Sequence record: MF158040 | DNA length: 64,000 nt | Origin: Shigella phage Sf13 | Strand: one strand, 5' to 3' | Shown here: one piece after another, positions 1 to 64,000 of the stretch | How positions within the stretch are numbered: the stretch's first letter is position 1 | How the letters are laid out: each line of letters starts with the position of its first letter | The notes under the pieces: model-generated | Database searches by the model: none | Told to the model about the DNA's origin: nothing | Seen by the model: the letters and a program-made list of their open reading frames with translations, nothing else | Made by a program: the position numbers and the translations under genes

Positions 1-246
1 TTCTTTATATGACTTCTGGATTTCTAAATATTGACGTAGAGATAATAAATCAACGAAGGTCATATCAAAAAGTTGGTTGAGTGTTTCTTTACACCCATCC
101 ATACCATAAATAGCAAGCACAAATTTCATCTCATCTGCTTCATCATAAGTTGCCTTTACAGCCCCGTCAGTCAGCGGGGTCTGCATAGAATAACTTAAGC
201 TTCCTGCTGAGAAGTTAGGCTTTTGAAAATGCTTGCCTCGAAAAAA
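1..246 (-). CDS. Partial ORF in -1 frame relative to 195..596; candidate frameshift extension of tail assembly chaperone (gpGT-like); 3' end lies beyond window start
   Basis: Minus-strand -1 frame is open with no stop from the slippery site (plus 240-246; mRNA T_TTT_TTC) to position 1; immediately downstream of the chaperone-like ORF. Confidence 0.4.
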
Positions 247-596
247 CTTCCGAAGTTTGCCTCCAAAGCAAAAGCTAAGAAGTCAATAAATTCACCGTAG
301 TTCGCTTGGAAGTAACTATCAATTTTCAGTGGGAAGTCATTAACTGTCGCCCCCTGAAATAGTGTCTCTGCCATTGCATCAATATCTAGTTCGTCAACCT
401 TTTCAAAGCAAGCTTCAACGAGTTCTTTAAATGGGATTTTAGCTTCACCATCTTTAGAGGTTAAACCAGAGAACATTTGTGCAAATGCTGGTACAACTGC
501 TTTACCAAGTTTCATAGAGATACGGATACCATCTCTTGCTCCAAGAAGAATAATAGTTACCTTCTTGCCGTTAATCATTTTAGTTTCAGTCTTCAT
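195..596 (-). CDS. tail assembly chaperone (gpG-like), 133 aa
   Basis: ORF track; ATG start with AAGGA RBS about 7 nt upstream; sits right after the tail tube gene; slippery heptamer near 3' end. Confidence 0.5.
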   Translation of the reverse strand: MKTETKMINGKKVTIILLGARDGIRISMKLGKAVVPAFAQMFSGLTSKDGEAKIPFKELVEACFEKVDELDIDAMAETLFQGATVNDFPLKIDSYFQANYGEFIDFLAFALEANFGSFFEASIFKSLTSQQEA

Positions 597-621
597 TGTG
601 ATTCCTTAAAAGTTATGCTAT

Positions 622-659
622 AAAAACACAAAAGGGGAAGACCTTTTACAGTCTCCCCC
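622..659 (-). terminator. rho-independent terminator (minus strand) after tail tube gene
   Basis: GC-rich hairpin (GGGGGAGAC...GTCTTCCCC on minus strand) followed by T-rich run. Confidence 0.45.
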
Positions 660-672
660 TTATTAGGATTTG

Positions 673-1119
673 TTAAACGCTTGACGCAGGGATTGTTGAA
701 GTGTAGTCTAACTTCTCACAACCGAAAATCCAAGTTTTCGAGTTCTGGTCACGACCTAATTCAATCTGTGGAAGCTCTTGCAACCAAGCATTAATACCTG
801 TTGCCAGAACTGAACCAGATGGGTCGTAAATTACAAAGTTAGATGAGATATCTTCTTCAAGTTCCATGTCATCTTGTTTAGCTTGAATTGCAGAAAGCAT
901 CTGGTTTGATAGAGAAGTCTGCATTAGCTCAATCTCAATCGTACCTGTCTTGTCTGCATTTCTTGTCAGAGCCACTTGACCACCTGCACCTACAACTTGC
1001 GTAACAAGTGGAGAGTTTCTCTGAAGACGCAAGAATGAGTCTGGTGCAAAACCTTCAATGGCAATGCCATTCCAGCTACAAACTACATCTTTAGGGGAAT
1101 ATTGCTGATACATAGCCAT
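673..1119 (-). CDS. tail tube protein (148 aa)
   Basis: ORF track; size and position directly downstream of sheath gene (myovirus sheath-tube order). Confidence 0.5.
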   Translation of the reverse strand: MAMYQQYSPKDVVCSWNGIAIEGFAPDSFLRLQRNSPLVTQVVGAGGQVALTRNADKTGTIEIELMQTSLSNQMLSAIQAKQDDMELEEDISSNFVIYDPSGSVLATGINAWLQELPQIELGRDQNSKTWIFGCEKLDYTSTIPASSV

Positions 1120-1133
1120 TCCTAATTACTCCT

Positions 1134-2486
1134 TTATTCGTAAGCCACTGTGCCTTTCAAGTCAACATCCAAGATAGCCCCTGCAAGAATACCGTGGAAG
1201 GTAATGTCTTTCAGGATACGTGCTTTCTTATCTGCCAATGCAACTTGTGAGGCTTTAGGAACAGTAACGGTGTAAGTTGACAAAAAGTTTCTGTTAACTG
1301 CTCGCTGAAGAGATGTTTCAATGACCTGACGAATACGGGTAATACCAGTATCATCATAAGTAATCTTACCACCCTTCTGATTAATTAGCAAGTCTCTCAG
1401 AGATGTTTTCAAATCAGATTCAAGCCAATCAACACCACGTACAATATCAATCCATTCACCACCAGAAGTGATACCTCTGCGCACTACAGGAACCCCACCA
1501 TCAAGGTCAATGAAGTTACAGCTACGGGTATCCAAAGCTGACTTCTGAATGCTTGTCAGTGGTCTCTGGTTAGCAGGTTGTAGGGATGCTGCAACACCAG
1601 TTAACTGAGCGTTACCCCAAGCAATTGAACCTGCATCGTATGGAGCACCATATGCAATGTAAGCCATTTCTGGGTAGTCAAACTCGGCTGTGTGATGCCA
1701 CAAGCAAACTGTACGAGTGTACTTGCTCTTAGCTAACTGTGCCGGAACATCTGTTGCAGAGGTCAAATCAGTGCCTTGCAGAGCCTTAACGTCAGCATTA
1801 GCTGTGAAGAAAATCTTCTTACGAGCCTGAATCTCTGAAGCCATTGCCAAGACAAACTGTTGAGTTCTGTCTTCTGCTGAGATGAAGTACCAATCTGTTG
1901 AATATGTTTCAATGGATGCCAGAGCAGCGGAAGCCGTGTCAGCAGTTGTTGCTGCAATAGACGTTGTAGGTGTAATAGATGTTACTTTTACGAAGTCATT
2001 ATCACCAGCTTTAGTAATAATCATCGTCGCAGAAGCACCAGTACCTGTTACACTAGCATTAACACCATCTTTAATTGTTGGGCTTGCTTCAATCTGTGAT
2101 TTAAACTCATTCAAGACAATAAGTGCTGTGTCGTTTTCTTTTGCAGTGTATTGGAATGGCTGAGAAACACCACCACCGATAGCAACTGTCAATGAATATT
2201 CACTTCCTTCAGCCACTGTGTCAGGAATAGAAACAGTATATTGCATAGTTCTTCTACCAATATACAGTTGAGTTACTTTTGGAGTTTGGCTCCATAGCTG
2301 TTTTGCAGCTTTATACGCAGCAGTACTTTCATCAAAGTCTTCAGCTACTTCTGTTAATGAAGTATAACCACGGATTCTTTCTTCAAAGTTATCTGTTGAA
2401 GCAAGGAATAATGGTAAACCAAAACCTTCTCTTGTAGTTCCTGCTGTGTTCAATGTAATATCTACATTAACAATTGGATTCCACAT
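1134..2486 (-). CDS. tail sheath protein (450 aa)
   Basis: ORF track; large structural ORF upstream of tube-like ORF; ATG start verified. Confidence 0.55.
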   Translation of the reverse strand: MWNPIVNVDITLNTAGTTREGFGLPLFLASTDNFEERIRGYTSLTEVAEDFDESTAAYKAAKQLWSQTPKVTQLYIGRRTMQYTVSIPDTVAEGSEYSLTVAIGGGVSQPFQYTAKENDTALIVLNEFKSQIEASPTIKDGVNASVTGTGASATMIITKAGDNDFVKVTSITPTTSIAATTADTASAALASIETYSTDWYFISAEDRTQQFVLAMASEIQARKKIFFTANADVKALQGTDLTSATDVPAQLAKSKYTRTVCLWHHTAEFDYPEMAYIAYGAPYDAGSIAWGNAQLTGVAASLQPANQRPLTSIQKSALDTRSCNFIDLDGGVPVVRRGITSGGEWIDIVRGVDWLESDLKTSLRDLLINQKGGKITYDDTGITRIRQVIETSLQRAVNRNFLSTYTVTVPKASQVALADKKARILKDITFHGILAGAILDVDLKGTVAYE

Positions 2487-3086
2487 TTATTTTACCCCTT
2501 TGGAGTCTACATCTAGATGGATAGTATATTCTGGTGGCTCCTGTCCTTCCTCATAAACCAATTCACCATCCACAATGATACGCTCGATAATACTTCCACG
2601 CTCATCTTTTAATACTGAATTTTTTACAAGGGTTACAACAAGAGGTGCAGAATTTTCAAAATCTGTGTTGAGATAAGTATAATCATTCGGGATAGCCCCT
2701 GTATCAAGTACTGAAGCACCTGTCATGTCAGCTAGATAATCTCTTGTAGTACTCATCTCTAATCTTTGTTTTAGCTCAAGCATAATACTGTGAGCACCTT
2801 TACCATTTACAGTAATCAGTACAGGAATCTGAAAAGCAATTCTATAACAAACTACATCATCTTCCACGAACTTATCAAGAACCCAACCATAAGGTGTGGT
2901 AGCATCTTGACAGTATACTGTAATAAAAGGCTGGTCTGGTTTCAGACCTTTATCATTGGAATTATCTGAAGGGTAAGCCCTAATAACATTTGGCCTGTTA
3001 TTCTTGTCTCTCGCTAAACGGTGACCAATAACATCAACCAAAACTCGGACAATACCTTTCTCAAGTTCTGCTGTTTCTAACTGCAT
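2487..3086 (-). CDS. virion structural protein (tail completion/neck candidate)
   Basis: ORF track; ATG start; in morphogenesis gene string between head and sheath genes. Confidence 0.4.
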   Translation of the reverse strand: MQLETAELEKGIVRVLVDVIGHRLARDKNNRPNVIRAYPSDNSNDKGLKPDQPFITVYCQDATTPYGWVLDKFVEDDVVCYRIAFQIPVLITVNGKGAHSIMLELKQRLEMSTTRDYLADMTGASVLDTGAIPNDYTYLNTDFENSAPLVVTLVKNSVLKDERGSIIERIIVDGELVYEEGQEPPEYTIHLDVDSKGVK

Positions 3087-3462
3087 TCATCTTATCCCTT
3101 CTAATAATGATATACTCATAATGGGATGTGTGAGCTAATTGTTCAGACCAATCCATTGTCATAAAGACTTCGTATTCGTGTCCCTTAATCATGACAATAT
3201 CAGCTTCAGTCCAATCAACATCATCAGACGTTCTTAACTCAGCTACAGTGAAAAGGATTCTTGTATCTGTCAGTCTGATACCTTCAGGTAAAACAATCTG
3301 TGTACCATTCTTTACAGAACCCTTAATATAAGGTTGAATATTACCTTTGCAGTTAATTGATACAATATCCTGTGAAGCTACCCAATCACCATCTTCATTG
3401 TAATGACCATCTTCAGATACCTTTCTTTTAACTACAAAGCTGTGTCTATTTAAGAGTCTCAT
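3061..3462 (-). CDS. virion structural protein (hypothetical)
   Basis: ORF track; ATGA start/stop overlap with upstream gene suggests translational coupling. Confidence 0.4.
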   Translation of the reverse strand: MRLLNRHSFVVKRKVSEDGHYNEDGDWVASQDIVSINCKGNIQPYIKGSVKNGTQIVLPEGIRLTDTRILFTVAELRTSDDVDWTEADIVMIKGHEYEVFMTMDWSEQLAHTSHYEYIIIRRDKMNAVRNSRT

Positions 3463-3941
3463 TTTTTAATACCTTTCTTAGTAGAAATTTTATAAGCAAG
3501 GTTATCTCGTAAATCTCCAGTTTCTACAAGAGGGGCATTGAAGCCTTTCTTTTTAACTGTAGATGGAGCGTTAGGAGGCAATATAGCCGTATTACCAAAA
3601 CCTCTTTTAATTGCTTTCTGAGCACTCTTTGCAAATGCTTCTAAAGTATCTGAGGGGTCAGTATTAAGACTGTTTAATTGCTTATAGAGATTCTTCTTAG
3701 TCTGCTCTAACAAGGTCTGTCTGTGTAACATCATAGTAATTTCAAACAACCTACGATATACTTTACCTGAAGCTGCTGGTACACCAATAACTTCATGCAA
3801 GTACATTAAAGCAGAGTAAGAAAAACCAGAGCTATGTTGACCTTGTTCCTGAAAATACCCAACTTGAGCATTAGCCGTATGCAAGTTCTTCATAGCCCCG
3901 ACTAATTTAGCTCTAGCGGGGTGAATAACCCTTTTAACCAT
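3459..3941 (-). CDS. virion structural protein (hypothetical)
   Basis: ORF track; start overlaps stop of upstream gene. Confidence 0.4.
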   Translation of the reverse strand: MVKRVIHPARAKLVGAMKNLHTANAQVGYFQEQGQHSSGFSYSALMYLHEVIGVPAASGKVYRRLFEITMMLHRQTLLEQTKKNLYKQLNSLNTDPSDTLEAFAKSAQKAIKRGFGNTAILPPNAPSTVKKKGFNAPLVETGDLRDNLAYKISTKKGIKK

Positions 3942-4390
3942 TATTCATCTCGCTCGATAATAAATACACCATTGACACGTTCACAGTAATCTCTACCGTA
4001 GTATCTAACAGCATCGCCATATTCAGTATATTTCTTGACAGAGCAAGGATTTTGACGACGCATGTCAATATCACACTGGTTAATACCACCCGCATAAGGG
4101 AGGCCACTAACAGAGCTTTTAACTAGGTCGTCATAGACAGCTTTCAGAGATTTGAATCTGGAAGAGTTTCGTAAATAAACACCACCAACTTTCTCATCTC
4201 CCATCTTGGCTACTTGAAAGAGTAAATATTTAAGAGCTTTGATGGCTGCTTTCTTTTCATCCTTTCCAGATTCTTGGTAGAACCACTCTAGCACCGATTG
4301 GTCAATGAGGATTTCATTGTTGTCAGTATCGGTGCAGAGGATTCGAACTCTATCAAGAGGGTTATTAGCGGGGTCGCCTGTATAACACAT
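3941..4390 (-). CDS. head completion/connector candidate (hypothetical)
   Basis: ORF track; immediately downstream of major capsid gene. Confidence 0.4.
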   Translation of the reverse strand: MCYTGDPANNPLDRVRILCTDTDNNEILIDQSVLEWFYQESGKDEKKAAIKALKYLLFQVAKMGDEKVGGVYLRNSSRFKSLKAVYDDLVKSSVSGLPYAGGINQCDIDMRRQNPCSVKKYTEYGDAVRYYGRDYCERVNGVFIIERDE

Positions 4391-4412
4391 TTATAACCCT
4401 CCTTTCAAGTTA

Positions 4413-5516
4413 TTACTCAGCGTCTGAACGAACGTCAACAAGCAGTTGAGGACGTGTGCAGTATGGCAGCATGTAAGAGTGGGCTTCGAAGTCAATACCT
4501 TCGTCACGGTCTTTCTCATATTCGAACACATACAGTTCCTGACCCAGAGTGTTTGCATAACCCATCTTAGGACATGGAGCGTAAGCAACTTCGAAGATGT
4601 TGTTAGCTTCACCCAACATTGCTACGTTAGGGAATGCGTGACCTACACCAACATTAGTATCAGATACACCATCAATGCTAACCAGAGTATGAGTCTTGCC
4701 ACGCTTGTCTTTGAACTTACCGTTGTACTGTACGAATACAACACCACCGTAGTAGAAACGGTTCATGTGAGCCTGAACACCGTCAGTACCACCAGTTCTC
4801 AGAGAACCAGTAATCTGTTGCCAAGCCAGCGGAGTCTGTTGTGCAAGGTATGCGTCACGAATCTTAGGATGCTTGATAAGCTTGCTGAAGAAAGTTCTGT
4901 CAACAACGATGTGAATTTCTTCACCGTTGATTACAGTACCCGTCTTAGCTTCATCTTCCATGTGCATACGCAGGTCTTCGATGTGTGCATCGATATCAGA
5001 GTTCGGGTTGTCCAAGTCGAAGTAGATAGTCTTCTTAGTTACATCAAACTGCTTGTACAGGTCTGCGTACAGAACACCGTTAGCGTCGATAACTTTACCC
5101 TTCAGAGCTTGCATAAACAAGAACTCACGAGTAATATCAAACTTGGTACGAATCTTCATCAGCTTCTTAGCACGTACAACTGCTTCAGTAGTCAGTTCAT
5201 TTGCAGTGCCTGGCTGACGAACACCCTGAATCTCATCAGGAGTGATGCTTTCAACTTCCTTGAAGTACATCATCGGGAAGCTAATCTGACGAACACGCTC
5301 AGGAGCGCTAGTCTCAGCTTTACGGCTGGTACGGTCTACCGCATCCAGTAAGCTGATATCCCAATCAGTCAAGTCCATCAGGAAAGTAGTCTGTGTTTGT
5401 GGAGCAGAACGGAACAGTCCCAGACCAGAGATATATCCGTAAGTATTTGGAATAGACTGGACTTCACCAGTTAAGTCAGCAAGGAAAAATCTGCTTTTTT
5501 CAGAATTAGTCAACAT
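4413..5516 (-). CDS. major capsid protein (367 aa)
   Basis: ORF track; size and position downstream of protease/scaffold and decoration-like gene; ATG start. Confidence 0.55.
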   Translation of the reverse strand: MLTNSEKSRFFLADLTGEVQSIPNTYGYISGLGLFRSAPQTQTTFLMDLTDWDISLLDAVDRTSRKAETSAPERVRQISFPMMYFKEVESITPDEIQGVRQPGTANELTTEAVVRAKKLMKIRTKFDITREFLFMQALKGKVIDANGVLYADLYKQFDVTKKTIYFDLDNPNSDIDAHIEDLRMHMEDEAKTGTVINGEEIHIVVDRTFFSKLIKHPKIRDAYLAQQTPLAWQQITGSLRTGGTDGVQAHMNRFYYGGVVFVQYNGKFKDKRGKTHTLVSIDGVSDTNVGVGHAFPNVAMLGEANNIFEVAYAPCPKMGYANTLGQELYVFEYEKDRDEGIDFEAHSYMLPYCTRPQLLVDVRSDAE

Positions 5517-5547
5517 TGTAAAATTCTCCAGAATGTCTTATTATTAA

Positions 5548-5925
5548 TTACAGGCCAGTTGGGACGAAATCAATACCTTTCGCCTTAAGAGCAGACTTGA
5601 CAGCAGCAGCATCAACACTATCTGCCAGAGTTAGCATGTCTTTCAGTTCAGCGTCACGGTAAATACCAACAACTTTTAACTGACCGTGGTAAGACAGTTG
5701 TAGGTCTGCGTAGAAGTTAACGATACATACAGAATCTGCCTGAGCTTCTTCACCTGCTGCGACTTTAGTACCATCAGCTTTCAGAACTTCACCTACACGA
5801 TACTCAGTGCTGGCTACTGGAGCGTACTCTTTACGAGAGTGACCAGTTGGTGTAATCTGTTCCCAAAGGATGATATCGTTCAGAGGTTCTCTGTTACCTA
5901 ATTTAGTAAAACCTTGATATGCCAT
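5548..5925 (-). CDS. head decoration protein candidate (125 aa)
   Basis: ORF track; small ORF between prohead protease and major capsid gene, typical position of lambda gpD-like decoration proteins. Confidence 0.35.
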   Translation of the reverse strand: MAYQGFTKLGNREPLNDIILWEQITPTGHSRKEYAPVASTEYRVGEVLKADGTKVAAGEEAQADSVCIVNFYADLQLSYHGQLKVVGIYRDAELKDMLTLADSVDAAAVKSALKAKGIDFVPTGL

Positions 5926-5937
5926 TATTTGTGTTCC

Positions 5938-7284
5938 TTATTTGATAAGAGTTTTCAAAGCATTCTGGAGAGCCAGTTTGCGTTGGTCAGCGTTAGCATT
6001 AGCATTTGCTTCTGGAGCGGTGTCTTTACCGTCATCCACTTCTGCTTCGCCGTCATTGCCAAGTTCTTCCATAGCGTTTGAGTGTTCCAGAACAGCACCA
6101 GCAGTTTCTTTCAGCTTAGTGATTTCAGAATCCTTCTCAGACATGGCAGAAGCGTGGGACGCGATAGTTTCATTAAGTTTCTGGTTAGCACCTTCCATAG
6201 CATTCATAAACAGAACACTCAGAGGGTTGTCAAGACCAGCACCTAAAATAGTTGTTGCAGCTTCTTTTGCATCAAACCCAAAAGCTTCAGCAGATGCAGA
6301 AATCTTACCAGTTAAATCTGTAAGAACTGTTTCCTGTTCCTTAGCTTTCATTTGAGCAACCTGAAGACGCAGAGCTTCTAGTTCTTGCTTTTCTTGTTCA
6401 GTCATTTCTTCACCTGAATTGTTTGTGTTTAAACTTACAGGAGCTTCTTCAGAACCTTGTAAGTAATTTAAGAAATCATCTTGAGACATGATAGAGTTAA
6501 TTAAACCAAGTTCAAGAGCTTCCTGAGCAGAATAAACATTCGCCTCAGTATTCTTTACAGCTTCTTCAGAGATATTACGCGAGTCTGCAACAAAACTAGT
6601 AAAAGTCTTGTAAGTGTCATCAATTCTCTTTTGAAGTCTATTCTTGCTTTCTTCTGATAATGCTTGGAATGGGGAACCCATACCTTTAAATTCACCAGCT
6701 TTAATAACGTTAATAGTTACGCCATTCTTTTCAAATGCTTTAGTTAATTCTTGGTGAACCATAATCACACCAATTGAACCAACATCTGCATCTGGTGATG
6801 CAATAATTTCTTCAGCGGAAGATGCAAGAGCGTATGCAGCAGAGCAAGCAAACTCATCTACATAAGCAATAATTTTCTTTTGGCCTCTTGAAGCCATGAT
6901 GTGACGTGCCAACTCAAAACAACCTGACGCTTCACCACCACCTGAATCAACGTGCAGCACGATAGTCTTAATAGACTCATCTGCTAGGGCTTCGTCAAAG
7001 CCTCTGCGTAAACCTTCATAAGAACTTAGTCCACCAGTACACATTGCATCCATGAAGGTCATACGATGTGTTAGGCCACCCATAATAGGGATGATAGCAA
7101 TGTCTTCTTTAACTTTTAAAAGACTTCTTGCTTCACCTTTTGGCTTATCGAAGTTTACTGCTGCTTGTACCTCACCTAACAAGCGGTTATTAACATAAGT
7201 CGCTGCTGAGTGGGCTAATGATTCTGTAGCTAGTAAAGGTTGGTTGAATAATCTGTCAGCAAGTCTGAAGATATTCGAACTCAT
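5938..7284 (-). CDS. prohead protease (S49/ClpP-like) fused to scaffold-like coiled-coil region
   Basis: N-terminal S49 peptidase-like motifs (VLHVDSGGGEASG, KKIIAYVDEFACSAAYALASSA); C-terminal Glu/Lys/Ala-rich coiled-coil. Confidence 0.6.
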   Translation of the reverse strand: MSSNIFRLADRLFNQPLLATESLAHSAATYVNNRLLGEVQAAVNFDKPKGEARSLLKVKEDIAIIPIMGGLTHRMTFMDAMCTGGLSSYEGLRRGFDEALADESIKTIVLHVDSGGGEASGCFELARHIMASRGQKKIIAYVDEFACSAAYALASSAEEIIASPDADVGSIGVIMVHQELTKAFEKNGVTINVIKAGEFKGMGSPFQALSEESKNRLQKRIDDTYKTFTSFVADSRNISEEAVKNTEANVYSAQEALELGLINSIMSQDDFLNYLQGSEEAPVSLNTNNSGEEMTEQEKQELEALRLQVAQMKAKEQETVLTDLTGKISASAEAFGFDAKEAATTILGAGLDNPLSVLFMNAMEGANQKLNETIASHASAMSEKDSEITKLKETAGAVLEHSNAMEELGNDGEAEVDDGKDTAPEANANANADQRKLALQNALKTLIK

Positions 7285-7295
7285 TTTTACTCACC

Positions 7296-7628
7296 CTATT
7301 TATTTAAGTCAATGGATACTGAAGAGATAACATAAATTCCTTCTTCAGCAAAGAACTGAGGGCTACTTAGAGCACCTGTTGCCACGCACTTAGAGTTGTC
7401 ATCCCATAAGCTAAAATGAGAAACTGTAGCAGAAGCCGGAACAGTAATATTAACTGTGTCTTCTGAAGCAATTAATCCATTATTAGGTTCTGAGAAGAAG
7501 ATAGCCACTGGCTGAGTAACCTTGTTTGCTGTAGGGTCTGCCGTTGGGTCTACATTGTGTAATACAATAGTTGTCGGGGTTAGTGTGGCTAGGATTTTAT
7601 TCTTACCATCAATCGTTAATGTTCCCAT
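7296..7628 (-). CDS. hypothetical head protein
   Basis: ORF track; ATG start; within head module. Confidence 0.4.
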   Translation of the reverse strand: MGTLTIDGKNKILATLTPTTIVLHNVDPTADPTANKVTQPVAIFFSEPNNGLIASEDTVNITVPASATVSHFSLWDDNSKCVATGALSSPQFFAEEGIYVISSVSIDLNK

Positions 7629-8128
7629 TAATTAAACCTTACTTTTTGTTTAAGGATTGTTGAATGGTTACCAGATTCATCTACCACATTTACAATCATA
7701 TCATAAACTTTACCTTTGACAAGTACTTTGTAATCATTTTGTGAAAAAATGTACTCAAGTCTGTTAGACTCTTTATTTACTGTCATTGGAGATTGGAATG
7801 CTGTATCAATGGTAATGAATGCAGCTTCAACACTATTAACGTTAACACGTTTATTCTCACAGTTATATAACTTTACACCCAAAAGGCATGAACTGTCAAA
7901 TGGAATTTTAACAATTTCGTTACAATTGTTTGAAATAAACTGTTTTCCGCTCATTGGAGCATCAAGTAACCTGCAAATAGTGAAAACGTCAGAGGTTCCA
8001 CCATCACTAATATACCCTGAAAGGCTGACCCTTGAGCCAGCCTCTACAGTTAATTCATCAGTGATAATTAAGACACCTCTATAAGAATGCACTCGCGTAG
8101 CATTGGAAATAGAGATAACTTCTGCCAT
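7628..8128 (-). CDS. hypothetical head protein
   Basis: ORF track; start abuts portal gene stop. Confidence 0.4.
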   Translation of the reverse strand: MAEVISISNATRVHSYRGVLIITDELTVEAGSRVSLSGYISDGGTSDVFTICRLLDAPMSGKQFISNNCNEIVKIPFDSSCLLGVKLYNCENKRVNVNSVEAAFITIDTAFQSPMTVNKESNRLEYIFSQNDYKVLVKGKVYDMIVNVVDESGNHSTILKQKVRFN

Positions 8129-9594
8129 TATTTGTTTGCCTTATTAGCTGTGCTTGGGTCTTTAGCTGAAGGAGTTTTAGCAGTCCCTTCTCCAGCAGTT
8201 TGATAACCATCACCAGAACGACTTTGAGTGTTTGGAGATAGTTTCTCAGATACTGGTTTAGACTCATCAGCAGGTTCAAGGTCAAGATATTCTCTAAGCT
8301 TGTCAGATAATGGTTTGTCAACTTCCAGAGCACCAACTGCAACTGTCTTCTGAATGAATGATGCAATAGCTTCAAGGTCTGGTGTCTCAATATCATCATA
8401 CACAATTTCTACGTGTTCTTCATCATCCCACATATTTAGTGCATAAGTCTGAGCAACCAAATCACGGTTAATTACATTCTTCACTTGCTTCAGAAGAATA
8501 TCAACTGACATTGCCAGTAAGCTTGTCTTAGAATCTGCCAGAGAGAATGAGCCATACTTTGACTGTCCCATAGCAAGAACATCAGACATAAACGCCATCA
8601 TAATTTGCTTAGAGTATCTATCAATGATAGAACCTGTATCATAAGCTTTAGCGCCCTGTCGAGAAACTAATGAGAACTCAAAGATATCTTCTTTAGTTTC
8701 TGGGTCGATAAATCTAGGCCAAATTAAACCTGCTCTGTCATTAGCAATTAAATCATTTACTACTTCTTGGCAGTATTTAACAAAAGCTTTCTTTTCAGGT
8801 TCTGCATCTTCACCTAAGTAATCAGGTGGAAGACCAATCTTTGGCATACCTACTAAGTCTCTGGAAACACCAACTGCTTCAAACTCTTCAATTTGAACTT
8901 TGTATTTCCAAGGAACATAAGCATTAAGCAATGGTGAACGTCCCTCTGGGTTACCGTATTCATCGTCATACTTGAACAATAAGAATTTACTTCTGGGAAG
9001 CTTTCTTGTCAATGGTTGTTCACCAAGATTAATTGCTCCTGCAATATGGGAAACATTACGCAGGTTCTGTCTAACACCAATAACTTTTCTATAGTCAGAG
9101 TCAAAGTACCATTTGTCTAATGTAGTCTGATTACGGATTGGTAATTTAGCCCAACCAATTAAACCATCATTATATTTTGAAGGGTACTTACCTTTCTTAC
9201 CTTGACGTTTCTTATAAACTTTCTCGTTTACACAGAAACCGTAAGTACAGAATGACATTACAGAGTTAATAAAGTCAGCCCAATCGTGCTCCATGTCATT
9301 CATTAGTGAGTTAAAGAAATTAGCCCTTTCAATCATCTTGGCATCTTTCTCTTTTCCCTTCGGTGGTACGAATCTCCAGTTAACCTTTCTGACAAACATC
9401 TTAATAATATTTACAGAGGCTGCTACTGAAGGGTCTCTCATCATAAGTTGGAAAGTCTTAATACTTTCTGGGAATCTTAAAGCCTGTCTAGGTTCTTCAT
9501 AGATTCTTCCTGAGCGAACTTTAAGGCCAAGACTCCCAACCTCACCCATTCTGAATGGAGGAAGGCTTTCTTGTGTTTCTGTGATATCTGCCAT
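8128..9594 (-). CDS. portal protein (488 aa)
   Basis: ORF track; size and position immediately downstream of large terminase. Confidence 0.55.
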   Translation of the reverse strand: MADITETQESLPPFRMGEVGSLGLKVRSGRIYEEPRQALRFPESIKTFQLMMRDPSVAASVNIIKMFVRKVNWRFVPPKGKEKDAKMIERANFFNSLMNDMEHDWADFINSVMSFCTYGFCVNEKVYKKRQGKKGKYPSKYNDGLIGWAKLPIRNQTTLDKWYFDSDYRKVIGVRQNLRNVSHIAGAINLGEQPLTRKLPRSKFLLFKYDDEYGNPEGRSPLLNAYVPWKYKVQIEEFEAVGVSRDLVGMPKIGLPPDYLGEDAEPEKKAFVKYCQEVVNDLIANDRAGLIWPRFIDPETKEDIFEFSLVSRQGAKAYDTGSIIDRYSKQIMMAFMSDVLAMGQSKYGSFSLADSKTSLLAMSVDILLKQVKNVINRDLVAQTYALNMWDDEEHVEIVYDDIETPDLEAIASFIQKTVAVGALEVDKPLSDKLREYLDLEPADESKPVSEKLSPNTQSRSGDGYQTAGEGTAKTPSAKDPSTANKANK

Positions 9595-9606
9595 TCTTTC
9601 TACCTA

Positions 9607-16347: not shown

Positions 16348-16512
16348 ATAATCTTTTTAACAACCTATGTAACAACTATAACACTATTTTTTAGTGTCTG
16401 TCAAGAGGTTTTTTAAAATAATTTGATTTATTTCAGAAAACTTCTTTTTCGTTTCTATGTAGAACATATTAAAGGGTATTAAACACTTTGTCAATACCCT
16501 TTTTAAAACTTT

Positions 16513-17928
16513 TTACCAATCGTAGCGTTCAACCATTACTGCTTTGAGCATTACGCTGATAGGGTCAAACTTCTCACCACCAAGCAAAGCTTTTAAAGTG
16601 GCTGGAGAGAAACCAGATACCATTGCTACACCGTTATCCTTTACAGACACTTCGCAAGTACCATTACGGTTTGCTAAGTACCAGAATACCAGTTGTGGCA
16701 TCTCATATCCAGCTTTCTTGTACTTTTCTTGAATTGCTTCAAAGTTAGTACGACCATCTGCTCCATCAACCTGATTAAACTGCATATCAGAGAAGATGAT
16801 AAGCTTACTAGGCATCTCTTTCTGAGTCAAGTTGTTTTTAACACCAATCTCAAGGATTCTTGCAAAAGCAGCTTGTAGGTCAGTTGAACCATACTCTACA
16901 TGACTCTTCACTTGACGTAAGCGAGTCTGTAAATCACCACTCAATGTGATGAAGTGAGGTCTGCTAGAGTAAACCATCAATTCATCTTTAAAGCAACCTG
17001 TATTACGTTCTGAAACGTACAGGGCTAAAGATACACCAATGTCTAGCGCTGTAACAGAACCATGTCGCTCCCAAGTCATAGATGAAGATACATCTGCCAT
17101 GCACAGAATGTTTTCACCATCTTTCATCCAGTTTGGTAAAGCTTTCCACTGCTCATTTGCAACGGTTGCATTACCATAGCCAACTGACTTTGTAATGTCG
17201 TAAGGGTAGACTGCACCAGCATTAATCTTTGTCTCACCTTTAGTCAGTGCTGCAATGTATGCTGCATAACGCTCACCATCTTTACGACTAAAGAGTTTTT
17301 GATAACGTGCAGCAGCCAGTGAAGGAAGCTTGCTGTAATCAATTTCTCCGAACTCATTTGCTGAAATCTTTTGTTCAACAGTATCAGACAGTGCTGACAG
17401 AAGAACTCGATACTGCTTCTCTGAAAGATTTGCAAACTTACAGAAACGACGAACAAAACGCATGTGTCGTGATTTTACTCGTGGTAACCATTTTGCTGCT
17501 AGAGCCGATGTTGCAGGGTCTAACAGTGCAGCTTCTAAATGCTTGAAAGCATCTGTTTCGTAACGTGTACCAACAAAGATTTTAAAGTCGTCATAACGAC
17601 CTAAATCAGAAACCTTGTCCATGATACGTAACACTTGGAACTCATCAAGAATCCCGTCAGAGATTGCTTTAGTAAGAGTATAACGGAACGCTTTACGCTC
17701 ACCCATACCTTCTCGTGCATCTCGCATATGTAACAGGATTCGAACTGCTACATCAATATCTTCTCGCATTGCCTTGTAAAACAAGTTTGGAAGAACTTCT
17801 ACGTTTGTTCTGCTTGAACCAGCAGCTTTGTAGAAATCTACCAGTGCAGACATTGAAGAGGTGTGGTTAACAGCACCGTTTTCAGTTAAACCTGCATGTA
17901 AATGCGAGTGTTTAAATAATTCGCTCAT
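16513..17928 (-). CDS. DUF2828-like protein with C-terminal von Willebrand factor A (vWA/MIDAS) domain, 471 aa
   Basis: N-terminal TENGAV...ALVDFY motif that I recall as DUF2828-like; C-terminal DVSSSM (DxSxS MIDAS) motif; ATG start verified. Confidence 0.55.
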   Translation of the reverse strand: MSELFKHSHLHAGLTENGAVNHTSSMSALVDFYKAAGSSRTNVEVLPNLFYKAMREDIDVAVRILLHMRDAREGMGERKAFRYTLTKAISDGILDEFQVLRIMDKVSDLGRYDDFKIFVGTRYETDAFKHLEAALLDPATSALAAKWLPRVKSRHMRFVRRFCKFANLSEKQYRVLLSALSDTVEQKISANEFGEIDYSKLPSLAAARYQKLFSRKDGERYAAYIAALTKGETKINAGAVYPYDITKSVGYGNATVANEQWKALPNWMKDGENILCMADVSSSMTWERHGSVTALDIGVSLALYVSERNTGCFKDELMVYSSRPHFITLSGDLQTRLRQVKSHVEYGSTDLQAAFARILEIGVKNNLTQKEMPSKLIIFSDMQFNQVDGADGRTNFEAIQEKYKKAGYEMPQLVFWYLANRNGTCEVSVKDNGVAMVSGFSPATLKALLGGEKFDPISVMLKAVMVERYDW

Positions 17929-18004
17929 ATTAATTCTCTCTCGTTAGAATGTTTTGGTGAGACAGACTCTAGCGTTTAATTTAGAACCTGTCAACACCTT
18001 TTTA

Positions 18005-18376
18005 TTATTTTTTCAGAGTTGCTACAGCAGAGAACGTTGGTTTGTTCTCCTGTGCTCCCTGCCCTCCATTCTCAGAAGGTTTTTTACTATCTGCTGCAAT
18101 TGCTTTCATCTCACCTGCTGAGTGAGTCATGATAGTTTTACCAGCTTCCATCATGGACTTTAAGTTTACATCTTCAGCCTTTAATCCGAACTCTGCAAGC
18201 TTGTCAGCATTACGTGTGACAATGGCCTCAAACAGCTTTGCAGCATACTCTGCTGAGTTATCAATAGTCAACTGTGCCTTGACCAGTGAACTCTTGTTAC
18301 GTGAGCCTTTGGGTCTACCTGATGGGTTACCAGATTGACCTTTCTTGAATTGGCCTTTGTTTGTTCGTTTCGTCAT
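18005..18376 (-). CDS. hypothetical basic protein with N-terminal GNPSGRPKG motif
   Basis: ORF track; ATG start; motif resembles N-termini of some phage small DNA-binding/small-terminase-like proteins. Confidence 0.45.
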   Translation of the reverse strand: MTKRTNKGQFKKGQSGNPSGRPKGSRNKSSLVKAQLTIDNSAEYAAKLFEAIVTRNADKLAEFGLKAEDVNLKSMMEAGKTIMTHSAGEMKAIAADSKKPSENGGQGAQENKPTFSAVATLKK

Positions 18377-18550
18377 TCTTCACCTCTTTTAAGACCTCTT
18401 AAAAGGCTTTTAAGATAAGAGATAGATATCCAGAAAGATATCTGTTTAAATAGCCTTTTTAGAAGAGTCTTTTAAGTAATCTTCTAAGTATTTATTAGGC
18501 TACACGTTGTCAAGAGGAATGTCAAGTAAATTTTTTAGTTGCAATACTTC

Positions 18551-18579
18551 TTGACTTGTTGTATGGATTACTGTACCAT
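18551..18579 (+). promoter_or_regulatory. candidate sigma70-like promoter for plus-strand block
   Basis: TTGACT, 17-bp spacer, TACCAT upstream of first plus-strand ORF. Confidence 0.3.
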
Positions 18580-18623
18580 CTTACTAAAGCTGTAGGTCTG
18601 CCTTTATCTACAAAGGAGACTTA

Positions 18624-18785
18624 ATGAGAAACAATTCAAAATTGAAGACAGGTAATAATACCAATCACTGTAAGGAATCAAAGCGGGTAGAATTACTCTA
18701 TTACAAATCCTCTGAAATTGGTTTGTACCTATACTTTCAAAATTATAGACGACAAGAGGATTATTTATGTGTAGCTCCCAACTAG
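18624..18785 (+). CDS. hypothetical small protein (53 aa), not in ORF track
   Basis: ATG preceded by AAGGAG RBS 6 nt upstream; first gene of plus-strand block. Confidence 0.35.
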   Translation: MRNNSKLKTGNNTNHCKESKRVELLYYKSSEIGLYLYFQNYRRQEDYLCVAPN

Positions 18786-19000
18786 AAATCACAGATATTA
18801 TTGATTTATACCAAACTGCAAAGAGTCATGGGTATATCACTTCAATTGGAAAGAATAAGCACTATGATGCACTAACTGGTATGTATTTCAGAGCAATAGC
18901 TCAATCTAGTGAACAGGTTCTAATGGTTTCTTCCAGTGAATTTGCTTCATTTCTCTATTGCAGCAAGATTATCAATCGTAGGAGAACTGATAAATGTTAA
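18767..19000 (+). CDS. hypothetical protein (77 aa)
   Basis: ORF track; ATG with AGAGGA RBS. Confidence 0.4.
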   Translation: MCSSQLEITDIIDLYQTAKSHGYITSIGKNKHYDALTGMYFRAIAQSSEQVLMVSSSEFASFLYCSKIINRRRTDKC

Positions 19001-19584
19001 ACGTAAGTTTTAATTATAATGGTGATGGGTCTGTATCAATCACTTCACCATATTCTGATGACCTTCTTAAAGAGTTGGTTAATCAATGTGAAAGAGGTAT
19101 GCACTACGTACCTGATTCATTTAAACAGAAAACAATTGCAAATAACTTGATGCGTGTTACTGTTCAGGCAATGAACCCAGATTATAATATTAATGGTGAA
19201 AGCCCATATTCACTCATGGCTCTAGGTGCTAATAGTGAATTTAAACTGGTATGCCATGATTCAGAAACATTCTTCAAAGTATTCTCAAATCTTATCCACA
19301 ACGCTAAATACAGTTATGTAGCTGGGTCAACATCGTTCTCTCCAGCAAACTACACATGTGTTGTGATTGATAACCTCAGAGAGTCTGAAGATACTTCCAC
19401 AGAGATTTCTTTCGATGTGAACACCTCTCCAGAGTCCACTCCAAGTAATGACTTCGACATGAACTATGCGTTATCTCTGAGTAAGAAATCTGATTTCATT
19501 GAGTACGTCAATGGATTTGGATTTAAGTTGGATGAGACAATGAATCTCAAAAAACTTAAAAACATGCTTAAGACTATGGCTTAA
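18994..19584 (+). CDS. hypothetical protein (196 aa)
   Basis: ORF track; ATG with GGAGAA RBS 7 nt upstream; followed by terminator. Confidence 0.5.
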   Translation: MLNVSFNYNGDGSVSITSPYSDDLLKELVNQCERGMHYVPDSFKQKTIANNLMRVTVQAMNPDYNINGESPYSLMALGANSEFKLVCHDSETFFKVFSNLIHNAKYSYVAGSTSFSPANYTCVVIDNLRESEDTSTEISFDVNTSPESTPSNDFDMNYALSLSKKSDFIEYVNGFGFKLDETMNLKKLKNMLKTMA

Positions 19585-19591
19585 GTTTTAT

Positions 19592-19613
19592 GGGGCGAAA
19601 GCCCCTTTTATTT
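19592..19613 (+). terminator. rho-independent terminator (plus strand)
   Basis: GGGGCGAAAGCCCC hairpin followed by TTTTATTT. Confidence 0.55.
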
Positions 19614-19627
19614 GTTAAGGATAGATA

Positions 19628-19996
19628 ATGAAGGCAAAGAGTGGAAAAGACTTTTATTGCTTCCTACAATCTTATGTCCAAAGTGTTCAAGAAGGTGACA
19701 GGTATAATCTTGATGATGTACTTCCGACACCCTTAACATGGCGTGATAGCAAATGGCCTGAGAAGGATATCAACCCTACCGAAACATATTTCGAATACAC
19801 ACCTAAAATTCCTCTACCAGATACTGAAGAACTTCTTTACCCAATGTTTCATATCGTTGGTCTTGGTACATTTTTGATGGATATTCAATATGTGATGGGT
19901 AAAGGCTATAAGATTGACGGAGTTGTTGTAGGTGATGTTTCACCGCAGCACAAAGGTTATTTTAGACTAAATGCAAGATTAGAGGCTAAGAAATGA
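19628..19996 (+). CDS. hypothetical protein (122 aa); paralog of N-terminal domain of next gene
   Basis: ORF track; alignable to first ~120 aa of 19993..20877 (shared pattern FxxxVxxVxxGxRY ... W). Confidence 0.5.
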   Translation: MKAKSGKDFYCFLQSYVQSVQEGDRYNLDDVLPTPLTWRDSKWPEKDINPTETYFEYTPKIPLPDTEELLYPMFHIVGLGTFLMDIQYVMGKGYKIDGVVVGDVSPQHKGYFRLNARLEAKK

Positions 19997-20877
19997 TTAA
20001 AGCAAAGACATATCCAGATTTTAAAGAGTTCGTTAAAGACTTTGTAGCGAATGTTAAAGCTGGCAAAAGATACGACTTCAGAAAGTATCAAGAGGCCGTT
20101 CTGCCTCTGACATATAGCTCACCGTGGCCTGAGTCTGATATTCCAGAAGTTACTGACTTCAATTACACACCAGACTACACAGTTCCATTTAGTGAAGAAC
20201 TTTTATATTCAGTTGGTGCTCAGATGAGGACTGCTGACTTCTTCATGGACTTGCAGTATGCAATCATCAATGGGAAGGATGTTGACACAGTTTATTGTGA
20301 ATGGTTGGCAAGGGTTAAACCTTTCTCCATGCTTAATGCAAAGTTGAAGGATGCAATCACACCTCCAGTTATTACACAGCAGCCAACTGACCAAACTGTT
20401 AACGAGGGTGGAACACTTACACTTTCAGTTGTTGCTACTGGTGCAACTGGTTATCAGTGGAAGAAAGGTGCATCAAACATCTCTGGAGCAACCTCTGCAA
20501 CATATACTAAGAATGGCGTAGTCCCTACTGATGCTGGCGCATACACCTGTGTAGTTTCTGGTGAAGGTGGCTCAAGTGTTAATTCCAACGCTGCCACAGT
20601 AACTGTGAATGCACTGCCTGTGATTACACAGCAACCTACTAACCAAGAGATTACAGAGGGAGATACACTCACCCTTAGCATCGTAGCTACTGGTGCAACT
20701 GGTTATCAGTGGAAGAAAGATGATGTAGATATCCCTTCAGCAACATCTGCAACATATGAAAAGACACCGACTTCTAAAGCTGATGATGAAGGTACTTACT
20801 CTTGTGTTGTAACTGGTGTAGGTGGCTCAATCACATCCCAATCTGCCAAGGTGGTTATTAACGCAGTAGGAGGTTGA
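19993..20877 (+). CDS. protein with two tandem Ig-like repeats (294 aa)
   Basis: Two ~90-aa repeats (ITQQPT..EG.TLTLS.VATGATGYQWKK...Y.CVV.G.GGS) typical of Ig-like domains on phage virion surface proteins. Confidence 0.55.
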   Translation: MIKAKTYPDFKEFVKDFVANVKAGKRYDFRKYQEAVLPLTYSSPWPESDIPEVTDFNYTPDYTVPFSEELLYSVGAQMRTADFFMDLQYAIINGKDVDTVYCEWLARVKPFSMLNAKLKDAITPPVITQQPTDQTVNEGGTLTLSVVATGATGYQWKKGASNISGATSATYTKNGVVPTDAGAYTCVVSGEGGSSVNSNAATVTVNALPVITQQPTNQEITEGDTLTLSIVATGATGYQWKKDDVDIPSATSATYEKTPTSKADDEGTYSCVVTGVGGSITSQSAKVVINAVGG

Positions 20878-20879
20878 TA

Positions 20880-21344
20880 ATGCAACTCTCAAGTAAAGGC
20901 TTAGAAGCCATTAAGTTCTTTGAAGGGCTTCGTTTAGAAGCCTATAAAGACTCTGCTGGAATCCCTACAATTGGTTATGGTACAATTCGTATCAACGGAA
21001 GACCTGTTACGATGGGGATGAAGATTACTGCCGAGCAAGCTGAACAATATCTCCTTGCAGATGTTGAGAACTATGTAGGTGCAGTAAACAGAGCAATTAA
21101 GGTTCCAACTACGCAGAACGAATTTGACGCACTTGTTGTAGAGACTTACAACATTGGCATCGGTGCTATGCAGGATTCAACTTTTATCAAGCGTCACAAT
21201 GCTGGTAACAAAGCTGGTTGTGCAGAAGCTATGCAGTGGTGGAACAAGATTACAGTGAATGGTCAAAAAGTAACTTCCAAGGGTCTACAAAATAGACGTA
21301 GTTTGGAAGCCAAGATTTACCTTGACGCTGTTTATCCAAAATAG
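20880..21344 (+). CDS. lysozyme/endolysin (GH24 T4-lysozyme-like)
   Basis: Catalytic motif FEGLRLEAYKDSAGIPTIGYG (E...D...T); ATG with AGGAGG RBS; track start is TTG 2 codons upstream. Confidence 0.7.
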   Translation: MQLSSKGLEAIKFFEGLRLEAYKDSAGIPTIGYGTIRINGRPVTMGMKITAEQAEQYLLADVENYVGAVNRAIKVPTTQNEFDALVVETYNIGIGAMQDSTFIKRHNAGNKAGCAEAMQWWNKITVNGQKVTSKGLQNRRSLEAKIYLDAVYPK

Positions 21345-21354
21345 TAGATTAAGA

Positions 21355-21380
21355 GGCTCCTTCGGGAGCCTTTTTTATTT
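21355..21380 (+). terminator. rho-independent terminator (plus strand)
   Basis: GGCTCCTTCGGGAGCC hairpin followed by TTTTTTATTT. Confidence 0.6.
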
Positions 21381-21394
21381 CTATGGAGAAAACT

Positions 21395-21793
21395 ATGAAG
21401 CTTTGGGCGAATGATAATGGTACTTTCAAGTACACAAGAAGTGGTATGAAGGTTCGTATTGCAGGAACCAAGTTGATTACTATGGGTGACAAGGTGTTCA
21501 CAAAGTTTGTTGTTGAGGTCATTGAACGCTCACCTATCACAATGGCTAACAAAGGCTTCTTTGCTGGTGAACTGTACAACGTGGATGACAATGGTATGTT
21601 CTCACCTTTAGGTGAAAGTTCTCTTGATATTATTTCAGAACACCCCTTGACAAGAGAGCAGTTATCAGGTTACTATAAATTTCTACTTGAGCAGAAGAAG
21701 AAGTTACACCAGAGTGAGGCTACATACCATAACAATGAGTGTATCGAACTTCTGGATAAAATTGAGAAAGCTGAGAGAGGTTATTATGAATAA
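21395..21793 (+). CDS. hypothetical protein
   Basis: ORF track ORF; start moved to second ATG which has GGAGAA RBS. Confidence 0.45.
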   Translation: MKLWANDNGTFKYTRSGMKVRIAGTKLITMGDKVFTKFVVEVIERSPITMANKGFFAGELYNVDDNGMFSPLGESSLDIISEHPLTREQLSGYYKFLLEQKKKLHQSEATYHNNECIELLDKIEKAERGYYE

Positions 21794-22166
21794 GATTGAT
21801 GTATTGGTTGACACATCCGGTCACGATTTAGATGAGTCTGGTGATTTTGCAAAAGCAATTATTTTCCAAGACAATGGAAGACTGAAATTGCAGTTTGAGT
21901 CAGGTAGCATACTATCATACCGTGGTGATGATGCAGATGGTTGTCCAATTTTTGGATGGTTTGACCTGAATTTTCACAAATATGCTTACCACTACCCAGA
22001 CGGTCAGGAAGATTGGACTACACAGGCTATCTTTGATGAACTGAATGGTGTACCTTTGGAAGATGAGGTTTCAGAACCAACCCTTCTAACTTTCACCTTC
22101 ATCAAAGAAGAAAAAGTCGGTGATATCTCCGTAACAGAAGCGTTGCAAGTTACACAGGTAGTTTGA
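21786..22166 (+). CDS. hypothetical protein
   Basis: ORF track ORF trimmed to internal ATG (M34) overlapping upstream stop; GAGAGG RBS. Confidence 0.45.
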   Translation: MNKIDVLVDTSGHDLDESGDFAKAIIFQDNGRLKLQFESGSILSYRGDDADGCPIFGWFDLNFHKYAYHYPDGQEDWTTQAIFDELNGVPLEDEVSEPTLLTFTFIKEEKVGDISVTEALQVTQVV

Positions 22167-22167
22167 T

Positions 22168-22461
22168 ATGAGTAAAGTACAGGTTATCTTTCCAATTAAT
22201 GACTTCAGCTATGAAGCTGAGTTTGACCTGTACGAAGAACTCACTGATGATGTTATCTGGAGTGTGGTGACAAAGGCCATTAAGAAACTTTATGGTGGCC
22301 TTTTAAACCCTAATAACCCAAAAGTGTCAACAAAGCAAGTTTCCGAGCCATACACAAGCTATGATGCTGAAAAGAGTAAGTTCGAAATTACTTGCTATGA
22401 CCTTCTGGTATCTGATAACAAAATCAACTACTTCTTCGTCAGAGAATATGCAGATGCTTAA
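22168..22461 (+). CDS. hypothetical protein (97 aa)
   Basis: ORF track; ATG start. Confidence 0.45.
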   Translation: MSKVQVIFPINDFSYEAEFDLYEELTDDVIWSVVTKAIKKLYGGLLNPNNPKVSTKQVSEPYTSYDAEKSKFEITCYDLLVSDNKINYFFVREYADA

Positions 22462-22798
22462 GCTCCACATCGTTGTTTATAAGAATTTTGCAGATATACA
22501 AGAAGCCCTGTCAACAAGGCTGGACAAATGTCAGCAAAGACTATTTCTGATGTTTGATATGCTTGACTATAAACAACCTGATAAGCTTGTGTATAAAGAT
22601 GGTACAGTAATCTTTAAAAGTGAAGAGTCAGTGACCATCTTTGTTAAGCATGATATGCCAGCTAAAAATATAGGGATGCTTGAGTTCTACATCTACCAAT
22701 CCACAGGTATGCGTGGTGAGGGCATCAAAATAGATTCTATTGAGGTCTTTGAAAAACCAAAGACACCACTTAAAAAGTATTTAGTGAGGAAGTTATAG
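22448..22798 (+). CDS. hypothetical protein
   Basis: ORF track ORF trimmed to ATG at M30. Confidence 0.4.
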   Translation: MQMLKLHIVVYKNFADIQEALSTRLDKCQQRLFLMFDMLDYKQPDKLVYKDGTVIFKSEESVTIFVKHDMPAKNIGMLEFYIYQSTGMRGEGIKIDSIEVFEKPKTPLKKYLVRKL

Positions 22799-22799
22799 T

Positions 22800-23393
22800 A
22801 TGAGTGTACACATTAAAGAAAAGGGTGGAGTTGATTCTCCACAAGTTGCATTAGTCCAACACTACGGTAATGTTCAGGGTGTGCTTGCTGCGTTCCAGCC
22901 AAACATTAACTCACCAGCAAAAGTTGTCAAATTGACTATGGATGTGAACAACATCTCTGCATGTATCATTGAAGATGTACAGTACTTTAAGTTCTCATCT
23001 AAAGAAGTTGATGAAGCACTTCTGAAGTACCGTTTAGACCTTGAGAAAGACATTAACCACCAAGAGGTTGTGAAACTGTTTGGTGACCTACATGATATGC
23101 TTGATAAAGTCCACAAGCGTACATATTACATGAATGGTGGTTCAGTTATCACCACGTACACCTCCCCATTCACTAAAGAGGTCATCTTAACCGATGATGA
23201 GCAGTTCTTTGTTATGACTGCCTCAAGCTCAGATTGGTGGATGAAGAACACAGGTATGAAGACGATTATTGAAGCTATTCGCCAACATATCCCAAACTTC
23301 AGCCCTTGGAAGGGTGCTTCTGATGACTTCATAGCTATCCTTGAAGATGTTCGAAGCAGAAAAAGTAAATTACTGCCTAGAAAATATACTTGA
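22800..23393 (+). CDS. hypothetical protein (197 aa)
   Basis: ORF track; ATG with GAGGAAG RBS. Confidence 0.5.
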   Translation: MSVHIKEKGGVDSPQVALVQHYGNVQGVLAAFQPNINSPAKVVKLTMDVNNISACIIEDVQYFKFSSKEVDEALLKYRLDLEKDINHQEVVKLFGDLHDMLDKVHKRTYYMNGGSVITTYTSPFTKEVILTDDEQFFVMTASSSDWWMKNTGMKTIIEAIRQHIPNFSPWKGASDDFIAILEDVRSRKSKLLPRKYT

Positions 23394-23419
23394 CAGTAAT
23401 ATCTAGAATTTTGTATGAT
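23390..23419 (+). promoter_or_regulatory. candidate sigma70-like promoter
   Basis: TTGACA, 18-bp spacer, TATGAT, about 45 nt upstream of ORF 23464. Confidence 0.4.
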
Positions 23420-23463
23420 GGGAGCTATCGAAAGGTGGTTCCCTTTTTTATTGGAGAGATAAA

Positions 23464-24204
23464 ATGGTTAAAGTTAAAGAGACAGACACAATTTACATTT
23501 ATGTAAAGGCTTCACCAGCCCAAAGAACTAAGGCATTTGTTACGTATGTGTCTGATAGCGGGGTTGTGTACTTCCGACCTATGAAGACATTACATTTCAA
23601 GATTTATCCAGCAACATCACTTGGTCCAGAAGCACACTTATGGGCTGGTAAAGTCTATTCGACCACTGATATTGAAAACTTAACCTTCACAGGAAGCTTC
23701 AGAAAGATTCTGGGTATTTCTTTACAAGATACTGTGGTAGGGGATGAAGAAGAAACTGAAAAGGCAACTTTTGAGGCAACTCCGACTCTGAAGAAAGAGG
23801 CAACTCCAAAGGTTAGAACGATTGATGTTACTATAGAGGCTCCTACACACAGACTTGCAGATGTACCTGAGCAAGAGTCTCGATACCAAACTAAAGAAGA
23901 TGGTCATCAAACTCTGGTTGTAGATAACGTCAGAGATTACTTCAAGTATTTCTGTGATGCAAATCCACATAGTCATGCTTGGACTACACCACAAAAGAAA
24001 TTTAACTCCATGTTGACCAGCGCTTGTGAAGATGCTAAAAAGAATGTGGAAGAGTTAAAAGAAGCAATCAGTGTCACAGACCATGTGGTTAATAAGAATG
24101 ACATTGAGTACACAGTAAGAATGATGTTAAAAGCTGGTTTCACACCTTATCAGATTGCTGAAGAGATTCAAAGGCAATTCTACAACGCAATGGTGAAAGA
24201 ATGA
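23464..24204 (+). CDS. hypothetical protein (246 aa)
   Basis: ORF track; ATG with GGAGAG RBS. Confidence 0.5.
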   Translation: MVKVKETDTIYIYVKASPAQRTKAFVTYVSDSGVVYFRPMKTLHFKIYPATSLGPEAHLWAGKVYSTTDIENLTFTGSFRKILGISLQDTVVGDEEETEKATFEATPTLKKEATPKVRTIDVTIEAPTHRLADVPEQESRYQTKEDGHQTLVVDNVRDYFKYFCDANPHSHAWTTPQKKFNSMLTSACEDAKKNVEELKEAISVTDHVVNKNDIEYTVRMMLKAGFTPYQIAEEIQRQFYNAMVKE

Positions 24205-24419
24205 AAAAGTTTACAACTTTAGGTGAATACTGGAAGCTCTCTGTTTCTGAGCAGTACAGACGAGCTAAGAAGACTAAACAGTGTTATGGCAAAATTGCCA
24301 GAGGTGATATCTTAGTATGTACTGAAGAATCACTTAAGAACGTTACTCCCAGAGGTAAGACATTCCAGAGAATGATTGACAGAGAGTGGAATGCACGATT
24401 AAAGAGGATTGAACAATGA
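24201..24419 (+). CDS. hypothetical protein (72 aa)
   Basis: ORF track; ATGA overlap with upstream gene. Confidence 0.45.
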   Translation: MKKFTTLGEYWKLSVSEQYRRAKKTKQCYGKIARGDILVCTEESLKNVTPRGKTFQRMIDREWNARLKRIEQ

Positions 24420-24922
24420 TTTACGAAGATTCAAGAGACCAGATTTCTTATGAGCAATCTAAGCACCATGTATCTTTCAAGATTGTGAAAGCAAACGGTG
24501 ATAAAGGGACTATTTCACACTTCGGAGGTGAAAATTGGTTTGGTACAGGATGCTTTGAAGGTTACAGCAGAGAGTATTTGAAAGCTTTCTACAGAGACTT
24601 CTCAGCCGACTATAACGAACTTATCAATCTGGAAAATAAGCGTAGAAATGCTGAGTATAACACCAGAGGATGGGCAGGGATAGCAATTATGTTATCTGTA
24701 GTTCTTGCTATGATTTGTATCATCTCTTTTGGAAGTGTGTACATGCAAGATTTGACGTTTAACCAAGCTGAGAAGAAAATTTCTGAGATTTGGTTCTTGT
24801 ATGTGATTCCAATAGTTGGTATCATCCTCTCATGTTGGAGAATGACGACTTACAAGAAGAGAATTGTAGAGTCTGAGAAGAATTTTGAAGAGGTAAGTAA
24901 AGAATGCAACCTAAAATTTTAG
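24416..24922 (+). CDS. hypothetical membrane protein (two predicted TM helices)
   Basis: ORF track; hydrophobic segments GIAIMLSVVLAMICIISFG and FLYVIPIVGIILSCW. Confidence 0.5.
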   Translation: MIYEDSRDQISYEQSKHHVSFKIVKANGDKGTISHFGGENWFGTGCFEGYSREYLKAFYRDFSADYNELINLENKRRNAEYNTRGWAGIAIMLSVVLAMICIISFGSVYMQDLTFNQAEKKISEIWFLYVIPIVGIILSCWRMTTYKKRIVESEKNFEEVSKECNLKF

Positions 24923-24992
24923 TAATTTGTATCCGCTATGCTATTGCGGAAATGATTAACCAGAAAATACTAAAAGATATCTCGGAGGGTAA

Positions 24993-25202
24993 ATGATTAG
25001 AACACCTGTCAAGCCTTTTGGCTTTAACACTCTGGAAGAGTTCAAAGAGTACCTTGAGAAAGGTTTCTACAATGAACAACCAGTAACAGTGATTAAATCT
25101 GACTTAGCACAGCTTGTTGACATTGCTATTGCAGCAACTGAGACTAAGAAGAAAGATAAAAAGACTTCTTCAAAGAAAGATAAAGAATCTGCTGAAGAGT
25201 AA
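24993..25202 (+). CDS. hypothetical protein (69 aa)
   Basis: ORF track; ATG with GGAGGG RBS. Confidence 0.45.
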   Translation: MIRTPVKPFGFNTLEEFKEYLEKGFYNEQPVTVIKSDLAQLVDIAIAATETKKKDKKTSSKKDKESAEE

Positions 25203-25243
25203 TCTGTCAAGGGGTGTAAAAGCCCCTGTTTAGAGGAAAAACT

Positions 25244-25540
25244 ATGACTCCACAATCCAGAGGCGTTAAAGGTATTCATCCTCCAAAGGGTGGTTGGAAA
25301 GATAACACTTTCTATATCGTTGAAGTTGCTTACAAGCCACTTAACATGATTCATAAAGCGATGTTCTACACAGGGTTCTGCGATGATAATGGTGTACCTG
25401 CTGGTTACAACTGGCTTATGAATGGTGGTTATGAAGAACTTTGCAACATTCAAGAAGCTTATTACTTGAAAGCTATTGCAGAGTTACCTGATGAGTTTCA
25501 AATTGAGAGAGATGAGGATTGGAAAGATGAAGAATGTTAA
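25244..25540 (+). CDS. hypothetical protein (98 aa)
   Basis: ORF track. Confidence 0.45.
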   Translation: MTPQSRGVKGIHPPKGGWKDNTFYIVEVAYKPLNMIHKAMFYTGFCDDNGVPAGYNWLMNGGYEELCNIQEAYYLKAIAELPDEFQIERDEDWKDEEC

Positions 25541-25961
25541 AGAGGTAGTGCGTAAAGCTTTGCTTAACAACGGGACTAAAGATGATATGTACAAAGATAT
25601 CGTTGCAGAATTTGGTTGTTCAAGACATACTGCAAAGGTTCTTCTTCATAGCTTTATCTGGGAGTGTTCAGAAGCTTACATGCAATCTGTAATAACTGAA
25701 GGGCTTGATATGTCTCTACCTGAACGCTTCAAAGAAGAGACTAAGGCTAGTTCCATAAAGCTAAACACACTCTATATTGTAGAAACCGTTGATACAGGTG
25801 AACCAGTAGGCACAATACATATTGAAAGTATGTGTGATGGTAAGTTCCTTGGTTATGGTGAAGCAAACGCATATAGTGCATTCTCAACCGCACACTGGAT
25901 AGTTGAAAATGATGGGTATATTCAGGTCAATGGTAAAAATACTTTCAAACTTAAGATGTGA
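25527..25961 (+). CDS. hypothetical protein
   Basis: ORF track ORF trimmed to ATG at M18. Confidence 0.4.
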   Translation: MKNVKEVVRKALLNNGTKDDMYKDIVAEFGCSRHTAKVLLHSFIWECSEAYMQSVITEGLDMSLPERFKEETKASSIKLNTLYIVETVDTGEPVGTIHIESMCDGKFLGYGEANAYSAFSTAHWIVENDGYIQVNGKNTFKLKM

Positions 25962-26629
25962 TTATGGGACACCTACTGAAGAAGAGTTGGAAGAACTTAG
26001 CAGATATGGTTCCCCATCTGAAGAGGAAGAGAAAGAACTCCGAAGAATGGGAAGCAATTACTAAGAAATGTTTTAAGGATTTGATAGAGATGAAAAAGTT
26101 TGAACTTGAGAGTAATTATATCACATTTAGTGTTAAAGATGTAGACAGACACTTTACCAAAGATGAGAAAAGTGACCTGTATCGTCTTATTCATCGGATG
26201 AATTATCGTAGAAATCTAACAGGTAAAGAGCCACTTGAAGGTATCTTTGTCAAGAAGTCTTACCCGTTCTATGAAGATACTTTGAAGAAACTCGAGATGT
26301 ATGTTAAGCAGCAGAACCGTAAAGAGTTCTCTATGATTTCTCTTGGTGGACAACAAATGCTGGTTATGGAAGATATAAACCCTAAAAGAACTAACAAGGG
26401 TGTTTGTATCAAGGTCACAGGTAAAGAAGAATTTGTTGATTATGACATACTCAGACACATTATAGATGGTTTGGGTGCTGCACTGAACATGAATGAATAC
26501 CATATTAGTTCACACCCGATTAAGGGTGACCAGATAATGATTCAGGTAAGAGAACGCCATAATGGGTTCACACACTTCTTCCAAACTTCTAAAACTTCAT
26601 TGCAAACTATGCTTAGTGAAGTGATGTAA
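25958..26629 (+). CDS. hypothetical protein (223 aa)
   Basis: ORF track; GTG at 25958 or ATG at 25964; followed by terminator. Confidence 0.45.
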   Translation: MIMGHLLKKSWKNLADMVPHLKRKRKNSEEWEAITKKCFKDLIEMKKFELESNYITFSVKDVDRHFTKDEKSDLYRLIHRMNYRRNLTGKEPLEGIFVKKSYPFYEDTLKKLEMYVKQQNRKEFSMISLGGQQMLVMEDINPKRTNKGVCIKVTGKEEFVDYDILRHIIDGLGAALNMNEYHISSHPIKGDQIMIQVRERHNGFTHFFQTSKTSLQTMLSEVM

Positions 26630-26637
26630 AACTATAC

Positions 26638-26662
26638 AGCCCCTTAATTGGGGCTTTTTATT
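26638..26662 (+). terminator. rho-independent terminator (plus strand) ending plus-strand block
   Basis: AGCCCC-ttaatt-GGGGCT hairpin followed by TTTTTATT. Confidence 0.55.
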
Positions 26663-26671
26663 GAGTAAAAT

Positions 26672-28170
26672 TTACTAAATTTATAATTTTTATAAAATTT
26701 GGGATTCACTCCGTTCATCTTGGGTCACCATGATATGTGATAAAATATCTATACCCTTCTAAACACCCTCTCTAAGCATCATCTCTATATAGTATTATAT
26801 AGTATCTATATAGCCTCTTAGCCCCTAAATAGTGCTCTCTATATAGCCCTCTATAAAGCCTTCTAAGCCTACCATTAATCAACCCTATACAATCACCTTC
26901 CTAACCTCTTCATAGCCCCTTAGAAGCCCCTATACTCATCTTAATCTCTAGGTAAACGATAGTACACTATATAGCAGAATCACTAGGTATTACTAAGCCT
27001 CTATATAGACTGTTATATAACACTAAACAGGTATTCCCTTCTAAGGCTTATCCTACAAGGTCTAACACGGTACTAACAAGGTCTCTTATAAGCCTGTTAA
27101 TTCCTGTTTTATATAAGATAGTGTATAGATAGTTATTCAGTTCTATAAAATTTTTATAAAATAGACTAGGTAGTGTTTGTTTAGGAGTCTTTGGAGAATC
27201 TGAAAAATATCTACTTAGGGTGTATATCTGCTTGGTAGCCCTTAACAGCCCTGTAACATCCCCTTTGCAGTTTATTAAAATATCATTAACAATTTCTTAA
27301 CAACTCTCTCAAGCTCTTAACATCTCTTCAGAGTTCTTAACAATCCCTTAACAGAACTAACAAGAGCTTAACAAGTCTGTAACGTTGCTTACAAGAGTCT
27401 AACAAGTTGCTTATAAGTTGCTAAATAGTTAAATCTTAAGAGTTATTTTGTTAAGATAATTAACAAGGTGCTAACAAGTTCTAAACCTTTTTAACAGTCT
27501 CTTAACATGGTCACTATCTCTTGGTCTATAGTTCCCTATGTTTCTTAGTGATTCTCTATAAAGCCCTCTTAAAAGCTCTCTATAGCTCTGTATAGCCTCT
27601 TCTAAGCTTCTCCCTAGTAACTACACCCCAACTACCTGTATAGCTCTTTATAGGGCTTTCTAGGGGCTTATACAGGTACTTCAAAGAGTCTAACAAGCTT
27701 TTAACATACCTCTAACAAGGATTTAACAAGGGGCTAACAAGTCTCTAATAAGCATAACTATGTAGCATTTGTTAAGATTTTGTTAAGAGAATGTAAAGGG
27801 GGCTAACTTTTACGTTACTTTTAAGGTTCTTTTACGTTACTTTGAAGACTCCATAACATACTTTAAAGCTATTATCAAGCCCCTTTGTAACCATTCACAA
27901 GATTCTATCCAGCTTATAAGCTTATACCCTTATAAGATTCTTTTAAGGCTCTAGAAAGCTCTATAAAGGGCTTTTAAGAGTAGGTTAATATGATTGCTTA
28001 AGATGAGATGATAAGCCCGTATAGAGCGTTATAGAGCGTTTTAGGGATTGCCCTTCCCTTTCGGGTTATGGGCTTATATTTAAGTTGATTTGATAAGAGG
28101 ATATAGAGTAAGCTATAGAGTTATTATTCTAAATGTATGGGATAGATTCTAGGAAGGTTTCTTTATAGAC
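26672..28170. repeat. ORF-free region dense in short direct repeats (TAACAAG/CTTAACA family; CTATA(A/T)AG family)
   Basis: No ORF of 60 aa or more on either strand over ~1.5 kb; many copies of (C)TAACA(A/G)G and CTCTATA(A/T)AG; bounded by convergent terminators. Confidence 0.6.
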
Positions 28171-28194
28171 GTAAAAAGCCCCATCTAAGGGGCT
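28171..28194 (-). terminator. rho-independent terminator (minus strand) ending small-gene block
   Basis: AGCCCC-ttagat-GGGGCT hairpin followed by TTTTT on minus strand. Confidence 0.5.
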
Positions 28195-28235
28195 GTAAAG
28201 GTGTCTGGGGCTATTTGCCCCGTTGCGGCGACTTG

Positions 28236-28493
28236 TTAGTTATTGAAGCCGTCAACTTCATAGTAAAGCGTGATAAGAGAATCACCCCAATAGTAAGAGG
28301 ATTTGCCATCCTTTAAGACTTCTTGTTTTACTTCTTTCCAGAACCACTCAGATTGATTGTAGTCCTGAATAGTTGCTTTTAGACACATATCAACCATGCC
28401 AAAAACATCGCCAGTTCCAACCATATCAAATTTAACATCTAATACATGGAAGCCAAAATTGTTAACAGTTGCGTGGATAGTAGCCATTTTCAT
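28236..28493 (-). CDS. hypothetical protein (85 aa)
   Basis: ORF track; ATG preceded by conserved GGAGAAT leader. Confidence 0.5.
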   Translation of the reverse strand: MKMATIHATVNNFGFHVLDVKFDMVGTGDVFGMVDMCLKATIQDYNQSEWFWKEVKQEVLKDGKSSYYWGDSLITLYYEVDGFNN

Positions 28494-28553
28494 ATTCTCC
28501 AGTTTAGGAATTTTGTTTTAGTGGGGAAGTCTCCCTCCCCGTTGAAAGTAATA
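28494..28553 (-). promoter_or_regulatory. intergenic cassette, short form (GC hairpin + conserved RBS leader)
   Basis: Minus-strand hairpin GGGGA...TCCCC followed by CCTAAACTGGAGAAT and ATG. Confidence 0.5.
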
Positions 28554-28817
28554 TTAATTCATTGCTGCATAAGTTGCAAGTCTTTTTTCATTGTATTTTG
28601 TAAGAATCTCACAAGATAAAACGTCATACTTTGCAACGGCTTCAGATTTAGTTAAACCGAAATGGCTTACAATTTCACCATTCATGAATCCGACTACTTC
28701 ATAAGATTCTGCGATGATTTCACCGTTGAACCAATCACTTTCAATACGTTTGCAAAGTTGGATATCTTCTTTGTCAGTACCGATTTGTAACAGGATAGTG
28801 ATTTCTTGATTATTCAT
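28554..28817 (-). CDS. hypothetical protein (87 aa)
   Basis: ORF track; ATG after conserved leader. Confidence 0.5.
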   Translation of the reverse strand: MNNQEITILLQIGTDKEDIQLCKRIESDWFNGEIIAESYEVVGFMNGEIVSHFGLTKSEAVAKYDVLSCEILTKYNEKRLATYAAMN

Positions 28818-28877
28818 TTTCTAGTCTCCAGTTTAGGATTGTTGGGGAAGGTCATTCCCTCCCCGTTGATAAGTACT
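28818..28877 (-). promoter_or_regulatory. intergenic cassette, short form
   Basis: Hairpin GGGGAAGG...CCCTCCCC variant plus CCTAAACTGGAGACTAGAAA leader. Confidence 0.5.
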
Positions 28878-29405
28878 TTATAGATTTGTGATGATTTCGT
28901 CAAGGGAATTTTCTAAGTTTTTTAAAGATTGTTCGTAAAGTCTAATTCCCCTATTTAATGCTTCCCCTAACGTAATTTTAAAACTAGTTGTTGGGTAGTC
29001 ACTTGTAAAGATGTTTTCCACTTCATAGAGTGGGTATTGTTGGTTACCCGTTCCCATAGCATACATGCCTGTATAGTGGATTGCAATAAAAAGATTATGG
29101 GACTTAATAGAGCGCTCATAAGCCATTTTAAAGCGGTTTAACTCGTTTTTAGTTGCCTTAATAGCCATTTCGTGAATTTCTGCGACTATAGCCATATAAT
29201 CATTCAGAATGAGAGAAATAGCCCCCATAAAGTTGTTGGCTGTTACCGCTTTTACATTTGGTCGGTGTACATAAAACTTCTTATCTTCCCCTTTTGTGAT
29301 AACTGCAAAAACTTTACTCTTTAAGGTAAATTCCCAAGTGTCTTTACAAGGCTTGCTCATCACTTCACGGCTACGGATTGCATTAACAGCATTAAACTTA
29401 TTCAT
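28878..29405 (-). CDS. hypothetical protein (175 aa)
   Basis: ORF track; ATG after conserved leader. Confidence 0.5.
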   Translation of the reverse strand: MNKFNAVNAIRSREVMSKPCKDTWEFTLKSKVFAVITKGEDKKFYVHRPNVKAVTANNFMGAISLILNDYMAIVAEIHEMAIKATKNELNRFKMAYERSIKSHNLFIAIHYTGMYAMGTGNQQYPLYEVENIFTSDYPTTSFKITLGEALNRGIRLYEQSLKNLENSLDEIITNL

Positions 29406-29470
29406 TCTAGATTCTCCAGTTTAGGAATTTTGTTTTAGTGGGGAAGTCTCCCTCCCCGTTGATGAATACT
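29406..29470 (-). promoter_or_regulatory. intergenic cassette, short form (identical core to 28494-28553)
   Basis: Same 50-mer as cassette at 28494; flank duplicated again at 32911-32950. Confidence 0.5.
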
Positions 29471-29611
29471 TTACTTGTTTTGATTCTGCATTGCAAGTAG
29501 TTTTTTATCAAAAACTTTATCTGAGATTTCACCAATGATGAGTACTGCTAATGGCAACACAACAGAAACAATCATACCACAAAGGATAGGGTTTTTAATG
29601 ATATCTAACAT
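29471..29611 (-). CDS. hypothetical small membrane protein (46 aa), not in ORF track
   Basis: ATG preceded by conserved GGAG leader; hydrophobic core ILCGMIVSVVLPLAVLIIG; C-terminus and 3' flank shared with ORF 32922..33269. Confidence 0.4.
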   Translation of the reverse strand: MLDIIKNPILCGMIVSVVLPLAVLIIGEISDKVFDKKLLAMQNQNK

Positions 29612-29807
29612 TTAGTGATTCTCCAGTTTAGGAAGTTGCCTTTTGAAGATACTATATAGATATGATTAAACCTTTGCAAGTACTTTTTACGCTTATCTAT
29701 AAAGAATCTATTAAGTTAATCCCTTTTAGATAAACCCCCTCGAACAAAGTTACACTTGTCAAGGGGCATTGTCAATAGTTTTTCAAAAGATTTTTATAAG
29801 TTGTTGA
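29612..29807 (-). promoter_or_regulatory. unique upstream region with partial cassette and candidate promoter
   Basis: Partial leader (CCTAAACTGGAGAATCACTAA) then unique sequence with two TTGACA hexamers; TTGACA-N17-TAACTT possible. Confidence 0.3.
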
Positions 29808-30149
29808 TTAGCTTATAAAGATTTTTTCTGGCTTAACATAGGTTAATGACTGTTTTTTAAGCAAATCAGACCAAATGAGCGCGGCAATGTGACTATATCC
29901 CTTTTCTCTTAACTCCTGCATAGCTGATTTGCGAGTTTCGAAACGTGTAGCGTAGTATTCAGTGTTAAGGGTAGTTTTATTCCCTTCATTGTCAACATGT
30001 ACAATCTGCATCACTTGAAAGGGGCTTACATCTTCTCCCCTGTTCCATTGCTCAAAGTACTTGAGACACTGCATAGGTTTCATTTTGTCGTTAACTTGGG
30101 TAGACCATGACGAATTTTCTTTATCGGTGATAATTGTTACATAGGCCAT
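29808..30149 (-). CDS. hypothetical protein (113 aa)
   Basis: ORF track; ATG after conserved leader. Confidence 0.5.
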   Translation of the reverse strand: MAYVTIITDKENSSWSTQVNDKMKPMQCLKYFEQWNRGEDVSPFQVMQIVHVDNEGNKTTLNTEYYATRFETRKSAMQELREKGYSHIAALIWSDLLKKQSLTYVKPEKIFIS

Positions 30150-30234
30150 TTTCAGATTCTCCAGTTTAGGATTGTTGGTAAAGCTCTTTATCTGGGGCTT
30201 AAGATACTAGCTTTTAAACCCCATGTAAAGCACT
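30150..30234 (-). promoter_or_regulatory. intergenic cassette, long form (sigma70-like promoter flanked by GGGG/CCCC inverted repeat, then conserved leader)
   Basis: Minus strand: TTTACA, 17-bp spacer, TATCTT; GGGG after -35 and CCCC after -10; leader ACAATCCTAAACTGGAGAAT. Confidence 0.55.
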
Positions 30235-30432
30235 TTAATAAATTCTATCCATCAGATTATTCACGGCCATAATTGCATTATCTTTGAAGTGTGGATGACT
30301 GCTATTCTGTGAGAATAGTATTTCTCCATTGTATACTATTTTTAGGTCTATCTTTGAACCTTCCATGTTAAGGTTACACTCTACACCTTTTAAACACCAC
30401 AAGGTAGAAAGTTTTTGCATCAGTGATAACAT
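30235..30432 (-). CDS. hypothetical protein (65 aa)
   Basis: ORF track; ATG after conserved leader. Confidence 0.5.
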   Translation of the reverse strand: MLSLMQKLSTLWCLKGVECNLNMEGSKIDLKIVYNGEILFSQNSSHPHFKDNAIMAVNNLMDRIY

Positions 30433-30523
30433 TTTAGATTCTCCAGTTTAGGATTGTTGGTAAAGCTCTTTATCTGGGGCTTATCTTATCTAACTATAAA
30501 CCCCATGTAAAGTACTTTATTAG
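30433..30523 (-). promoter_or_regulatory. intergenic cassette, long form
   Basis: TTTACA, 17 bp, TAAGAT with flanking GGGG/CCCC and conserved leader. Confidence 0.55.
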
Positions 30524-30745
30524 TTATTTGTAGTAATAATATGTAAACTCATTTATCAGGCTTCCATCCTCATCATTATACTGCTTATGACTAGCCAGAT
30601 AACCGCCATTAGCTAGAATTTCATCAATCAACTTTTTAGCGTCATCGTTGGGAATCCTAACAGGTTTACTAAACGGCTGTAAATAGGTACGACGAACATT
30701 TGAGAATTTAAAATCAATGGTTTTTACGTTAAGAACTTGCAACAT
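30524..30745 (-). CDS. hypothetical protein (73 aa)
   Basis: ORF track ORF (TTG start inside cassette) trimmed to ATG at M27 directly after conserved leader. Confidence 0.45.
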   Translation of the reverse strand: MLQVLNVKTIDFKFSNVRRTYLQPFSKPVRIPNDDAKKLIDEILANGGYLASHKQYNDEDGSLINEFTYYYYK

Positions 30746-30823
30746 TTTTTGAATCTCCAGTTTAGGATTGTTGGGATGTTTCCCGTTGATGAATACTTTA
30801 CTTTCTTGCGTTTTCAGTGTCAA
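30746..30823 (-). promoter_or_regulatory. intergenic cassette, short form
   Basis: Hairpin GGGA-aaca-TCCC plus conserved leader. Confidence 0.5.
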
Positions 30824-31054
30824 CTACTTTTCTATAAGAATCTCATATTCACCATTCACACTATCAAAGTAAATACCTTCATCATCTTCTGATTTATAGT
30901 AGCACTGTATATCATCCGATGCTGGGTAGTCTTGCCTTGCTATCTGACAGGCAACAATAGCATTATTTTCGCTACCTGTAAACTCTTCTAAACCTTTAAA
31001 GTTGCATTGTGAACCATTGCAGATAGATAGAATAAGATAGATTGTTGTAAGCAT
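30824..31054 (-). CDS. hypothetical secreted/membrane-anchored protein (76 aa, N-terminal hydrophobic signal-like segment)
   Basis: ORF track; N-terminus MLTTIYLILSICNGSQC; AGAGG RBS; lacks the conserved cassette. Confidence 0.45.
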   Translation of the reverse strand: MLTTIYLILSICNGSQCNFKGLEEFTGSENNAIVACQIARQDYPASDDIQCYYKSEDDEGIYFDSVNGEYEILIEK

Positions 31055-31117
31055 CTTTTAAGCCTCTTGTAAGCCCCTGTGCGGGGCTTTTCTAGTGAAC
31101 TGGTGTGATTCTATGGT

Positions 31118-31675
31118 TTATGCTGTTAAGTCGTTTATAACCGTTTCTGTTACGTTGCATTGCATGGTGTCAAAGATATCACAATATACATTGCTCATCC
31201 CATCACTACGTTGGACTATTTCTGCAATGTTGCGTAGTTCGTCTGGTACATATCCTAAATTTCTATTGTTTAGGTTAGGGACAAAGAAAGGCGCATACAT
31301 AGCATTAAATTCAGTTGTGTAAACCTTTTTAATCCATTCTTTATCGAAATATTCTGTAAAGCTTGCTACGTCGCTCATGTTCTCACAGCTCCAGTCATCT
31401 TGTAAATCATCTTCTGGAATATCCAGTTCCAAGATAACAAGCTTTTGTGACTTCATTTGATAGGCTGCTGTAATGCTTGCGCTATCAAGCGCGTTTCTAA
31501 TACCTTCATCTGTGATTTGTTCGTCATCCAGATTCTCTACATCATAGAACTTGTTAACAGGGTAGACGTAAAAACATCCATCCATATCAGAGCAATTCCA
31601 AGCTCCTGATGGTTTATCACCGCCATTGATAAGGTTTACAAAGTTTTCTTGTGTAGTACCATGAAAGCATTTCAT
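31118..31675 (-). CDS. hypothetical protein (185 aa)
   Basis: ORF track; ATG after conserved leader. Confidence 0.5.
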   Translation of the reverse strand: MKCFHGTTQENFVNLINGGDKPSGAWNCSDMDGCFYVYPVNKFYDVENLDDEQITDEGIRNALDSASITAAYQMKSQKLVILELDIPEDDLQDDWSCENMSDVASFTEYFDKEWIKKVYTTEFNAMYAPFFVPNLNNRNLGYVPDELRNIAEIVQRSDGMSNVYCDIFDTMQCNVTETVINDLTA

Positions 31676-31759
31676 TTTAGATTCTCCAGTTTAGGATTGT
31701 TGGTAAAGCTCTTTATCTGGGGCTTATCTTATCTAACTATAAACCCCATGTAAAGCACT
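31676..31759 (-). promoter_or_regulatory. intergenic cassette, long form
   Basis: TTTACA, 17 bp, TAAGAT; GGGG/CCCC flanks; conserved leader. Confidence 0.55.
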
Positions 31760-32008
31760 TTATTTAGTTTTCTTTGTAAAGATTAGTTTAACGGCAACAG
31801 TTGGTAACTCTTCAATACTTGTGAACAAAGTCACTTTTTGAGTCTTGACATTATAGCCATACTTTGAACCATAAGCCGTAAAACGGTTTACAATGTAACT
31901 GTAAGTTTTTGCAGTGTTATCTGGCATATGATATAAAAACGGCTTGCCAAGGTTATCAAGTTGTGTTAAGAGTCGGCATGTATCAGGGATATTCAACATA
32001 TTAAACAT
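31760..32008 (-). CDS. hypothetical protein (82 aa)
   Basis: ORF track; ATG after conserved leader. Confidence 0.5.
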   Translation of the reverse strand: MFNMLNIPDTCRLLTQLDNLGKPFLYHMPDNTAKTYSYIVNRFTAYGSKYGYNVKTQKVTLFTSIEELPTVAVKLIFTKKTK

Positions 32009-32093
32009 TTTCAGATTCTCCAGTTTAGGATTGTTGGGGCTTCTAACTTGCCCCGTTGATGAGTACTCTACTACTATGCTTTTGCAATGTCAA
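32009..32093 (-). promoter_or_regulatory. intergenic cassette, short form
   Basis: Hairpin GGGGC-aagttagaa-GCCCC plus conserved leader. Confidence 0.5.
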
Positions 32094-32501
32094 TCAAATC
32101 TCTGAATAAATTGCATCGCAGATTTCACGGAAAACTTCAACCGGTAAGTTACGCTGTAACCATGTTGCAAAGAAATCAGCAATTGCAAAGTTTGCATCAA
32201 AATCAACACATAGCCACACTTTAACAGCAAATCTAAACATTTTCAAGTCAAGTTCTTTATTCATTACTTTTGACTTTGACAGCATTTCTTTCATCTCATA
32301 CTGAGCACCGTCAATTATAGCTCCTGCTGCTACATCTTGCAAGGATTCTTTAAGCTGTTTTGTGTCTACTACTGCGCCCTGAATTTTACCGATGATATTA
32401 TGTAGTGTTTCGTCTGGTGCTGCTGATGTTACAATGTTGATGCGGTTAATGGTCAAACGTGCTTTCAAAATTGCAACTTCTTTGTGATTAACATTAGTCA
32501 T
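32094..32501 (-). CDS. hypothetical protein (135 aa)
   Basis: ORF track; ATG after leader. Confidence 0.5.
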   Translation of the reverse strand: MTNVNHKEVAILKARLTINRINIVTSAAPDETLHNIIGKIQGAVVDTKQLKESLQDVAAGAIIDGAQYEMKEMLSKSKVMNKELDLKMFRFAVKVWLCVDFDANFAIADFFATWLQRNLPVEVFREICDAIYSEI

Positions 32502-32590
32502 TTTCTAGTCTCCAGTTTAGGTTAGTTTTAGATAAATCTCTTTATCTGGGGCTATCTTAGCAACTTGATAACCCCATGTAAAGCAATTTA
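32502..32590 (-). promoter_or_regulatory. intergenic cassette, long form
   Basis: TTTACA, 17 bp, TAAGAT; leader variant CTAAACTGGAGACTAGAAA. Confidence 0.55.
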
Positions 32591-32863
32591 TTAGACTAAA
32601 TACAATTTTTTACCACTAACAATAATGTAACTTACACCGCTATTACTGTAAACATCTTGATAAATTCTGCGTAACTTTCCAAGGTATCGAACTTTCCAAG
32701 ATGTAGGAATTTTCTTTCCATATCCTGTGGCGGTTTTTTGTAGACCTGCTACCTGCCAATCTAATAGGTGCTGTTCTGCTCTTAACTCTTCAAAGTTTAA
32801 TACACCGTCTACATAGTGTTTTAAAGTTACGTTCAAAGTTCGACCGTCATTAGTAGTATACAT
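32591..32863 (-). CDS. hypothetical protein (90 aa)
   Basis: ORF track; ATG after leader. Confidence 0.5.
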   Translation of the reverse strand: MYTTNDGRTLNVTLKHYVDGVLNFEELRAEQHLLDWQVAGLQKTATGYGKKIPTSWKVRYLGKLRRIYQDVYSNSGVSYIIVSGKKLYLV

Positions 32864-32921
32864 TTTAGATTCTCCAGTTTAGGATTGTTGGGACTTCTAT
32901 CTTGCCCCGTTGATGAATACT
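32864..32921 (-). promoter_or_regulatory. intergenic cassette, short form
   Basis: Imperfect hairpin GGGGCAAGATAGAAGTCCC plus conserved leader; upstream flank duplicated at 29461-29500. Confidence 0.5.
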
Positions 32922-33269
32922 TTACTTGTTTTGATTCTGCATTGCAAGCTCTTTTTTATTAATTTCTTGCGCTATCACAATATAATAATCTTTCAGGTTT
33001 ATATCTTGAATTGACTCTAGAAGTATGTCATAATCACTGATTAATTTAAAATCACCGTCTAGAATGTTATCAATCCGGTATGTCTCTGCTTTAAATCGAA
33101 AGCTCATCTCTAAACGTTTCAATTGTTCTAAGTTCAAACGCTCTAAAAAGCCCCGTACAAGGTTTATTTTTAAATCCCTTGTAAGTGCCTTATTAGCTAT
33201 ACTGTGCGCTTGTAAGGCTTTATAGAGCGCCACAATAGAGATAAAAATTGCAACGTATGTGATTAACAT
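32922..33269 (-). CDS. hypothetical membrane protein (115 aa, N-terminal TM)
   Basis: ORF track; ATG overlaps stop of upstream gene; C-terminus KKELAMQNQNK shared with small ORF 29471..29611. Confidence 0.5.
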   Translation of the reverse strand: MLITYVAIFISIVALYKALQAHSIANKALTRDLKINLVRGFLERLNLEQLKRLEMSFRFKAETYRIDNILDGDFKLISDYDILLESIQDINLKDYYIVIAQEINKKELAMQNQNK

Positions 33270-33559
33270 TTGTTTTTACCTTTGTGGAATAGTTTACCAG
33301 TGTGACTAATTTCATATGAATCAACCATATCTCTAGTGGTCTTAATCGATGACTTATTAGTGTTATCATAGATATCAACCTGAAGCAATGGTTTTTTGTA
33401 TTCTTTACAAAAGTTCCATACACAAATTATTACTTCCTTTTTGTTAATCTTTCCATGATACCACTCTACGGCTTCAGATGTACGGCGCATGGATTCAATG
33501 AATTGGATATTACTTAATAGCTGGCTTAATTTAGTTCTAACGTTTGCGGCAATAAACAT
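33263..33559 (-). CDS. hypothetical protein (98 aa)
   Basis: ORF track; ATG after leader. Confidence 0.5.
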   Translation of the reverse strand: MFIAANVRTKLSQLLSNIQFIESMRRTSEAVEWYHGKINKKEVIICVWNFCKEYKKPLLQVDIYDNTNKSSIKTTRDMVDSYEISHTGKLFHKGKNKC

Positions 33560-33643
33560 TTTAGATTCTCCAGTTTAGGATTGTTTGTAAAGCTCTTTAT
33601 CTGGGGCTATCTTATCAACTTGATAACCCCATGTAAAGCACTT
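33560..33643 (-). promoter_or_regulatory. intergenic cassette, long form
   Basis: TTTACA, 17 bp, TAnnnT; GGGG/CCCC flanks; leader. Confidence 0.55.
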
Positions 33644-34156
33644 TTAGATATTAAAGATATTCATAACAGAATCTTTCAAGGCTTCTAAACGTTCCATTAC
33701 TTCAGATTCTCCATCGGAGTTCGACACTTCCTCTTCTAATCGTGAATCTAAATCTTCACCGTCAAGATAGCACCAATCGAAGCCATAAGCAAGAGAAAAG
33801 CTATTTAATACTGTATTACCTTCTTTATCTTCTACCTTTGCAAATAGCACGTAGCTGTTAGCCTCTAAATCTCTTTGTAATTCATCTTGTAAGCTCTTGT
33901 AAGCCTCTATAGATGGATTTTCGCGGCCTTGTTTAGCATAATCACTCATCAATTGTGAAAGGCTGTAATGCTGTGGAATTGCATATTTGTACCCGTTACG
34001 CTCTGGATTTTTAAGTTTGATTGTAACCCCGCCTTTGTGCTCATCGGTAAACTTCCAATTTTCCACACAATGGGATGCTTCACAAATATTAACAGCTTCA
34101 TAGATGATAGTGAATTTTTCTTTTTGAACTTCAAAGGTAGCTTCAACGTATGACAT
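33644..34156 (-). CDS. hypothetical protein (170 aa)
   Basis: ORF track; ATG after leader. Confidence 0.5.
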   Translation of the reverse strand: MSYVEATFEVQKEKFTIIYEAVNICEASHCVENWKFTDEHKGGVTIKLKNPERNGYKYAIPQHYSLSQLMSDYAKQGRENPSIEAYKSLQDELQRDLEANSYVLFAKVEDKEGNTVLNSFSLAYGFDWCYLDGEDLDSRLEEEVSNSDGESEVMERLEALKDSVMNIFNI

Positions 34157-34248
34157 ATTAAGATTCTCCAGTTTAGGACTATTGGTTAGTAAAGCTCTTT
34201 ATCTGGGGCTTATACTAGCAACTTATAAACCCCATGTAAAGCACTTTA
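34157..34248 (-). promoter_or_regulatory. intergenic cassette, long form
   Basis: TTTACA, 17 bp, TAGTAT; GGGG/CCCC flanks; leader variant. Confidence 0.55.
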
Positions 34249-34506
34249 TCAGATTAAATTGTCAGTTAATGATAAGTGCATTTTATAACCTTTCTTCGTG
34301 TAGACGTTAGTTCTACCGATTGCTTTTACACCTTTGAAAAGGTCATAGGAACTACGTTTTAAAGTAATTTCCTTATCACATTTCACGCCCCATCTTACAG
34401 CAGATTCTTTTCCGTTGTCAACCACTTTACCATTTAATTTTTTAGCAGTTGCGCGAGCGTCATCACGAGATTTTGCAGATACAATGATGTTTTTGATAGT
34501 AGCCAT
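34249..34506 (-). CDS. hypothetical protein (85 aa)
   Basis: ORF track; ATG after leader. Confidence 0.5.
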   Translation of the reverse strand: MATIKNIIVSAKSRDDARATAKKLNGKVVDNGKESAVRWGVKCDKEITLKRSSYDLFKGVKAIGRTNVYTKKGYKMHLSLTDNLI

Positions 34507-34597
34507 TTTTGATACTCCAGTTTAGGTTATTGTTTGGTAAAGCTCTTTATCTGGGGCTTATCTTATCTAACTATAAACCCCATGTAAAGGACTTTAT
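34507..34597 (-). promoter_or_regulatory. intergenic cassette, long form
   Basis: TTTACA, 17 bp, TAAGAT; leader variant CCTAAACTGGAGTATCAAAA. Confidence 0.55.
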
Positions 34598-34978
34598 TTA
34601 GTTAATTTTGAAAACTGTAACGTAGCCATCACTACCAATAGTTTGAGATACTCCAGCTTTCTCTATATCATACCCCATTTTATCAAGATGGTACATTGCA
34701 TCTTCATACCCATATTTACCGCCTTGATAGCGTCTTTTTTCGCATCGTATCACAGTTTTACCACGTCCTGCAATAGCATTTATGATAGCTTTTTCACCGG
34801 ATAATGTACCGTCAAGCATAGTAGCTTTGTAGTGGTTAATACGGTTACCATTAACATCATACTTAAAATTGTAAGCGTGAACAACAATTATTTTTCCTTT
34901 GAAGTTTTCTTTCATAGTTTCCTCTAAGATACTACGAAAGTTTTCTTTGTTGATAAATTTAGGCGCACGATATTTCAT
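34598..34978 (-). CDS. hypothetical protein (126 aa)
   Basis: ORF track; ATG after leader. Confidence 0.5.
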   Translation of the reverse strand: MKYRAPKFINKENFRSILEETMKENFKGKIIVVHAYNFKYDVNGNRINHYKATMLDGTLSGEKAIINAIAGRGKTVIRCEKRRYQGGKYGYEDAMYHLDKMGYDIEKAGVSQTIGSDGYVTVFKIN

Positions 34979-35062
34979 TTTAGATTCTCCAGTTTAGGAT
35001 TGTTGGTAAAGCTCTTTATCTGGGGCTTAAGATACTAGATTTTAAACCCCATGTAAAGCACT
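34979..35062 (-). promoter_or_regulatory. intergenic cassette, long form
   Basis: TTTACA, 17 bp, TATCTT; GGGG/CCCC flanks; leader. Confidence 0.55.
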
Positions 35063-35224
35063 TTATGCAATAATTTTTATAAAATATTTCATGGTTATTT
35101 TGTCGCCATTGGTAAGGGCTATACAATCATTACCCATAGCAGACTTATAGAGATAGAAGACTTTACCAATTTTTGGGTATCCGTCTAAATCTTTGTATTG
35201 TATTACATCGCTTTCTTTAATCAT
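35063..35224 (-). CDS. hypothetical protein (53 aa)
   Basis: ORF track ORF (TTG start) trimmed to ATG at M27 with AAAGG RBS; candidate TTTACA-N17-TTATTA promoter upstream. Confidence 0.4.
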   Translation of the reverse strand: MIKESDVIQYKDLDGYPKIGKVFYLYKSAMGNDCIALTNGDKITMKYFIKIIA

Positions 35225-35235
35225 TGTCAAGCCTT

Positions 35236-35442
35236 TTAAACGTTGTAATAATAAATTGCTGTATGCCTTGTAAACTGTCTTGTATGAGTTGTCAAGTAAC
35301 AATCTGAACTGATTGACGTATCAACATATTCATCAAAATCCTTTTCTGAGATACGTTGCCAAACATCACAAATTAGCATATAGAAACGACGTTTATTTGT
35401 TTTGTTGTTGTCAACAATCATTAACTCACGTTGATATAACAT
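35236..35442 (-). CDS. hypothetical protein (68 aa)
   Basis: ORF track; ATG after leader. Confidence 0.5.
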   Translation of the reverse strand: MLYQRELMIVDNNKTNKRRFYMLICDVWQRISEKDFDEYVDTSISSDCYLTTHTRQFTRHTAIYYYNV

Positions 35443-35500
35443 TTTAGATTCTCCAGTTTAGGATTGTTGGGATGTTTCCCGTTGATGCAAATACTATAAG
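35443..35500 (-). promoter_or_regulatory. intergenic cassette, short form
   Basis: Hairpin GGGA-aaca-TCCC plus conserved leader; same variant as 30746-30823. Confidence 0.5.
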
Positions 35501-35693
35501 ACTGGATTTATGAAGTCAACAAAATTTTTAAAAATATTTTCGATGCTTCGTGAATAGAACGCACGTATGCGGATACACTAAAACAGGAATTTAGTCAAGA
35601 ATTATTTTTGAGTTCTCTACAAATTTTTCTCTTGACTTTTGGGAGGAAGGGGATTAAGAGGGGATGGTGGGGCTGGTTTCCTACAGCTACCTA

Positions 35694-35885
35694 CCTGCAC
35701 AATTTGAAAATGAATTTTCCCTTTGGAGTCCAACTGCATCTGCACAGATTGAAAATGAAAAAGCTCTTTGGAGTCTAAACCTGCACAAATTTGAAATGAA
35801 TTTTCCCTTTGGAGTTCAGCTAAAGAAATCTGTCCAGAGTTCTATGCAACTATACCTGCACAAATTTAAAATGAAAAAGCCCTCC
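35694..35885. repeat. four imperfect ~40-bp direct repeats (CCTGCACAAATTTGAAAATGAA...TTTGGAGT)
   Basis: Units start near 35694, 35740, 35780, 35855; indels between units shift the frame of the overlapping plus ORF. Confidence 0.55.
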
Positions 35886-35946
35886 TTACCTGAGATTTTT
35901 AAACTCAAACTTTGGAGGGCTTGTCTATGTCTAGCTAGGTGACTTA

Positions 35947-36741
35947 TTAGTTACGTGCTTCAACATAGCTTACGTTTTCATGTGTGATATAATCTTCTGC
36001 AAACTCTTCTGTAGTAGCATTGATATATACACTTGCATCATCGCCAAACGTTACCGCTCTGTGGTGGTGGCCTTGTAACGGGTGGGTAACTTGAGCGTTA
36101 CTTCGATTGTACTTATCAACCGGAGGGTAACTGGTGTGTACCTTGCCATTACGCTTCACCTTGAGGGTAACTTTATCCTTGCCTACCACAGCAACACCAT
36201 CAAAGTATTGAGGCTCACTGAAGTTCTCCCAACCAGTAACAGGACTAGTCAACTGACTGTACATCTTATCTTCATAGACATACATATATACGTCAACATC
36301 TTTCATGGTCTGATTAATAATGGACAGCACAGCCATACTATCAAGACCACCAATCCCTGCACCAATCATAGGGAGTCCAACCTTCTTAAGCTGGTTTACT
36401 TTACAGTAGTTGTTAAGACGCTGTAAAGCTGCTTCTAAGGCATTGTATCGTGCATTTTTTCCAGTGATAACCTGAGTATAAAGGTTAGCAATTCGACCCT
36501 GCTTCAAACGTGCTACAGAGATGTTACCAAGCATTAGATTCTTAGGGTTATGGTTTTCACCACCTACTGTAGCATAAACTTCAGCGTCAGTTTCATAAGC
36601 TTTTGGGTAGCGTTTAGCAATTGTTGCTGCGATACCTGCACCCATCAAGTTCATGCAGTTACAACCGTGACCAATGATATCAAACTTCTTACCATCAAAG
36701 TCTTTAAAGATATCACCTTTAATAATTTTTACGATACCCAT
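35947..36741 (-). CDS. macro domain (ADP-ribose binding/processing) protein with C-terminal domain of unknown function
   Basis: Macro-like motifs IIKGDIF...GHGCNCMNLMGAGIAATIAKRYP ... KKVGLPMIGAGIGGLD; start set to ATG at M20 one nt after the zinc-ribbon gene stop. Confidence 0.55.
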   Translation of the reverse strand: MGIVKIIKGDIFKDFDGKKFDIIGHGCNCMNLMGAGIAATIAKRYPKAYETDAEVYATVGGENHNPKNLMLGNISVARLKQGRIANLYTQVITGKNARYNALEAALQRLNNYCKVNQLKKVGLPMIGAGIGGLDSMAVLSIINQTMKDVDVYMYVYEDKMYSQLTSPVTGWENFSEPQYFDGVAVVGKDKVTLKVKRNGKVHTSYPPVDKYNRSNAQVTHPLQGHHHRAVTFGDDASVYINATTEEFAEDYITHENVSYVEARN

Positions 36742-36742
36742 A

Positions 36743-36943
36743 TTAGTAATGCTCCCAACGTTCGTTATCTTCAGATGGTTTAACTCGGTTACCTTCATGG
36801 TCTACCCATAAAGCACCGCAACCTTCACAGATTACTGGCATTGCTGAACCAGCTTCAAACTCTGCCTTTGTAAAGAGACCTTTTAAGTCTCCTGTATCTT
36901 TTCCAAACATCTCAACAGAACACTTAGTGCAGAAATCAGCCAT
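36743..36943 (-). CDS. zinc-ribbon protein (66 aa; CxxC...CxxC)
   Basis: ORF track; Cys pairs FCTKC and CEGC; coupled to macro-domain gene. Confidence 0.5.
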   Translation of the reverse strand: MADFCTKCSVEMFGKDTGDLKGLFTKAEFEAGSAMPVICEGCGALWVDHEGNRVKPSEDNERWEHY

Positions 36944-37172
36944 TTGATATTACCTCTTGGAAGTATGTATCACCTTCATAAGAGTAATTACACTTAAACT
37001 CTTCTAAGCTTAATCTTGTAAGCAGAGGATTCAGGTAGTGTTTAAAATCCCCTATCTTGAAGTTGTAGTGAATCAAGGGGTTCATGAATGGTATTACCTC
37101 ATCCCGTCCAACAAATATAGCCCCTACTAACACTTGACGTGTAACTTTACTTCTTACCAGAATTGCTTTCAT
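36936..37172 (-). CDS. hypothetical protein (78 aa)
   Basis: ORF track. Confidence 0.45.
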   Translation of the reverse strand: MKAILVRSKVTRQVLVGAIFVGRDEVIPFMNPLIHYNFKIGDFKHYLNPLLTRLSLEEFKCNYSYEGDTYFQEVISNG

Positions 37173-37473
37173 ACATCACCTTTTCAGTTAGCTCAAACAG
37201 GTCAACATGTTCGATGCTTTCAATATGGATACCAACTTTTGCATAGCGTTCTTTAACATTCTCTGCATTAAGCCATATCAGACACCAATGATTCTCTATG
37301 GATTCTTCAAGCTTGTCAACACAATCTTTAAAAGATTTCATATCTCCACGAGTACCAATGAATGCAACAACCCCATAGAGAAACTCTTTACCACTGTGAC
37401 AGACTTGTGCTGTACCAATTTCCTTTTCACCGTCTGAGAAGACGGCTACATAATTCTTACCATCTAGTTGCAT
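37147..37473 (-). CDS. hypothetical protein (108 aa)
   Basis: ORF track ORF (GTG) trimmed to adjacent ATG with GAGGG RBS. Confidence 0.45.
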   Translation of the reverse strand: MQLDGKNYVAVFSDGEKEIGTAQVCHSGKEFLYGVVAFIGTRGDMKSFKDCVDKLEESIENHWCLIWLNAENVKERYAKVGIHIESIEHVDLFELTEKVMYESNSGKK

Positions 37474-37482
37474 CACTAACCC

Positions 37483-37752
37483 TCACTTCCTCGTTTTAAG
37501 GACTGCATAGATTTCTTTAGAATCTTCTCCGAACCATGTGTAGTGATTCTCGTTGATTTCAGGATGGTTGTCAACACGTATTTTGCAATCTCTTCCAACA
37601 TGCTTAAGTTGTGCAGAAACACCCTGCATAAAGATGTGACAAGTTACATCATCCATAACCGTTGGCATAATGTCAAATCTCATGTAAGTATTACTTGGTC
37701 TTGGTAACAGAAGATAACCTTCCACAAAAAATGTTTCATTCTTCTCTGTCAT
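37483..37752 (-). CDS. hypothetical protein (89 aa)
   Basis: ORF track; ATGA overlap with upstream gene. Confidence 0.45.
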   Translation of the reverse strand: MTEKNETFFVEGYLLLPRPSNTYMRFDIMPTVMDDVTCHIFMQGVSAQLKHVGRDCKIRVDNHPEINENHYTWFGEDSKEIYAVLKTRK

Positions 37753-38018
37753 TGCTGCTTATTCCCTAACAAAATCATATCAATCAAATTGTTTGCCTTG
37801 ATAGTACATTCATAGTAACCATCACGATAAAACTCAAGAGCACTTGCAAGGTCTGCACCTTTAGTACCTTTAACCTCATACCGTGCTTCTTCTTGAGTGT
37901 ACTTGTCACTCTCACTTACTTGGGAGTTTTTGAAGGTACTGTTCACTTTGTTCGTTGAACACCCTGACATAAGGCTCAGTAGCACAATCATTAATAAAGA
38001 CTGTCTTAGTTTTTTCAT
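37749..38018 (-). CDS. outer-membrane lipoprotein, o-spanin-like (Rz1-like)
   Basis: Signal peptide with lipobox LMSGC; start lies inside 3' end of the upstream TM protein gene in another frame. Confidence 0.45.
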   Translation of the reverse strand: MKKLRQSLLMIVLLSLMSGCSTNKVNSTFKNSQVSESDKYTQEEARYEVKGTKGADLASALEFYRDGYYECTIKANNLIDMILLGNKQQ

Positions 38019-38259
38019 AGTTCAATACCTCTTTGGTGTGTTTGTTTTTAGCAAGCACATCTTTCAAATCATTTTTGTAATTGGAGCTAAGATTTGATAA
38101 ACCCTCTTGATAAGCATCTTTAGCAACACTCACAAGTCTCTGGTTAGTTAACTCCTTTTCATTAACTTGGCTGGTCTTGTAAGTGTAACCTCCCCAAGCA
38201 CCAACACCTGTTAAGAAAATGATTACAAAAGCTGCTTGACAAAATTCTTTAAACGTCAT
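37912..38259 (-). CDS. inner-membrane protein, i-spanin-like (Rz-like)
   Basis: N-terminal TM segment FVIIFLTGVGAWGGYTY then charged helical region; AGGAG RBS; overlaps lipoprotein gene. Confidence 0.45.
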   Translation of the reverse strand: MTFKEFCQAAFVIIFLTGVGAWGGYTYKTSQVNEKELTNQRLVSVAKDAYQEGLSNLSSNYKNDLKDVLAKNKHTKEVLNYEKTKTVFINDCATEPYVRVFNEQSEQYLQKLPSK

Positions 38260-38276
38260 TTAACTTCTCCTAGAAA

Positions 38277-38299
38277 TGAAAAAGGCTCCCGAAGGAGCC
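38277..38299 (-). terminator. rho-independent terminator (minus strand)
   Basis: GGCTCCTTCGGGAGCC hairpin followed by TTTTTC on minus strand. Confidence 0.55.
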
Positions 38300-38311
38300 T
38301 CTATAATAACT

Positions 38312-38776
38312 TTAACCAAGAACTTTCGCAAGGACATTTGCTGCCATTGTTGAGGCTTTTGAAGCAGCAGCTACGCCAGCCTTAATGGTATTGTCCTTAA
38401 TCGCAGAAACCGTTGCAGTATCTGTGAAGAGGTAAGTGGTAGTTTGAGAACCACTTGTAAAGGAAAGCATAAGAGCAGTTTCCAGATTGAAAGAACGGTA
38501 AGGAGCACCGGATTGTACAATCCCTTTTGCACCTAACTCTGAAGCCATACCCATATCATAGATAGTCATCAGATTTTCTTTATGAGCAGTAGTTGAACCA
38601 ACACCCTTAACGTGTTTTGTGACATTCAACATTGCACGATACTCACGAATGTTACCATCAGCTTTCACGTTTACTGCACGAAAGATTTTACCATCGAAAT
38701 TACTTTTGATAATCTCACGAACTACCTGTGATTTGTTACCGGAAGCATCGATAGCTACTGTAATAATGTTTTGCAT
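38312..38776 (-). CDS. hypothetical protein (154 aa)
   Basis: ORF track; ATG start. Confidence 0.45.
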   Translation of the reverse strand: MQNIITVAIDASGNKSQVVREIIKSNFDGKIFRAVNVKADGNIREYRAMLNVTKHVKGVGSTTAHKENLMTIYDMGMASELGAKGIVQSGAPYRSFNLETALMLSFTSGSQTTTYLFTDTATVSAIKDNTIKAGVAAASKASTMAANVLAKVLG

Positions 38777-38787
38777 GGTTTACTCTC

Positions 38788-39483
38788 TCAGTTTTTAACA
38801 AGCATTGTTTTGATGTGTGGTAAGATTCTTTCAACCTTTGCCACGTTCTTCACTGTATCTTCTATAAAGCATACTACATCATAGTAGGGTAGAATGCAAG
38901 ACTGAAGCATACGAACTTTCAAACTTTCTGCACTAATCTCATTGTCACCAAATCCACGCATAAACAGTAGGAAATCACTGTCTACATTCTCATTCAGGAA
39001 AAGATGTGTGACAACTCTTTGTGATTCACCACGAGCAGTTAGGAATCCTATATCAGCATTTCTTGATATACCACACAGGATGTTAAAAACATATGTTGGT
39101 TTAGCTCTGCGAGAGTCTACCAAGTTAGTATATTGTGAGTAAGAACCATCATCTAACAGAGTTGCATTAAGTTTCTTGTCAAAGCTTGTAAGAACACCAT
39201 CAATGTCTGCTAAGACCATTTTACGTTTTTCTTCCAAGTTCTTTGCAACCAAGATAAGGCTGTTACGACCAACATATACAGTTTTACCTGTTAGCAAATC
39301 CTGACAAGGAATCTGTGTCTTTGTTGAGTGGAAGTCTTCAAAGCTACACACAACATTTCTTGCTGTATCTGCAAAGTCAGCTTTAGCAATATCTGACCAA
39401 CTTGCAGAACTGATATCTAAATCAAGTGGTTTAATATCATAAGCATGACACAGAACCATATCAAATTGTTTTGATTCGCTCAT
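38788..39483 (-). CDS. HAD-superfamily hydrolase candidate (nucleotidase/phosphatase-like)
   Basis: Motif VLADIDGVLT resembling HAD motif I (DxDGxT); otherwise unassigned. Confidence 0.35.
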   Translation of the reverse strand: MSESKQFDMVLCHAYDIKPLDLDISSASWSDIAKADFADTARNVVCSFEDFHSTKTQIPCQDLLTGKTVYVGRNSLILVAKNLEEKRKMVLADIDGVLTSFDKKLNATLLDDGSYSQYTNLVDSRRAKPTYVFNILCGISRNADIGFLTARGESQRVVTHLFLNENVDSDFLLFMRGFGDNEISAESLKVRMLQSCILPYYDVVCFIEDTVKNVAKVERILPHIKTMLVKN

Positions 39484-40009
39484 ATTTTACCTTTTTAATG
39501 TTTGTTGCAAACTCACATTGAGCCAGCAGTTTCATGTTATTGTACACATCTTGAGAGTATTGTCTAGCCTTTGGAATCTTGTATTTGTAACCAGCATTAT
39601 AAGAAGCTAGGACACGCTTCATAGAGTACTTTCCATCTGGGTTACCATGAACCTTAGTCCAGAATAATAGCTCCTTATGAGCCTCTTTCGCTGAGTAATG
39701 GAAGTCACTTACTAGCTTCTTCTTAGCAACCTTTGGAGATACCTTGTTACGCTTTACAACAGTCTTCAAGTGATTCTGGAAAACACCATAATCATGAGTC
39801 TTTTTATTTTCTAACATGACACCTAATTGTGACTCTTGTAAGGCTATAGCTGCTAAAGGGATTCCCCAACCTTTTCCCATCTGCCCTTCGCCATAGTTAT
39901 ATGCTTTTAACATATTAACTTTCTGGCTGATTGTAAGCTCTGGACAGTCAGATGCTGTAGCTAAATGTGCTGTAAAGAATAAGCACAAACCTAAAACAAA
40001 TTTCTTCAT
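39461..40009 (-). CDS. secreted lytic transglycosylase (SLT-domain) protein
   Basis: Signal peptide MKKFVLGLCLFFTAHLATAS; SLT-like motif AAIALQESQLG...YGVFQ; start set to M9 with AGGAG RBS. Confidence 0.45.
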   Translation of the reverse strand: MKKFVLGLCLFFTAHLATASDCPELTISQKVNMLKAYNYGEGQMGKGWGIPLAAIALQESQLGVMLENKKTHDYGVFQNHLKTVVKRNKVSPKVAKKKLVSDFHYSAKEAHKELLFWTKVHGNPDGKYSMKRVLASYNAGYKYKIPKARQYSQDVYNNMKLLAQCEFATNIKKVKYERIKTI

Positions 40010-40110
40010 TTGCACTCCTATTTTGTTAAACATGCAGACAATTATACACTAACCTGCACATTTTTCAAATAAAAAAGGCTGCCGAAGCAGCCCCTTTAGG
40101 AATTTACTTA

Positions 40111-41232
40111 TTAAACTTCACGTTTACGCTGAGAAATCAGTTCACCAGCAGTACCTACAACTACGTGGAGTGCTTCTGAACCATCCCACTCTTTGATGAC
40201 TTCACGGCGACTATTTACAATCGCTGCAACTTCATAGCGGGAAGCTCGCATTTTCATGTCGTTGTAGTCAGTTGGTACTGAAACAACATCACGAGGATGA
40301 ACACGAACTTTCAGGATAGTGTCACCAGAGAAGCTAGTTACATAATCCCAAGCACCAACGTGCAGACCCTGAGAGCAGGTTACATGACGGTTATTATCAA
40401 CCATCCAACGTGGCATCTCTACAATGTTACCCAAATCATTTGGAACTTTGCAGGTACGAGAGTCAAACAGTTTACCACCACGAGTTGTGACTTTCTTCCA
40501 GCCGATGATATAACCTTCTTCATCAATTTCAACATCAAGGTGTGATACAAAGCCCCAAAGTTGTTCTACAGAATCTTTTGATGGGTTTTCCATCAGTTTT
40601 TCGAAGAATGCAATCAGTCGAACAAAACCATTATCACCTTTCTTCATCATATCCAGAATACGGTCTACCAGAGTTGAGCGCATCTGAACAGCACCGTAAT
40701 ACAGGTTGTCACCTTTGATGGTTACAGCACCTTGAGTGAAGTTCTCAATAGACTTGCGAATGTTCATCAGTTCAAAAGCTTTCTTGTACTCACCTGAAAC
40801 AACAGCCATTACAATATCAGTGTAGTTAGGATGAGTTGACTCAACAATCTCAGACTCTGCACCGAAAGTCATGATAACAGAATCACCAGTAATCATGTAC
40901 TCAATCTGGCTGTTATTCTGCATTGCTTCATGCAGAGCATTTACAGGTTCTGCTTTGACTGCTTCTTTAACAGCTTTTGCAACAGGTTTCTGCTTAGATA
41001 CCTTCTTAGTCGCTTTAGCTTTCTTAGCACTCTTTGCAATATCTTTCAGAGTCTTTGCAGGTTTTGCTTTGGTTTTCCCTGACAGCAGTGTTGCTTCATG
41101 ACGCTCTACAGCACGACCTACCGAACGGGTTGAAGTGTTATACTTCAGAGCAATTGCAGTTTTGGTAAGTTTACCTTCTTTAACCAGTGCATAGATTTCT
41201 GCGTCGATTTGTGCTTTAGTCTTAGTAGTCAT
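40111..41232 (-). CDS. rIIB: rIIB-like protein
   Basis: Recalled similarity to T4 rIIB (LVDRILD, ENPS, GWKKV motifs); directly downstream of rIIA-like gene. Confidence 0.6.
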   Translation of the reverse strand: MTTKTKAQIDAEIYALVKEGKLTKTAIALKYNTSTRSVGRAVERHEATLLSGKTKAKPAKTLKDIAKSAKKAKATKKVSKQKPVAKAVKEAVKAEPVNALHEAMQNNSQIEYMITGDSVIMTFGAESEIVESTHPNYTDIVMAVVSGEYKKAFELMNIRKSIENFTQGAVTIKGDNLYYGAVQMRSTLVDRILDMMKKGDNGFVRLIAFFEKLMENPSKDSVEQLWGFVSHLDVEIDEEGYIIGWKKVTTRGGKLFDSRTCKVPNDLGNIVEMPRWMVDNNRHVTCSQGLHVGAWDYVTSFSGDTILKVRVHPRDVVSVPTDYNDMKMRASRYEVAAIVNSRREVIKEWDGSEALHVVVGTAGELISQRKREV

Positions 41233-41311
41233 TTCAATATCTCTCTTTGTTGTTTAAAATTACTTAGTGGTTCGTATTCTAAGGGGCTTTTCAGCCCCTG
41301 TCAAACTATTT

Positions 41312-43684
41312 TTAATCCCAGCATACAGTGTCTTCTGGAATGCTCTTAGTATCAAAACCTAAGAACTTACCAACTTCGACGGGTGATACTTTATTCCAAT
41401 CCAGATTAGAAAGCAAGAAGTTTTCTTTACGGCGTTTCTCAAAGTAATCTTTGAACTTACTTTCAAGACGCTTCTTAGCGTTATCCAGAACCTTTCTTGG
41501 CTTACAAGAACCTCTCATATTCCTACGAATGGTATCAAGAGTGCTGGTAATATCTTTGTAAGCAACTGGTGCAGCAGTATATGCCAAGCGTCCAAACATT
41601 GCTTCTATAGCCTCTTCATTCCCCTCTAAGAAAATAGTCTTCTTAAAATCTTTACTGTAAATGTGGCCTCTGGACTTACGCTTATCAGCAAACATAAAGT
41701 TTCGAGAAATCACATTACAATCAGTGATATCATGATTATTAGTCATATATTGGTGAGTCAAGTAACGGTGATACTCAATCCAATGAGTATTATCAATAAA
41801 ATCTTTCATCACTTGTTCATTGACTTCTGTCCAGTCTTCAGGAATCTTTTTCCAGTTGGCTTTACGGAAGACATAAACTGACTGTCCAGTTAACTCTGTC
41901 ATCAACGTTGCAGCACGTTCTGGTGAACATGAGAAGATTCCACCAATCACTTCATCACTCTGTGCTTTGATATACAGTTGTGGTTCTTCAATCTCATCAA
42001 AGTTCTCTTTAACCTCTGTATAGCGAATCATGTCAGTATTTGGACATATAAATGCTTTATACAGTTTTACAACACCACGTACAATAGTACGTTTTTCATA
42101 GTGGTGCTCTTTAGATGACATTGTATGCACACTTAACAGACTCTTGTCAAGCATATGCAAATCTACAAACTCATCAAATTGCTGCTGACTGCTGAACAAG
42201 AAAGCGATACCATTGTAGCGACGGAAGTTAGAGTCTTCCTGTTCACGGTCACGGCAAGCTCCACGGATAATCTGGTTTTTACCAGTTGTCTTCTCAGACC
42301 CGTTCTTGTTTCGACGGTCATTAATAAGGAACAAATAGTTGCTCAACTTATCTTTACTCATTGCACCAAAGATACTAAACATTGCTGCATCTTGTGAATA
42401 AGTTGCTGAAGTTGCTCGAATACGATTCTCCAGACTGCTGTACTTGTAGTATGCTACAGGTTCATACAGATTACCAATATTAGGAACTGGATTACCATCT
42501 TTGTCAAGCCGCAAGTTACCTGCATCATCTTTCAAGAATGACGGAGAACCATCTGCTTCAGTTAACTGACCACGACGGATACCTAACAGTTTTTGTTCAA
42601 GTTTTTTCAAGTTCTGGCCTTGCCATTCCAGAGAATCTTGGACGTGAATAAAGATTTCACGAGCCTCCTTCCTCATGGTATCATAGGCTTGAGCAGCATC
42701 AATCAGAGTTGGCTTGTTAGCAATCTCTTTTACCACATCTTCTACGATTGTCTTAGTGATTTTCTTCACAGCTTCAACAATCTTGGTCTTAGTGGTCTCA
42801 TTCATCTGCAATGCTTCACGAGATGCAGCAATAGCCACTGAACCAATTGGCATGTAGATGTTAACAAGGTCTACAGCACTACGGAAGAACTGAGGCAGAA
42901 TGCTTGTAAACTCTGAACCAAGCAACTCACCCATTTCAACAGGATAAGCAATATTACCCATGATTACATTGAAATGGACACTGTTACTATTTGAACGCCA
43001 GTTCTCTTTGTACTTCATTGCATCATAGACACCATCTTCACGAGAAATGGAAGTCATTGCTTCAAGAATGTCATAGTACTCAACATTACACTCTGGCTTA
43101 ACTTTAAAGTACGAGTATACATTGCTCGCTTCTTCATGAAACTTGTTGATACGGTTATCGGATACCGCTACTCGAACAGCTAAACCATTTGGCTCTGTAG
43201 TTGGGTTAGTAGTCAACTTAGTTACTTGAGGGATACCATTCTCAAGGTAAACTGAGTATTTGTTAACTACACCATCAACATAGCTTGATACAGTGAATGA
43301 CTGAGCAATTGCAAATGGTGACTTTGAACCGATACCCATAGCACCAATGTAGTCATTTGAATCGTTTTTTGTAGATTCTCCATAGGTCATGTAAAGTTTC
43401 ATAACTTTATCATGAGTCAGCCCTGTACCAAAGTCACGAACTTCAAAGAATGGCTCGAAACGAGTTGGTAAGTGAACCAAGAAAGGTTTATCAACGTTAC
43501 CAGAATCAATGTGAGCATCTACTGCGTTACATGACAATTCACGAATTACAGCACGTTCTTTATATGTGTAAACACCTGAGCTTAGAAGACTGAACATTTC
43601 AGGTGTCATCTTAATCTGAGCCTGAGAGGTTTCCAGTGTACTTGAGCTTTTAATTACCGTTGCGTGGTCATTTACCATGCGCAT
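41312..43684 (-). CDS. rIIA: rIIA-like protein (N-terminal GHKL-type ATPase fold)
   Basis: N-terminal motifs AVIRELSCNAVDAH, RDFGTGLT, GAMGIGSKSPF as in T4 rIIA; 790 aa. Confidence 0.65.
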   Translation of the reverse strand: MRMVNDHATVIKSSSTLETSQAQIKMTPEMFSLLSSGVYTYKERAVIRELSCNAVDAHIDSGNVDKPFLVHLPTRFEPFFEVRDFGTGLTHDKVMKLYMTYGESTKNDSNDYIGAMGIGSKSPFAIAQSFTVSSYVDGVVNKYSVYLENGIPQVTKLTTNPTTEPNGLAVRVAVSDNRINKFHEEASNVYSYFKVKPECNVEYYDILEAMTSISREDGVYDAMKYKENWRSNSNSVHFNVIMGNIAYPVEMGELLGSEFTSILPQFFRSAVDLVNIYMPIGSVAIAASREALQMNETTKTKIVEAVKKITKTIVEDVVKEIANKPTLIDAAQAYDTMRKEAREIFIHVQDSLEWQGQNLKKLEQKLLGIRRGQLTEADGSPSFLKDDAGNLRLDKDGNPVPNIGNLYEPVAYYKYSSLENRIRATSATYSQDAAMFSIFGAMSKDKLSNYLFLINDRRNKNGSEKTTGKNQIIRGACRDREQEDSNFRRYNGIAFLFSSQQQFDEFVDLHMLDKSLLSVHTMSSKEHHYEKRTIVRGVVKLYKAFICPNTDMIRYTEVKENFDEIEEPQLYIKAQSDEVIGGIFSCSPERAATLMTELTGQSVYVFRKANWKKIPEDWTEVNEQVMKDFIDNTHWIEYHRYLTHQYMTNNHDITDCNVISRNFMFADKRKSRGHIYSKDFKKTIFLEGNEEAIEAMFGRLAYTAAPVAYKDITSTLDTIRRNMRGSCKPRKVLDNAKKRLESKFKDYFEKRRKENFLLSNLDWNKVSPVEVGKFLGFDTKSIPEDTVCWD

Positions 43685-43746
43685 AAGAATATCTCCTTAG
43701 TTGTCGATGTGGCAAACTATATAATTTTATAGATGCCACTGTCAAG

Positions 43747-43926
43747 TTACTTTTTAAATTTCTTTCCAGTTCCATTACAGTAAGGGCAACAATGACCTAT
43801 ACCAACTACCCCAGAACCTTCACACTCATCACAAGGTTCGGTCTCTGAGAAGTACTTGCATAGTAACACTGCAAAAGCAACTATACAACCGAGTGAAAGA
43901 ACAATTTCTAACCAATAACCTTGCAT
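43747..43926 (-). CDS. small membrane-anchored protein with two CxxCxGxG (DnaJ-type) zinc-finger motifs (59 aa), not in ORF track
   Basis: ATG with AGGAG RBS 9 nt upstream; N-terminal TM segment; CDECEGSG and CPYCNGTG motifs. Confidence 0.4.
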   Translation of the reverse strand: MQGYWLEIVLSLGCIVAFAVLLCKYFSETEPCDECEGSGVVGIGHCCPYCNGTGKKFKK

Positions 43927-44243
43927 ACCTTATCTCCTATAGTTCTGAATAGGACAAAACTCCTGTCATGGACAATACTCGAAGATACTGCAAAACTATT
44001 CTCAAGTATCTTTTTGTTTGGATTGTAAAATTCTTCTTGAAACAAATCAAGAGCTTCTTGATGGTTCTGTGGAAGACCTTTGATATAAACCTTCAAAGTA
44101 ACCGTTGTATAAATCTCAGAAGCTAACTCTGATTGTGCTGCTTGAAACAGTTCATTGATAAACTTATGACCATCTTCATGGCGCTTGATGTTTTCCCAAC
44201 GCTCTTCAATGATTAAATTAACATTCATCTGTTTAATTTTCAT
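43908..44243 (-). CDS. hypothetical protein (111 aa)
   Basis: ORF track ORF (GTG) trimmed to ATG at M5 with GGAGA RBS; preceded by terminator. Confidence 0.45.
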   Translation of the reverse strand: MKIKQMNVNLIIEERWENIKRHEDGHKFINELFQAAQSELASEIYTTVTLKVYIKGLPQNHQEALDLFQEEFYNPNKKILENSFAVSSSIVHDRSFVLFRTIGDKVCKVIG

Positions 44244-44260
44244 AGTAATCTCCACAAATT

Positions 44261-44281
44261 AAAAAGGCTCCCGTAGGAGCC
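44261..44281 (-). terminator. rho-independent terminator (minus strand)
   Basis: GGCTCCTACGGGAGCC hairpin followed by TTTTT on minus strand. Confidence 0.55.
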
Positions 44282-44296
44282 TCTTATCATACTGTT

Positions 44297-46114
44297 TTAA
44301 AGTTGCTTGTCAATAGTATTTCGAACATCACGCAGGTTAATGTAACCATAAGGTTGCGAGTTGCTAAATACCAGTTTCAAAGCACTATGACAATTGTCAA
44401 TTGCACCTTCAAACTCTGCAAAGCCAAAACCATCTACAGCTACCAGCTTGTCACCATCCCACATAGGGACAACTCCACCAAAAGCAGACTTCTTAAGACC
44501 GCTGTCAGTTTTAGGGTCTTTAGCCAGCATAATTTCTTGACCATCCATCTGTGCAAGAGTTGCTTTAACAGCAAATGCAAAGGTGTCACGAGTCAGGTAC
44601 TGATAGGTGTATGAGCCTACACCAAACACTACGTTAGAACTTGCAAAACCTTTATCAGCAAGACGTGACAGAATCTCATTAGCCCTTTCCAGAGTGATAG
44701 AATCACCGTAGATTAGTCCAATGTGCTCATCCAGTACTTTGTACCCTTTGGAGTTAATAGTGCCACCAAAGATGTTATACAGCGTGTGGATAGCTCCGTC
44801 AATTTCTGCTGTCAGCATACGCTTCACAGTAAACTGTCCAGTTTTCTGAGCGGTAATCAGGTTGATTGTATCAGCAGATTCAAAATCTTCTTTATCAACA
44901 ACCATCTCATAACCTTCAGAGATTAGCCAAGCAGAGAACCCAAAGCCAATATCAGACATTTCACAATTCAAGATTGTGTCATGCAGATGTGTATTGTTCG
45001 GTGCAAGCTCTTTCATGTGCTTATAGAACATTGACTTAGCAGTTTCCCATTCAATGGCTTTGTAACCTGTGACAATGTGAACAGGGTCTCCAGAGTCTGG
45101 ACGGATTACCAACTTACCATCACGATTCAGGATTACATTACGTAGCTCTGGCAGAATCTGTGTAACAGTACGCCAGAAGTTGTAAGTATCTGATACGGCA
45201 CTTGCAATACCAGTTGGGTAAACTTCTGTCAGAAGGCGATGGAAAGTTTCTACCTCACCACGCCAACGCATTGCATCAAGTAAGTTGTCAGAATGCGATA
45301 GATGCCAATCACTTACCTCTTTGTTAAGACTGTTCCATGAGATGTTTGCACACATCACAGAGTGCTCAGTAGCTGGGACAGAGTTACCAATCTCACCTAC
45401 ATTCATAAACTGACCATATGCACGTTTAGCTGTATATACAGCAGGGAAGCTGTCAGTACCTTTAAAACTTGTCAGGTGACCTACTGCGTTAAACGCATCA
45501 TCTGTGAAGCCAGACATACCACGCATTGCAAAGTCATGACACTGCCAAGGTAAATGGAAGTCGTTGTCACAGGTCTTGTCAGCCCATTGCTTACAAATAC
45601 GTTTGTAGTGCAGTGCAATTGTTGCAATCGTACAAGCTTTCCAGATTTCAGCAGAGAAAGCATCTTCAAGGTAACCAGCTACCCAATGGAATCCCTCTAC
45701 AGTGTTTTTGAATACAATCATCGGGACACGCATAGGGACAATTGTACCTTCCTCTACAGAGTAGACTTCAACAGGTAGGTAGCCCAAGTCATGAAGTTCT
45801 TCCCAATGTTGACGACCAATAGCATCTGCACCGAGAACACCATTCATGATTTCCAAGATTTCGTCAATGGCTTCTTTCTTATCACGTTCAAAGAACGTTG
45901 CATTCCAGTGGTCTACCAGATAGTCTTTTACAAAACGCTGAATACCAAAGGCTACAACACCATCAATCTCTAACGGAGAGTTAAACCATTTGTCTCCACG
46001 AGGTGTTAAGTTCAGCATAAGATACTGTGTAGCATCTGGATACTGGTAGAAATGGCCAGATTTGTAGGCATCTGCATTAAGTGCTGCTGGTACTGCATAA
46101 AGTGATTTAGTCAT
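44297..46114 (-). CDS. nicotinamide phosphoribosyltransferase-like protein (NadV/NAMPT family; Namat-like)
   Basis: 605 aa; NAMPT-family size and recalled sequence character; adjacent to Prs-like gene. Confidence 0.55.
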   Translation of the reverse strand: MTKSLYAVPAALNADAYKSGHFYQYPDATQYLMLNLTPRGDKWFNSPLEIDGVVAFGIQRFVKDYLVDHWNATFFERDKKEAIDEILEIMNGVLGADAIGRQHWEELHDLGYLPVEVYSVEEGTIVPMRVPMIVFKNTVEGFHWVAGYLEDAFSAEIWKACTIATIALHYKRICKQWADKTCDNDFHLPWQCHDFAMRGMSGFTDDAFNAVGHLTSFKGTDSFPAVYTAKRAYGQFMNVGEIGNSVPATEHSVMCANISWNSLNKEVSDWHLSHSDNLLDAMRWRGEVETFHRLLTEVYPTGIASAVSDTYNFWRTVTQILPELRNVILNRDGKLVIRPDSGDPVHIVTGYKAIEWETAKSMFYKHMKELAPNNTHLHDTILNCEMSDIGFGFSAWLISEGYEMVVDKEDFESADTINLITAQKTGQFTVKRMLTAEIDGAIHTLYNIFGGTINSKGYKVLDEHIGLIYGDSITLERANEILSRLADKGFASSNVVFGVGSYTYQYLTRDTFAFAVKATLAQMDGQEIMLAKDPKTDSGLKKSAFGGVVPMWDGDKLVAVDGFGFAEFEGAIDNCHSALKLVFSNSQPYGYINLRDVRNTIDKQL

Positions 46115-46158
46115 CTTTTTATCTCTCTCAAAGTGGGGCTTTTCAGCCCCTAAAGTTG

Positions 46159-47040
46159 TTATTCAATATTTGCTACTGTCACTTGTGAGAAGTGGGAAAG
46201 ACCACGGTCTTTTTCATCCCCTAGTGAGTCTGTAGTGTAGATATGGTCGATGCCATTGTCAAGAAGATTTTCAACACCTTTAGAGAAAATCCCATGAGTA
46301 ACATAAAGCTCTACACGTTCTGCTCCAGCTTCACGAAGATACTTTGCAGCCTCGATAAAGGTTCGACCACCATCACAGATATCATCCAGAATCATAACAG
46401 TCTTACCTGTTAAGTCTACATCATCAAGGATTCGCATACCAGTGATTTCACCAGTTTTCAGGTTTCGTACCTTTGCCATTGTGATATAAGGTTTCTCAAC
46501 CTCTTTAGCAGCCTCTTCAGTCTTCTTAGCTGCACCTGCATCTGGAGCCACTAAGTAATCAATGCGTGGGTCACTTGCAAAGTGGACTGCTGCCTCTTTT
46601 TGAGGGATGTTGTAGAAGCACTTAAACAAGTTCTCTGCTACATTACTGTGAGTATCCAGAGCACATACTGCATCAAACCCCATAGCATTTACAAGATTTG
46701 CAAAGACTTTAAGTGCTGCTGAATCGCCTTTAAACATGTGACGGTCATAGCGAGCATTTGGTAAGAATCCAAAAAGAACAGTTTTCATGGTTGCTTTCTG
46801 AGGAATCAAACGGTCAATAGCCTCTTTAGCCATAGCCAATGCAAAGAGTGTGTCTTTGTCATAACCTTGTACAGTGAATATTACGTTTTCAATCTTACCA
46901 GCAGCATGTTCAGCAAAGTCTACTAAGTCTTCTGAGAAGTTACCACCAATCTCCCCAGAAGGGAACTGGATAATGTTGAAGGTCTCTTGATGAGAACCTT
47001 TGGAATTTGAATTAAGTAGAACTCGAATAGTAGTTTTCAT
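46159..47040 (-). CDS. ribose-phosphate pyrophosphokinase-like protein (Prs family; Adps-like)
   Basis: PRPP-synthetase-like motifs (LVAPDAGAAKK; MILDDICDGGRTF); track TTG start trimmed to ATG at M7 with GAGAGAG RBS. Confidence 0.55.
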   Translation of the reverse strand: MKTTIRVLLNSNSKGSHQETFNIIQFPSGEIGGNFSEDLVDFAEHAAGKIENVIFTVQGYDKDTLFALAMAKEAIDRLIPQKATMKTVLFGFLPNARYDRHMFKGDSAALKVFANLVNAMGFDAVCALDTHSNVAENLFKCFYNIPQKEAAVHFASDPRIDYLVAPDAGAAKKTEEAAKEVEKPYITMAKVRNLKTGEITGMRILDDVDLTGKTVMILDDICDGGRTFIEAAKYLREAGAERVELYVTHGIFSKGVENLLDNGIDHIYTTDSLGDEKDRGLSHFSQVTVANIE

Positions 47041-47050
47041 AATATCTCTC

Positions 47051-47356
47051 TCAGTCAAAAGTTACAAATGTTACAGCCATAGCTGATTTACATTTCTTTG
47101 GGTCTACAATGTGGTAGATAACTGAACAGTTTCCTGTTCCGTCTGGTACTGGTTTTGTCCAAGTACGTTCAATATTTGGCTCTCCAAACTCTTTATAGAA
47201 TCCGTTGGAGTAGTGGTCTATCATCTCAATAGCAAGTGCATCTGGGACGTGACCACGTATCATATACATCTCACTACCATTTCCAGCTTCGCTAATAAGC
47301 TCTTTGATATCCCATTGTTCTCTAGCCATGATAAGTTGCCTCATAAACTGTCTCAA
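47051..47356 (-). CDS. hypothetical protein (101 aa)
   Basis: ORF track. Confidence 0.45.
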   Translation of the reverse strand: MRQFMRQLIMAREQWDIKELISEAGNGSEMYMIRGHVPDALAIEMIDHYSNGFYKEFGEPNIERTWTKPVPDGTGNCSVIYHIVDPKKCKSAMAVTFVTFD

Positions 47357-47837
47357 GCTTCAACAAGAGAGATATTGCCAGAAATGCGTATTCCCTGTCA
47401 AGCATTGGTGGCATATTATTTATAAGATATGCTTCCTGTTCTTCCCAAGTCATCTTAGGAGCTTCTGGAAGCTTCTCTCCTTGCTTCTGGTTATCTTCTT
47501 GAGTCTGGATAAACCAGTTCGAGCAATGGTGCTCTCCACCTTTTGTCACGGGCTTATGGTGGCCTAACGTGAAAGCTTTCTTTCCAGAATATCTACAAAG
47601 CTTATTAAGGGTTGCAATAGTATTCTTGACAACACAGTATTCATAGAGGTTGTCAATAGTGTAATGAGGGTAGTACTGGAACAAGGCACTATCACGGAAC
47701 TTACCACGGTTCCAAAGCACCATGTGATTAGAATTTGAAGGGTCATACTGATGTGACTCGATGAACTCTTGACGCTCATCAAAATCAAGACGAAGAACAG
47801 ACATTGCAGCAGCACGTTTCAGATTTGAATGGTACAT
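47322..47837 (-). CDS. HNH endonuclease (free-standing homing endonuclease candidate)
   Basis: HNH-like motif LGHHKPVTKGGEHHCSNW; own RBS after terminator. Confidence 0.5.
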   Translation of the reverse strand: MYHSNLKRAAAMSVLRLDFDERQEFIESHQYDPSNSNHMVLWNRGKFRDSALFQYYPHYTIDNLYEYCVVKNTIATLNKLCRYSGKKAFTLGHHKPVTKGGEHHCSNWFIQTQEDNQKQGEKLPEAPKMTWEEQEAYLINNMPPMLDREYAFLAISLLLKLETVYEATYHG

Positions 47838-47846
47838 GATTTCTCC

Positions 47847-47875
47847 AAAATAAAAAGGGAACCTTTTACAGTTCC
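47847..47875 (-). terminator. rho-independent terminator (minus strand)
   Basis: GGGAAC-loop-GTTCCC hairpin followed by TTTTTATTTT on minus strand. Confidence 0.55.
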
Positions 47876-47889
47876 CTAATCATATACGC

Positions 47890-48201
47890 TTACTGAGCTA
47901 TTTTCAAGACTTTTAAGAAACCTTCCTCGCCAATTGCATCATAAACGTTTTCAGTTGGCTTGATAAGGTTGTTCAAGCATACAATCTTCTTACGCTTCTT
48001 GTCATAAGTAAGCTTCAGTTGTTTCAACTCTTTGTTATCTTCAGGGTGCTCATTGTACATCTTCACAGCTTCTTTGAAGCTAATGTAGCCACCACCTAAA
48101 GTAAGGAAACCTGTACCACAATAGTGGGAGTTGTGTTTATCAGCCATAAACTGGCACAGGATAGAAATCTGAATTTTACGAGTGTTATAAATCTTTTCCA
48201 T
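47890..48201 (-). CDS. hypothetical protein (103 aa)
   Basis: ORF track. Confidence 0.45.
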   Translation of the reverse strand: MEKIYNTRKIQISILCQFMADKHNSHYCGTGFLTLGGGYISFKEAVKMYNEHPEDNKELKQLKLTYDKKRKKIVCLNNLIKPTENVYDAIGEEGFLKVLKIAQ

Positions 48202-48212
48202 TTTAATAATCC

Positions 48213-48470
48213 TTACTTACTACGTTTACGGTTGCGAGCTTTTTTAGCTGCACGTTTAATTGCTGCTGCACCAGTTTGGCGATGAGCTTGCTTCTTACCA
48301 CCTTTACCACGTCCAACATGGATGTAAGGTTGCTGTTCAATCTGGCTTGCAAGAACCTGTGCAACTGCTGAAGCGTCTACTCCAACCTGCTTACCAGTCA
48401 TTGAAACGATAGCTGCTGCTTTTGCTAGAGCTGCTAAGAAACCTGCTTTCATGTTTGAAAAAATTCCCAT
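48213..48470 (-). CDS. hypothetical protein with basic C-terminal tail (85 aa)
   Basis: ORF track. Confidence 0.45.
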   Translation of the reverse strand: MGIFSNMKAGFLAALAKAAAIVSMTGKQVGVDASAVAQVLASQIEQQPYIHVGRGKGGKKQAHRQTGAAAIKRAAKKARNRKRSK

Positions 48471-48485
48471 TTTAATATCTCTCTT

Positions 48486-48806
48486 TTAAAGTTTAATACA
48501 GAACTGTTTTAGTTCTTCTTCTGTTACGGAAATTACTTTGTCATCTTCAACAATATTTGTTGCGTAGAAGTTTGACATGTGTGACTTATATTTTACTCTG
48601 AAAACTTCAACTTCTGCAAGCTTTTTTAAAGCGTCTAGTCCGGTTGTATCAAAAAGACTCTTTGTGTACTTCTGCCAATCTTCAAGAGTGTTAGGGTTAA
48701 CCTTATACTCTCCAAACAGTGAGCTATTGCAATAGATGGTCATAATCTCACCTCTTTGAAAACCCGCTCTATTCTGCTCTCCATTGACAGTCGCCTTGCC
48801 AGCCAT
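48486..48806 (-). CDS. hypothetical protein
   Basis: ORF track ORF trimmed to ATG at M27 to limit overlap with nrdG. Confidence 0.4.
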   Translation of the reverse strand: MAGKATVNGEQNRAGFQRGEIMTIYCNSSLFGEYKVNPNTLEDWQKYTKSLFDTTGLDALKKLAEVEVFRVKYKSHMSNFYATNIVEDDKVISVTEEELKQFCIKL

Positions 48807-49254
48807 ATTCTTTTCTCCAAAGTATTTGATTGTCAGACCCACGATACGGTTTGTGTGTCGGTTTAGAAGCATCATACTTACCATCTATTACCACGTCAAC
48901 ATATTTCATCACTTCTAAGTTAATTTTTTCATGTAGTTGGTAACCTGTCCATAACCAGATAGACTTGTCTGGGTATACGGTTTTAATCCGCTTACAGATA
49001 TTTGTTACTGTCTGAACATTCCTATCATCAAGTGGTTCTCCACCAAGGATAGATAGACCACTGATTCCATCATCATTCATTATCTGCATAATGCCATAAA
49101 GGTTTGCATAAGTAAACTCTTTACCAGCATTAAACTTCCAAGATTCCTTGTTAAAACAACCTTCACAGTGATGTTTGCAGCCAGCTACAAAAAGACTGAC
49201 ACGAGCACCTTCACCGTTCGCTGTATCGAATTTTCGTATTTCCATGTAGTTCAT
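48769..49254 (-). CDS. nrdG: anaerobic ribonucleotide reductase activating protein (radical SAM)
   Basis: N-terminal MNY...GEGARVSLFVAGCKHHCEGC (CxxxCxxC) typical of NrdG; start set to M3. Confidence 0.7.
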   Translation of the reverse strand: MNYMEIRKFDTANGEGARVSLFVAGCKHHCEGCFNKESWKFNAGKEFTYANLYGIMQIMNDDGISGLSILGGEPLDDRNVQTVTNICKRIKTVYPDKSIWLWTGYQLHEKINLEVMKYVDVVIDGKYDASKPTHKPYRGSDNQILWRKEYGWQGDCQWRAE

Positions 49255-49646
49255 TAGCACACCTCAACTTCAAAACTTACATGTTTTGTGACGTACTCTT
49301 CACAATGCTCTTTAATAAATTCCTGAAGCAGTTCATCTTCCTGAGCACGAGTCATCAAAGCAACATACTTTGGATTCATTGTTTGCTGAATACTGTAGAA
49401 AGACATGTCACCAATTTCTGTACCATATGAATCTGACCATGTTCCAGTTACTACTAAGACTTTATCACTCAACTCCGTAGGGAGTTCAATGTCATCATCC
49501 TTTGCGTCATCAATAACAGAGTCAGTTATTAAAAGAGTACATGCTATGTAAAACTCTGAGTATTTTCTGTGAGTTTTCTCACAAGAGCCACACTCTAAAG
49601 CATAGTCTTTAAGCCAGTTCATTTGATTTTTATTTAATTTAGTCAT
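49254..49646 (-). CDS. hypothetical protein (130 aa)
   Basis: ORF track. Confidence 0.45.
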   Translation of the reverse strand: MTKLNKNQMNWLKDYALECGSCEKTHRKYSEFYIACTLLITDSVIDDAKDDDIELPTELSDKVLVVTGTWSDSYGTEIGDMSFYSIQQTMNPKYVALMTRAQEDELLQEFIKEHCEEYVTKHVSFEVEVC

Positions 49647-49742
49647 TTCTCTTTCCTTTCAATGTGTTGTATAAAAGCCCTAACAAGAAACCTAGTAAGA
49701 CAGAGCCTACTAAGGTGACTAACAAGAATGTCTTAATCATCA

Positions 49743-50000
49743 TCAATACCACCATATTGTTTGGTTGTTATCACAAACATACAGGTACTCTGTCCCGATT
49801 TGTGGGACGATGATTGTAGTGTTGCCTGATATGACTGTCATATAGTATAGGTAATTTCTACTCTGTGACGTTTGCTGACAATGGTTTGCAGTCATCCAAA
49901 GCTTAGTGTGGTAACTGTCATACACAGCAAAACCTACCAGAATTACTAATGCAATCCCAAGAAACCATAACCAAAATTTAGGCCAAAAATCATAGCTCAT
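49743..50000 (-). CDS. hypothetical membrane protein (85 aa)
   Basis: ORF track; hydrophobic N-terminus FWLWFLGIALVILVGFAVY. Confidence 0.45.
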   Translation of the reverse strand: MSYDFWPKFWLWFLGIALVILVGFAVYDSYHTKLWMTANHCQQTSQSRNYLYYMTVISGNTTIIVPQIGTEYLYVCDNNQTIWWY

Positions 50001-50069
50001 ACGTTAATTCCATACTCAATAAAAAAGGTGATGTAAGCCTATCAAGACCTACACCACCTTGTCAACTAC

Positions 50070-52214
50070 TTACATAGATTTTCTATCCTGAATTTCAGCA
50101 ATTTTTGCATCGTTCATTCTGGAAGTACCTTTAATCTTAGTCCAGCCAAGATAACCACAAACACGGTTAATCACAGAGATATCGTGTGAGTTGCACTTAG
50201 GACACAATTCAACATCTGCACTTGGACGGTGACCACAATTCTCACAGATTGCCAAGTCAAAGTTAACACCTTGATAGAAACCTTTACCCATACCTCTTGT
50301 CACACAAGCCCTAATAGCTTTATGATTCTCTGGATTAGCAATACGAACGTACTGGATATGACCACCATTACAAGCATGGAAGAAAGGTTCTTCTAAGTCT
50401 TGCTTTTCAAATGGTGTAATATCTGCACCAACATTCATGTGGAAGCTGTTTGTAAAGTATTCTTTATCAGATACACCTTTAACAACTCCAAACATGTTTC
50501 TAAACTGCTTCAATTGCGTACCACAAAGGCTCTCAGCAGGTGTACCATAGAGGGCATACAAGAAACCATCTTCCTGTTTAAACTGCTCCAGTTTGCCATT
50601 CAGGTAGTTTAAAACCTTACTTGCAATATCACCGTCTGACTCATGTAATCTCTTACCTTGTGCAAGGACTGTCAACTCATCCAATGCAGTGACACCGAAA
50701 GAGGCTGTAAAAGACTTCACAGTATCCCAACCAATCTTGTCAGTTGGCTTCTTATGACCTTTATACAAACCACCTTGTGTGAATGCCAGAGGGTTAGAAC
50801 TTGCTGGCATATTAGCAATCATCTCATAACGCTTTTTATGGAAGCTTCTAATCATCTCAAGATACTTGTCAAGTTCTGTCCAGAAGTCTAAACCATTCTC
50901 TTCAGAATACTTGTAAATCATTGGCAGATTAAGAGATACTGCACCGATATTTGCTCGCCCTGTGTAGAACTCTTTACCATCTTCATCATGATATGGAGAT
51001 AAGAAAGCTCTGCAACCCATTGGAGAGATGACTGCACCTGAACGCTCAAAAGCTTCTGCAACAGAACCATGACCAGAAACACTTAAGAAGTCTGGGTACA
51101 TAGCTTTAGAACAGCACTCAATAGCTTTGTCATAAAGAGTTCCCTGCCAAGGGTCTAACATGTGTCTTGTTTCATCATAGATGTAAACCAGTTTAGGGAA
51201 TACCACAGGTTTCTTAGATTTACCTTGACCATTCATTCTCACATCAAGAATAGTCTTCGCAATCATAAATTGCAAGCGGTTATCTTCACTAGCCATATCC
51301 GGTTCGAGTAAACCAAATGTTAAGGTTGTGAATGCAAAGTCACCACGGCTGCAAGGAACTGTATTCAGTTTCATTTCCAGAGATTGGAATCCTTGAGTTA
51401 ACTCAATCTGAAGTTGTTCTTTAGCATAGTGGTATGCACCACCTCTTCCTGTGATATTATACTGCTTTGCTTTCTCCAGATGATACTCAAAAGACTTCTT
51501 AGCATATGGCACAAGAACCTTGTCAATCTCTGGGATAGTAAACCCACCAAATTGCTGTGCAGTTGCTGAGAGTACAACGTCACCAATGACCTGTAAAGCT
51601 GAAAGTACAGACTTTGGTTCACAGTATTCGATGCCTGACATTTCAAAACCACCTTTCAAGACGCTTCCAATGTCAAACAAGCAACAGTTAATACCACCGA
51701 AGATTAAATCTCTCAGGTCATGGATATAAATGAATCCATCTTCAATAGCACTTGCTTCTTCTGGTGTCAAGTGATACTGCTTAAAGATTTCTTTTGTCAA
51801 ATATCCACGGATGATTGAGCCTTTTGTAGAGATTAAGCTACTATCAAAGTTAGCATTCTCACGGTCACCTAAGAAGAGTGTGTCTTTAGTTTTCTGGTAA
51901 AGTTCATCCCAATTCTGTGCAACCTCTTTACGATAGTTTCTGTATGTTGAGTATGACTCATAGATTTCATGGTTTACCTCTGCCAGAGTTCCTTCCACAA
52001 TACTGTGAACATCATCTACAGAGATGAGCATAGCATTCTGATTAGTTGCTCTGACAAGCAATCTCATAAAGGCTGATTCAAGAGCGTGAATAACTTCTAG
52101 TGGTAACTCTTTGTAGCCAACTCTATTAGCTGACTTGGTAACTGCTTCGACGATTTTATTTACATTTGGTTTTTCCAGTGAACCGTCTTTCTTAATAATT
52201 TGTACTTTAACCAT
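50070..52214 (-). CDS. nrdD: anaerobic ribonucleoside-triphosphate reductase (class III)
   Basis: About 714 aa; C-terminal Cys cluster and glycyl-radical-like region; adjacent to nrdG; start set to ATG at M24 with AGGAG RBS. Confidence 0.7.
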   Translation of the reverse strand: MVKVQIIKKDGSLEKPNVNKIVEAVTKSANRVGYKELPLEVIHALESAFMRLLVRATNQNAMLISVDDVHSIVEGTLAEVNHEIYESYSTYRNYRKEVAQNWDELYQKTKDTLFLGDRENANFDSSLISTKGSIIRGYLTKEIFKQYHLTPEEASAIEDGFIYIHDLRDLIFGGINCCLFDIGSVLKGGFEMSGIEYCEPKSVLSALQVIGDVVLSATAQQFGGFTIPEIDKVLVPYAKKSFEYHLEKAKQYNITGRGGAYHYAKEQLQIELTQGFQSLEMKLNTVPCSRGDFAFTTLTFGLLEPDMASEDNRLQFMIAKTILDVRMNGQGKSKKPVVFPKLVYIYDETRHMLDPWQGTLYDKAIECCSKAMYPDFLSVSGHGSVAEAFERSGAVISPMGCRAFLSPYHDEDGKEFYTGRANIGAVSLNLPMIYKYSEENGLDFWTELDKYLEMIRSFHKKRYEMIANMPASSNPLAFTQGGLYKGHKKPTDKIGWDTVKSFTASFGVTALDELTVLAQGKRLHESDGDIASKVLNYLNGKLEQFKQEDGFLYALYGTPAESLCGTQLKQFRNMFGVVKGVSDKEYFTNSFHMNVGADITPFEKQDLEEPFFHACNGGHIQYVRIANPENHKAIRACVTRGMGKGFYQGVNFDLAICENCGHRPSADVELCPKCNSHDISVINRVCGYLGWTKIKGTSRMNDAKIAEIQDRKSM

Positions 52215-52229
52215 TCTGACTCCTAATGC

Positions 52230-52252
52230 AAAAAAGGTCTCCGAAGAGACCC
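52230..52252 (-). terminator. rho-independent terminator (minus strand)
   Basis: GGTCTCCGAAGAGACC-type hairpin followed by TTTTTT on minus strand. Confidence 0.55.
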
Positions 52253-52263
52253 TTATATTAATT

Positions 52264-52464
52264 CTACTTAGAAAACTTTTCAATAAGCTTTTTAAGCTTT
52301 CCGCTCAAATCATGTTTGATATCTAATATCTCAAAGATAACCCATACTAACATAGCTCCAAACAGAGCACCTTGTTTTAAATCAGTAAATAGGCTAGTAA
52401 CCATGAATGCCAGAGCAATCATCGGAGCATCTTCAACAAAACCATCCCATAAACGTTTAAGCAT
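52264..52464 (-). CDS. hypothetical small membrane protein (66 aa)
   Basis: ORF track; hydrophobic segments. Confidence 0.45.
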   Translation of the reverse strand: MLKRLWDGFVEDAPMIALAFMVTSLFTDLKQGALFGAMLVWVIFEILDIKHDLSGKLKKLIEKFSK

Positions 52465-52699
52465 TATTCACCTCTGCCATAAAGTTCTGTAGTGTTCCAA
52501 CAGGTTTCATTTCATTGTCTTCAACCTTCATAATGAAAGGCATCTGACGAACAGGTATCTTTGCAATATCCATCAGGTCACTTAGCTCATAATCTTTCCC
52601 TAGCATTCTTACAACATGGTCTAAGCCACGAGCCTGAGCAAAGTTCTTAGCAGTAACACACTGTGGGCATCCATCTTTTGAGTAAATTACATAAGTCAT
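52457..52699 (-). CDS. nrdH: glutaredoxin-like protein (NrdH-type redoxin)
   Basis: CPQC active-site motif near N-terminus; 80 aa; adjacent to nrdB. Confidence 0.6.
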   Translation of the reverse strand: MTYVIYSKDGCPQCVTAKNFAQARGLDHVVRMLGKDYELSDLMDIAKIPVRQMPFIMKVEDNEMKPVGTLQNFMAEVNNA

Positions 52700-53772
52700 T
52701 AAGGAACCTCTAAAAATCCTGAATTTAAATCATCAACAACAGTATTCAAAAGGTACGCACCATTTTGTTGTTCTTGGTTAGCGTTTTGCTCTTTATCAAT
52801 TTCCATCTTCTTAATCATATATTTCAAAGGTGGTTCTTTAGGAGCTACAAAGTCTCTTGGAATACCAAACATATCATACAATGGAGCAGCGTTGTAGTAA
52901 ACCCATTCGTGAAGAAGTTTTGTATTCAAACCTACAACAGCACGTCCTTCAGAGAAGATATAATAAGACCATTTCTCTTCACTTTCAACTACTTCATCCA
53001 GAATTACTTTAATTTCTGGGAGTACTTGACGGAAAGCTTCTTGCCACTCTTCATCTTTCAAAGTTTCTTTTAATGCTTCGATATCAATCTTTGTGTGAAT
53101 GATTTCGTCAAGCATAATTTTCTGTACTGCTTGTGCAATCCCTTGGAATTTATCTTGTGCATCAAGTGCAAAGGTACATGCAAAGGATGCCATGAAGGAA
53201 ATACCCTCAAGTGCTGTTACTGCAAAGAGACCTTTCAAGATTACTTTGTGGAAGTGTAAAGGGTCTTTCTCCATTAACTCTTGACGAACATAGCTTAAAC
53301 GATAGTTAATACCTTCGTCAAGTAATTCTGCCAGTGCTCTGTTCACAGTCTTCAATCTGTCCTGAACAGCAGCATTCTGGTTAATCTCATCAAGGATTGT
53401 TTCAGGGTTCTTGATACACTGACGAACAATCTCTGAATAAGTTAGTGCATGAAGGTTCTCAATTTCTGATTGCTTCATGATAGCAGTTGCATAGATATCA
53501 TCAGAGATGAATGGTGCAAAGGCAAAAGCTAAACTCTTAGCAACCTGTGTATCTGCTTCCCATTGCCATTTCAGAATCTCAAGCATTACACCAGACATTG
53601 ACTGAGGGACACTCTCAAAGTCTAAACGTGACTGTTCAAATGGGAACTCATCTTCAGACCAGTCTTGTGCTTTCTGCTGCTTATACAGTTCAAAGATTTT
53701 TGGATAGTGTTTATTCAGTGAATCGAAAGTTTTTCGTTCACCGCCTAAGAAAATTGGATGTGGGTTAATCAT
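52699..53772 (-). CDS. nrdB: ribonucleotide reductase small (beta) subunit
   Basis: 357 aa; di-iron ligand-like E/H spacing in central helices; adjacent to nrdA. Confidence 0.65.
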   Translation of the reverse strand: MINPHPIFLGGERKTFDSLNKHYPKIFELYKQQKAQDWSEDEFPFEQSRLDFESVPQSMSGVMLEILKWQWEADTQVAKSLAFAFAPFISDDIYATAIMKQSEIENLHALTYSEIVRQCIKNPETILDEINQNAAVQDRLKTVNRALAELLDEGINYRLSYVRQELMEKDPLHFHKVILKGLFAVTALEGISFMASFACTFALDAQDKFQGIAQAVQKIMLDEIIHTKIDIEALKETLKDEEWQEAFRQVLPEIKVILDEVVESEEKWSYYIFSEGRAVVGLNTKLLHEWVYYNAAPLYDMFGIPRDFVAPKEPPLKYMIKKMEIDKEQNANQEQQNGAYLLNTVVDDLNSGFLEVP

Positions 53773-54152
53773 TCTGGTAAGATTCCTGTATCTAGAAAGT
53801 TTCTGGCTTCAGTTGTTGTCATAACAACCCATTTGTCCTTGTTGAACATATCAAGTGGTCTTGCATATGTTTGCTTTGGATTAAAACAATCAATATATCG
53901 TATATGTTCTTTCCAAGAACCATCTGGCATCTTAACTTTTAAGTCTAAGTCTGCAATATAATACAAAGACCGTCTTGGAATATAAAATAAATATAGTGAG
54001 TTATCTTTGCTACGTATTCTCGCATTGCGAATTAAATCTAGCATACCTTTCTCCAAGTTAATTTTAGAGGGTCTTTTACGACCCTCATAGTTATTCAAAC
54101 TAAACTCCACAACCTTCACAGTAGGCATCTTGTAGTGCTGATTTACCAACAC
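53769..54152 (-). CDS. hypothetical protein between nrdA and nrdB (possible homing endonuclease remnant)
   Basis: ORF track; position matches that of mobile endonuclease genes in T4-like phages; no clear catalytic motif; overlaps nrdA 3' end. Confidence 0.35.
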   Translation of the reverse strand: MLVNQHYKMPTVKVVEFSLNNYEGRKRPSKINLEKGMLDLIRNARIRSKDNSLYLFYIPRRSLYYIADLDLKVKMPDGSWKEHIRYIDCFNPKQTYARPLDMFNKDKWVVMTTTEARNFLDTGILPE

Positions 54153-56334
54153 CGATACGACTGTTAAGATAGTACATAGTCTTCAAACCAACAAGGTTTG
54201 CATAAATCATGTACTTCAAAGCTTGCTCTAATGATACCTTCTTAGACTTCGAGTAGTCAACATAGAAATCTGAAGAGATAGCTTGACCAGTGAATTTTTG
54301 AACAATTGCATAGCAATCAATCATATCAAATGTGTCAATATCCCAAGCAATTTCATATACATACTTCAACTCTTCATAATCAGGTACAATAAACAGAACG
54401 TTACCAGTTGCAGACTTCTTAGTTAAGATGAAGTCACGAATAGGGTACAGTCCGTTTGTCGTGTTAGTTGCCAGAGAAGAACTCTCATTAGGCATGTAAG
54501 CCTCTAACACAGAGTTACGAATACCTCCATTTTCTTTAATTCGATGTGACAGGTCATCCCAATCATAACGAAGTTTTGCATCGTGCTTTTCATCAATTTT
54601 CTTGTTAGCAGTCTTTGGTGGAACCCAACCATCAGGGTACTTAGTGAACTGCATGTACTCTGGTACACCACGCTCTTTTGCAAGTCTTAGAGAGGCTTCA
54701 TGCAAGAAGTAAGAGTGCATCTCAGCCAACTCATGAAGTTTAGTTTTACCAGCCCTTGATGAGTAGTTCACATAGTTCTTCGCAAGGTAATGAGCCACAT
54801 TAGTAAGGCCAATACCAACAGAACGACGCTTCTGAACATGGTTACGCATTGACGGATACGGATAATCCATAAGGTCAATAACGGAGTCAACCATTGCAAG
54901 AGCATAATAAGCAACGTCAGCGTATTCATCTTCTGTGATTCTCCCTGCAACCAAACTAGCTAGGAAGCAAAGAGCAACTTCACCGTCTTCTTTCTTGGCT
55001 GTGTAGCTATACAGGTCTCTTTCATCCTCAAAACCGTGAACTGGTAAGACAATCTCCATACACAGGTTTGACATTTTCAAAGGCTCTTTGAAAGGTGTAT
55101 GATAGTTTGCGTTGTTAGTAAAGAACGGGTAAACACGTCCTGTAGCATAACGTTGTTGAATAAACAACTTGGCAACTTCACGAGCCTTTACACGTTTATG
55201 TTTAACACCTGTATGAACTGCGTGACCTACTGCCATAGCAAATTCATCAGCACTTGCTGTGTAGAACATGTCATACAGTCTTGGTGCATCTTTGTAAGAG
55301 AATAGCAACCAATCTGTATCGTACTGTACACATTGCCAGAAGTAATCATTTGCACCAAATGAGTAATCCATTTCATTAATACGCTTTGCAGGAACCGTTG
55401 TAGGGTGCTTCAAGCGTAGCAAATCCTCAATCTGTGGGTCTAATGCAGTGAAGAAGTTATTAGCTGAACCACCACGACTCTTCTGCTTATTAGCCTCTAC
55501 AGCAGCACGTACAAGCTTATAATAAGGGAGTTTTCCCATATGCTCAATAGTATTTTGTCGGATTCCATCACCAATTGTTCTGGTCTCCATCAGCATACCA
55601 ATACCTGCTTGCTTAGTTGTCATGTCATAAGCTACTTTTGTAGCAATGCCAAGAGATTCAGCAGTATCGTTTGCTTTAATTAGGCAGCATGAAGCATAGC
55701 CAGATTTTGTAGCTCTCAGACCATTCAGATACGGTGTAGGAGCATTAATCTTCAGGTCAGATAGATATGTGTAGAGCTTAATAACATCATCTAAACGACG
55801 CTGTTTAGGCTGTCTTTCAAAGGCTTTCATAGCCATACCCATGAACATAAACTGTGGAGACTCAAACAGCTTACCACTTTTAATGTCACGGATTCCATAC
55901 TTATCACGGAACTGCTTCAGTACTGCATACCCATAAGAGATATCTTTTGAATGTACGATGTGACCTTGTAAGTAGTCAATCTCTTCAGGTGTGTAATCCA
56001 TATGCTCCCAAAGCCCCATCTGCTCCATCTTCATCACAAATGGAAGTAATTGAGGAACCTTTGTAAATCCACCAAAAGCTTCTTTGTAGATAATGCCAAG
56101 AAGTAGTCTCCCAGCCATATCAGAGTACTCTTGAGTTTGCTTATCAATACAAACGTCAATCATAGCTTGGTGCATTTCTTTTGTTGTGCAACCTTCATAG
56201 ACACGCTTCATAGCTTCCATGACAACTTCTGACCAGATAATTCCTCTCTTGTCAGCCCATGAAGCCCATTTATTTAAACGTTCTGGTTCGAATGGTACGA
56301 TTGTACCGTCTGATTTGCGAATAGTAGTAATCAT
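54100..56334 (-). CDS. nrdA: ribonucleotide reductase large (alpha) subunit
   Basis: 744 aa; N-terminal ATP-cone-like region; RNR large-subunit character. Confidence 0.7.
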   Translation of the reverse strand: MITTIRKSDGTIVPFEPERLNKWASWADKRGIIWSEVVMEAMKRVYEGCTTKEMHQAMIDVCIDKQTQEYSDMAGRLLLGIIYKEAFGGFTKVPQLLPFVMKMEQMGLWEHMDYTPEEIDYLQGHIVHSKDISYGYAVLKQFRDKYGIRDIKSGKLFESPQFMFMGMAMKAFERQPKQRRLDDVIKLYTYLSDLKINAPTPYLNGLRATKSGYASCCLIKANDTAESLGIATKVAYDMTTKQAGIGMLMETRTIGDGIRQNTIEHMGKLPYYKLVRAAVEANKQKSRGGSANNFFTALDPQIEDLLRLKHPTTVPAKRINEMDYSFGANDYFWQCVQYDTDWLLFSYKDAPRLYDMFYTASADEFAMAVGHAVHTGVKHKRVKAREVAKLFIQQRYATGRVYPFFTNNANYHTPFKEPLKMSNLCMEIVLPVHGFEDERDLYSYTAKKEDGEVALCFLASLVAGRITEDEYADVAYYALAMVDSVIDLMDYPYPSMRNHVQKRRSVGIGLTNVAHYLAKNYVNYSSRAGKTKLHELAEMHSYFLHEASLRLAKERGVPEYMQFTKYPDGWVPPKTANKKIDEKHDAKLRYDWDDLSHRIKENGGIRNSVLEAYMPNESSSLATNTTNGLYPIRDFILTKKSATGNVLFIVPDYEELKYVYEIAWDIDTFDMIDCYAIVQKFTGQAISSDFYVDYSKSKKVSLEQALKYMIYANLVGLKTMYYLNSRIGVGKSALQDAYCEGCGV

Positions 56335-56353
56335 TATATTAAATCCTACAGGT

Positions 56354-56377
56354 GAAAAAGGGTCTCCGAAGAGACCC
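56354..56377 (-). terminator. rho-independent terminator (minus strand)
   Basis: GGGTCTCTTCGGAGACCC hairpin followed by TTTTT on minus strand. Confidence 0.55.
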
Positions 56378-56385
56378 CTTAGAGA

Positions 56386-56721
56386 TTAAATGCTAAAAAT
56401 CTTTTTACTTTCCCAGAGTTCAATGAACTTCTGTGACACTTTTGTTAGTGAACCTTTAGACATTGTATTCATGTACCAGTAACGTTTACCTTCATCGAAT
56501 GCCATGTCAAGTTTCTCACTAATATCTTCTTCAAGTCTTGCAATTGAAAAGTTACCACGTACTTTGCAGACAACTCGTCCAAATTTGATATCGCTGCGAC
56601 CTTTGCAATCTTCAGTGTACATTACAAAGTCACCATGATGTAATGTCTCACCAAACTTATCATTGCCTAGTTCTTCACCAGCTTTGATTTCTTCTTTAGT
56701 TAACTTTTTAATTTTAGACAT
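56386..56721 (-). CDS. hypothetical protein (111 aa)
   Basis: ORF track. Confidence 0.45.
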   Translation of the reverse strand: MSKIKKLTKEEIKAGEELGNDKFGETLHHGDFVMYTEDCKGRSDIKFGRVVCKVRGNFSIARLEEDISEKLDMAFDEGKRYWYMNTMSKGSLTKVSQKFIELWESKKIFSI

Positions 56722-57040
56722 GATATCTATCCAAGTTTCGTTTCAAGTAAATCCACTGGTCATCTGTGCGCTCTACACCCATGAACAGGGGGGCTACAAC
56801 AACTTTACCAAAAGTATTTCTGTGCTGGCAAATCTCGTAAGAGTACGGTTTATCAATATTTAAGCCATACTTATACAACACTGCTGCTAATACTTGTTCA
56901 TTATCCAGAATCGTTTCTGGCTTCTCTCCGTACTTGTCTAACAGTGAATCATTCATAAACACTGTCATAGAGAGGTTGTAGTTGGAGAAGTGGCTTTTTG
57001 CCACCACTTCTTCACCTTTATTAATGTTCTGTGAATCCAT
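56714..57040 (-). CDS. hypothetical protein (108 aa)
   Basis: ORF track. Confidence 0.45.
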   Translation of the reverse strand: MDSQNINKGEEVVAKSHFSNYNLSMTVFMNDSLLDKYGEKPETILDNEQVLAAVLYKYGLNIDKPYSYEICQHRNTFGKVVVAPLFMGVERTDDQWIYLKRNLDRYHV

Positions 57041-57776
57041 TATAACCGACTCCTTTCAACCACTGCTTGAGGTTGATTGCATCATAATTCAATTTCGGAT
57101 ATGAGGTTACATGGAACTTCTCACCATCATAGTACACAATATCCGCAAGCCATAATCCATTCTCACGGCAGAAATCTTTATCTGCTTTTGAAGAGATTGG
57201 TTCAACTTTAGAAAAGTTTTTAATGCCAAGACTACCAAGACTTCCAATCAGTCCTTGGCAGATAACGCATGTGTCAGATGTTACCACAAATAATTCTTTT
57301 GCGTCAACTTCTGCAATAAAACTTTCAAGTTGAACTTTTGGAAGATTAGACTGTTTCATAATCTTACCATCAGACTTGCGAATAATCGCAAACCACTCTT
57401 TACCTTCAATGATTGATTGACGCAGGTAACATTCATCACCAGTACGTTTCTCAATATCAAACATTCGCTGTAGAGCTTCTTGATAGTCGTCTGTGTATTT
57501 GAGGTTGTTGTTTTCACAAACAGCCTTGATAGCACCATCATGGTCATGTTGTGTCAGGAAAATTAAACCATCAAGTACATACTGCAAATCAGCTTGAGCA
57601 TCAAGGGTCTCAACAGGGTCTTTGGCTTCTACTGCTGCGACTAACTCTCTAGCTTCTTCAAGCATACACAGAGATTGGCTTTTCAGTGATTCCCAATACT
57701 CTGTGCTGTATGGTTCTTTTGGATTATTGCCACAACGTAGATTCCAATTTCTTACGGATTCTCTGGAATTAAACAT
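57021..57776 (-). CDS. hypothetical protein (251 aa)
   Basis: ORF track; no confident motif. Confidence 0.45.
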   Translation of the reverse strand: MFNSRESVRNWNLRCGNNPKEPYSTEYWESLKSQSLCMLEEARELVAAVEAKDPVETLDAQADLQYVLDGLIFLTQHDHDGAIKAVCENNNLKYTDDYQEALQRMFDIEKRTGDECYLRQSIIEGKEWFAIIRKSDGKIMKQSNLPKVQLESFIAEVDAKELFVVTSDTCVICQGLIGSLGSLGIKNFSKVEPISSKADKDFCRENGLWLADIVYYDGEKFHVTSYPKLNYDAINLKQWLKGVGYNGFTEH

Positions 57777-58006
57777 TAAGCCTCCTTATCTTCAAACAAC
57801 TTTTGTTGAGACTCAATATAGTCCATTCGTTCTTTGAGTTCAACACGTTTGCTTAACAGATGTTGAATTTGTGATTCCAGAGCATCCATCTCAGCTTCTG
57901 TAGCTGACTTAGCTTTATTGATAGTCTCCTTCAGTGCTGCTACGCCACTCTGGATTTTAGAAACATGGTCATTTTTGATTTTATTAAACATTTTAAACTC
58001 TCTCAT
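57776..58006 (-). CDS. hypothetical coiled-coil protein (76 aa)
   Basis: ORF track; heptad-like charged sequence. Confidence 0.4.
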   Translation of the reverse strand: MREFKMFNKIKNDHVSKIQSGVAALKETINKAKSATEAEMDALESQIQHLLSKRVELKERMDYIESQQKLFEDKEA

Positions 58007-58493
58007 TAAGTTTCATGATTTTAGTGATTCTCTTCTCAGCTTCATCATAAGTCTCTTTTGTAAGAAACTTGATTGCTGCAATGTTTGCATTGTAGAAGAG
58101 TCGAAGCTTAGAGTCAATCCTTTTTGTCATGACGTCAAACTTATGTTGTAGGTTAGCTTCGCCATAAACTAAGCCACCTCGCGTATAGTAAGTCTGGATG
58201 ATGTAGAAGTCAAACTCTTTTTCACCAAAAGATTCAATATCCTTCTTAATGTATTCAGAAGATGTTTGATAAGTCATCCAATCACTTTCTTTTGTCACGA
58301 CTTTACGTCTGGTCTTTCCAGCAACCTTCCTCTTAGTGACATTATTAAATTGTTTCTTTCCAATATAATATTGTCCAGTTTTCTTACAGTATACTAAATA
58401 GACAAAACCAAAATAGTTAGCGGGGTCAATTTCCCCGCACAGTGAAATCCAATGTCCATAAACAGGGCAATTTCCAAATCCTTTAATCTTCAT
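57993..58493 (-). CDS. GIY-YIG homing endonuclease candidate
   Basis: N-terminal GIY-YIG-like motif FGFVYLVYCKKTGQYYIGKK. Confidence 0.5.
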   Translation of the reverse strand: MKIKGFGNCPVYGHWISLCGEIDPANYFGFVYLVYCKKTGQYYIGKKQFNNVTKRKVAGKTRRKVVTKESDWMTYQTSSEYIKKDIESFGEKEFDFYIIQTYYTRGGLVYGEANLQHKFDVMTKRIDSKLRLFYNANIAAIKFLTKETYDEAEKRITKIMKLNERV

Positions 58494-59523
58494 TCATAAC
58501 TGGCTCCCAATTGTATTTTTTAAACGTAAAATCATCTTTAGGATTTCGTTCTTGATAAGCAATCCAGAAGTGCTGCTCCATTAGTTCTAGTGGAGTTCTT
58601 GTCACAATCTGACCATCCCACGATTCATAAGTATATGACTCTTTCTTAGCATAAAGTTCATAGATTGCGTCTAAGCACTCTTTGTAGGTAGTTTTACCTT
58701 CCAGTGCATTCATCACTGCAACCTTACCAGCACCTTTTAAACCAAAGTAGTTGTCTGCATTATCACCTGCTACAGCTTGATAGCAGAGGAATTTAAAACC
58801 TACTCCGACTGTCTTCTTAGCTTTAGGTTTAGATTTGATAGGACAATCCCAAATCTCACCAACGTTATTATCTGCAATGAAAATTAATGGAGCTTTCTCA
58901 TAAGTCATATCAATACAGTAAGTTCCTTCAGCTTGACGAAGGTCTTTATCAATACTCATCAGAGCAGCTTTTTTACCCATCTTCTCAGCTTTTGCAATAA
59001 CGATAGAGTCTGCTTCGAAGCCCCCTTTTAGGAGCTTAAACTCTGGTCGTGACAGAAGATACTCACGACAAGCAACTAGGTGTGTAGGTGTTACAGCTTC
59101 TTTTCTGTTACCTTGGTATTGGTGTTCAAGACCTTTGATATCCTTGTGTTTGTGAACACCTTTCTCAGTAAGGTAACCCATCCATTTTCGCTCTTTACCA
59201 ACGACTTTCAACCACTCCTGAAGAACTTGCTGTGTAGCCATAATTGCTTCAGCTTCACTCTTAGCCTCCTTCCAAGTCTGTCTTTCCCATTCATCTTCAT
59301 CAAAGTCAAGTCCTAACTCTTCAGTTAAAACTCTTTGGTCAGACAGCCATTGTGCTGCCAGTTTTGCACTATCAAAAGCGTCGGATTCTTCAGCAGTGAT
59401 TTTATTCACATACTTGTACTTTGCTTTTTCAACTACACAAGCACCTTTGTAAGCAATGCTATCAGAGTCAATAAAGACGTGTGTAACGCTCTCTGGGAGC
59501 TTTGTTAAGGTGTATTGTTCCAT
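58483..59523 (-). CDS. 5'-3' exonuclease / flap endonuclease (RNase H-like)
   Basis: PIN-like N-terminus (VFIDSDSIAYKGA) and H3TH-like motif GDNADNYFGLKGAGKVAV; start set to M10 with GGAGAG RBS. Confidence 0.55.
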   Translation of the reverse strand: MEQYTLTKLPESVTHVFIDSDSIAYKGACVVEKAKYKYVNKITAEESDAFDSAKLAAQWLSDQRVLTEELGLDFDEDEWERQTWKEAKSEAEAIMATQQVLQEWLKVVGKERKWMGYLTEKGVHKHKDIKGLEHQYQGNRKEAVTPTHLVACREYLLSRPEFKLLKGGFEADSIVIAKAEKMGKKAALMSIDKDLRQAEGTYCIDMTYEKAPLIFIADNNVGEIWDCPIKSKPKAKKTVGVGFKFLCYQAVAGDNADNYFGLKGAGKVAVMNALEGKTTYKECLDAIYELYAKKESYTYESWDGQIVTRTPLELMEQHFWIAYQERNPKDDFTFKKYNWEPVMNED

Positions 59524-59536
59524 TGTACTCTCCATA

Positions 59537-59574
59537 CGAAAAAGCCCCATACGTCTGTACAGGGCTTTGTAGTA
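59537..59574 (-). terminator. candidate terminator (minus strand) after SSB-like gene
   Basis: Hairpin AGCCC...GGGGCT followed by TTTTTCG on minus strand. Confidence 0.35.
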
Positions 59575-59585
59575 GTTACTGACTA

Positions 59586-60446
59586 TTACTCGTCGTCAGT
59601 TTCGAAATCATCTTCGTCGTCATCATCTGGGTTTGGCAGGTCGTCGTCATCGTCATCACCACCTTTACCTTCATCACCAGAATCTTTTGCATCTTCTTCA
59701 GTGATTTCACCGTTGTCTTCAACACCTGCAAGGCCAAGCATTGCCAGTTCATCTTCATCCAGTTCAGTCTCAGTAGCACCACCAGTACCACCAGTGTAAG
59801 GAACCAGAGTATCAATGATAAATTGTTCCTGAATTGGCTTAGTCAGAACGTTACCTTCAAATGTGTAGAAGTGAGTCGCCAGAATCACACTACCAAATGA
59901 ACCGTTACCAACTGCAATATCTGGATGAATTACATCGTAAGTCTTATCATCATCGTGCTTATCAGATTTTGCTGCCTTGATTTTCTTCATAGGCTGCTTA
60001 ACTGCAACACGCTTACCGTTGATTTCTTCAACCAGCATTACAGGGAAACTCTGTTTTGCTGACCACACAGCACCGTCTTTATATGCTGCTGAACGGCTAA
60101 CCTTCAGGATGTGATAGGTGTCAGCTTCAAACGGAGGCTCACAACCAAACTTCTCTTCGAAGTCGTCTGCATCAACAGCCTCTGTAGTAACTTTATCCCA
60201 ACCTTCAGGACTCTTTTTAGACTTGGTGAACTCTTTAAAGAGCTTGTTACCATCTTTTGCCAGAATTGAAACGCTGTAGTTACAATCTTTGCCCGGAAAA
60301 TGCTTATCCACAGATTTACCCTTTTGAGGACGTGGAATAGTGTTCAGGTAATAGAACCAAACATCTTTCAGCAGGTAACGCAGAGTCTCACGTTCTTGAC
60401 CATTGTACTTCTCTACCGGAGCTTTCATTTTAACAACTTTAGACAT
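59586..60446 (-). CDS. single-stranded DNA-binding protein candidate with acidic C-terminal tail
   Basis: 286 aa ending in a long Asp/Glu tail (DDDDDDLPNPDDDDEDDFETDDE); AGAGG RBS. Confidence 0.45.
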   Translation of the reverse strand: MSKVVKMKAPVEKYNGQERETLRYLLKDVWFYYLNTIPRPQKGKSVDKHFPGKDCNYSVSILAKDGNKLFKEFTKSKKSPEGWDKVTTEAVDADDFEEKFGCEPPFEADTYHILKVSRSAAYKDGAVWSAKQSFPVMLVEEINGKRVAVKQPMKKIKAAKSDKHDDDKTYDVIHPDIAVGNGSFGSVILATHFYTFEGNVLTKPIQEQFIIDTLVPYTGGTGGATETELDEDELAMLGLAGVEDNGEITEEDAKDSGDEGKGGDDDDDDLPNPDDDDEDDFETDDE

Positions 60447-60531
60447 TTTAATACCTCTTTCTCAAATTAACTTTCAACTCAACTATCAAGGAGTACAATC
60501 TTACAGACTTCGTACTCCCTTGTCAAACACT

Positions 60532-60669
60532 TTAAGCAGATTTCTTAGCTGCTTTACGAGCCGTCTTACCCATGCGAACTCGCTTCTGTACATAGTATTC
60601 AGCAGGTTTACCAGCAGTTGCTTTCATAGAATCGCCAAATACTTTCTCGAATGCTTTAGAATGTTTCAT
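60532..60669 (-). CDS. hypothetical small basic protein (45 aa), not in ORF track
   Basis: ATG overlaps stop of upstream gene (ATGA); GGAGAG RBS 5 nt upstream. Confidence 0.35.
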   Translation of the reverse strand: MKHSKAFEKVFGDSMKATAGKPAEYYVQKRVRMGKTARKAAKKSA

Positions 60670-60947
60670 GAATCTCTCCGATATATTTCATATTCAAAAT
60701 GTTTATTAGTCAAGGTAAAGATGTAAACTGTAGATAAACCATCAATCGCTAATGCAAACTGCTCAACATTATCTTTTGATAAGTGCTCAAACTTTACTTC
60801 ATGTCCCTTGTTGATGAGTACTTTACCGAACTGCTCTACCTTAGTCAAGCACTCTTTTACAAAATTTTTTCTACTTTCTTCTGAATAGAAGGGTTCAAAA
60901 CCCTCCTTCAGATAACTATCAATCAGTTTCGAACGGACAGTCATCAT
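60666..60947 (-). CDS. hypothetical protein (93 aa)
   Basis: ORF track. Confidence 0.45.
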   Translation of the reverse strand: MMTVRSKLIDSYLKEGFEPFYSEESRKNFVKECLTKVEQFGKVLINKGHEVKFEHLSKDNVEQFALAIDGLSTVYIFTLTNKHFEYEIYRRDS

Positions 60948-62910
60948 TATCCTCGTTAATCACAGGTGGAATGGTGGAGCTTTCACGTTGTTCTTGTGTG
61001 TAAATCTCTCCAGATTCACGGTCAAAATCAACATCTTCATAGTGTGGCATAGAGTCATCATAATGGTCTTCAGCCTCACCAATACCGAACTGCTGACGAA
61101 TATTCTCTGCTGCACCATCAATATCAACACCACATCCAGCAGCCTTTACAAGACGACCTGTATCTGGATTGTACCAAGTGTGACCAGCAATACCAGTTGA
61201 TTTACCATGACGACGACATTTCGTTAACTTGATTTTTGTCAAGTTCTTTTTAACAGGGTCTGGGTCAACCTTGTTACGCATAAGTAAAATGTTGTTCATG
61301 GAAATCTGGAAGTATGCACCAGAACCCTTGATATCTTCTTCAGAAATATCACCACCTTCCGAGTTGGCCTTTTGACCACCTGCACTCTTACGAACGTGAC
61401 ACACGTTTACCTGAGCATACTGATAACGCTTACAGCGACGAAGTAACTCAGACAGAACTTCTTCTTCATCTGTATCAGAGCGTGACAGCGCCAATGTAAT
61501 AGGGTCAAGAATGATAATCTTACAATCAAGGCTGTTAACCAGATAGTCAACAAACTCCAGCAGGTTATCTTGGTCAATTGCCCCTTGGTGGTCTACGATG
61601 TGAATACGACGACCTTTTGATAACTCAGCATGTGCAACCTTAATCTCATCCCAATTACGCTCATCGTAAGGAATCTCTGAAATCTGCTTACTAAGATGGA
61701 TTGCACAGAGCATTTCCATAAGTTCTTCGTAAGTATCCTCTACAGGAATCACACCAATGTTGTACTCAGTATCTTTCCATGCTTTGTAAATCATTTCACG
61801 AGTATACGCAGACTTACCTACAGATGAAGGTGCAGCAAGGGTTGTAATCTCACCTAAACCATACCCGCCATAAGTCAGCTTATTCAAATCCCCGAAAGAA
61901 TCTGGGAAAGGAATTAAAGGAATCTGACCACGGTTCTTCATAGCATCGAAACCGTCTGCAAAGTTCTTGATACCAGCAGGGCAGTAACGAGGTGCATTGT
62001 AGATTCGTTGTTTAAATCCTTCTAAGACTGTATCTTTGTCTTTGAAGAACTTAGTCCACCACTCACTAAGGTCTTTAATACCTTCAGGATACTGGAACAG
62101 TCTTACTTTTTCAATAGGTAAGATACCAGCAGCTTCCTTAGTTGCTTTAGCCCCTGCTTCATCATTATCAAAGCATAGGTAAATCTCATCAAAGGAAGTA
62201 ATATACTGATAGTTCTCTTTGATAGACTTAACATTAGCACCGGATGGTACAGAAACGTGGCAGTAATTCTTACGTCTAGACTTATCTTTAATTGCTAAAG
62301 AAGTCATGTAGATTGCTGTGGCACACTCCATCTCACCTTCCCAGATGAAAAGACGGTTACCACCTTCTGGAGCAATCCATGAACCGAACATAGCCAGTTC
62401 ACCTTTAATATCTCCGACACCACCAGAAAAATCTTTCAACTTCCCACGTAAGTGCTCTTTGTGATAGTCATCTGGATATTTGTGACGAACACGATAACCT
62501 ACATGTTGCAACTTACCATCTTCATCTTTTTTGTATGTTGGATAGAAGTGCGCATCAATGTCACCGTTATCATCAATATCAACTTTAATACCAAGGCGCT
62601 CAAGGACTTTTGCAGGAATCTTCCTGTCTTTTAAATCCATTGCTTCTAAGTTTTCTTTCACATCATCCAAATCCATACCACGAAATGTACGGTTTTTATT
62701 CTCTGAACCTGAAGTATGAGTACTCACAATCTGCCCTTTATCAAAATCCCACTCTGGAAAACCTTTTCCACAACTGAAACATGTCATTGAATATGAACCG
62801 TCATCATGACGATATATAGAACCTGCATCTGAAGATAAACATTGAGGGCGTGGACATGCACAGTGACCTACAAATGTTCCAGCATCTTTCAGTTTTCTCT
62901 GTTTAGCCAT
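60919..62910 (-). CDS. DNA primase-helicase (zinc finger + primase + DnaB-like helicase)
   Basis: N-terminal Cys4 zinc finger (CACPRPQC ... CFSCGKG); C-terminal Walker A LAAPSSVGKSAYT; 663 aa. Confidence 0.65.
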   Translation of the reverse strand: MAKQRKLKDAGTFVGHCACPRPQCLSSDAGSIYRHDDGSYSMTCFSCGKGFPEWDFDKGQIVSTHTSGSENKNRTFRGMDLDDVKENLEAMDLKDRKIPAKVLERLGIKVDIDDNGDIDAHFYPTYKKDEDGKLQHVGYRVRHKYPDDYHKEHLRGKLKDFSGGVGDIKGELAMFGSWIAPEGGNRLFIWEGEMECATAIYMTSLAIKDKSRRKNYCHVSVPSGANVKSIKENYQYITSFDEIYLCFDNDEAGAKATKEAAGILPIEKVRLFQYPEGIKDLSEWWTKFFKDKDTVLEGFKQRIYNAPRYCPAGIKNFADGFDAMKNRGQIPLIPFPDSFGDLNKLTYGGYGLGEITTLAAPSSVGKSAYTREMIYKAWKDTEYNIGVIPVEDTYEELMEMLCAIHLSKQISEIPYDERNWDEIKVAHAELSKGRRIHIVDHQGAIDQDNLLEFVDYLVNSLDCKIIILDPITLALSRSDTDEEEVLSELLRRCKRYQYAQVNVCHVRKSAGGQKANSEGGDISEEDIKGSGAYFQISMNNILLMRNKVDPDPVKKNLTKIKLTKCRRHGKSTGIAGHTWYNPDTGRLVKAAGCGVDIDGAAENIRQQFGIGEAEDHYDDSMPHYEDVDFDRESGEIYTQEQRESSTIPPVINEDNDDCPFETD

Positions 62911-63103
62911 TCACACCTCTTCGTTGTAGTTCTGCCTTAAGACCGTTTTCAATCTTGTCAAGCTCATGGATTTCTTCTGCAATCTCTTTCCTTCTTGAAG
63001 CGACCCTTTCAAGTCGCTCCATCATAACTTCTTTGGAAAGAGATGAGAGTTCCACTGTACGGTGGTCAATTACTTTAAAGTTATTCTCTCTCATCTTCAA
63101 CAC
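62903..63103 (-). CDS. hypothetical protein (66 aa)
   Basis: ORF track. Confidence 0.4.
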   Translation of the reverse strand: MLKMRENNFKVIDHRTVELSSLSKEVMMERLERVASRRKEIAEEIHELDKIENGLKAELQRRGVNG

Positions 63104-63106
63104 CTT

Positions 63107-63847
63107 TTACAGATTGATAATGGTTTTAAGTTTGCTCTCTAATTCTTCCATCGTTCCATTATTCTGGATAATATCACGAGAGAAGTTAGTGGAGATACCA
63201 CGTTCAGAACTATGGGAAGCAACCTGAATAGCATCTTTTCTTGTAATCTCAATTATCTGGCTATCATAGCTTTGAAGGAACTCAGCTTCAATATCAAACC
63301 TTAAATCACATATCAGTGCAATACCTATGTGACTTTTCTTAACGCAATCTCCATAGAATTTTTCAATACGTTCTGCCAAATCTGTAATCCAGAAACGCTC
63401 TCCAAGAATTTTACGGATAACCTCACTACCCCATACTTGCTGTATTTGTCTTGAGGAAATCATATATTCATTTTTCAAACCAAGCTTTGTACGCAATGTA
63501 GGTTTACCAACTTTCTTTAGCTCTTTGATAAGCCTGTCTGTGATTTCCCCACAAAGTTTTGCATCATCTTGTATGCCTTTGCTTTTCATGTTTATATTGA
63601 AAGCCCATGCCACACGGGAGTTAAGATTGTCAAAATCTAAGCTAAACTTTTTAGGTGTTTCTTTCGTATCACCATATAGGTCTTGCCAGTTCAAGTCAAA
63701 GATAAATCCGGCAGTTGCTTTTAAGTTATCGGCAAACGCAAACACTTTAACAGTGTATCCAGCCTCATCCAATAGATTTTTTACAATACTGCAAGACGTA
63801 TCCTTTCCAGAACGAGCTTTTCCAGTAAATGCAATAACACTTTTCAT
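63107..63847 (-). CDS. deoxynucleoside monophosphate kinase-like protein
   Basis: P-loop VIAFTGKARSGKDT close to T4 gp1 N-terminus as I recall it; start set to M11 with GGAGTGA RBS. Confidence 0.5.
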   Translation of the reverse strand: MKSVIAFTGKARSGKDTSCSIVKNLLDEAGYTVKVFAFADNLKATAGFIFDLNWQDLYGDTKETPKKFSLDFDNLNSRVAWAFNINMKSKGIQDDAKLCGEITDRLIKELKKVGKPTLRTKLGLKNEYMISSRQIQQVWGSEVIRKILGERFWITDLAERIEKFYGDCVKKSHIGIALICDLRFDIEAEFLQSYDSQIIEITRKDAIQVASHSSERGISTNFSRDIIQNNGTMEELESKLKTIINL

Positions 63848-63865
63848 ATCAGTCACTCCATAATA

Positions 63866-63888
63866 AAAAGCCCCCAATTAAGGAGGCT
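63866..63888 (-). terminator. candidate terminator (minus strand)
   Basis: Hairpin AGCCTCC-ttaatt-GGGGGCT followed by TTTTTATT on minus strand. Confidence 0.35.
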
Positions 63889-63904
63889 TAAGGGTATGCC
63901 ACAA

Positions 63905-64000
63905 TTATTGTAGTTTAGAACCAGTGAGTTCACGCTCAGACATTGCTTCTAACTGCTGAACAAACTCTTCACCGAAGTTGATTGCAATCTTGGTGCTAAG
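63905..64000 (-). CDS. partial ORF (3' end only; 5' part beyond window end)
   Basis: Open minus-strand frame entering from the window edge and ending at a TAA near 63905. Confidence 0.35.
   Translation of the reverse strand, partial: LSTKIAINFGEEFVQQLEAMSERELTGSKLQ

What the first reader, a model, noticed from the sequence alone, without database searches (positions are those of the whole stretch)
35947..36943. Macro-domain protein translationally coupled to a zinc-ribbon protein
ORF 35947..36741 carries macro-domain signature motifs (GDIF..., GHGCNCMNLMGAGIAATIAKRY, VGLPMIGAGIGG) followed by about 110 residues of unknown function. Its start lies one nucleotide after the stop of a 66-aa CxxC...CxxC zinc-ribbon gene. 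Macro domains bind or hydrolyse ADP-ribose derivatives; from established knowledge this could reverse ADP-ribosylation-based toxicity (DarT-like) or degrade ADP-ribose-derived immune signals. That this pair is a counter-defence module is inference.
Basis: partly seen in the sequence, partly recalled or inferred. Interest (0 to 1): 0.65.

Follow-up and report, generated by a model that had tools for sequence, protein, structure and literature searches.

The report
Phage macrodomain counter-defence enzyme, known family
This Felix-O1-like phage carries an already-annotated macrodomain enzyme from a phage family whose members undo ADP-ribose-based bacterial defences; it has an unexplained extra domain, and the small zinc-ribbon gene next to it is probably only a neighbour.

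Summary
On the minus strand, a 264-aa macrodomain ORF (35947-36741) starts one base after the stop of a 66-aa CxxC...CxxC gene (36743-36943). The window is a Mooglevirus (Ounavirinae, about 98% identical to Shigella phage Sf15). GenBank already annotates this gene as "macro domain-containing protein" or "phosphatase". The fold is confirmed (AF2 pLDDT 91.7; best PDB matches Poa1p, TARG1, DarG). The active site has an invariant Gln where DarG, TARG1 and PhiKZ AdfM have the catalytic Lys. This Gln type is shared with two tested phage counter-defence macrodomains. T4 Tk.4 (anti-DarTG2) is 40% identical. Vibrio phage Adpp is 31% identical; it is an ADPR-1''-phosphate phosphatase that lets NARP1 beat the aRES defence. 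The window also encodes NARP1, 7.5 kb upstream. I rank DarT2 reversal at about 0.4 and Adpp-like activity at about 0.35; the two are not exclusive. The C-terminal ~107 residues are a lineage-specific domain with no fold or sequence match. The zinc-ribbon "module" idea is not supported. That family occurs alone in rV5-like, T5-like and Pseudomonas phages. Erwinia phage phiEa21-4 keeps a macro gene and NARP1 but has no zinc ribbon. Tight gene spacing is the rule throughout this operon. Interest is modest.

The parts
35947..36741 (-). Macrodomain protein gene (264 aa plus stop), last gene of its transcription unit
   Evidence: ORF and sequence. Orthologues are annotated as Sf18 gp70, Sf14 gp040 and Bas63_0095. 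PHROG 335 E=5e-106.
36271..36741 (-). Macro domain proper (residues 1-157). Gln-type active site: His25-Gly-Cys-Asn28-Cys, Gly34-Ala-Gly36-Ile-Ala, Asn86-Leu-Tyr-Thr-Gln90, Pro124-x-Ile-Gly-Ala-Gly129
   Evidence: Pfam Macro. AF2 plus Foldseek matches to Poa1p, TARG1 and DarG. TARG1 Lys84 aligns with the invariant Gln90.
35950..36270 (-). C-terminal domain (residues 158-264), beta-rich, specific to Ounavirinae macro proteins, function unknown
36743..36943 (-). 66-aa zinc-ribbon protein gene (MADFCxxCS...CEGCG; PHROG 2210), function unknown; a conserved neighbour, not a demonstrated partner
   Evidence: Four Cys residues are invariant across six distant homologues. PHROG 2210 E=3e-38. Present in 834 phage records in several unrelated contexts.
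36752..36756 (-). GGGAG Shine-Dalgarno-like motif for the macro gene, inside the 3' end of the zinc-ribbon gene
   Evidence: Read directly from the sequence.
35866..35922 (-). Terminator-like hairpin (AAGCCCUCC...GGAGGGCUU) plus U-run, 25 nt after the macro stop codon
   Evidence: RNA fold -30.2 kcal/mol, z=-3.3 against shuffles. The simple consensus scan missed it because the loop is long.
44297..46114 (-). Namat (NARP1 nicotinamide ADP-ribose transferase), 7.5 kb upstream of the macro gene on the same strand; relevant to the Adpp-like reading
   Evidence: Pfam NAPRTase plus NAMPT_N. 76% identical to Bas63_0080. The nearly identical phage Sf15 is listed as a NARP1 carrier in the supplement of bioRxiv 10.1101/2024.02.11.579819.
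46159..47040 (-). Adps (NARP1 ADPR pyrophosphokinase, PRPP-synthetase-like)
   Evidence: Pfam Pribosyltran and Pribosyl_synth. 81% identical to Bas63_0079, the Adps of the phage in which NARP1 was discovered.

Best explanation
The 264-aa protein is a phage counter-defence hydrolase. It belongs to the Gln-type, Poa1p/SCO6735-like branch of the macrodomain superfamily. Its macro domain binds ADP-ribose and cleaves whatever is attached at the 1'' carbon of the distal ribose. I commit to the T4 Tk.4-type job as the most likely physiological one. In that job the enzyme removes ADP-ribose from thymidines that a host DarT2 toxin places on phage single-stranded DNA, so replication can continue. The invariant Gln90 would position the ribose and a catalytic water, as shown for Gln85 of SCO6735. 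It replaces the Lys used by DarG2, TARG1 and PhiKZ AdfM. The lineage-specific C-terminal domain packs on the macro domain and probably supplies substrate or partner binding. The gene is the last in a tightly packed early or middle operon and has its own Shine-Dalgarno motif. The upstream zinc-ribbon gene is a syntenic neighbour with an independent, unknown role. Shown here: the fold, the motifs, the homologies and the gene distribution. Inferred: the substrate, the role of the C-terminal domain and any phenotype. The general claim (a counter-defence ADP-ribose-1'' hydrolase) I hold at about 0.8. The specific DarT2 claim I hold at the confidence given below.
For: The macro fold is confirmed. 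The closest genetically tested homologue is T4 Tk.4: 40% identity over 136 residues, E=2e-20. Deleting tk.4 makes T4 sensitive to DarTG2 (bioRxiv 10.1101/2025.11.20.689424). The window protein shares the HGCNC motif, the NLYTQ motif and the short loop after the Gln with Tk.4 and the Vequintavirus macros. All nine NARP1-adjacent macros examined carry a 7-10 residue insertion in that loop. In bootstrapped NJ trees the window groups with Tk.4 excluding Adpp in 25 of 100 replicates, against 6 of 100 for the reverse. The window-Tk.4 distance is the smaller in 73 of 100 replicates. A Gln at this position is compatible with ADPr-thymidine hydrolysis: SCO6735 Gln85 is essential for that activity (PMC9411070). 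The clade is common in phages that lack NARP1, such as T4-like and rV5-like phages, so its general role does not depend on NARP1. An extra domain is more expected for a macromolecular substrate; DarG2 is also macro plus a second domain (PMC11825919).
Against: The tree is essentially unresolved (69 of 100 replicates place the window with neither), and BLAST bit scores do not separate the candidates: JG004 NARP1-adjacent macro 80.5, Tk.4 72, Gary Adpp 64. For Tk.4 only a genetic phenotype is reported; de-ADP-ribosylation of DNA was not shown biochemically. The catalytic Lys of every biochemically characterised DarT2-reversing antitoxin or Adf (DarG2, PhiKZ AdfM) is absent. The genome carries NARP1, and macro and NARP1 are co-inherited across three Ounavirinae genera, which fits the Adpp reading. 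The C-terminal domain shows no similarity to the DarT-binding domain of DarG2. No sensitivity data for any Ounavirinae phage on DarTG2 hosts were found.
Confidence: 0.4

Rival explanations
1. The protein is an Adpp-like ADPR-1''-phosphate phosphatase acting in trans with NARP1. Host RES-domain NADases (aRES) split NAD+ into nicotinamide and ADPR-1''-phosphate, which NARP1 cannot use. The macro enzyme would remove the phosphate so that the phage's own Adps and Namat (46159-47040 and 44297-46114) rebuild NAD+. This is not exclusive of the DarT2 reading; one active site could do both.
For: Full-length alignment to the biochemically proven Adpp of Vibrio phage Gary: 31% identity, E=9e-18. The His-x-x-Asn-Cys and Tyr-x-Gln motifs are shared with all NARP1-adjacent macros. 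His25 corresponds to Poa1p His23. The window encodes NARP1, a pathway discovered in the related phage Bas63, which has the same layout: genes 0079/0080, then 0094/0095. Macro and NARP1 co-occur in Mooglevirus, Felixounavirus and Kolesnikvirus with similar divergence, 42-44%. aRES occurs in E. coli, Klebsiella and Enterobacter.
Against: The gene is not in the NARP1 operon. It lies 7.5 kb and about 13 genes downstream, beyond a strong terminator at 38302-38281. The Adpp paper's table of NARP1-adjacent macros contains no Ounavirinae. The loop insertion found in all nine NARP1-adjacent macros is absent here. phiEa21-4 has Gln at the His25 position. Co-occurrence within one subfamily may simply reflect shared ancestry.
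Confidence: 0.35
2. The protein is a hydrolase for another ADP-ribosylated substrate. Candidates are protein or RNA ADP-ribosylation (for example CmdTAC-type mRNA modification, or reversal of phage or host ART activity) and O-acetyl-ADP-ribose.
For: Enzymes of this macro class are promiscuous. SCO6735 and TARG1 act on both protein and DNA substrates. Some records annotate orthologues as O-acetyl-ADP-ribose deacetylase. Iyer et al. argue that phage macros may prefer soluble ADPr derivatives (PMC9503650).
Against: No homologue in this Gln-type phage clade has been shown to have such a role. No ADP-ribosyltransferase gene was seen near the gene, although I did not screen the rest of the window for one.
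Confidence: 0.15
3. One reading: the zinc-ribbon protein and the macro protein form a translationally coupled two-component counter-defence module, for example with the zinc ribbon acting as a DNA- or toxin-binding subunit.
For: Adjacency with a 0-1 nt gap is conserved in 241 Ounavirinae records and in Bas63 and L010.
Against: The zinc ribbon occurs without an adjacent macro gene in rV5 (last gene before a terminator), in T5-like phages (between tRNA genes), in PaMx35 (next to an RNase H-like exonuclease) and in a Stenotrophomonas phage. Vequintaviruses have both genes but unlinked. phiEa21-4 has a macro gene and NARP1 but no zinc ribbon anywhere in its genome. L007, L008 and L009 lack it upstream of the macro gene. 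Spacing is equally tight between all genes of the operon.
Confidence: 0.1

Closest known systems
T4 Tk.4, named AdfM in the HIDEN-SEQ preprint (bioRxiv 10.1101/2025.11.20.689424): anti-DarTG2 macrodomain
   Same: Same Gln-type phage macro clade. 40% identity; HGCNC and NLYTQ motifs and the short post-Gln loop are shared. Both are from virulent coliphages.
   Different: Tk.4 is a single-domain 155-aa protein in a phage without NARP1. The window protein has an extra 107-aa C-terminal domain and sits in a NARP1-encoding genome.
Adpp of Vibrio phage Gary (NARP1-AP pathway; bioRxiv 10.64898/2026.01.28.702374): ADPR-1''-phosphate phosphatase countering aRES
   Same: Homologous over the whole macro domain (31% identity). 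The His...Asn-Cys and Gln motifs are shared. Both phages encode Adps and Namat.
   Different: Adpp lies between Adps and Namat and has a 7-residue insertion after the Gln, HQCNC/YGQ motifs and no C-terminal domain. The window gene is 7.5 kb from NARP1.
DarG2 antitoxin, PhiKZ gp104 AdfM (Cell Rep 2026, PMC13309987) and human TARG1
   Same: Same macro class (ALC1-like) and fold. The Asn of the N-terminal motif is conserved. DarG2 is also a two-domain protein.
   Different: Their catalytic Lys (Taq DarG K80, AdfM K78, TARG1 K84) is Gln90 here, and His25 is absent in DarG2 and AdfM. The DarG HMM scores 55 bits here against 133-138 for AdfM. However, T4 Tk.4 scores only 36, so the HMM score does not predict function. 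The C-terminal domains are unrelated.
Streptomyces SCO6735 and Bacteroides BT1257 (PDB 5E3B, 2FG1)
   Same: Gln at the catalytic position. SCO6735 Gln85 is essential for ADPr-thymidine DNA hydrolysis (PMC9411070). Both are profile hits at about 1e-13 to 1e-14.
   Different: These are bacterial single-domain proteins with a longer, Lys-rich mobile loop. I could not obtain a residue-level alignment outside the Gln position.
Yeast Poa1p (PDB 6LFQ/6LFR): ADP-ribose-1''-phosphate phosphatase
   Same: Best Foldseek match (E=1.8e-10). IHSCNC...GGGIA aligns with GHGCNC...GAGIA, and His23 aligns with His25. This is the source of the 'phosphatase' annotation.
   Different: 24% identity. Poa1p Ser30 and Phe152 are not conserved (Leu32, Gly131). 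It is a eukaryotic tRNA-splicing housekeeping enzyme.

Membership tests
Macrodomain superfamily (Pfam PF01661) | Profile score above the curated gathering threshold | tested here: met
   33.9 bits against a cut-off of 22, E=3.5e-8, residues 25-141.
Macrodomain superfamily (Pfam PF01661) | Three-layer alpha/beta/alpha macro fold with the Gly-rich diphosphate-binding loops | tested here: met
   AF2 pLDDT 91.7. Foldseek matches Poa1p, TARG1 and DarG with probability 1.0 and target-normalised TM 0.77-0.87. G34-A-G36-I-A and G127-A-G129 are invariant or nearly so.
DarG2 / PhiKZ-type AdfM / TARG1 (Lys-type ADP-ribosyl glycohydrolases) | Catalytic Lys (Taq DarG K80, AdfM K78, TARG1 K84) | tested here: not met
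   The position is Gln90, invariant in 32 family members.
DarG2 / PhiKZ-type AdfM / TARG1 (Lys-type ADP-ribosyl glycohydrolases) | Active-site Asn (Taq DarG N22, AdfM N23) | tested here: met
   Asn28 is invariant.
DarG2 antitoxin | C-terminal DarT-binding domain and an adjacent darT gene | tested here: not met
   hhalign of the C-terminal-domain profile against the C-terminal 206 residues of a Klebsiella DarG2 gives probability 0.2%. No darT is annotated or seen near the gene. The NCBIfam DarG score is 54.8 against a cut-off of 250.
T4 Tk.4-type anti-DarTG2 macro (Gln-type phage clade) | Sequence homology, with the HGCNC and NLYTQ motifs and a short loop after the Gln | tested here: met
   40% identity, E=2e-20; motif table.
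T4 Tk.4-type anti-DarTG2 macro (Gln-type phage clade) | Protects the phage from DarTG2; removes ADP-ribose from thymidine in ssDNA | not testable with these tools
   Needs plaque assays and an in vitro assay. Only the T4 genetic result is known.
Adpp (NARP1-AP ADPR-1''-phosphate phosphatase) | Homology to the tested Adpp of Vibrio phage Gary | tested here: met
   31% identity over 164 columns, E=9e-18.
Adpp (NARP1-AP ADPR-1''-phosphate phosphatase) | Encoded within two genes of Adps or Namat (the paper's operational definition) | tested here: not met
   NARP1 is at 44297-47040 and the macro gene at 35947-36741, with about 13 genes and a terminator between them. No Ounavirinae appear in the paper's Table S1.
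Adpp (NARP1-AP ADPR-1''-phosphate phosphatase) | Adps and Namat present in the same genome | tested here: met
   The same holds in Bas63 and phiEa21-4.
Adpp (NARP1-AP ADPR-1''-phosphate phosphatase) | Insertion of 7-10 residues after the Gln. This is my own empirical feature, seen in 9 of 9 NARP1-adjacent macros, not a published criterion. | tested here: not met
   The window, Bas63 and phiEa21-4 have the short loop, like Tk.4.
Adpp (NARP1-AP ADPR-1''-phosphate phosphatase) | ADPR-1''-phosphate phosphatase activity | not testable with these tools
   Requires an LC-MS assay.
Zinc-ribbon family PHROG 2210 | CxxC...CxxC with the conserved MADFC and CEGCG motifs | tested here: met
   PHROG E=3e-38. 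The four Cys are invariant in six homologues down to 38% identity. Metal binding itself was not tested.
Obligate macro plus zinc-ribbon gene pair | Co-occurrence and adjacency outside one phage subfamily | tested here: not met

The most novel reading that the evidence does not exclude
The Ounavirinae enzyme is a dual-purpose counter-defence protein. One Gln-type active site would both strip DarT2 ADP-ribose from phage DNA and dephosphorylate aRES-made ADPR-1''-phosphate, feeding the released ADP-ribose into the phage's own NARP1 pathway. The orphan C-terminal domain would be a new fold that tethers the enzyme to a partner such as the DarT2 toxin, ssDNA or the replisome, or Adps. If so, Bas63-type phages are de facto NARP1-AP phages, and the reported 15% frequency of phosphatase-assisted NARP1 is a large underestimate.
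Probability: 0.2. Interest if true: 0.6.

Novelty: new variant of a known kind. Interest (0 to 1): 0.35.

Why it matters
Two preprints from 2025-2026 give members of this phage macrodomain clade different counter-defence jobs: anti-DarTG2 in T4, and ADPR-1''-phosphate salvage for NARP1 in a Vibrio phage. The Felix-O1-like phages are the natural place to ask whether these are one activity or two. They include Bas63, the model phage in which NARP1 was discovered. They carry NARP1 and also a Tk.4-like macro gene elsewhere in the genome, fused to a domain found nowhere else. A single deletion mutant tested on DarTG2 and aRES hosts would decide the question. It would also show whether surveys that count only operon-adjacent macros underestimate NARP1-AP. 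Beyond that, the gene is ordinary: macrodomains are reported in about 41% of myoviruses (PMC9503650), and this one is already annotated.

Tried and rejected
1. I used the DarG HMM score as a discriminator. The window scores 55 bits, PhiKZ AdfM 133-138 and Gary Adpp 35-45. I rejected this test once T4 Tk.4, which does counter DarTG2, scored only 36 bits.

2. Phylogeny to place the window with Tk.4 or with Adpp was unresolved. An NJ bootstrap gave 25, 6 and 69 of 100 replicates for Tk.4, Adpp and neither. An earlier Biopython bootstrap timed out.

3. C-terminal domain identification found nothing meaningful:
- Pfam: no match.
- BFVD: only the protein's own orthologue.
- Profile search of 1.84 billion proteins: only the same family, plus weak hits to PQQ/BamB beta-propeller blades that I regard as beta-hairpin resemblance.
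- hhalign against the DarG2 C-terminal domain and the phiEa21-4 C-terminal extension: no similarity.
- The afdb50 library was unavailable.

4. The zinc ribbon is not aRad1, the small anti-aRES inhibitor. There is no BLAST similarity, and no aRad1a homologue in the window.

5. rV5 ORF25, the gene upstream of the rV5 zinc ribbon, is not a macro protein. EdH4_00040, near the Vequintavirus macro gene, is not a zinc ribbon.

6. The residues mutated in Adpp could not be recovered from the preprint text or its supplements.

7. A guessed accession for Bas63 (MZ501108) was wrong. The correct one, MZ501086, came from a supplement.

8. An Rfam scan of the repeat-rich gap downstream of the macro gene found nothing.

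9. An RNA-repair role, processing Appr>p or ADPR-1''-phosphate from Tpt1-type ligation alongside the nearby polynucleotide kinase, was considered and set aside. From established knowledge, T4-type Pnkp repair produces no 2'-phosphate junction, and no Tpt1/KptA homologue was seen in the stretch I examined (about 33000-48200). The rest of the window was not searched for one.
Full report
**What is there.** The window is a Mooglevirus (Ounavirinae, the Felix-O1-like myoviruses). The 3 kb around the finding is 98.5% identical to Shigella phage Sf15 and 97% identical to Sf18, Sf14 and Henu11. Both genes of the finding lie on the minus strand. The zinc-ribbon ORF is 36943..36743 (66 aa, Cys5/Cys8/Cys39/Cys42) and ends in TAA at 36745..36743. 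One base (36742) follows, then the macro ORF starts at ATG 36741 and runs to the stop codon at 35949..35947 (264 aa). A GGGAG motif lies 10 nt upstream of that ATG. It is also not new. The orthologues are annotated in GenBank as "putative macro domain-containing protein" (Sf18 gp70), "phosphatase" (Sf14 gp040, SUSP1, Bas63_0095) or "O-acetyl-ADP-ribose deacetylase".

**The macro domain is real.**
- Pfam Macro scores above its gathering threshold (33.9 against 22 bits), and PHROG 335 gives E=5e-106.
- An AlphaFold2 model built on 32 homologues has pLDDT 91.7 and pTM 0.88.
- Its best PDB matches are Poa1p, TARG1 and the DarG macrodomains, at E about 1e-10 to 1e-9 and target-normalised TM 0.77-0.87.
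- A profile of the family hits TARG1 (2e-17), M. tuberculosis DarG (7e-15), BT1257, Poa1p and SCO6735.

This places the protein in the ALC1-like (TARG1/DarG/Poa1p) class.

**Active-site type.** In the TARG1 alignment the catalytic Lys84 (Lys80 in Taq DarG, Lys78 in PhiKZ AdfM) falls on Gln90 of the motif Asn-Leu-Tyr-Thr-Gln, which is invariant in all 32 family members. TARG1 Asp125 falls on Gly131. His25 and Asn28 (HGCNC) are invariant; His25 matches Poa1p His23. A Gln at this position is not a dead site. In Streptomyces SCO6735 the equivalent Gln85 is essential for hydrolysis of thymidine-linked ADP-ribose on DNA (PMC9411070).

**Two tested relatives with different jobs.** A literature search found two experimentally characterised phage proteins of this same Gln type.
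- *T4 Tk.4.* A transposon screen and a clean knockout show that tk.4 is needed for T4 to grow on DarTG2 hosts. The authors name it AdfM and infer removal of ADP-ribose from DNA (bioRxiv 10.1101/2025.11.20.689424). T4 Tk.4 is 40% identical to the window protein over 136 residues (E=2e-20).
- *Adpp of Vibrio phage Gary.* This macro protein is encoded between the NARP1 genes Adps and Namat. Purified, it converts ADPR-1''-phosphate to ADPR, and it lets NARP1 overcome the RES-domain NADase defence aRES (bioRxiv 10.64898/2026.01.28.702374). It is 31% identical over the whole macro domain (E=9e-18).

The name AdfM is also used for PhiKZ gp104 (PMC13309987). That is a Lys-type, DarG2-like macro and only 21-22% identical to the window protein.

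**Which relative is closer?** Sequence alone does not decide.
- BLAST bit scores are 80.5 for the NARP1-adjacent JG004 macro, 72 for Tk.4 and 64 for Gary Adpp.
- A bootstrapped NJ tree is mostly unresolved. The window groups with Tk.4 excluding Adpp in 25 of 100 replicates, with Adpp excluding Tk.4 in 6, and with neither in 69.
- Motifs lean towards Tk.4. The window, other Ounavirinae, Tk.4 and the Vequintavirus macros share HGCNC, Tyr-Thr-Gln and a short loop after the Gln. All nine NARP1-adjacent macros taken from the preprint's Table S1 carry a 7-10 residue insertion there, and most have HQxNC and Tyr-Gly-Gln.
- DarG HMM scores looked discriminating at first (AdfM-PhiKZ 133-138 bits, window 55, Adpp 35-45). 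T4 Tk.4 scores only 36, so the measure says nothing about function.

**Genome context favours the other reading.** The window encodes the NARP1 pair 7.5 kb upstream on the same strand. Namat is at 44297-46114 (NAPRTase plus NAMPT_N) and Adps at 46159-47040 (PRPP-synthetase-like). NARP1 was discovered in Bas63, a Felixounavirus. The supplement of that paper lists Sf15, Sf16, Moogle, Michonne, Mordin, Felix O1 and phiEa21-4 as carriers. Bas63 has the same layout as the window: Adps 0079, Namat 0080, rIIA/B, polynucleotide kinase, spanins, zinc ribbon 0094, macro 0095. Identities to the window are 81, 76, 74 and 64% for Adps, Namat, zinc ribbon and macro. The distant Kolesnikvirus phiEa21-4 also keeps a macro gene (42% identity) and NARP1 (43-44%). 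Because the macro gene is about 13 genes from NARP1, and a strong terminator lies between them at 38302-38281, the Adpp paper's plus-or-minus-two-gene survey did not count any Ounavirinae.

**Weighing.** Both reactions cleave a substituent at the 1'' carbon of ADP-ribose, and macrodomains of this class are promiscuous. I hold the general statement, a counter-defence ADP-ribose-1'' hydrolase, at about 0.8. For the physiological substrate I put DarT2-modified DNA at about 0.4. The reasons are the motif and loop type, the presence of the clade in phages without NARP1, and the extra domain. I put ADPR-1''-phosphate for NARP1 at about 0.35, on the strength of the genome context and the biochemically proven homologue. 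Other substrates get about 0.15. The first two are not exclusive. No evidence points to degradation of Thoeris-type cyclic signals.

**The C-terminal domain.** Residues 158-264 fold confidently in the full-length model (block pLDDT mostly 84-94) and reasonably when folded alone (pLDDT 81). They form a small beta-rich domain with a terminal helix. The domain has:
- no Pfam match;
- no viral-structure match other than its own SUSP2 orthologue;
- only five clusters at E<1e-10 in a profile search of 1.84 billion representative proteins, all of them the same phage macro family.

Weaker multi-stretch hits are blades of PQQ/BamB-type beta-propellers. I read these as beta-hairpin resemblance. The domain is unrelated to the DarT-binding domain of DarG2. 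The C-terminal extension of the phiEa21-4 protein is not detectably homologous to it. Its function is unknown; partner or substrate binding is inference.

**The zinc ribbon is a neighbour, not a shown partner.** The 66-aa protein belongs to PHROG 2210, with MADFCxxCS and CEGCG motifs and four invariant Cys. tblastn finds it in 834 phage records, in varied settings:
- In rV5 it is the last gene before a terminator, and the gene upstream is not a macro.
- In T5-like phages it sits among tRNA genes.
- In PaMx35 it follows an RNase H-like exonuclease.
- It also occurs in a Stenotrophomonas siphovirus.
- Vequintaviruses have both genes, but unlinked.

Conversely, phiEa21-4 has no zinc-ribbon homologue anywhere in its genome. 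The metagenomic relatives L007, L008 and L009 have other genes upstream of the macro gene. The contiguous pair occurs in 241 records, all Ounavirinae-type, which is ordinary synteny. Spacing of -107 to +6 nt is the rule for all six junctions of the operon, so the 1-nt gap does not mark a special pair. The zinc ribbon is also unrelated to aRad1, the small anti-aRES inhibitor.

**Verdict.** The "pair" idea is not supported. The gene is a new variant (an added orphan domain, unlinked from NARP1) of a known and already annotated kind. Its main value is as a clean test case for whether the Tk.4 and Adpp activities are one and the same.

Noticed in passing
window 35693-35896: There are four direct copies of a 43-nt unit (ACCTGCACAAATTTGAAATGAATTTTCCCTTTGGAGT..., 63-100% identity, spacing 41-75 nt). 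They lie in the 504-bp gap between the macro gene and the next gene downstream. The motif occurs nowhere else in the window and has no Rfam match. A 92-aa plus-strand ORF over the repeats (35664-35942) has an internally repetitive translation, which makes me doubt it is a gene, although Sf14 annotates a small gene in the equivalent region.
   Followed up: partly
window 35866-35922 (minus strand): A terminator-like hairpin (9-bp GC-rich stem with an inner stem-loop, then UUUUUCAUUUU) lies 25 nt after the macro stop codon. Fold z-score is -3.3. The consensus terminator scan missed it because of the long loop.
   Followed up: partly
window 44297-47040 (minus strand): A complete NARP1 NAD+-reconstitution operon (Adps plus Namat) is present, 76-81% identical to that of Bas63, the phage in which the pathway was discovered.
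   Followed up: yes
L022 (T4 tk.4) and L012 (PhiKZ gp104): The literature uses the name AdfM for two different macro types. T4 Tk.4 is Gln-type (NLYTQ) and PhiKZ gp104 is Lys-type (FPTK). The two align only weakly, and T4 Tk.4 scores 36 bits on the DarG HMM against 133 for gp104.
   Followed up: partly
alignment (Table S1 sequences of bioRxiv 10.64898/2026.01.28.702374): All nine NARP1-adjacent macro proteins examined have a 7-10 residue insertion just after the catalytic-position Gln. Macros from phages in which the gene is not next to NARP1 (Ounavirinae, T4, Vequintavirus) lack it. This may be a specificity determinant.
   Followed up: partly
L020 8482-9264 (Erwinia phage phiEa21-4 gp14): This Kolesnikvirus orthologue has Gln instead of the otherwise invariant His25 (IAQGCNC). 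Its C-terminal extension is of similar length but has no detectable homology to the Mooglevirus/Felixounavirus C-terminal domain.
   Followed up: partly
phage records MG065690, MG065642, MG065682, MG065666: Several records labelled 'Campylobacter phage' (113-143 kb) carry zinc-ribbon genes about 57-61% identical in protein to the window's. In identity and record length they resemble the rV5-like and T5-like coliphage records. They may be coliphage-like genomes deposited under a Campylobacter label.
   Followed up: no
window 38788-39483 (minus strand): The gene annotated as polynucleotide kinase in related phages gives no Pfam hit at E<0.001 here. Distant relatives show only weak HAD_PNKP hits, so the annotation rests on remote similarity.
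   Followed up: no
L007 3694-4023: In one metagenomic relative, an HNH/AP2 homing-endonuclease gene is inserted directly upstream of the macro gene and overlaps it, in the place where the zinc-ribbon gene sits in the window.
   Followed up: no

What the first reader, a model, noticed from the sequence alone, without database searches (positions are those of the whole stretch)
35947..47040. Clustering of candidate counter-defence genes in one 11 kb stretch
The macro-domain gene, the rIIA/rIIB pair (which protect T4 from Rex-type exclusion) and the NAD+ salvage pair all lie within about 11 kb on the same strand. They are interleaved with unknown genes: a HAD-like hydrolase, a secreted SLT-domain protein, a small zinc-finger membrane protein and several orphans. 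The unknowns are the most likely place for an undescribed counter-defence or host-manipulation function.
Basis: inference. Interest (0 to 1): 0.55.

Follow-up and report, generated by a model that had tools for sequence, protein, structure and literature searches.

The report
Phage accessory block of counter-defence genes
This 11 kb stretch is the dispensable accessory block of a Felix-O1-type Shigella phage; knockouts in a related phage already show that several of its genes disarm bacterial immunity, so it is mostly known biology, with one open lead (the macro-domain enzyme) and six small genes still unexplained.

Summary
Sixteen minus-strand genes lie at 35947-47040. The window is 99.5% identical to Shigella phage Sf15 (Ounavirinae, Mooglevirus).

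- The "NAD+ salvage pair" is NARP1 (Adps + Namat). It rebuilds NAD+ from ADP-ribose and nicotinamide, and Osterman 2024 already lists the Sf15 genes.
- Coliphage Bas63 has the same gene order. Its knockouts show Adps/Namat counter Sir2-HerA, the Ec86 retron and hhe. rIIA/rIIB counter QatABCD. The gene two upstream of Adps (window 47322-47837) counters the Ec67 retron.
- The macro protein is a Poa1p/TARG1/DarG-clade enzyme. Two phage homologues have tested roles: Adpp (an ADPR-1''-phosphatase that lets NARP1 beat aRES) and T4 Tk.4/AdfM (anti-DarTG2). I could not separate these roles. Here the gene lies 13 genes from NARP1, outside the ±2-gene rule that defined NARP1-AP.
- Two "orphans" are a spanin pair. 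The HAD protein is a kinase-less PNKP-type phosphatase, the SLT protein is a secreted transglycosylase, and the 154-aa protein is a WYL/Sm-like barrel.
- Six small ORFs are lineage-specific and unexplained.

The block is several transcription units, not an operon. Outside Ounavirinae, only the macro-NARP1 link recurs consistently.

The parts
35947..36741 (-). Macro-domain protein (264 aa from the ATG at 36741; the longest ORF runs to 36798). An N-terminal Poa1p/TARG1/DarG-clade macrodomain is followed by a beta-rich C-terminal domain of about 100 aa found only in Ounavirinae-type homologues.
36743..36943 (-). 66-aa ORF with two CxxC pairs (zinc-ribbon-like). Function unknown.
   Evidence: PHROG 2210, unknown function. 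Present in Bas63 (74% identity), with no match in Kolesnikvirus.
36936..37172 (-). 78-aa ORF. Function unknown.
   Evidence: PHROG 6082, unknown function. Only 37 residues align with Bas63, and there is no match in Kolesnikvirus.
37147..37476 (-). 109-aa ORF. Function unknown.
   Evidence: PHROG 4453, unknown function. 57% identity to Bas63, no match in Kolesnikvirus.
37483..37752 (-). 89-aa ORF. Function unknown.
   Evidence: PHROG 4391, unknown function. 75% identity to Bas63, no match in Kolesnikvirus.
37749..38018 (-). o-spanin (outer-membrane lipoprotein; signal sequence ending LMSG|C). It overlaps the i-spanin gene.
   Evidence: The lipobox is visible in the translation. Annotated as o-spanin in Sf17, Sf18 and Bas63.
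37912..38259 (-). i-spanin (Rz-like, with an N-terminal membrane anchor).
   Evidence: PHROG 1152 Rz-like spanin, E=6.8e-38.
38281..38302 (-). Intrinsic-terminator-like hairpin plus T run, downstream of the 154-aa gene.
   Evidence: Consensus scan: 9-bp stem with 5 GC pairs. A pattern match only.
38312..38776 (-). 154-aa protein: a small Sm/SH3/WYL-like beta-barrel with a long C-terminal helix. It is the most conserved unknown in the block.
38788..39483 (-). PNKP-type HAD phosphatase domain (about residues 85-231; motifs DIDGV, T, K and ED) behind an unknown N-terminal domain of about 80 aa. There is no kinase domain.
   Evidence: PHROG 3970/415/505 'polynucleotide kinase', matching only the phosphatase part. 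The window protein has no Pfam hit, but its 39%-identical homologue P0049 passes Pfam HAD_PNKP (33.6 bits against a 27.6-bit cut-off).
39461..40033 (-). Secreted lytic-transglycosylase-like protein. It has a signal peptide and the three SLT motifs (ES, GVFQ, SYNAGY).
   Evidence: Pfam SLT E=0.002, 18.1 bits, below the 21.3-bit cut-off. The motifs are read directly from the translation. The main endolysin is elsewhere in Bas63 (bas63_0123).
40111..41232 (-). rIIB homologue.
   Evidence: PHROG 609 E=6e-85. 39% identity, E=5e-61, to T4-type RB14 rIIB. The Bas63 orthologue g85 (76% identity) is needed against QatABCD.
41312..43684 (-). rIIA homologue with an N-terminal GHKL-type ATPase fold.
   Evidence: PHROG 612 E=3e-184 and Pfam HATPase_c_3. 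29% identity, E=3e-40, to RB14 rIIA. The Bas63 orthologue g84 (63% identity) is needed against QatABCD.
43747..43926 (-). 59-aa protein: an N-terminal membrane anchor plus two CxxCxGxG (DnaJ-type) zinc-finger motifs. Function unknown.
   Evidence: Weak Pfam DnaJ_CXXCXGXG match, E=0.004. PHROG 3931, unknown function. No match in Kolesnikvirus.
43908..44255 (-). 115-aa ORF of unknown function, in the variable slot between Namat and rIIA.
   Evidence: PHROG 4262, unknown function. The slot holds different small genes in Sf17, Bas63 and Kolesnikvirus.
44262..44285 (-). Intrinsic-terminator-like hairpin immediately after the Namat stop codon. A sigma70-like promoter match (44313-44286) overlaps it.
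   Evidence: Consensus scan: 10-bp stem with 5 GC pairs, and a promoter matching 11 of 12 positions. Pattern matches only.
44297..46114 (-). Namat (nicotinamide ADPR-transferase), the second enzyme of NARP1. It has two insertions (about residues 258-286 and 352-439) relative to the solved Namat structures.
   Evidence: 100% identical to the Sf15 protein, which is listed as Adps-associated in Osterman 2024. 76% identity to Bas63 g80. The catalytic His (Gary H243) is conserved as H251. PDB 9w5w E=3e-125 and 9ke8 E=1e-99.
46159..47040 (-). Adps (ADPR-pyrophosphate synthetase, PRPP-synthetase fold), the first enzyme of NARP1.
   Evidence: Pfam Pribosyl_synth and Pribosyltran. 81% identity to Bas63 g79. 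The Sf15 protein is listed in the Osterman 2024 supplement. The catalytic Lys (Gary K192) is conserved.
47322..47837 (-). 171-aa protein just outside the finding, with an HNH-like motif (GHHKPVTKGGEHH...N). It is the orthologue of Bas63 g77, a validated counter of the Ec67 retron.
   Evidence: 77% identity to Bas63 g77. Deleting g77 lowers plating 10-fold on Ec67 retron cells. Weak PHROG HNH hits, E=2.6e-5.

Best explanation
The stretch is the conserved, dispensable accessory block of an Ounavirinae phage. It is a run of separately transcribed, sigma70-promoter-type units, and it holds at least three counter-defence modules that work by different mechanisms.

1. NARP1. Adps uses ATP to pyrophosphorylate ADP-ribose to ADPR-PP. 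Namat joins ADPR-PP to nicotinamide to give NAD+. This restores the NAD+ pool after Sir2-, TIR- or SEFIR-type effectors have cleaved it. The mechanism was shown for homologues, and the phenotype was shown for the Bas63 orthologues.

2. rIIA/rIIB. These neutralise abortive-infection systems thought to act on the membrane: RexAB for T4 and QatABCD for Bas63. The phenotype is shown in orthologues; the mechanism is unknown.

3. The macro protein. I infer that it hydrolyses the substituent on C1'' of ADP-ribose. Its most likely role is removing the phosphate from ADPR-1''-phosphate, the product of RES-type NAD+ phosphorylases such as aRES, so that NARP1 has its substrate. That would make a 'split' NARP1-AP pathway. 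It may also, or instead, strip ADP-ribose from DarT2-modified thymidines, as proposed for T4 AdfM.

The spanin pair, the secreted transglycosylase, the PNKP-type phosphatase and the WYL-like protein are conserved backbone genes. Six small ORFs sit in slots where genes turn over between genera.

The co-location reflects a shared home in the non-essential region, not one operon.
For: - Identity. The stretch is 99.5% identical to Sf15 and Namat is 100% identical. Sf15 Adps and Namat are catalogued as NARP1.
- NARP1 biochemistry, and the Bas63 deletion phenotype.
- Bas63 has the same gene order, with protein identities of 54-88%.
- Catalytic residues are conserved: the Adps Lys, the Namat His and the macro His.
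- rIIA/rIIB knockouts lose 1e4-1e5 in plating on QatABCD, and g77 counters the Ec67 retron.
- The whole 46-66 kb region of Bas63 is non-essential on four laboratory hosts.
- The macro-NARP1 link recurs in independent gene arrangements. 14 of 67 non-Ounavirinae Namat loci have a macro within 10 kb. 20 of 78 macro loci have a Namat-like gene within 10 kb. NARP1-linked macros fall in at least 8 separate clades of the family tree.
- Promoter- and terminator-like sites split the block into at least 5 units.
- The backbone is kept in Kolesnikvirus, while the six small ORFs are absent there.
Against: - The macro gene is 13 genes (7.6 kb) from Namat and behind two terminator-like sites, so it does not meet the operon criterion (±2 genes) that defined NARP1-AP.
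- It is as close to T4 Tk.4/AdfM, which acts in a phage without NARP1 (36% identity, same motifs), as to any Adpp. The tree does not resolve its position.
- The family occurs in 2776 phage records. Many are T4-like, a group whose member T4 lacks NARP1.
- No enzyme assay or knockout exists for the Ounavirinae macro.
- Promoters and terminators are consensus matches only.
- The clustering statistic within one genome is weak (P about 0.03-0.1).
- rII lay near NARP1 in 1 of 67 other loci.
Confidence: 0.8

Rival explanations
1. The macro protein works independently of NARP1 as an AdfM-like anti-DarT2 factor. It would remove ADP-ribose from thymidines that the DarT2 toxin places on phage DNA. On this reading its nearness to NARP1 is inherited synteny only.
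Against: The DarG profile also matches validated or NARP1-adjacent Adpp proteins (34.9-48.9 bits), and every score is far below the 250-bit cut-off. The positions of the TARG1 catalytic residues K84 and D125 hold Q and G here, although Tk.4 also has Q. The Ounavirinae clade does not group with the T4 clade. The phage carries NARP1, which gives an Adpp activity an obvious use. AdfM's biochemistry has not been shown either.
Confidence: 0.35
2. The stretch is a functionally integrated counter-defence island, and most of its unknown genes are themselves undescribed counter-defence factors.
For: Five validated counters lie within nine consecutive Bas63 genes, g77-g85. The whole region is dispensable in laboratory hosts. 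The six small ORFs sit in slots that turn over between genera, which is typical of arms-race genes.
Against: Two of the unknowns are spanins. The others with a recognisable fold look like cell-wall or nucleic-acid-end enzymes. The block has several promoter- and terminator-like boundaries. None of the unknowns accompanies NARP1 in 67 other lineages, and only SLT-like matches (10 loci, positions not checked) turned up near the 78 other macro genes. The text of the Bas63 screen reports no phenotype for them. No aRad1 homologue is present, and there are no significant PADLOC or NCBIfam hits.
Confidence: 0.25
3. The macro and the PNKP-type phosphatase belong to an RNA-repair or RNA-end-healing route rather than to NAD+ reconstitution. 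A Tpt1-like enzyme would remove 2'-phosphates using NAD+ and produce Appr>p. Its breakdown product, Appr-1''-p, would be cleared by the macro, as Poa1p does in yeast tRNA splicing.
For: Poa1p is the best sequence match in the PDB. A PNKP-type phosphatase lies in the same block. The PhageMaP authors report slight structural similarity of Bas63 gp107 to the NAD-binding domain of RNA 2'-phosphotransferase. Its window orthologue, 31118-31675, begins MKCFHGT.
Against: The gp107 orthologue has no Pfam or PDB sequence match. No polynucleotide kinase domain was found in the HAD protein, and I did not search the genome for an RNA ligase. The phosphatase is not linked to macro genes in other lineages.
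Confidence: 0.1
4. The Prs-like and Nampt-like pair performs classical NAD+ salvage: PRPP synthesis, then nicotinamide plus PRPP to give NMN, which host enzymes finish. This is what the first reader and the GenBank annotations imply.
For: The Pfam domains are those of Prs and Nampt. Purified Namat can make NMN from PRPP when ADPR-PP is absent.
Against: Bas63 still overcomes Sir2-HerA in a host lacking pncC and nadR. The homologous Adps gave no product in the assay for PRPP-synthetase activity but pyrophosphorylates ADPR. Namat prefers ADPR-PP. The Sf15 proteins are classified as Adps and Namat.
Confidence: 0.04

Closest known systems
NARP1 (Adps + Namat) of coliphage Bas63 and Bacillus phage SPbetaL1 (Osterman et al. 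2024, bioRxiv 10.1101/2024.02.11.579819)
   Same: Adjacent genes on the same strand, a Prs-like gene followed by a Nampt-like gene. 81% and 76% identity to Bas63 g79 and g80. The catalytic Lys and His are conserved. The Sf15 proteins (Namat 100% identical to the window's) are listed in that paper's tables.
   Different: Nothing essential. Namat carries two insertions (about 29 and 88 aa) relative to the solved Namat structures. I could not map the selectivity-clamp residues.
NARP1-AP (Adps-Adpp-Namat) of Vibrio phage Gary (Osterman et al. 2026, bioRxiv 10.64898/2026.01.28.702374)
   Same: A Poa1p-like macrodomain encoded in a NARP1 phage. 31% identity to the validated Adpp. The His mutated in that study (H24A) is conserved. 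The host range includes enterobacteria, from which aRES was cloned.
   Different: The macro gene is 13 genes (7.6 kb) from Namat, in another predicted transcription unit. It has an extra C-terminal beta-domain of about 100 aa. No Escherichia, Salmonella or Shigella phage appears in that paper's table. The activity is untested.
T4 Tk.4 / AdfM, anti-DarTG2 macrodomain (HIDEN-SEQ preprint 10.1101/2025.11.20.689424)
   Same: Same macrodomain clade and the same motifs (HGCNC, NLYTQ, IGAGIG). 36% identity to the T4-type Tk.4 of RB14. A single-domain phage enzyme in a dispensable early region.
   Different: T4 has no NARP1. Tk.4 lacks the C-terminal domain. The Ounavirinae clade does not group with the T4 clade in the tree.
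T4 rIIA/rIIB (RexAB exclusion) and Bas63 g84/g85 (QatABCD; PhageMaP, PMC11482910)
   Same: Adjacent rIIA-rIIB genes, homologous to the T4 proteins, and dispensable without a defence system.
   Different: Only 29% (rIIA, N-terminal half) and 39% (rIIB) identity to the T4-type proteins. Each gene has its own promoter-like site. Activity against Rex is untested for this lineage.
Bacterial DarG antitoxin and human TARG1
   Different: There is no DarT-binding C-terminal domain. The profile score is 54.8 bits against a 250-bit cut-off. The positions of TARG1 K84 and D125 hold Q and G.

Membership tests
NARP1 | Adjacent Prs-like (PF14572) and Nampt-like (PF04095, PF18127) genes on the same strand | tested here: met
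   The genes are 44 nt apart on the minus strand.
NARP1 | Orthology to the operon shown genetically to counter NAD+ depletion (Bas63 g79-g80) | tested here: met
   81% and 76% identity with the same flanking genes. The Sf15 proteins are listed in the Osterman 2024 tables.
NARP1 | Catalytic residues: Adps Lys (SPbetaL1 K162 / Gary K192) and Namat His (Gary H243) | tested here: met
   K196 in the 299-aa ORF numbering. H251 in the ATEHSVM motif. The mutants are named.
NARP1 | Namat selectivity clamp (aromatic residues of the clamp helix, F392/Y396 in SPbetaL1; PMC12774641) | tested here: inconclusive
   The alignment to 9ke8 was obtained, but chain numbering could not be reconciled with the published residue numbers.
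NARP1 | ADPR-PP synthesis and NAD+ formation from ADPR-PP plus nicotinamide | not testable with these tools
   Needs an enzyme assay.
NARP1-AP (with the Adpp phosphatase) | Poa1p-like macrodomain with the catalytic His (Gary H24) | tested here: met
NARP1-AP (with the Adpp phosphatase) | Macro gene within two genes of Adps/Namat (the operon criterion of the defining study) | tested here: not met
   13 genes (7.6 kb) intervene. The criterion is quoted. Terminator-like sites lie in between.
NARP1-AP (with the Adpp phosphatase) | ADPR-1''-phosphate phosphatase activity and rescue from aRES | not testable with these tools
   Needs an assay or a knockout.
AdfM / DarG-type DNA ADP-ribosylglycohydrolase | Macrodomain structurally similar to the DarG2 macrodomain | tested here: met
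AdfM / DarG-type DNA ADP-ribosylglycohydrolase | Catalytic Lys at the position of TARG1 K84 / DarG K80 (from the published literature on those enzymes) | tested here: not met
   Q at that position. T4-type Tk.4 also has Q, so this argues against DarG membership but not against an AdfM-like role.
DarG antitoxin (full length) | C-terminal DarT-binding domain and the NCBIfam equivalog score | tested here: not met
   The match covers profile positions 2-153 of 338 only, at 54.8 bits against a 250-bit cut-off.
rIIA/rIIB | Sequence homology to the T4-type proteins, and adjacent genes | tested here: met
rIIA/rIIB | Required for growth on Rex+ or QatABCD+ hosts | not testable with these tools
   Shown for the Bas63 orthologues and for T4.
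Two-component spanin | An i-spanin with an N-terminal membrane anchor, plus an overlapping o-spanin gene with a lipobox Cys | tested here: met
PNKP-type HAD phosphatase | Pfam HAD_PNKP above the gathering score, and DxDxT-type motifs | tested here: inconclusive
   The window protein has no Pfam hit, but a 39%-identical homologue passes. The motifs DIDGV and ED are visible in the sequence. There is no kinase domain.
SLT lytic transglycosylase | Pfam SLT above the gathering score, and the catalytic ES motif | tested here: inconclusive
   18.1 bits against a 21.3-bit cut-off. The ES, GVFQ and SYNAGY motifs are present in the translation.

The most novel reading that the evidence does not exclude
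Ounavirinae (about 250 sequenced phages, including Bas63 and the Shigella Sf13-19 group) run a 'split' NARP1-AP pathway that the operon-based survey missed. On this reading the distal macro protein, with its extra C-terminal beta-domain, dephosphorylates ADPR-1''-phosphate to feed NARP1. The same C1''-hydrolase could also erase DarT2 marks on DNA. One enzyme would then serve two counter-defence routes, and the true share of NARP1 phages equipped against RES-type NAD+ phosphorylases would be well above the reported 15%.
Probability: 0.3. Interest if true: 0.5.

Novelty: new member of a known kind. Interest (0 to 1): 0.3.

Why it matters
The main content is already explained. NARP1 and rII are validated counter-defences in an orthologous phage, so the finding adds little there.

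The useful residue is practical:
- GenBank labels on this phage group ('nicotinamide phosphoribosyltransferase', 'ribose-phosphate pyrophosphokinase', 'phosphatase', 'polynucleotide kinase') hide the real functions.
- The macro gene is a ready test of whether NARP1-AP can work with unlinked genes, and whether one macrodomain counters both aRES and DarTG2.
- Six lineage-specific small ORFs in defined turnover slots form a short candidate list for anti-defence screens in phages that are being considered for Shigella and E. coli therapy.

Tried and rejected
- aRad1 (aRES inhibitor): tblastn of two published sequences against the window gave a best E of 0.64, so there is no homologue.
- Sequence searches of the PDB for the HAD, 154-aa, SLT and 185-aa proteins gave nothing significant. 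The Ika4/Ika8 match of the 154-aa protein had no matched stretch passing the threshold on its own; I treated it as a compositional artefact.
- PADLOC and NCBIfam scans of the ten unknowns gave only the non-discriminating DarG hit, plus E of about 0.01 noise for KwaA, SduA and RtpA.
- I tried to separate Adpp from AdfM by motifs, identity and a neighbour-joining tree of 96 macrodomains. The tree is star-like and the question stays unresolved.
- I tried to obtain a DarG sequence from plasmids. No DarG-annotated hit came back.
- The Namat selectivity-clamp residues could not be mapped, because the numbering does not match.
- The afdb50 fold library was unavailable, so the macro C-terminal domain was never searched on its own.
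- Per-gene PhageMaP scores for the unknown ORFs could not be checked, because no supplementary files are held.

Full report
**What the window is.** The 11.1 kb stretch is 99.5% identical to Shigella phage Sf15 and 96-98% identical to other Mooglevirus phages (Ounavirinae, the Felix O1 group). About 250 further Felix-O1-type records match at 60-80%. The Nampt-like protein is 100% identical to that of Sf15. The minus strand carries 16 closely packed or overlapping ORFs between 35947 and 47040.

**Gene content.** In order along the minus strand, from high to low coordinates:
- Prs-like, 46159-47040
- Nampt-like, 44297-46114
- a 115-aa ORF
- a 59-aa membrane-anchored CxxCxGxG zinc-finger protein
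- rIIA, 41312-43684
- rIIB, 40111-41232
- a signal-peptide SLT-like protein, 39461-40033
- a HAD protein, 38788-39483
- a 154-aa protein, 38312-38776
- an overlapping i-/o-spanin pair, 37912-38259 and 37749-38018
- four small ORFs of 89, 109, 78 and 66 aa
- the macro-domain protein, 35947-36741

**The NAD+ pair is NARP1.** Osterman et al. began with exactly this operon in the Felixounavirus Bas63 (genes 79-80, same Pfam families). Deleting it made Bas63 sensitive to Sir2-HerA. The effect did not need the host enzymes PncC or NadR. The Prs-like enzyme (Adps) pyrophosphorylates ADP-ribose to ADPR-PP. The Nampt-like enzyme (Namat) joins ADPR-PP and nicotinamide to make NAD+. Their supplementary tables list the Sf15 genes as Adps and Adps-associated Namat. 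The window proteins are 81% and 76% identical to Bas63 g79 and g80. They keep the catalytic Lys and His that were mutated in later work. 'NAD+ salvage' is therefore the wrong mechanism, but 'counter-defence' is right and already published.

**A direct experimental test already exists in an orthologous phage.** Bas63 has the same order: Adps79-Namat80-81-82-83-rIIA84-rIIB85-SLT86-HAD87-88-spanins89/90-91-92-93-94-macro95. PhageMaP made genome-wide Bas63 knockouts and challenged them with 12 defence systems.
- g79 and g80 are needed against Sir2-HerA (1e4-1e6 loss of plating), the Ec86 retron and hhe.
- g84 and g85 (rIIA/rIIB) are needed against QatABCD (1e4-1e5 loss).
- g77 is needed against the Ec67 retron (10-fold loss).

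The window orthologue of g77 is the 171-aa gene at 47322-47837, just outside the finding (77% identity). It looks HNH-like to me, whereas the paper calls it GIY-YIG. The whole 46-66 kb region of Bas63 is non-essential on four laboratory hosts. The paper's text reports nothing for g81-g83 or g86-g95, and its supplementary tables are not held.

rIIA and rIIB are true but distant homologues of the T4-type proteins: 29% identity (E=3e-40) and 39% identity (E=5e-61). That is far from the '>80%' stated in that paper. In T-even phages rII counters RexAB, and rIIB also triggers a CARD-gasdermin system.

**The macro protein.**
- By sequence, its best solved relatives are yeast Poa1p (an ADPR-1''-phosphate phosphatase) and then TARG1.
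- The positions of the TARG1 catalytic residues K84 and D125 hold Q and G.

Two phage homologues have tested roles.
- Adpp. This is a macro gene within two genes of NARP1 in 15% of NARP1 phages. It converts the aRES product ADPR-1''-phosphate back to ADP-ribose, so NARP1 can work ('NARP1-AP'). The window protein is 31% identical to the validated Adpp of Vibrio phage Gary and keeps the His mutated there (H24A).
- T4 Tk.4, renamed AdfM. Its knockout makes T4 sensitive to DarTG2. The T4-type Tk.4 of RB14 is 36% identical to the window protein and shares the same HGCNC, NLYTQ and IGAGIG motifs.

As a control, I scored the validated Gary Adpp, two NARP1-adjacent Adpp homologues and Tk.4 against the DarG profile. 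All matched at 31-49 bits, against 54.8 bits for the window protein and a 250-bit cut-off. The DarG hit is therefore uninformative. A neighbour-joining tree of 96 family members is star-like. NARP1-linked macros fall in at least eight clades, T4-type AdfM forms its own clade, and the Ounavirinae clade branches deep without a clear sister. I cannot decide between the two roles. Because both reactions cleave a substituent at C1'' of ADP-ribose, one enzyme might do both; that is inference.

The Ounavirinae proteins also carry a beta-rich C-terminal domain of about 100 aa that the Adpp proteins and Tk.4 in the alignments lack. Osterman's table of NARP1-linked macros lists no Escherichia, Salmonella or Shigella phage, as expected from the ±2-gene rule. 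Here 13 genes (7.6 kb) separate the macro gene from Namat.

**Is the linkage more than chance?**
- Within this genome, three module midpoints within 9.3 kb of 88.5 kb gives P of about 0.03 (3f^2). P is about 0.1 if placement is limited to the non-structural half.
- Across Ounavirinae the order is conserved as far as the Erwinia phage genus Kolesnikvirus. The backbone there is g171, Adps, Namat, rIIA, rIIB, SLT, HAD, the 154-aa gene, the spanins and the macro gene, at 25-57% identity. These genomes are collinear throughout, so this conservation shows inheritance, not coupling.
- I collected 80 IMG/VR loci around Namat homologues. Of the 67 outside Ounavirinae, 64 had Adps nearby and 14 had a macro gene within 10 kb, at -0.4, +3.3 to +5.2 or -9.3 kb. 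One had rIIA/rIIB, and none had any of the other genes.
- I collected 80 loci around macro homologues. Of the 78 outside Ounavirinae, 20 had a Namat-like gene within 10 kb, 10 had rII, and 11 had the T4 tk/vs.1/regB context.

The macro-NARP1 association therefore recurs in several arrangements. A macro-rII association appears in some roughly 75-100 kb contigs, which may be distant relatives. Apart from unexamined SLT-like matches in 10 of the macro loci, the unknown genes are confined to this subfamily.

**Transcription.** Consensus scans found 66 promoter-like sites against 42.5 ± 6.9 expected. The four best (11 of 12 positions) sit just upstream of the 115-aa gene, rIIA, rIIB and the SLT gene. 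Terminator-like hairpins follow Namat (44285-44262), the 154-aa gene (38302-38281) and the gene at 47890. These are pattern matches only. They argue for at least five units and put the macro gene outside the NARP1 operon.

**The other unknowns.**
- HAD protein. It has DIDGV, T, K and ED motifs. It matches only the phosphatase half of phage 'polynucleotide kinase' families. A 39%-identical homologue passes Pfam HAD_PNKP. It has no kinase domain, and its N-terminal 80 residues are unknown.
- SLT protein. It has a signal peptide and intact ES, GVFQ and SYNAGY motifs, but falls below the Pfam cut-off. The endolysin is elsewhere in Bas63.
- Six small ORFs (66, 78, 109, 89, 59 and 115 aa). They have no informative match in any library and no match in Kolesnikvirus. 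They occupy two slots where gene content differs between genera. That pattern fits, but does not show, arms-race functions. No aRad1 homologue is present.

**Verdict.** What is new is modest. The Ounavirinae macro protein is a candidate distal Adpp and/or AdfM that operon-based surveys did not count, and there is a short list of lineage-specific ORFs to test.

Noticed in passing
window 35693-35896: Four copies of a 43-nt direct repeat (ACCTGCACAA.TTGAAAATGAA...CTTTGGAGT; 63-88% identity to the reference copy) fill the roughly 500-nt gap downstream of the macro gene. Bas63 annotates two tiny opposite-strand ORFs in the equivalent gap.
   Followed up: partly
window 44297-46114 (Namat residues about 258-286 and 352-439): Namat is 605 aa, against about 495 aa for the solved Namat structures (9w5w, 9ke8). 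The two insertions do not align to those structures. Bas63 shares the larger one, and Vibrio phage Gary has part of it.
   Followed up: partly
window 31118-31675 (-): A 185-aa ORF beginning MKCFHGT is the orthologue of Bas63 gp107. The PhageMaP authors liken gp107 to the NAD-binding domain of RNA 2'-phosphotransferase and find it more important on strain S17-1. It has no Pfam or PDB sequence match. It could be another NAD/ADP-ribose-handling gene 4.3 kb from the macro gene.
   Followed up: partly
window 47322-47837 (-): This gene is the orthologue (77% identity) of Bas63 g77, a validated counter of the Ec67 retron. The published label is GIY-YIG, but the sequence shows an HNH-like GHHKPVTKGGEHH...N motif and weak PHROG HNH hits.
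   Followed up: partly
window 44262-44313 (-): A sigma70-like promoter match (11 of 12 positions) overlaps the 3' end of Namat. Its predicted start falls inside the terminator-like hairpin that follows Namat, so the hairpin could stop upstream transcripts while being incomplete in transcripts started there.
   Followed up: no
window 37749-38259 (-) compared with Bas63 bas63_0123: The spanin pair sits in the dispensable early-type block next to counter-defence genes, about 14 kb from the endolysin gene in Bas63. A second, secreted muralytic-like protein (SLT) lies 1.2 kb away.
   Followed up: no
L091/L092, L095, L101, L106, L125 (IMG/VR contigs of about 85-102 kb): The closest non-Ounavirinae macro homologues (36-42% identity) have rIIA/rIIB within 1-10 kb but no Namat within 10 kb. 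This hints at an older macro-rII neighbourhood in related myoviruses.
   Followed up: no
window 47890-48201 (-): This 103-aa protein matches Pfam DUF7390 (E=1e-16) and is annotated as a putative homing endonuclease in Sf17 and Sf18. A terminator-like hairpin follows it at 47877-47856.
   Followed up: no

What the first reader, a model, noticed from the sequence alone, without database searches (positions are those of the whole stretch)
44297..47040. Adjacent Prs-like and NAMPT-like genes: candidate phage NAD+ reconstitution pathway
A ribose-phosphate pyrophosphokinase-like gene (46159..47040) lies directly upstream of a nicotinamide phosphoribosyltransferase-like gene (44297..46114) in the same orientation. 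From established knowledge, this gene pair matches the phage two-enzyme NAD+ reconstitution pathway (ADP-ribose pyrophosphokinase plus nicotinamide ADP-ribose transferase) that rebuilds NAD+ from ADP-ribose and nicotinamide to counter NAD-depleting defences. The family assignments rest on motifs and size, not on a search.
Basis: partly seen in the sequence, partly recalled or inferred. Interest (0 to 1): 0.6.

Follow-up and report, generated by a model that had tools for sequence, protein, structure and literature searches.

The report
Known phage NAD+ rebuilding gene pair

Summary
On the minus strand, an intact 293-aa Prs-like ORF (46159-47040) lies 44 nt upstream of an intact 605-aa NAMPT-like ORF (44297-46114).

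The window comes from a Mooglevirus (Ounavirinae). It is 99.8% identical in DNA to Shigella phage Sf15 across the pair.

The two proteins are orthologues of genes 79 and 80 of phage Bas63, the operon in which NARP1 was discovered. Identity is 81% (no gaps) and 76%, and the gene order is the same. They keep the residues that separate Adps and Namat from ordinary PRPP synthetase and Nampt:
- Adps: catalytic hairpin Lys190 (KVRNLKTGEI) and PP loop DDICDGGRTF.
- Namat: adenine-clamp motif GSYTYQYLTRD, the K42-W43 loop, and the catalytic core.

The supplementary tables of the discovery paper already list the Sf15 pair.

Two details are not covered in the papers I could read:
- Namat of this phage lineage carries an 85-aa inserted domain. 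It is predicted with high confidence and has no detectable structural relative.
- A Poa1p/Adpp-like macro-domain gene lies 7.5 kb downstream, outside the operon. It could extend the pathway to ADPR-1''-phosphate, but this is untested.

The parts
46159..47040 (-). Adps (ADP-ribose pyrophosphokinase, PRPS-like), 293 aa
   Evidence: ORF. Pfam and PHROG hits. 81% identical, without gaps, to Bas63_0079. 100% identical to Sf15 gp26.
46444..46473 (-). Adps catalytic beta-hairpin KVRNLKTGEI, with Lys190 equivalent to ICP1 Lys185 and Gary Lys192
   Evidence: Alignments; coordinates checked. The role of this Lys is from PMC13586617; the K192A primers are.
46357..46386 (-). Adps PP loop DDICDGGRTF (ICP1: DDICDGAASF)
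   Evidence: PMC13586617.
46135..46150 (-). Intergenic hairpin GGGGCT-GAAA-AGCCCC between Adps and Namat. The stem is conserved in Bas63. Function unknown.
   Evidence: Sequence; Bas63 counterpart GGGGCT-TGAA-AGCCCC.
44297..46114 (-). Namat (nicotinamide ADP-ribose transferase, Nampt-like), 605 aa
   Evidence: ORF. Pfam and PHROG hits. 76% identical to Bas63_0080. AF2 model pLDDT 92.4. Best structural match is the SPbetaL1 Namat crystal structures 9w5x/9w5w, TM 0.94 normalised to the target.
44585..44617 (-). Namat selectivity-clamp helix motif GSYTYQYLTRD (residues 500-510)
   Evidence: Fits the GS-X-Phi-X-Phi-X-Phi-TRD signature of PMC12774641. True Nampts differ at this position: Xcc GGALLQKVDRD and HdNadV GAQTYQRNTRD.
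45980..46006 (-). Namat selectivity-clamp loop TPRGDKWFN, with Lys42-Trp43 as in Bas63
   Evidence: the rule for the stacking residue is in PMC12774641.
45257..45340 (-). Namat insertion 1 (residues 259-286), directly after the catalytic His251 motif. Lineage-specific; 11 aa longer than in Bas63.
   Evidence: predicted helical with pLDDT about 82-95.
44807..45061 (-). Namat insertion 2 (residues 352-436), an inserted alpha/beta subdomain with no detectable structural relative
44262..44285 (-). Terminator-like hairpin AAGAGGCTCC-TACG-GGAGCCTTTT, 12 nt after the Namat stop codon
   Evidence: The identical sequence follows Bas63 gene 80.
35947..36741 (-). Candidate unlinked accessory gene, not proven to belong: Poa1p/Adpp-like macro-domain protein, 264 aa, with a C-terminal extension of about 105 aa
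   Evidence: Pfam Macro 3.5e-8. 31% identical (E 9e-18) to the Adpp of Vibrio phages Gary and GRLPWR, with the His equivalent to Gary H24 conserved. Best PDB sequence hits are yeast Poa1p, the ADPR-1''-P phosphatase. Same PHROG 335 as Gary Adpp. Orthologue in Bas63 is gene 0095, 64% identical.

Best explanation

When an NADase defence (SIR2, TIR or DSR-type effectors) cleaves host NAD+ into ADP-ribose and nicotinamide, two steps follow:
1. The PRPS-like enzyme Adps (46159-47040) transfers the beta,gamma-pyrophosphate of ATP to the 1'' hydroxyl of the terminal ribose of ADP-ribose, giving ADPR-pyrophosphate and AMP.
2. The Nampt-like enzyme Namat (44297-46114) replaces that pyrophosphate with nicotinamide and regenerates NAD+ directly, with no NMN intermediate.

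The two genes sit in one co-oriented unit that ends at a conserved terminator-like hairpin.

Shown here: intact genes, orthology to the Bas63 operon, and conservation of the catalytic and substrate-selectivity residues. Inferred from the literature on homologues: the chemistry and the anti-defence phenotype.
For: - Phage identity: the window is a Mooglevirus (Ounavirinae), 99.8% identical to Shigella phage Sf15 over the pair.
- Orthology: Adps is 81% identical without gaps to Bas63_0079, and Namat is 76% identical to Bas63_0080.
- Synteny: the order NrdG ... gene77, gene78, Adps, Namat ... rIIA, rIIB is shared.
- Bas63 experiments: deleting genes 79-80 makes the phage sensitive to SIR2-HerA and deepens NAD+ loss. 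ADPR-PP appears only with the wild-type phage plus the defence. [quoted passage not shown]
- Namat residues: D15, Y17, F195, R198, D221, H251, R338, D340, G470-D471 are kept, with the clamp motif GSYTYQYLTRD and K42-W43, as defined in PMC12774641.
- Namat structure: the AF2 model (pLDDT 92.4) matches Namat crystal structures better than NadV or human NAMPT.
- Adps residues: F26, R97, H131, D167, K190, D219, D220, and the PP loop DDICDGGRTF, against the ICP1 Adps structures in PMC13586617.
- No NMNAT: none was found among 34 window ORFs scanned with Pfam.
- Prior listing: Sf15 genes 25 and 26 are listed in the discovery paper's tables, gene 25 as 'Adps-associated'.
Against: - No assay exists for these exact proteins or for any Mooglevirus. 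The biochemistry was done on homologues from SPbetaL1, ICP1 and Gary, which are only 30-46% identical to the window proteins.
- One ADPR adenine contact differs: ICP1 Phe92 is Met102 here, as in Bas63. The PP loop reads GGR where ICP1 has AAS.
- Namat homologues keep about half of human Nampt's PRPP activity in vitro, so some NMN synthesis is possible.
- The two lineage-specific insertions in Namat have no known role.
- The NMNAT check covered only part of the window, and the window is not the whole genome.
Confidence: 0.9

Rival explanations
1. Ordinary salvage. The first enzyme is a true PRPP synthetase and the second a true Nampt (NadV), together making NMN. A host or phage NMN adenylyltransferase then converts NMN to NAD+ (NARP2-like logic), or the PRPP simply feeds nucleotide synthesis.
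For: - The GenBank annotations say exactly this, and Pfam and PHROG names agree.
- The pair lies in a nucleotide-metabolism block with NrdAB, NrdDG, glutaredoxin, a MazG-like protein and a dNMP kinase.
- Namat homologues retain PRPP-dependent NMN synthesis in vitro.
Against: [quoted passage not shown]
- Adps has the K-x-R-[DN]-x-x-T-G-[DE]-I hairpin shared with four Adps homologues that have genetic or biochemical support. E. coli Prs reads DKRRPRANV at this position.
- The orthologous Bas63 operon works in a host lacking pncC and nadR and produces ADPR-PP.
- No NMNAT domain was found among 34 ORFs scanned.
Confidence: 0.04
2. Extended, split pathway. NARP1 here works together with the macro-domain protein encoded 7.5 kb downstream (35947-36741). 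Like Adpp of Vibrio phage Gary, that protein would dephosphorylate ADPR-1''-phosphate to ADPR. The phage would then also escape RES-type (aRES) NAD+ phosphorolysis, although the phosphatase is not in the operon. This adds to the best explanation rather than replacing it.
For: - The macro protein is 31% identical (E 9e-18) to Gary Adpp over the whole macro domain, with the His equivalent to Gary H24 (mutated to Ala in that study) conserved.
- Its best PDB sequence hits are yeast Poa1p, the ADPR-1''-P phosphatase.
- It belongs to the same PHROG 335 as Gary Adpp.
- It is conserved in Bas63 and in about 250 Ounavirinae-type records, roughly as many as carry the NARP1 pair.
- It is on the same strand as NARP1.
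Against: - It is not adjacent: about 13 ORFs of unrelated function lie between, including rIIA/B, spanins and a polynucleotide kinase.
- The same macro family occurs in about 2,600 phage records, against about 1,360 with an Adps homologue, so many carriers must lack Adps and the association is not specific.
- No Escherichia, Shigella or Citrobacter phage appears in the published table of NARP1-associated macro genes.
- The C-terminal extension of about 105 aa has no counterpart in Adpp.
- No experiment bears on it.
Confidence: 0.3
3. The genes are decaying or inactive remnants.
For: In the related Pectobacterium phage Arno18 the Adps region is annotated as two short ORFs, and a homing endonuclease sits between Adps and Namat. 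The locus can therefore be disrupted.
Against: Both window ORFs are full length and match their orthologues end to end, with every catalytic residue kept. The Namat model is highly confident.
Confidence: 0.02

Closest known systems
NARP1 of Escherichia phage Bas63 (JohannRWettstein), genes 79-80 (Osterman et al., bioRxiv 10.1101/2024.02.11.579819)
   Same: Direct orthologues: 81% and 76% identity. Adps has the same length (293 aa). Gene order is the same within the NrdG-to-rIIA block, and the terminator hairpin after Namat and the stem of the intergenic hairpin are identical. The clamp residues match (K42-W43, GSYTYQY[L/M]TRD). Namat carries insertions at the same two sites.
   Different: A different genus (Mooglevirus rather than Felixounavirus). 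Namat insertion 1 is 11 aa longer. One small gene between Namat and rIIA in Bas63 is missing here.
NARP1 of Bacillus phage SPbetaL1 (biochemically characterised Adps and Namat; Namat crystal structures 9w5w/9w5x)
   Same: Same two-gene order. The catalytic core and clamp-helix motif are conserved. It is the best structural match of the window Namat model, TM 0.94 on the target.
   Different: Only 46% (Namat) and 30% (Adps) identical. SPbetaL1 Namat is 491 aa and lacks both insertions. Its clamp loop uses Arg40 for stacking, where the window protein has Lys42-Trp43.
NARP1-AP of Vibrio phage Gary (Adps, Adpp macro phosphatase, Namat; bioRxiv 10.64898/2026.01.28.702374)
   Same: The window phage also encodes a Poa1p/Adpp-like macro-domain protein, 31% identical, with the His equivalent to Gary H24 kept and in the same PHROG.
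   Different: In Gary the macro gene lies between Adps and Namat. Here it is 7.5 kb away and carries an extra C-terminal region of about 105 aa. Any cooperation with NARP1 is untested.
NARP2 of Vibrio phage KVP40 (Nampt plus Nmnat)
   Same: It uses a Nampt-family enzyme and nicotinamide to restore NAD+.
   Different: NARP2 needs an NMN adenylyltransferase and PRPP and has no Adps. Here Adps is present, no NMNAT was found, and the Nampt-like enzyme carries the Namat clamp.
Cellular PRPP synthetase (E. coli Prs) and Nampt/NadV (Xcc, H. ducreyi, human)
   Same: Same folds and shared catalytic residues.
   Different: - Prs is 24.5% identical, has DKRRPRANV where Adps has KVRNLKTGEI, and extends further at the C-terminus in the alignment.
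- The Nampts lack the aromatic clamp residues and have a shorter or different beta1-beta2 loop.

Membership tests
Adps (NARP1 enzyme 1) | PRPS-like two-domain phosphoribosyltransferase fold | tested here: met
   Pfam Pribosyltran 2e-11 and Pribosyl_synth 6.5e-10. phrog_619 3e-100. PDB PRPS hits at 1e-17.
Adps (NARP1 enzyme 1) | Orthology to an Adps with an experimental phenotype | tested here: met
   81% identity, 293/293 aligned without gaps, to Bas63_0079. Listed as Sf15 gene 26 in the Prs/Adps table of the discovery paper.
Adps (NARP1 enzyme 1) | Catalytic beta-hairpin lysine (ICP1 K185; Gary K192) | tested here: met
   Lys190 in KVRNLKTGEI aligns with ICP1 K185 and Gary K192. K185A abolishes activity in ICP1 Adps.
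Adps (NARP1 enzyme 1) | ADPR-contact residues (ICP1 F18, R87, F92, H121, D161, D212, D213) and the PP loop | tested here: met
   F26, R97, H131, D167, D219, D220 are conserved. F92 is Met102, the same as in Bas63. The PP loop is DDICDGGRTF against DDICDGAASF in ICP1.
Adps (NARP1 enzyme 1) | Pyrophosphorylates ADP-ribose and not ribose-5-phosphate | not testable with these tools
   Needs LC-MS with the purified enzyme. Shown only for the SPbetaL1 and ICP1 homologues.
Namat (NARP1 enzyme 2) | Nampt-like fold with the conserved nicotinamide/ribose-phosphate catalytic core, including the catalytic His | tested here: met
   Pfam NAPRTase 8.5e-32. D15, Y17, F195, R198, D221, A248, H251, R338, D340 aligned to the SPbetaL1 residues. 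Model pLDDT 92.4; top Foldseek hits are the Namat structures 9w5x/9w5w.
Namat (NARP1 enzyme 2) | [quoted passage not shown] | tested here: met
   GSYTYQYLTRD at residues 500-510. Position Phi3 is Leu, where Asn or Val is commonest. Xcc Nampt and HdNadV lack the aromatic residues.
Namat (NARP1 enzyme 2) | Selectivity-clamp loop that supplies a stacking residue (third residue Arg, or Lys/Tyr followed by the stacking residue) | tested here: met
   G40-D41-K42-W43, identical in type to Bas63 S-D-K-W. The stacking geometry itself was not modelled with a ligand.
Namat (NARP1 enzyme 2) | Gene adjacent to Adps | tested here: met
   44-nt spacer, same strand.
Namat (NARP1 enzyme 2) | Prefers ADPR-PP over PRPP and yields NAD+ directly | not testable with these tools
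   Enzymology required. Shown for SPbetaL1 Namat.
NARP1 as an anti-defence system | Protects the phage from NAD+-depleting defences (SIR2-HerA, DSR1/2, Thoeris I, SEFIR) | not testable with these tools
   Shown for Bas63 by deleting genes 79-80. No data exist for this phage.
NARP2 | Nampt partnered with an NMN adenylyltransferase | tested here: not met
   No nucleotidyltransferase (NMNAT) domain among the 34 window ORFs scanned with Pfam. None is annotated in the stretches of Sf15 and Bas63 that were read. Coverage is incomplete: ORFs in the structural region and the genome outside the window were not scanned.
NARP1-AP | Poa1p-like macro-domain ADPR-1''-P phosphatase (Adpp) encoded by the phage | tested here: met
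   ORF 35947-36741: 31% identity, E 9e-18, to Gary Adpp, with the His equivalent to Gary H24 kept. Poa1p is the best PDB hit. Same PHROG 335.
NARP1-AP | Adpp gene located within the NARP1 operon | tested here: not met
   It is 7.5 kb downstream, with about 13 intervening ORFs. Ounavirinae are absent from the published NARP1-macro table.
Canonical PRPP synthetase (Prs) | Flexible catalytic loop of the DKRRPR type and the C-terminal alpha11-alpha12 module | tested here: not met
   The window protein has KVRNLKTGEI where E. coli Prs has DKRRPRANV, and in the alignment it ends before the C-terminal segment of E. coli Prs. Loss of alpha11-alpha12 in Adps is described in PMC13586617.

The most novel reading that the evidence does not exclude
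Two features of the Ounavirinae version of NARP1 are not described in the papers I could read.

1. The phage may run a 'split' NARP1-AP. The Poa1p/Adpp-like macro-domain protein at 35947-36741, which carries an extra C-terminal region of about 105 aa, would turn ADPR-1''-phosphate into ADPR. That would feed NARP1 and give resistance to aRES-type defence, even though the gene lies 7.5 kb from the operon.

2. Namat of this lineage carries an autonomously folding 85-aa inserted domain (residues 352-436) with no detectable structural relative. It could add a lineage-specific function, for example docking Adps to hand over the labile ADPR-PP, or regulation.
Probability: 0.3. Interest if true: 0.4.

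Novelty: already known. Interest (0 to 1): 0.15.

Why it matters
NARP1 shows that viruses can undo a metabolic immune attack by rebuilding the destroyed metabolite. It protects phages against several NAD+-depleting defences, so it matters for choosing or engineering therapeutic phages against Shigella, E. coli and Citrobacter.

For this window the value is correct annotation. GenBank still names the two genes as a PRPP synthetase and a nicotinamide phosphoribosyltransferase, which implies the wrong chemistry.

The two side observations give cheap, testable follow-ups in a phage family for which a genetic system (Bas63) already exists: the inserted domain of unknown fold in Namat, and the unlinked Adpp-like macro gene.

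Tried and rejected
- **Bas63 accession.** My guess MZ501113 was wrong; it is phage WilhelmHis. The correct accession, MZ501086, came from a paper. The first request for it failed on a range error.
- **Adps structures.** No Adps structure is in the PDB sequence copy; only canonical PRPS chains match. Adps residues were therefore judged by alignment to the ICP1 numbering in the paper.
- **Upstream gene as an accessory.** The conserved HNH-like gene at 47322-47837 was considered as a NARP1 accessory and rejected. In Phapecoctavirus 'ukendt' its homologue sits next to a UvrD-type helicase with no NARP1 gene nearby.
- **Promoters and terminators.** The promoter scan found 15 sites against 11.4 +/- 3.4 in shuffles, and the terminator scan 2 against 3.1 +/- 1.8, so neither is above chance. 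Only the hairpin after Namat is kept, because it is conserved identically in Bas63.
- **NMNAT.** None was found in the ORFs scanned with Pfam.
- **Literature on Ounavirinae and aRES.** A search for Adpp or NARP1-AP found only the aRES preprint, which holds no data on Bas63. One search failed because a search term was too short.
Full report
**Observation**

- ORF 46159..47058 starts at a TTG. Its internal ATG at 47040 gives 293 aa and is preceded by GAGAGA.
- ORF 44297..46114 encodes 605 aa.
- They are co-oriented, with the Prs-like gene upstream and 44 nt between them.

- First ORF: Pfam Pribosyltran and Pribosyl_synth; phrog_619 at 3e-100.
- Second ORF: Pfam NAPRTase and NAMPT_N; phrog_448 at 2e-199.

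**Source and context**

Over 44297-47040 the window is 99.8% identical to Shigella phage Sf15 (Ounavirinae, Mooglevirus). It is 94-98% identical to other Shigella and Citrobacter Moogleviruses. In all, 255 phage records match, mostly Felixounavirus-type phages of Escherichia and Salmonella.

In Sf15 the two genes are gp26 and gp25, annotated as ribose-phosphate pyrophosphokinase and nicotinamide phosphoribosyltransferase. They lie between the NrdD/NrdG block and rIIA/rIIB.

**Comparison with the experimentally defined system**

The library holds the paper that discovered NARP1 (bioRxiv 10.1101/2024.02.11.579819). The founding operon is genes 79-80 of BASEL phage Bas63, a Felixounavirus. According to that paper:
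- Deleting the operon made Bas63 about 20-fold more sensitive to SIR2-HerA and deepened NAD+ loss.
- ADPR-pyrophosphate appeared only with the wild-type phage plus the defence.

I fetched Bas63 (MZ501086).
- The window Adps is 81% identical to Bas63_0079 over all 293 residues, without a gap.
- The window Namat is 76% identical to Bas63_0080, 605 against 593 aa.
- The neighbourhoods are colinear: NrdG, small genes, a 171-aa gene, a 92-aa gene, Adps, Namat, small genes, rIIA, rIIB, then on to a polynucleotide kinase, spanins and a macro-domain gene.
- The terminator-like hairpin directly after Namat (AAGAGGCTCC-TACG-GGAGCC followed by a T run) is identical in both phages.
- A 6-bp GC hairpin between the two genes keeps its stem, although the loop and flanks differ.

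**Residue-level tests: Namat**

The NAR 2026 structure paper (PMC12774641) defines Namat by three features:
- a Nampt-like catalytic core;
- a variable beta1-beta2 loop that supplies another stacking residue, either Arg or Lys/Tyr followed by the stacking residue, as in Bas63.

The window protein has GSYTYQYLTRD at residues 500-510, and G-D-K42-W43 in the loop. It keeps D15, Y17, F195, R198, D221, A248, H251, R338, D340 and G470-D471. True Nampts differ at the clamp: Xcc has GGALLQKVDRD and H. ducreyi NadV has GAQTYQRNTRD.

An AlphaFold2 model built on 37 homologues has mean pLDDT 92.4. Its best Foldseek matches in the PDB are the SPbetaL1 Namat crystal structures 9w5x and 9w5w (TM 0.94 on the target). 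HdNadV and human or mouse NAMPT rank lower.

**Residue-level tests: Adps**

The NAR 2026 paper on ICP1 Adps (PMC13586617) names these features:
- ADPR contacts F18, R87, F92, H121, D161, D212 and D213;
- the PP loop C215-S220;
- the catalytic hairpin lysine K185, whose Ala mutant is inactive.

Aligned with the Adps of ICP1, Gary/GRLPWR, SPbetaL1 and Bas63, and with E. coli Prs, the window protein has:
- F26, R97, H131, D167, K190, D219 and D220;
- the PP loop DDICDGGRTF;
- Met102 in place of F92, exactly as in Bas63.

All five Adps share K-x-R-[DN]-x-x-T-G-[DE]-I at the hairpin, where E. coli Prs has DKRRPRANV. This motif is my own reading of five sequences. The window Adps is only 24.5% identical to E. 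coli Prs.

**Alternative: NMN salvage (NARP2-like)**

This route would need an NMN adenylyltransferase. None appeared among 34 window ORFs scanned with Pfam, and none is annotated in the Sf15 and Bas63 stretches I read. The check is incomplete, because the structural-region ORFs and the genome outside the window were not scanned. Together with the Bas63 delta-pncC delta-nadR result, it makes ordinary salvage unlikely.

**Novelty**

Supplementary Table 2 of the discovery paper lists MF158041_00025 (Shigella phage Sf15) as an 'Adps-associated' NadV/Namat homologue. Supplementary Table 1 lists MF158041_00026 among the Prs/Adps homologues. Both entries start with the same N-terminal sequences as the window proteins, and Moogle, Michonne and Mordin are listed too. 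The pair has therefore already been catalogued as NARP1.

**Namat insertions, not covered in the papers read**

Relative to SPbetaL1, ICP1 and the roughly 496-aa enterobacterial chromosomal Namats, the Namats of Ounavirinae-like phages (about 590-610 aa) carry two insertions.
- Insertion 1 is residues 259-286, directly after the catalytic His motif.
- Insertion 2 is residues 352-436, after RPDSGDP.

**The macro-domain gene, not covered in the papers read**

A macro-domain ORF at 35947-36741 lies on the same strand, 7.5 kb downstream of the pair.
- It is 31% identical (E 9e-18) to Adpp of Vibrio phage Gary. The GRLPWR protein is identical in sequence to Gary Adpp.
- Adpp is the ADPR-1''-phosphate phosphatase that extends NARP1 to counter the aRES defence (bioRxiv 10.64898/2026.01.28.702374).
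- The His equivalent to Gary H24, which that study mutated to Ala, is conserved.
- The best PDB sequence hits are yeast Poa1p, and both proteins fall in PHROG 335.
- Bas63 has the orthologue, gene 0095, 64% identical.
- The published table of NARP1-associated macro genes holds no Escherichia, Shigella or Citrobacter phage, and the preprint has no data on Bas63.

The caveats are substantial. The macro family is very widespread, with about 2,600 phage records against about 1,360 carrying an Adps homologue. The gene is not in the operon. It also carries an unexplained C-terminal extension of about 105 aa. I rate a functional 'split NARP1-AP' at about 0.3.

**Rejected leads**

- The HNH-like gene just upstream (47322-47837) is not linked to NARP1 elsewhere.
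- The promoter and terminator scans as a whole are not above chance.

**Verdict**

I give 0.9 confidence that this is a functional NARP1. Novelty is 'already known', and interest is low at 0.15. The Namat inserted domain and the unlinked Adpp-like macro gene remain as modest, testable side leads.

Noticed in passing
window 35947-36741 (-): Macro-domain protein of 264 aa. It is Poa1p/Adpp-like over residues 1-155 and has a C-terminal extension of about 105 aa with no Pfam match. It is conserved in Bas63 (gene 0095, 'putative phosphatase'). It may supply ADPR to NARP1 from ADPR-1''-P, or serve an unrelated role; a polynucleotide kinase gene lies 2 kb away.
   Followed up: partly
window 44807-45061 (-), Namat residues 352-436: Inserted alpha/beta subdomain specific to the Namats of Ounavirinae-like phages. 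It is predicted with high confidence, alone and in context, and has no significant structural match in PDB representatives or BFVD.
   Followed up: partly
window 46135-46150 (-): 6-bp GC hairpin (GGGGCT-GAAA-AGCCCC) in the 44-nt spacer between Adps and Namat. The stem is identical in Bas63 while the loop and flanks differ. It has no T run, so it is not a classical terminator; it may be an RNA stability or processing element.
   Followed up: partly
window 47322-47837 (-) and 47051-47329 (-): Two conserved small genes of unknown function lie directly upstream of Adps: a 171-aa HNH-like protein (phrog_3500) and a 92-aa protein (phrog_4726). They sit inside the stretch bracketed by terminator-like hairpins at 47856-47877 and 44262-44285. 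The HNH-like gene is not next to NARP1 in Phapecoctavirus ukendt.
   Followed up: partly
L008 (Pectobacterium phage Arno18) 3447-4809: In this distant Ounavirinae relative the Adps region is annotated as two short ORFs, and a homing endonuclease gene sits between Adps and Namat. The locus appears to be a target for mobile endonucleases. Bas63 also has a homing endonuclease inside nrdD.
   Followed up: no
proteins P0065-P0120: Chromosomal proteins of about 496 aa from Klebsiella, Phytobacter, Kosakonia and Erwinia are 45-50% identical to the window Namat. Those included in the alignment carry the Namat clamp motif GS[FY]TYQYNTRD, consistent with the reported bacterial NARP1. Their neighbourhoods were not examined.
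   Followed up: no
window 63107-63877 (-) and 57021-57776 (-): A deoxynucleotide monophosphate kinase (Pfam DNMK, 1.5e-18) and a MazG-like PRA-PH domain protein. According to the account in PMC12774641, phage dNMP kinases are the trigger of the NAD+-depleting Kongming defence, which NARP1 can counter. The phage may therefore carry both a trigger and a remedy.
   Followed up: no
window 43747-43926 (-): A 59-aa predicted membrane protein with a CxxCxGxG-like Cys motif at its C-terminus (weak DnaJ_CXXCXGXG hit; phrog_3931), two genes downstream of Namat. It is conserved in Bas63 as gene 0083.
   Followed up: no
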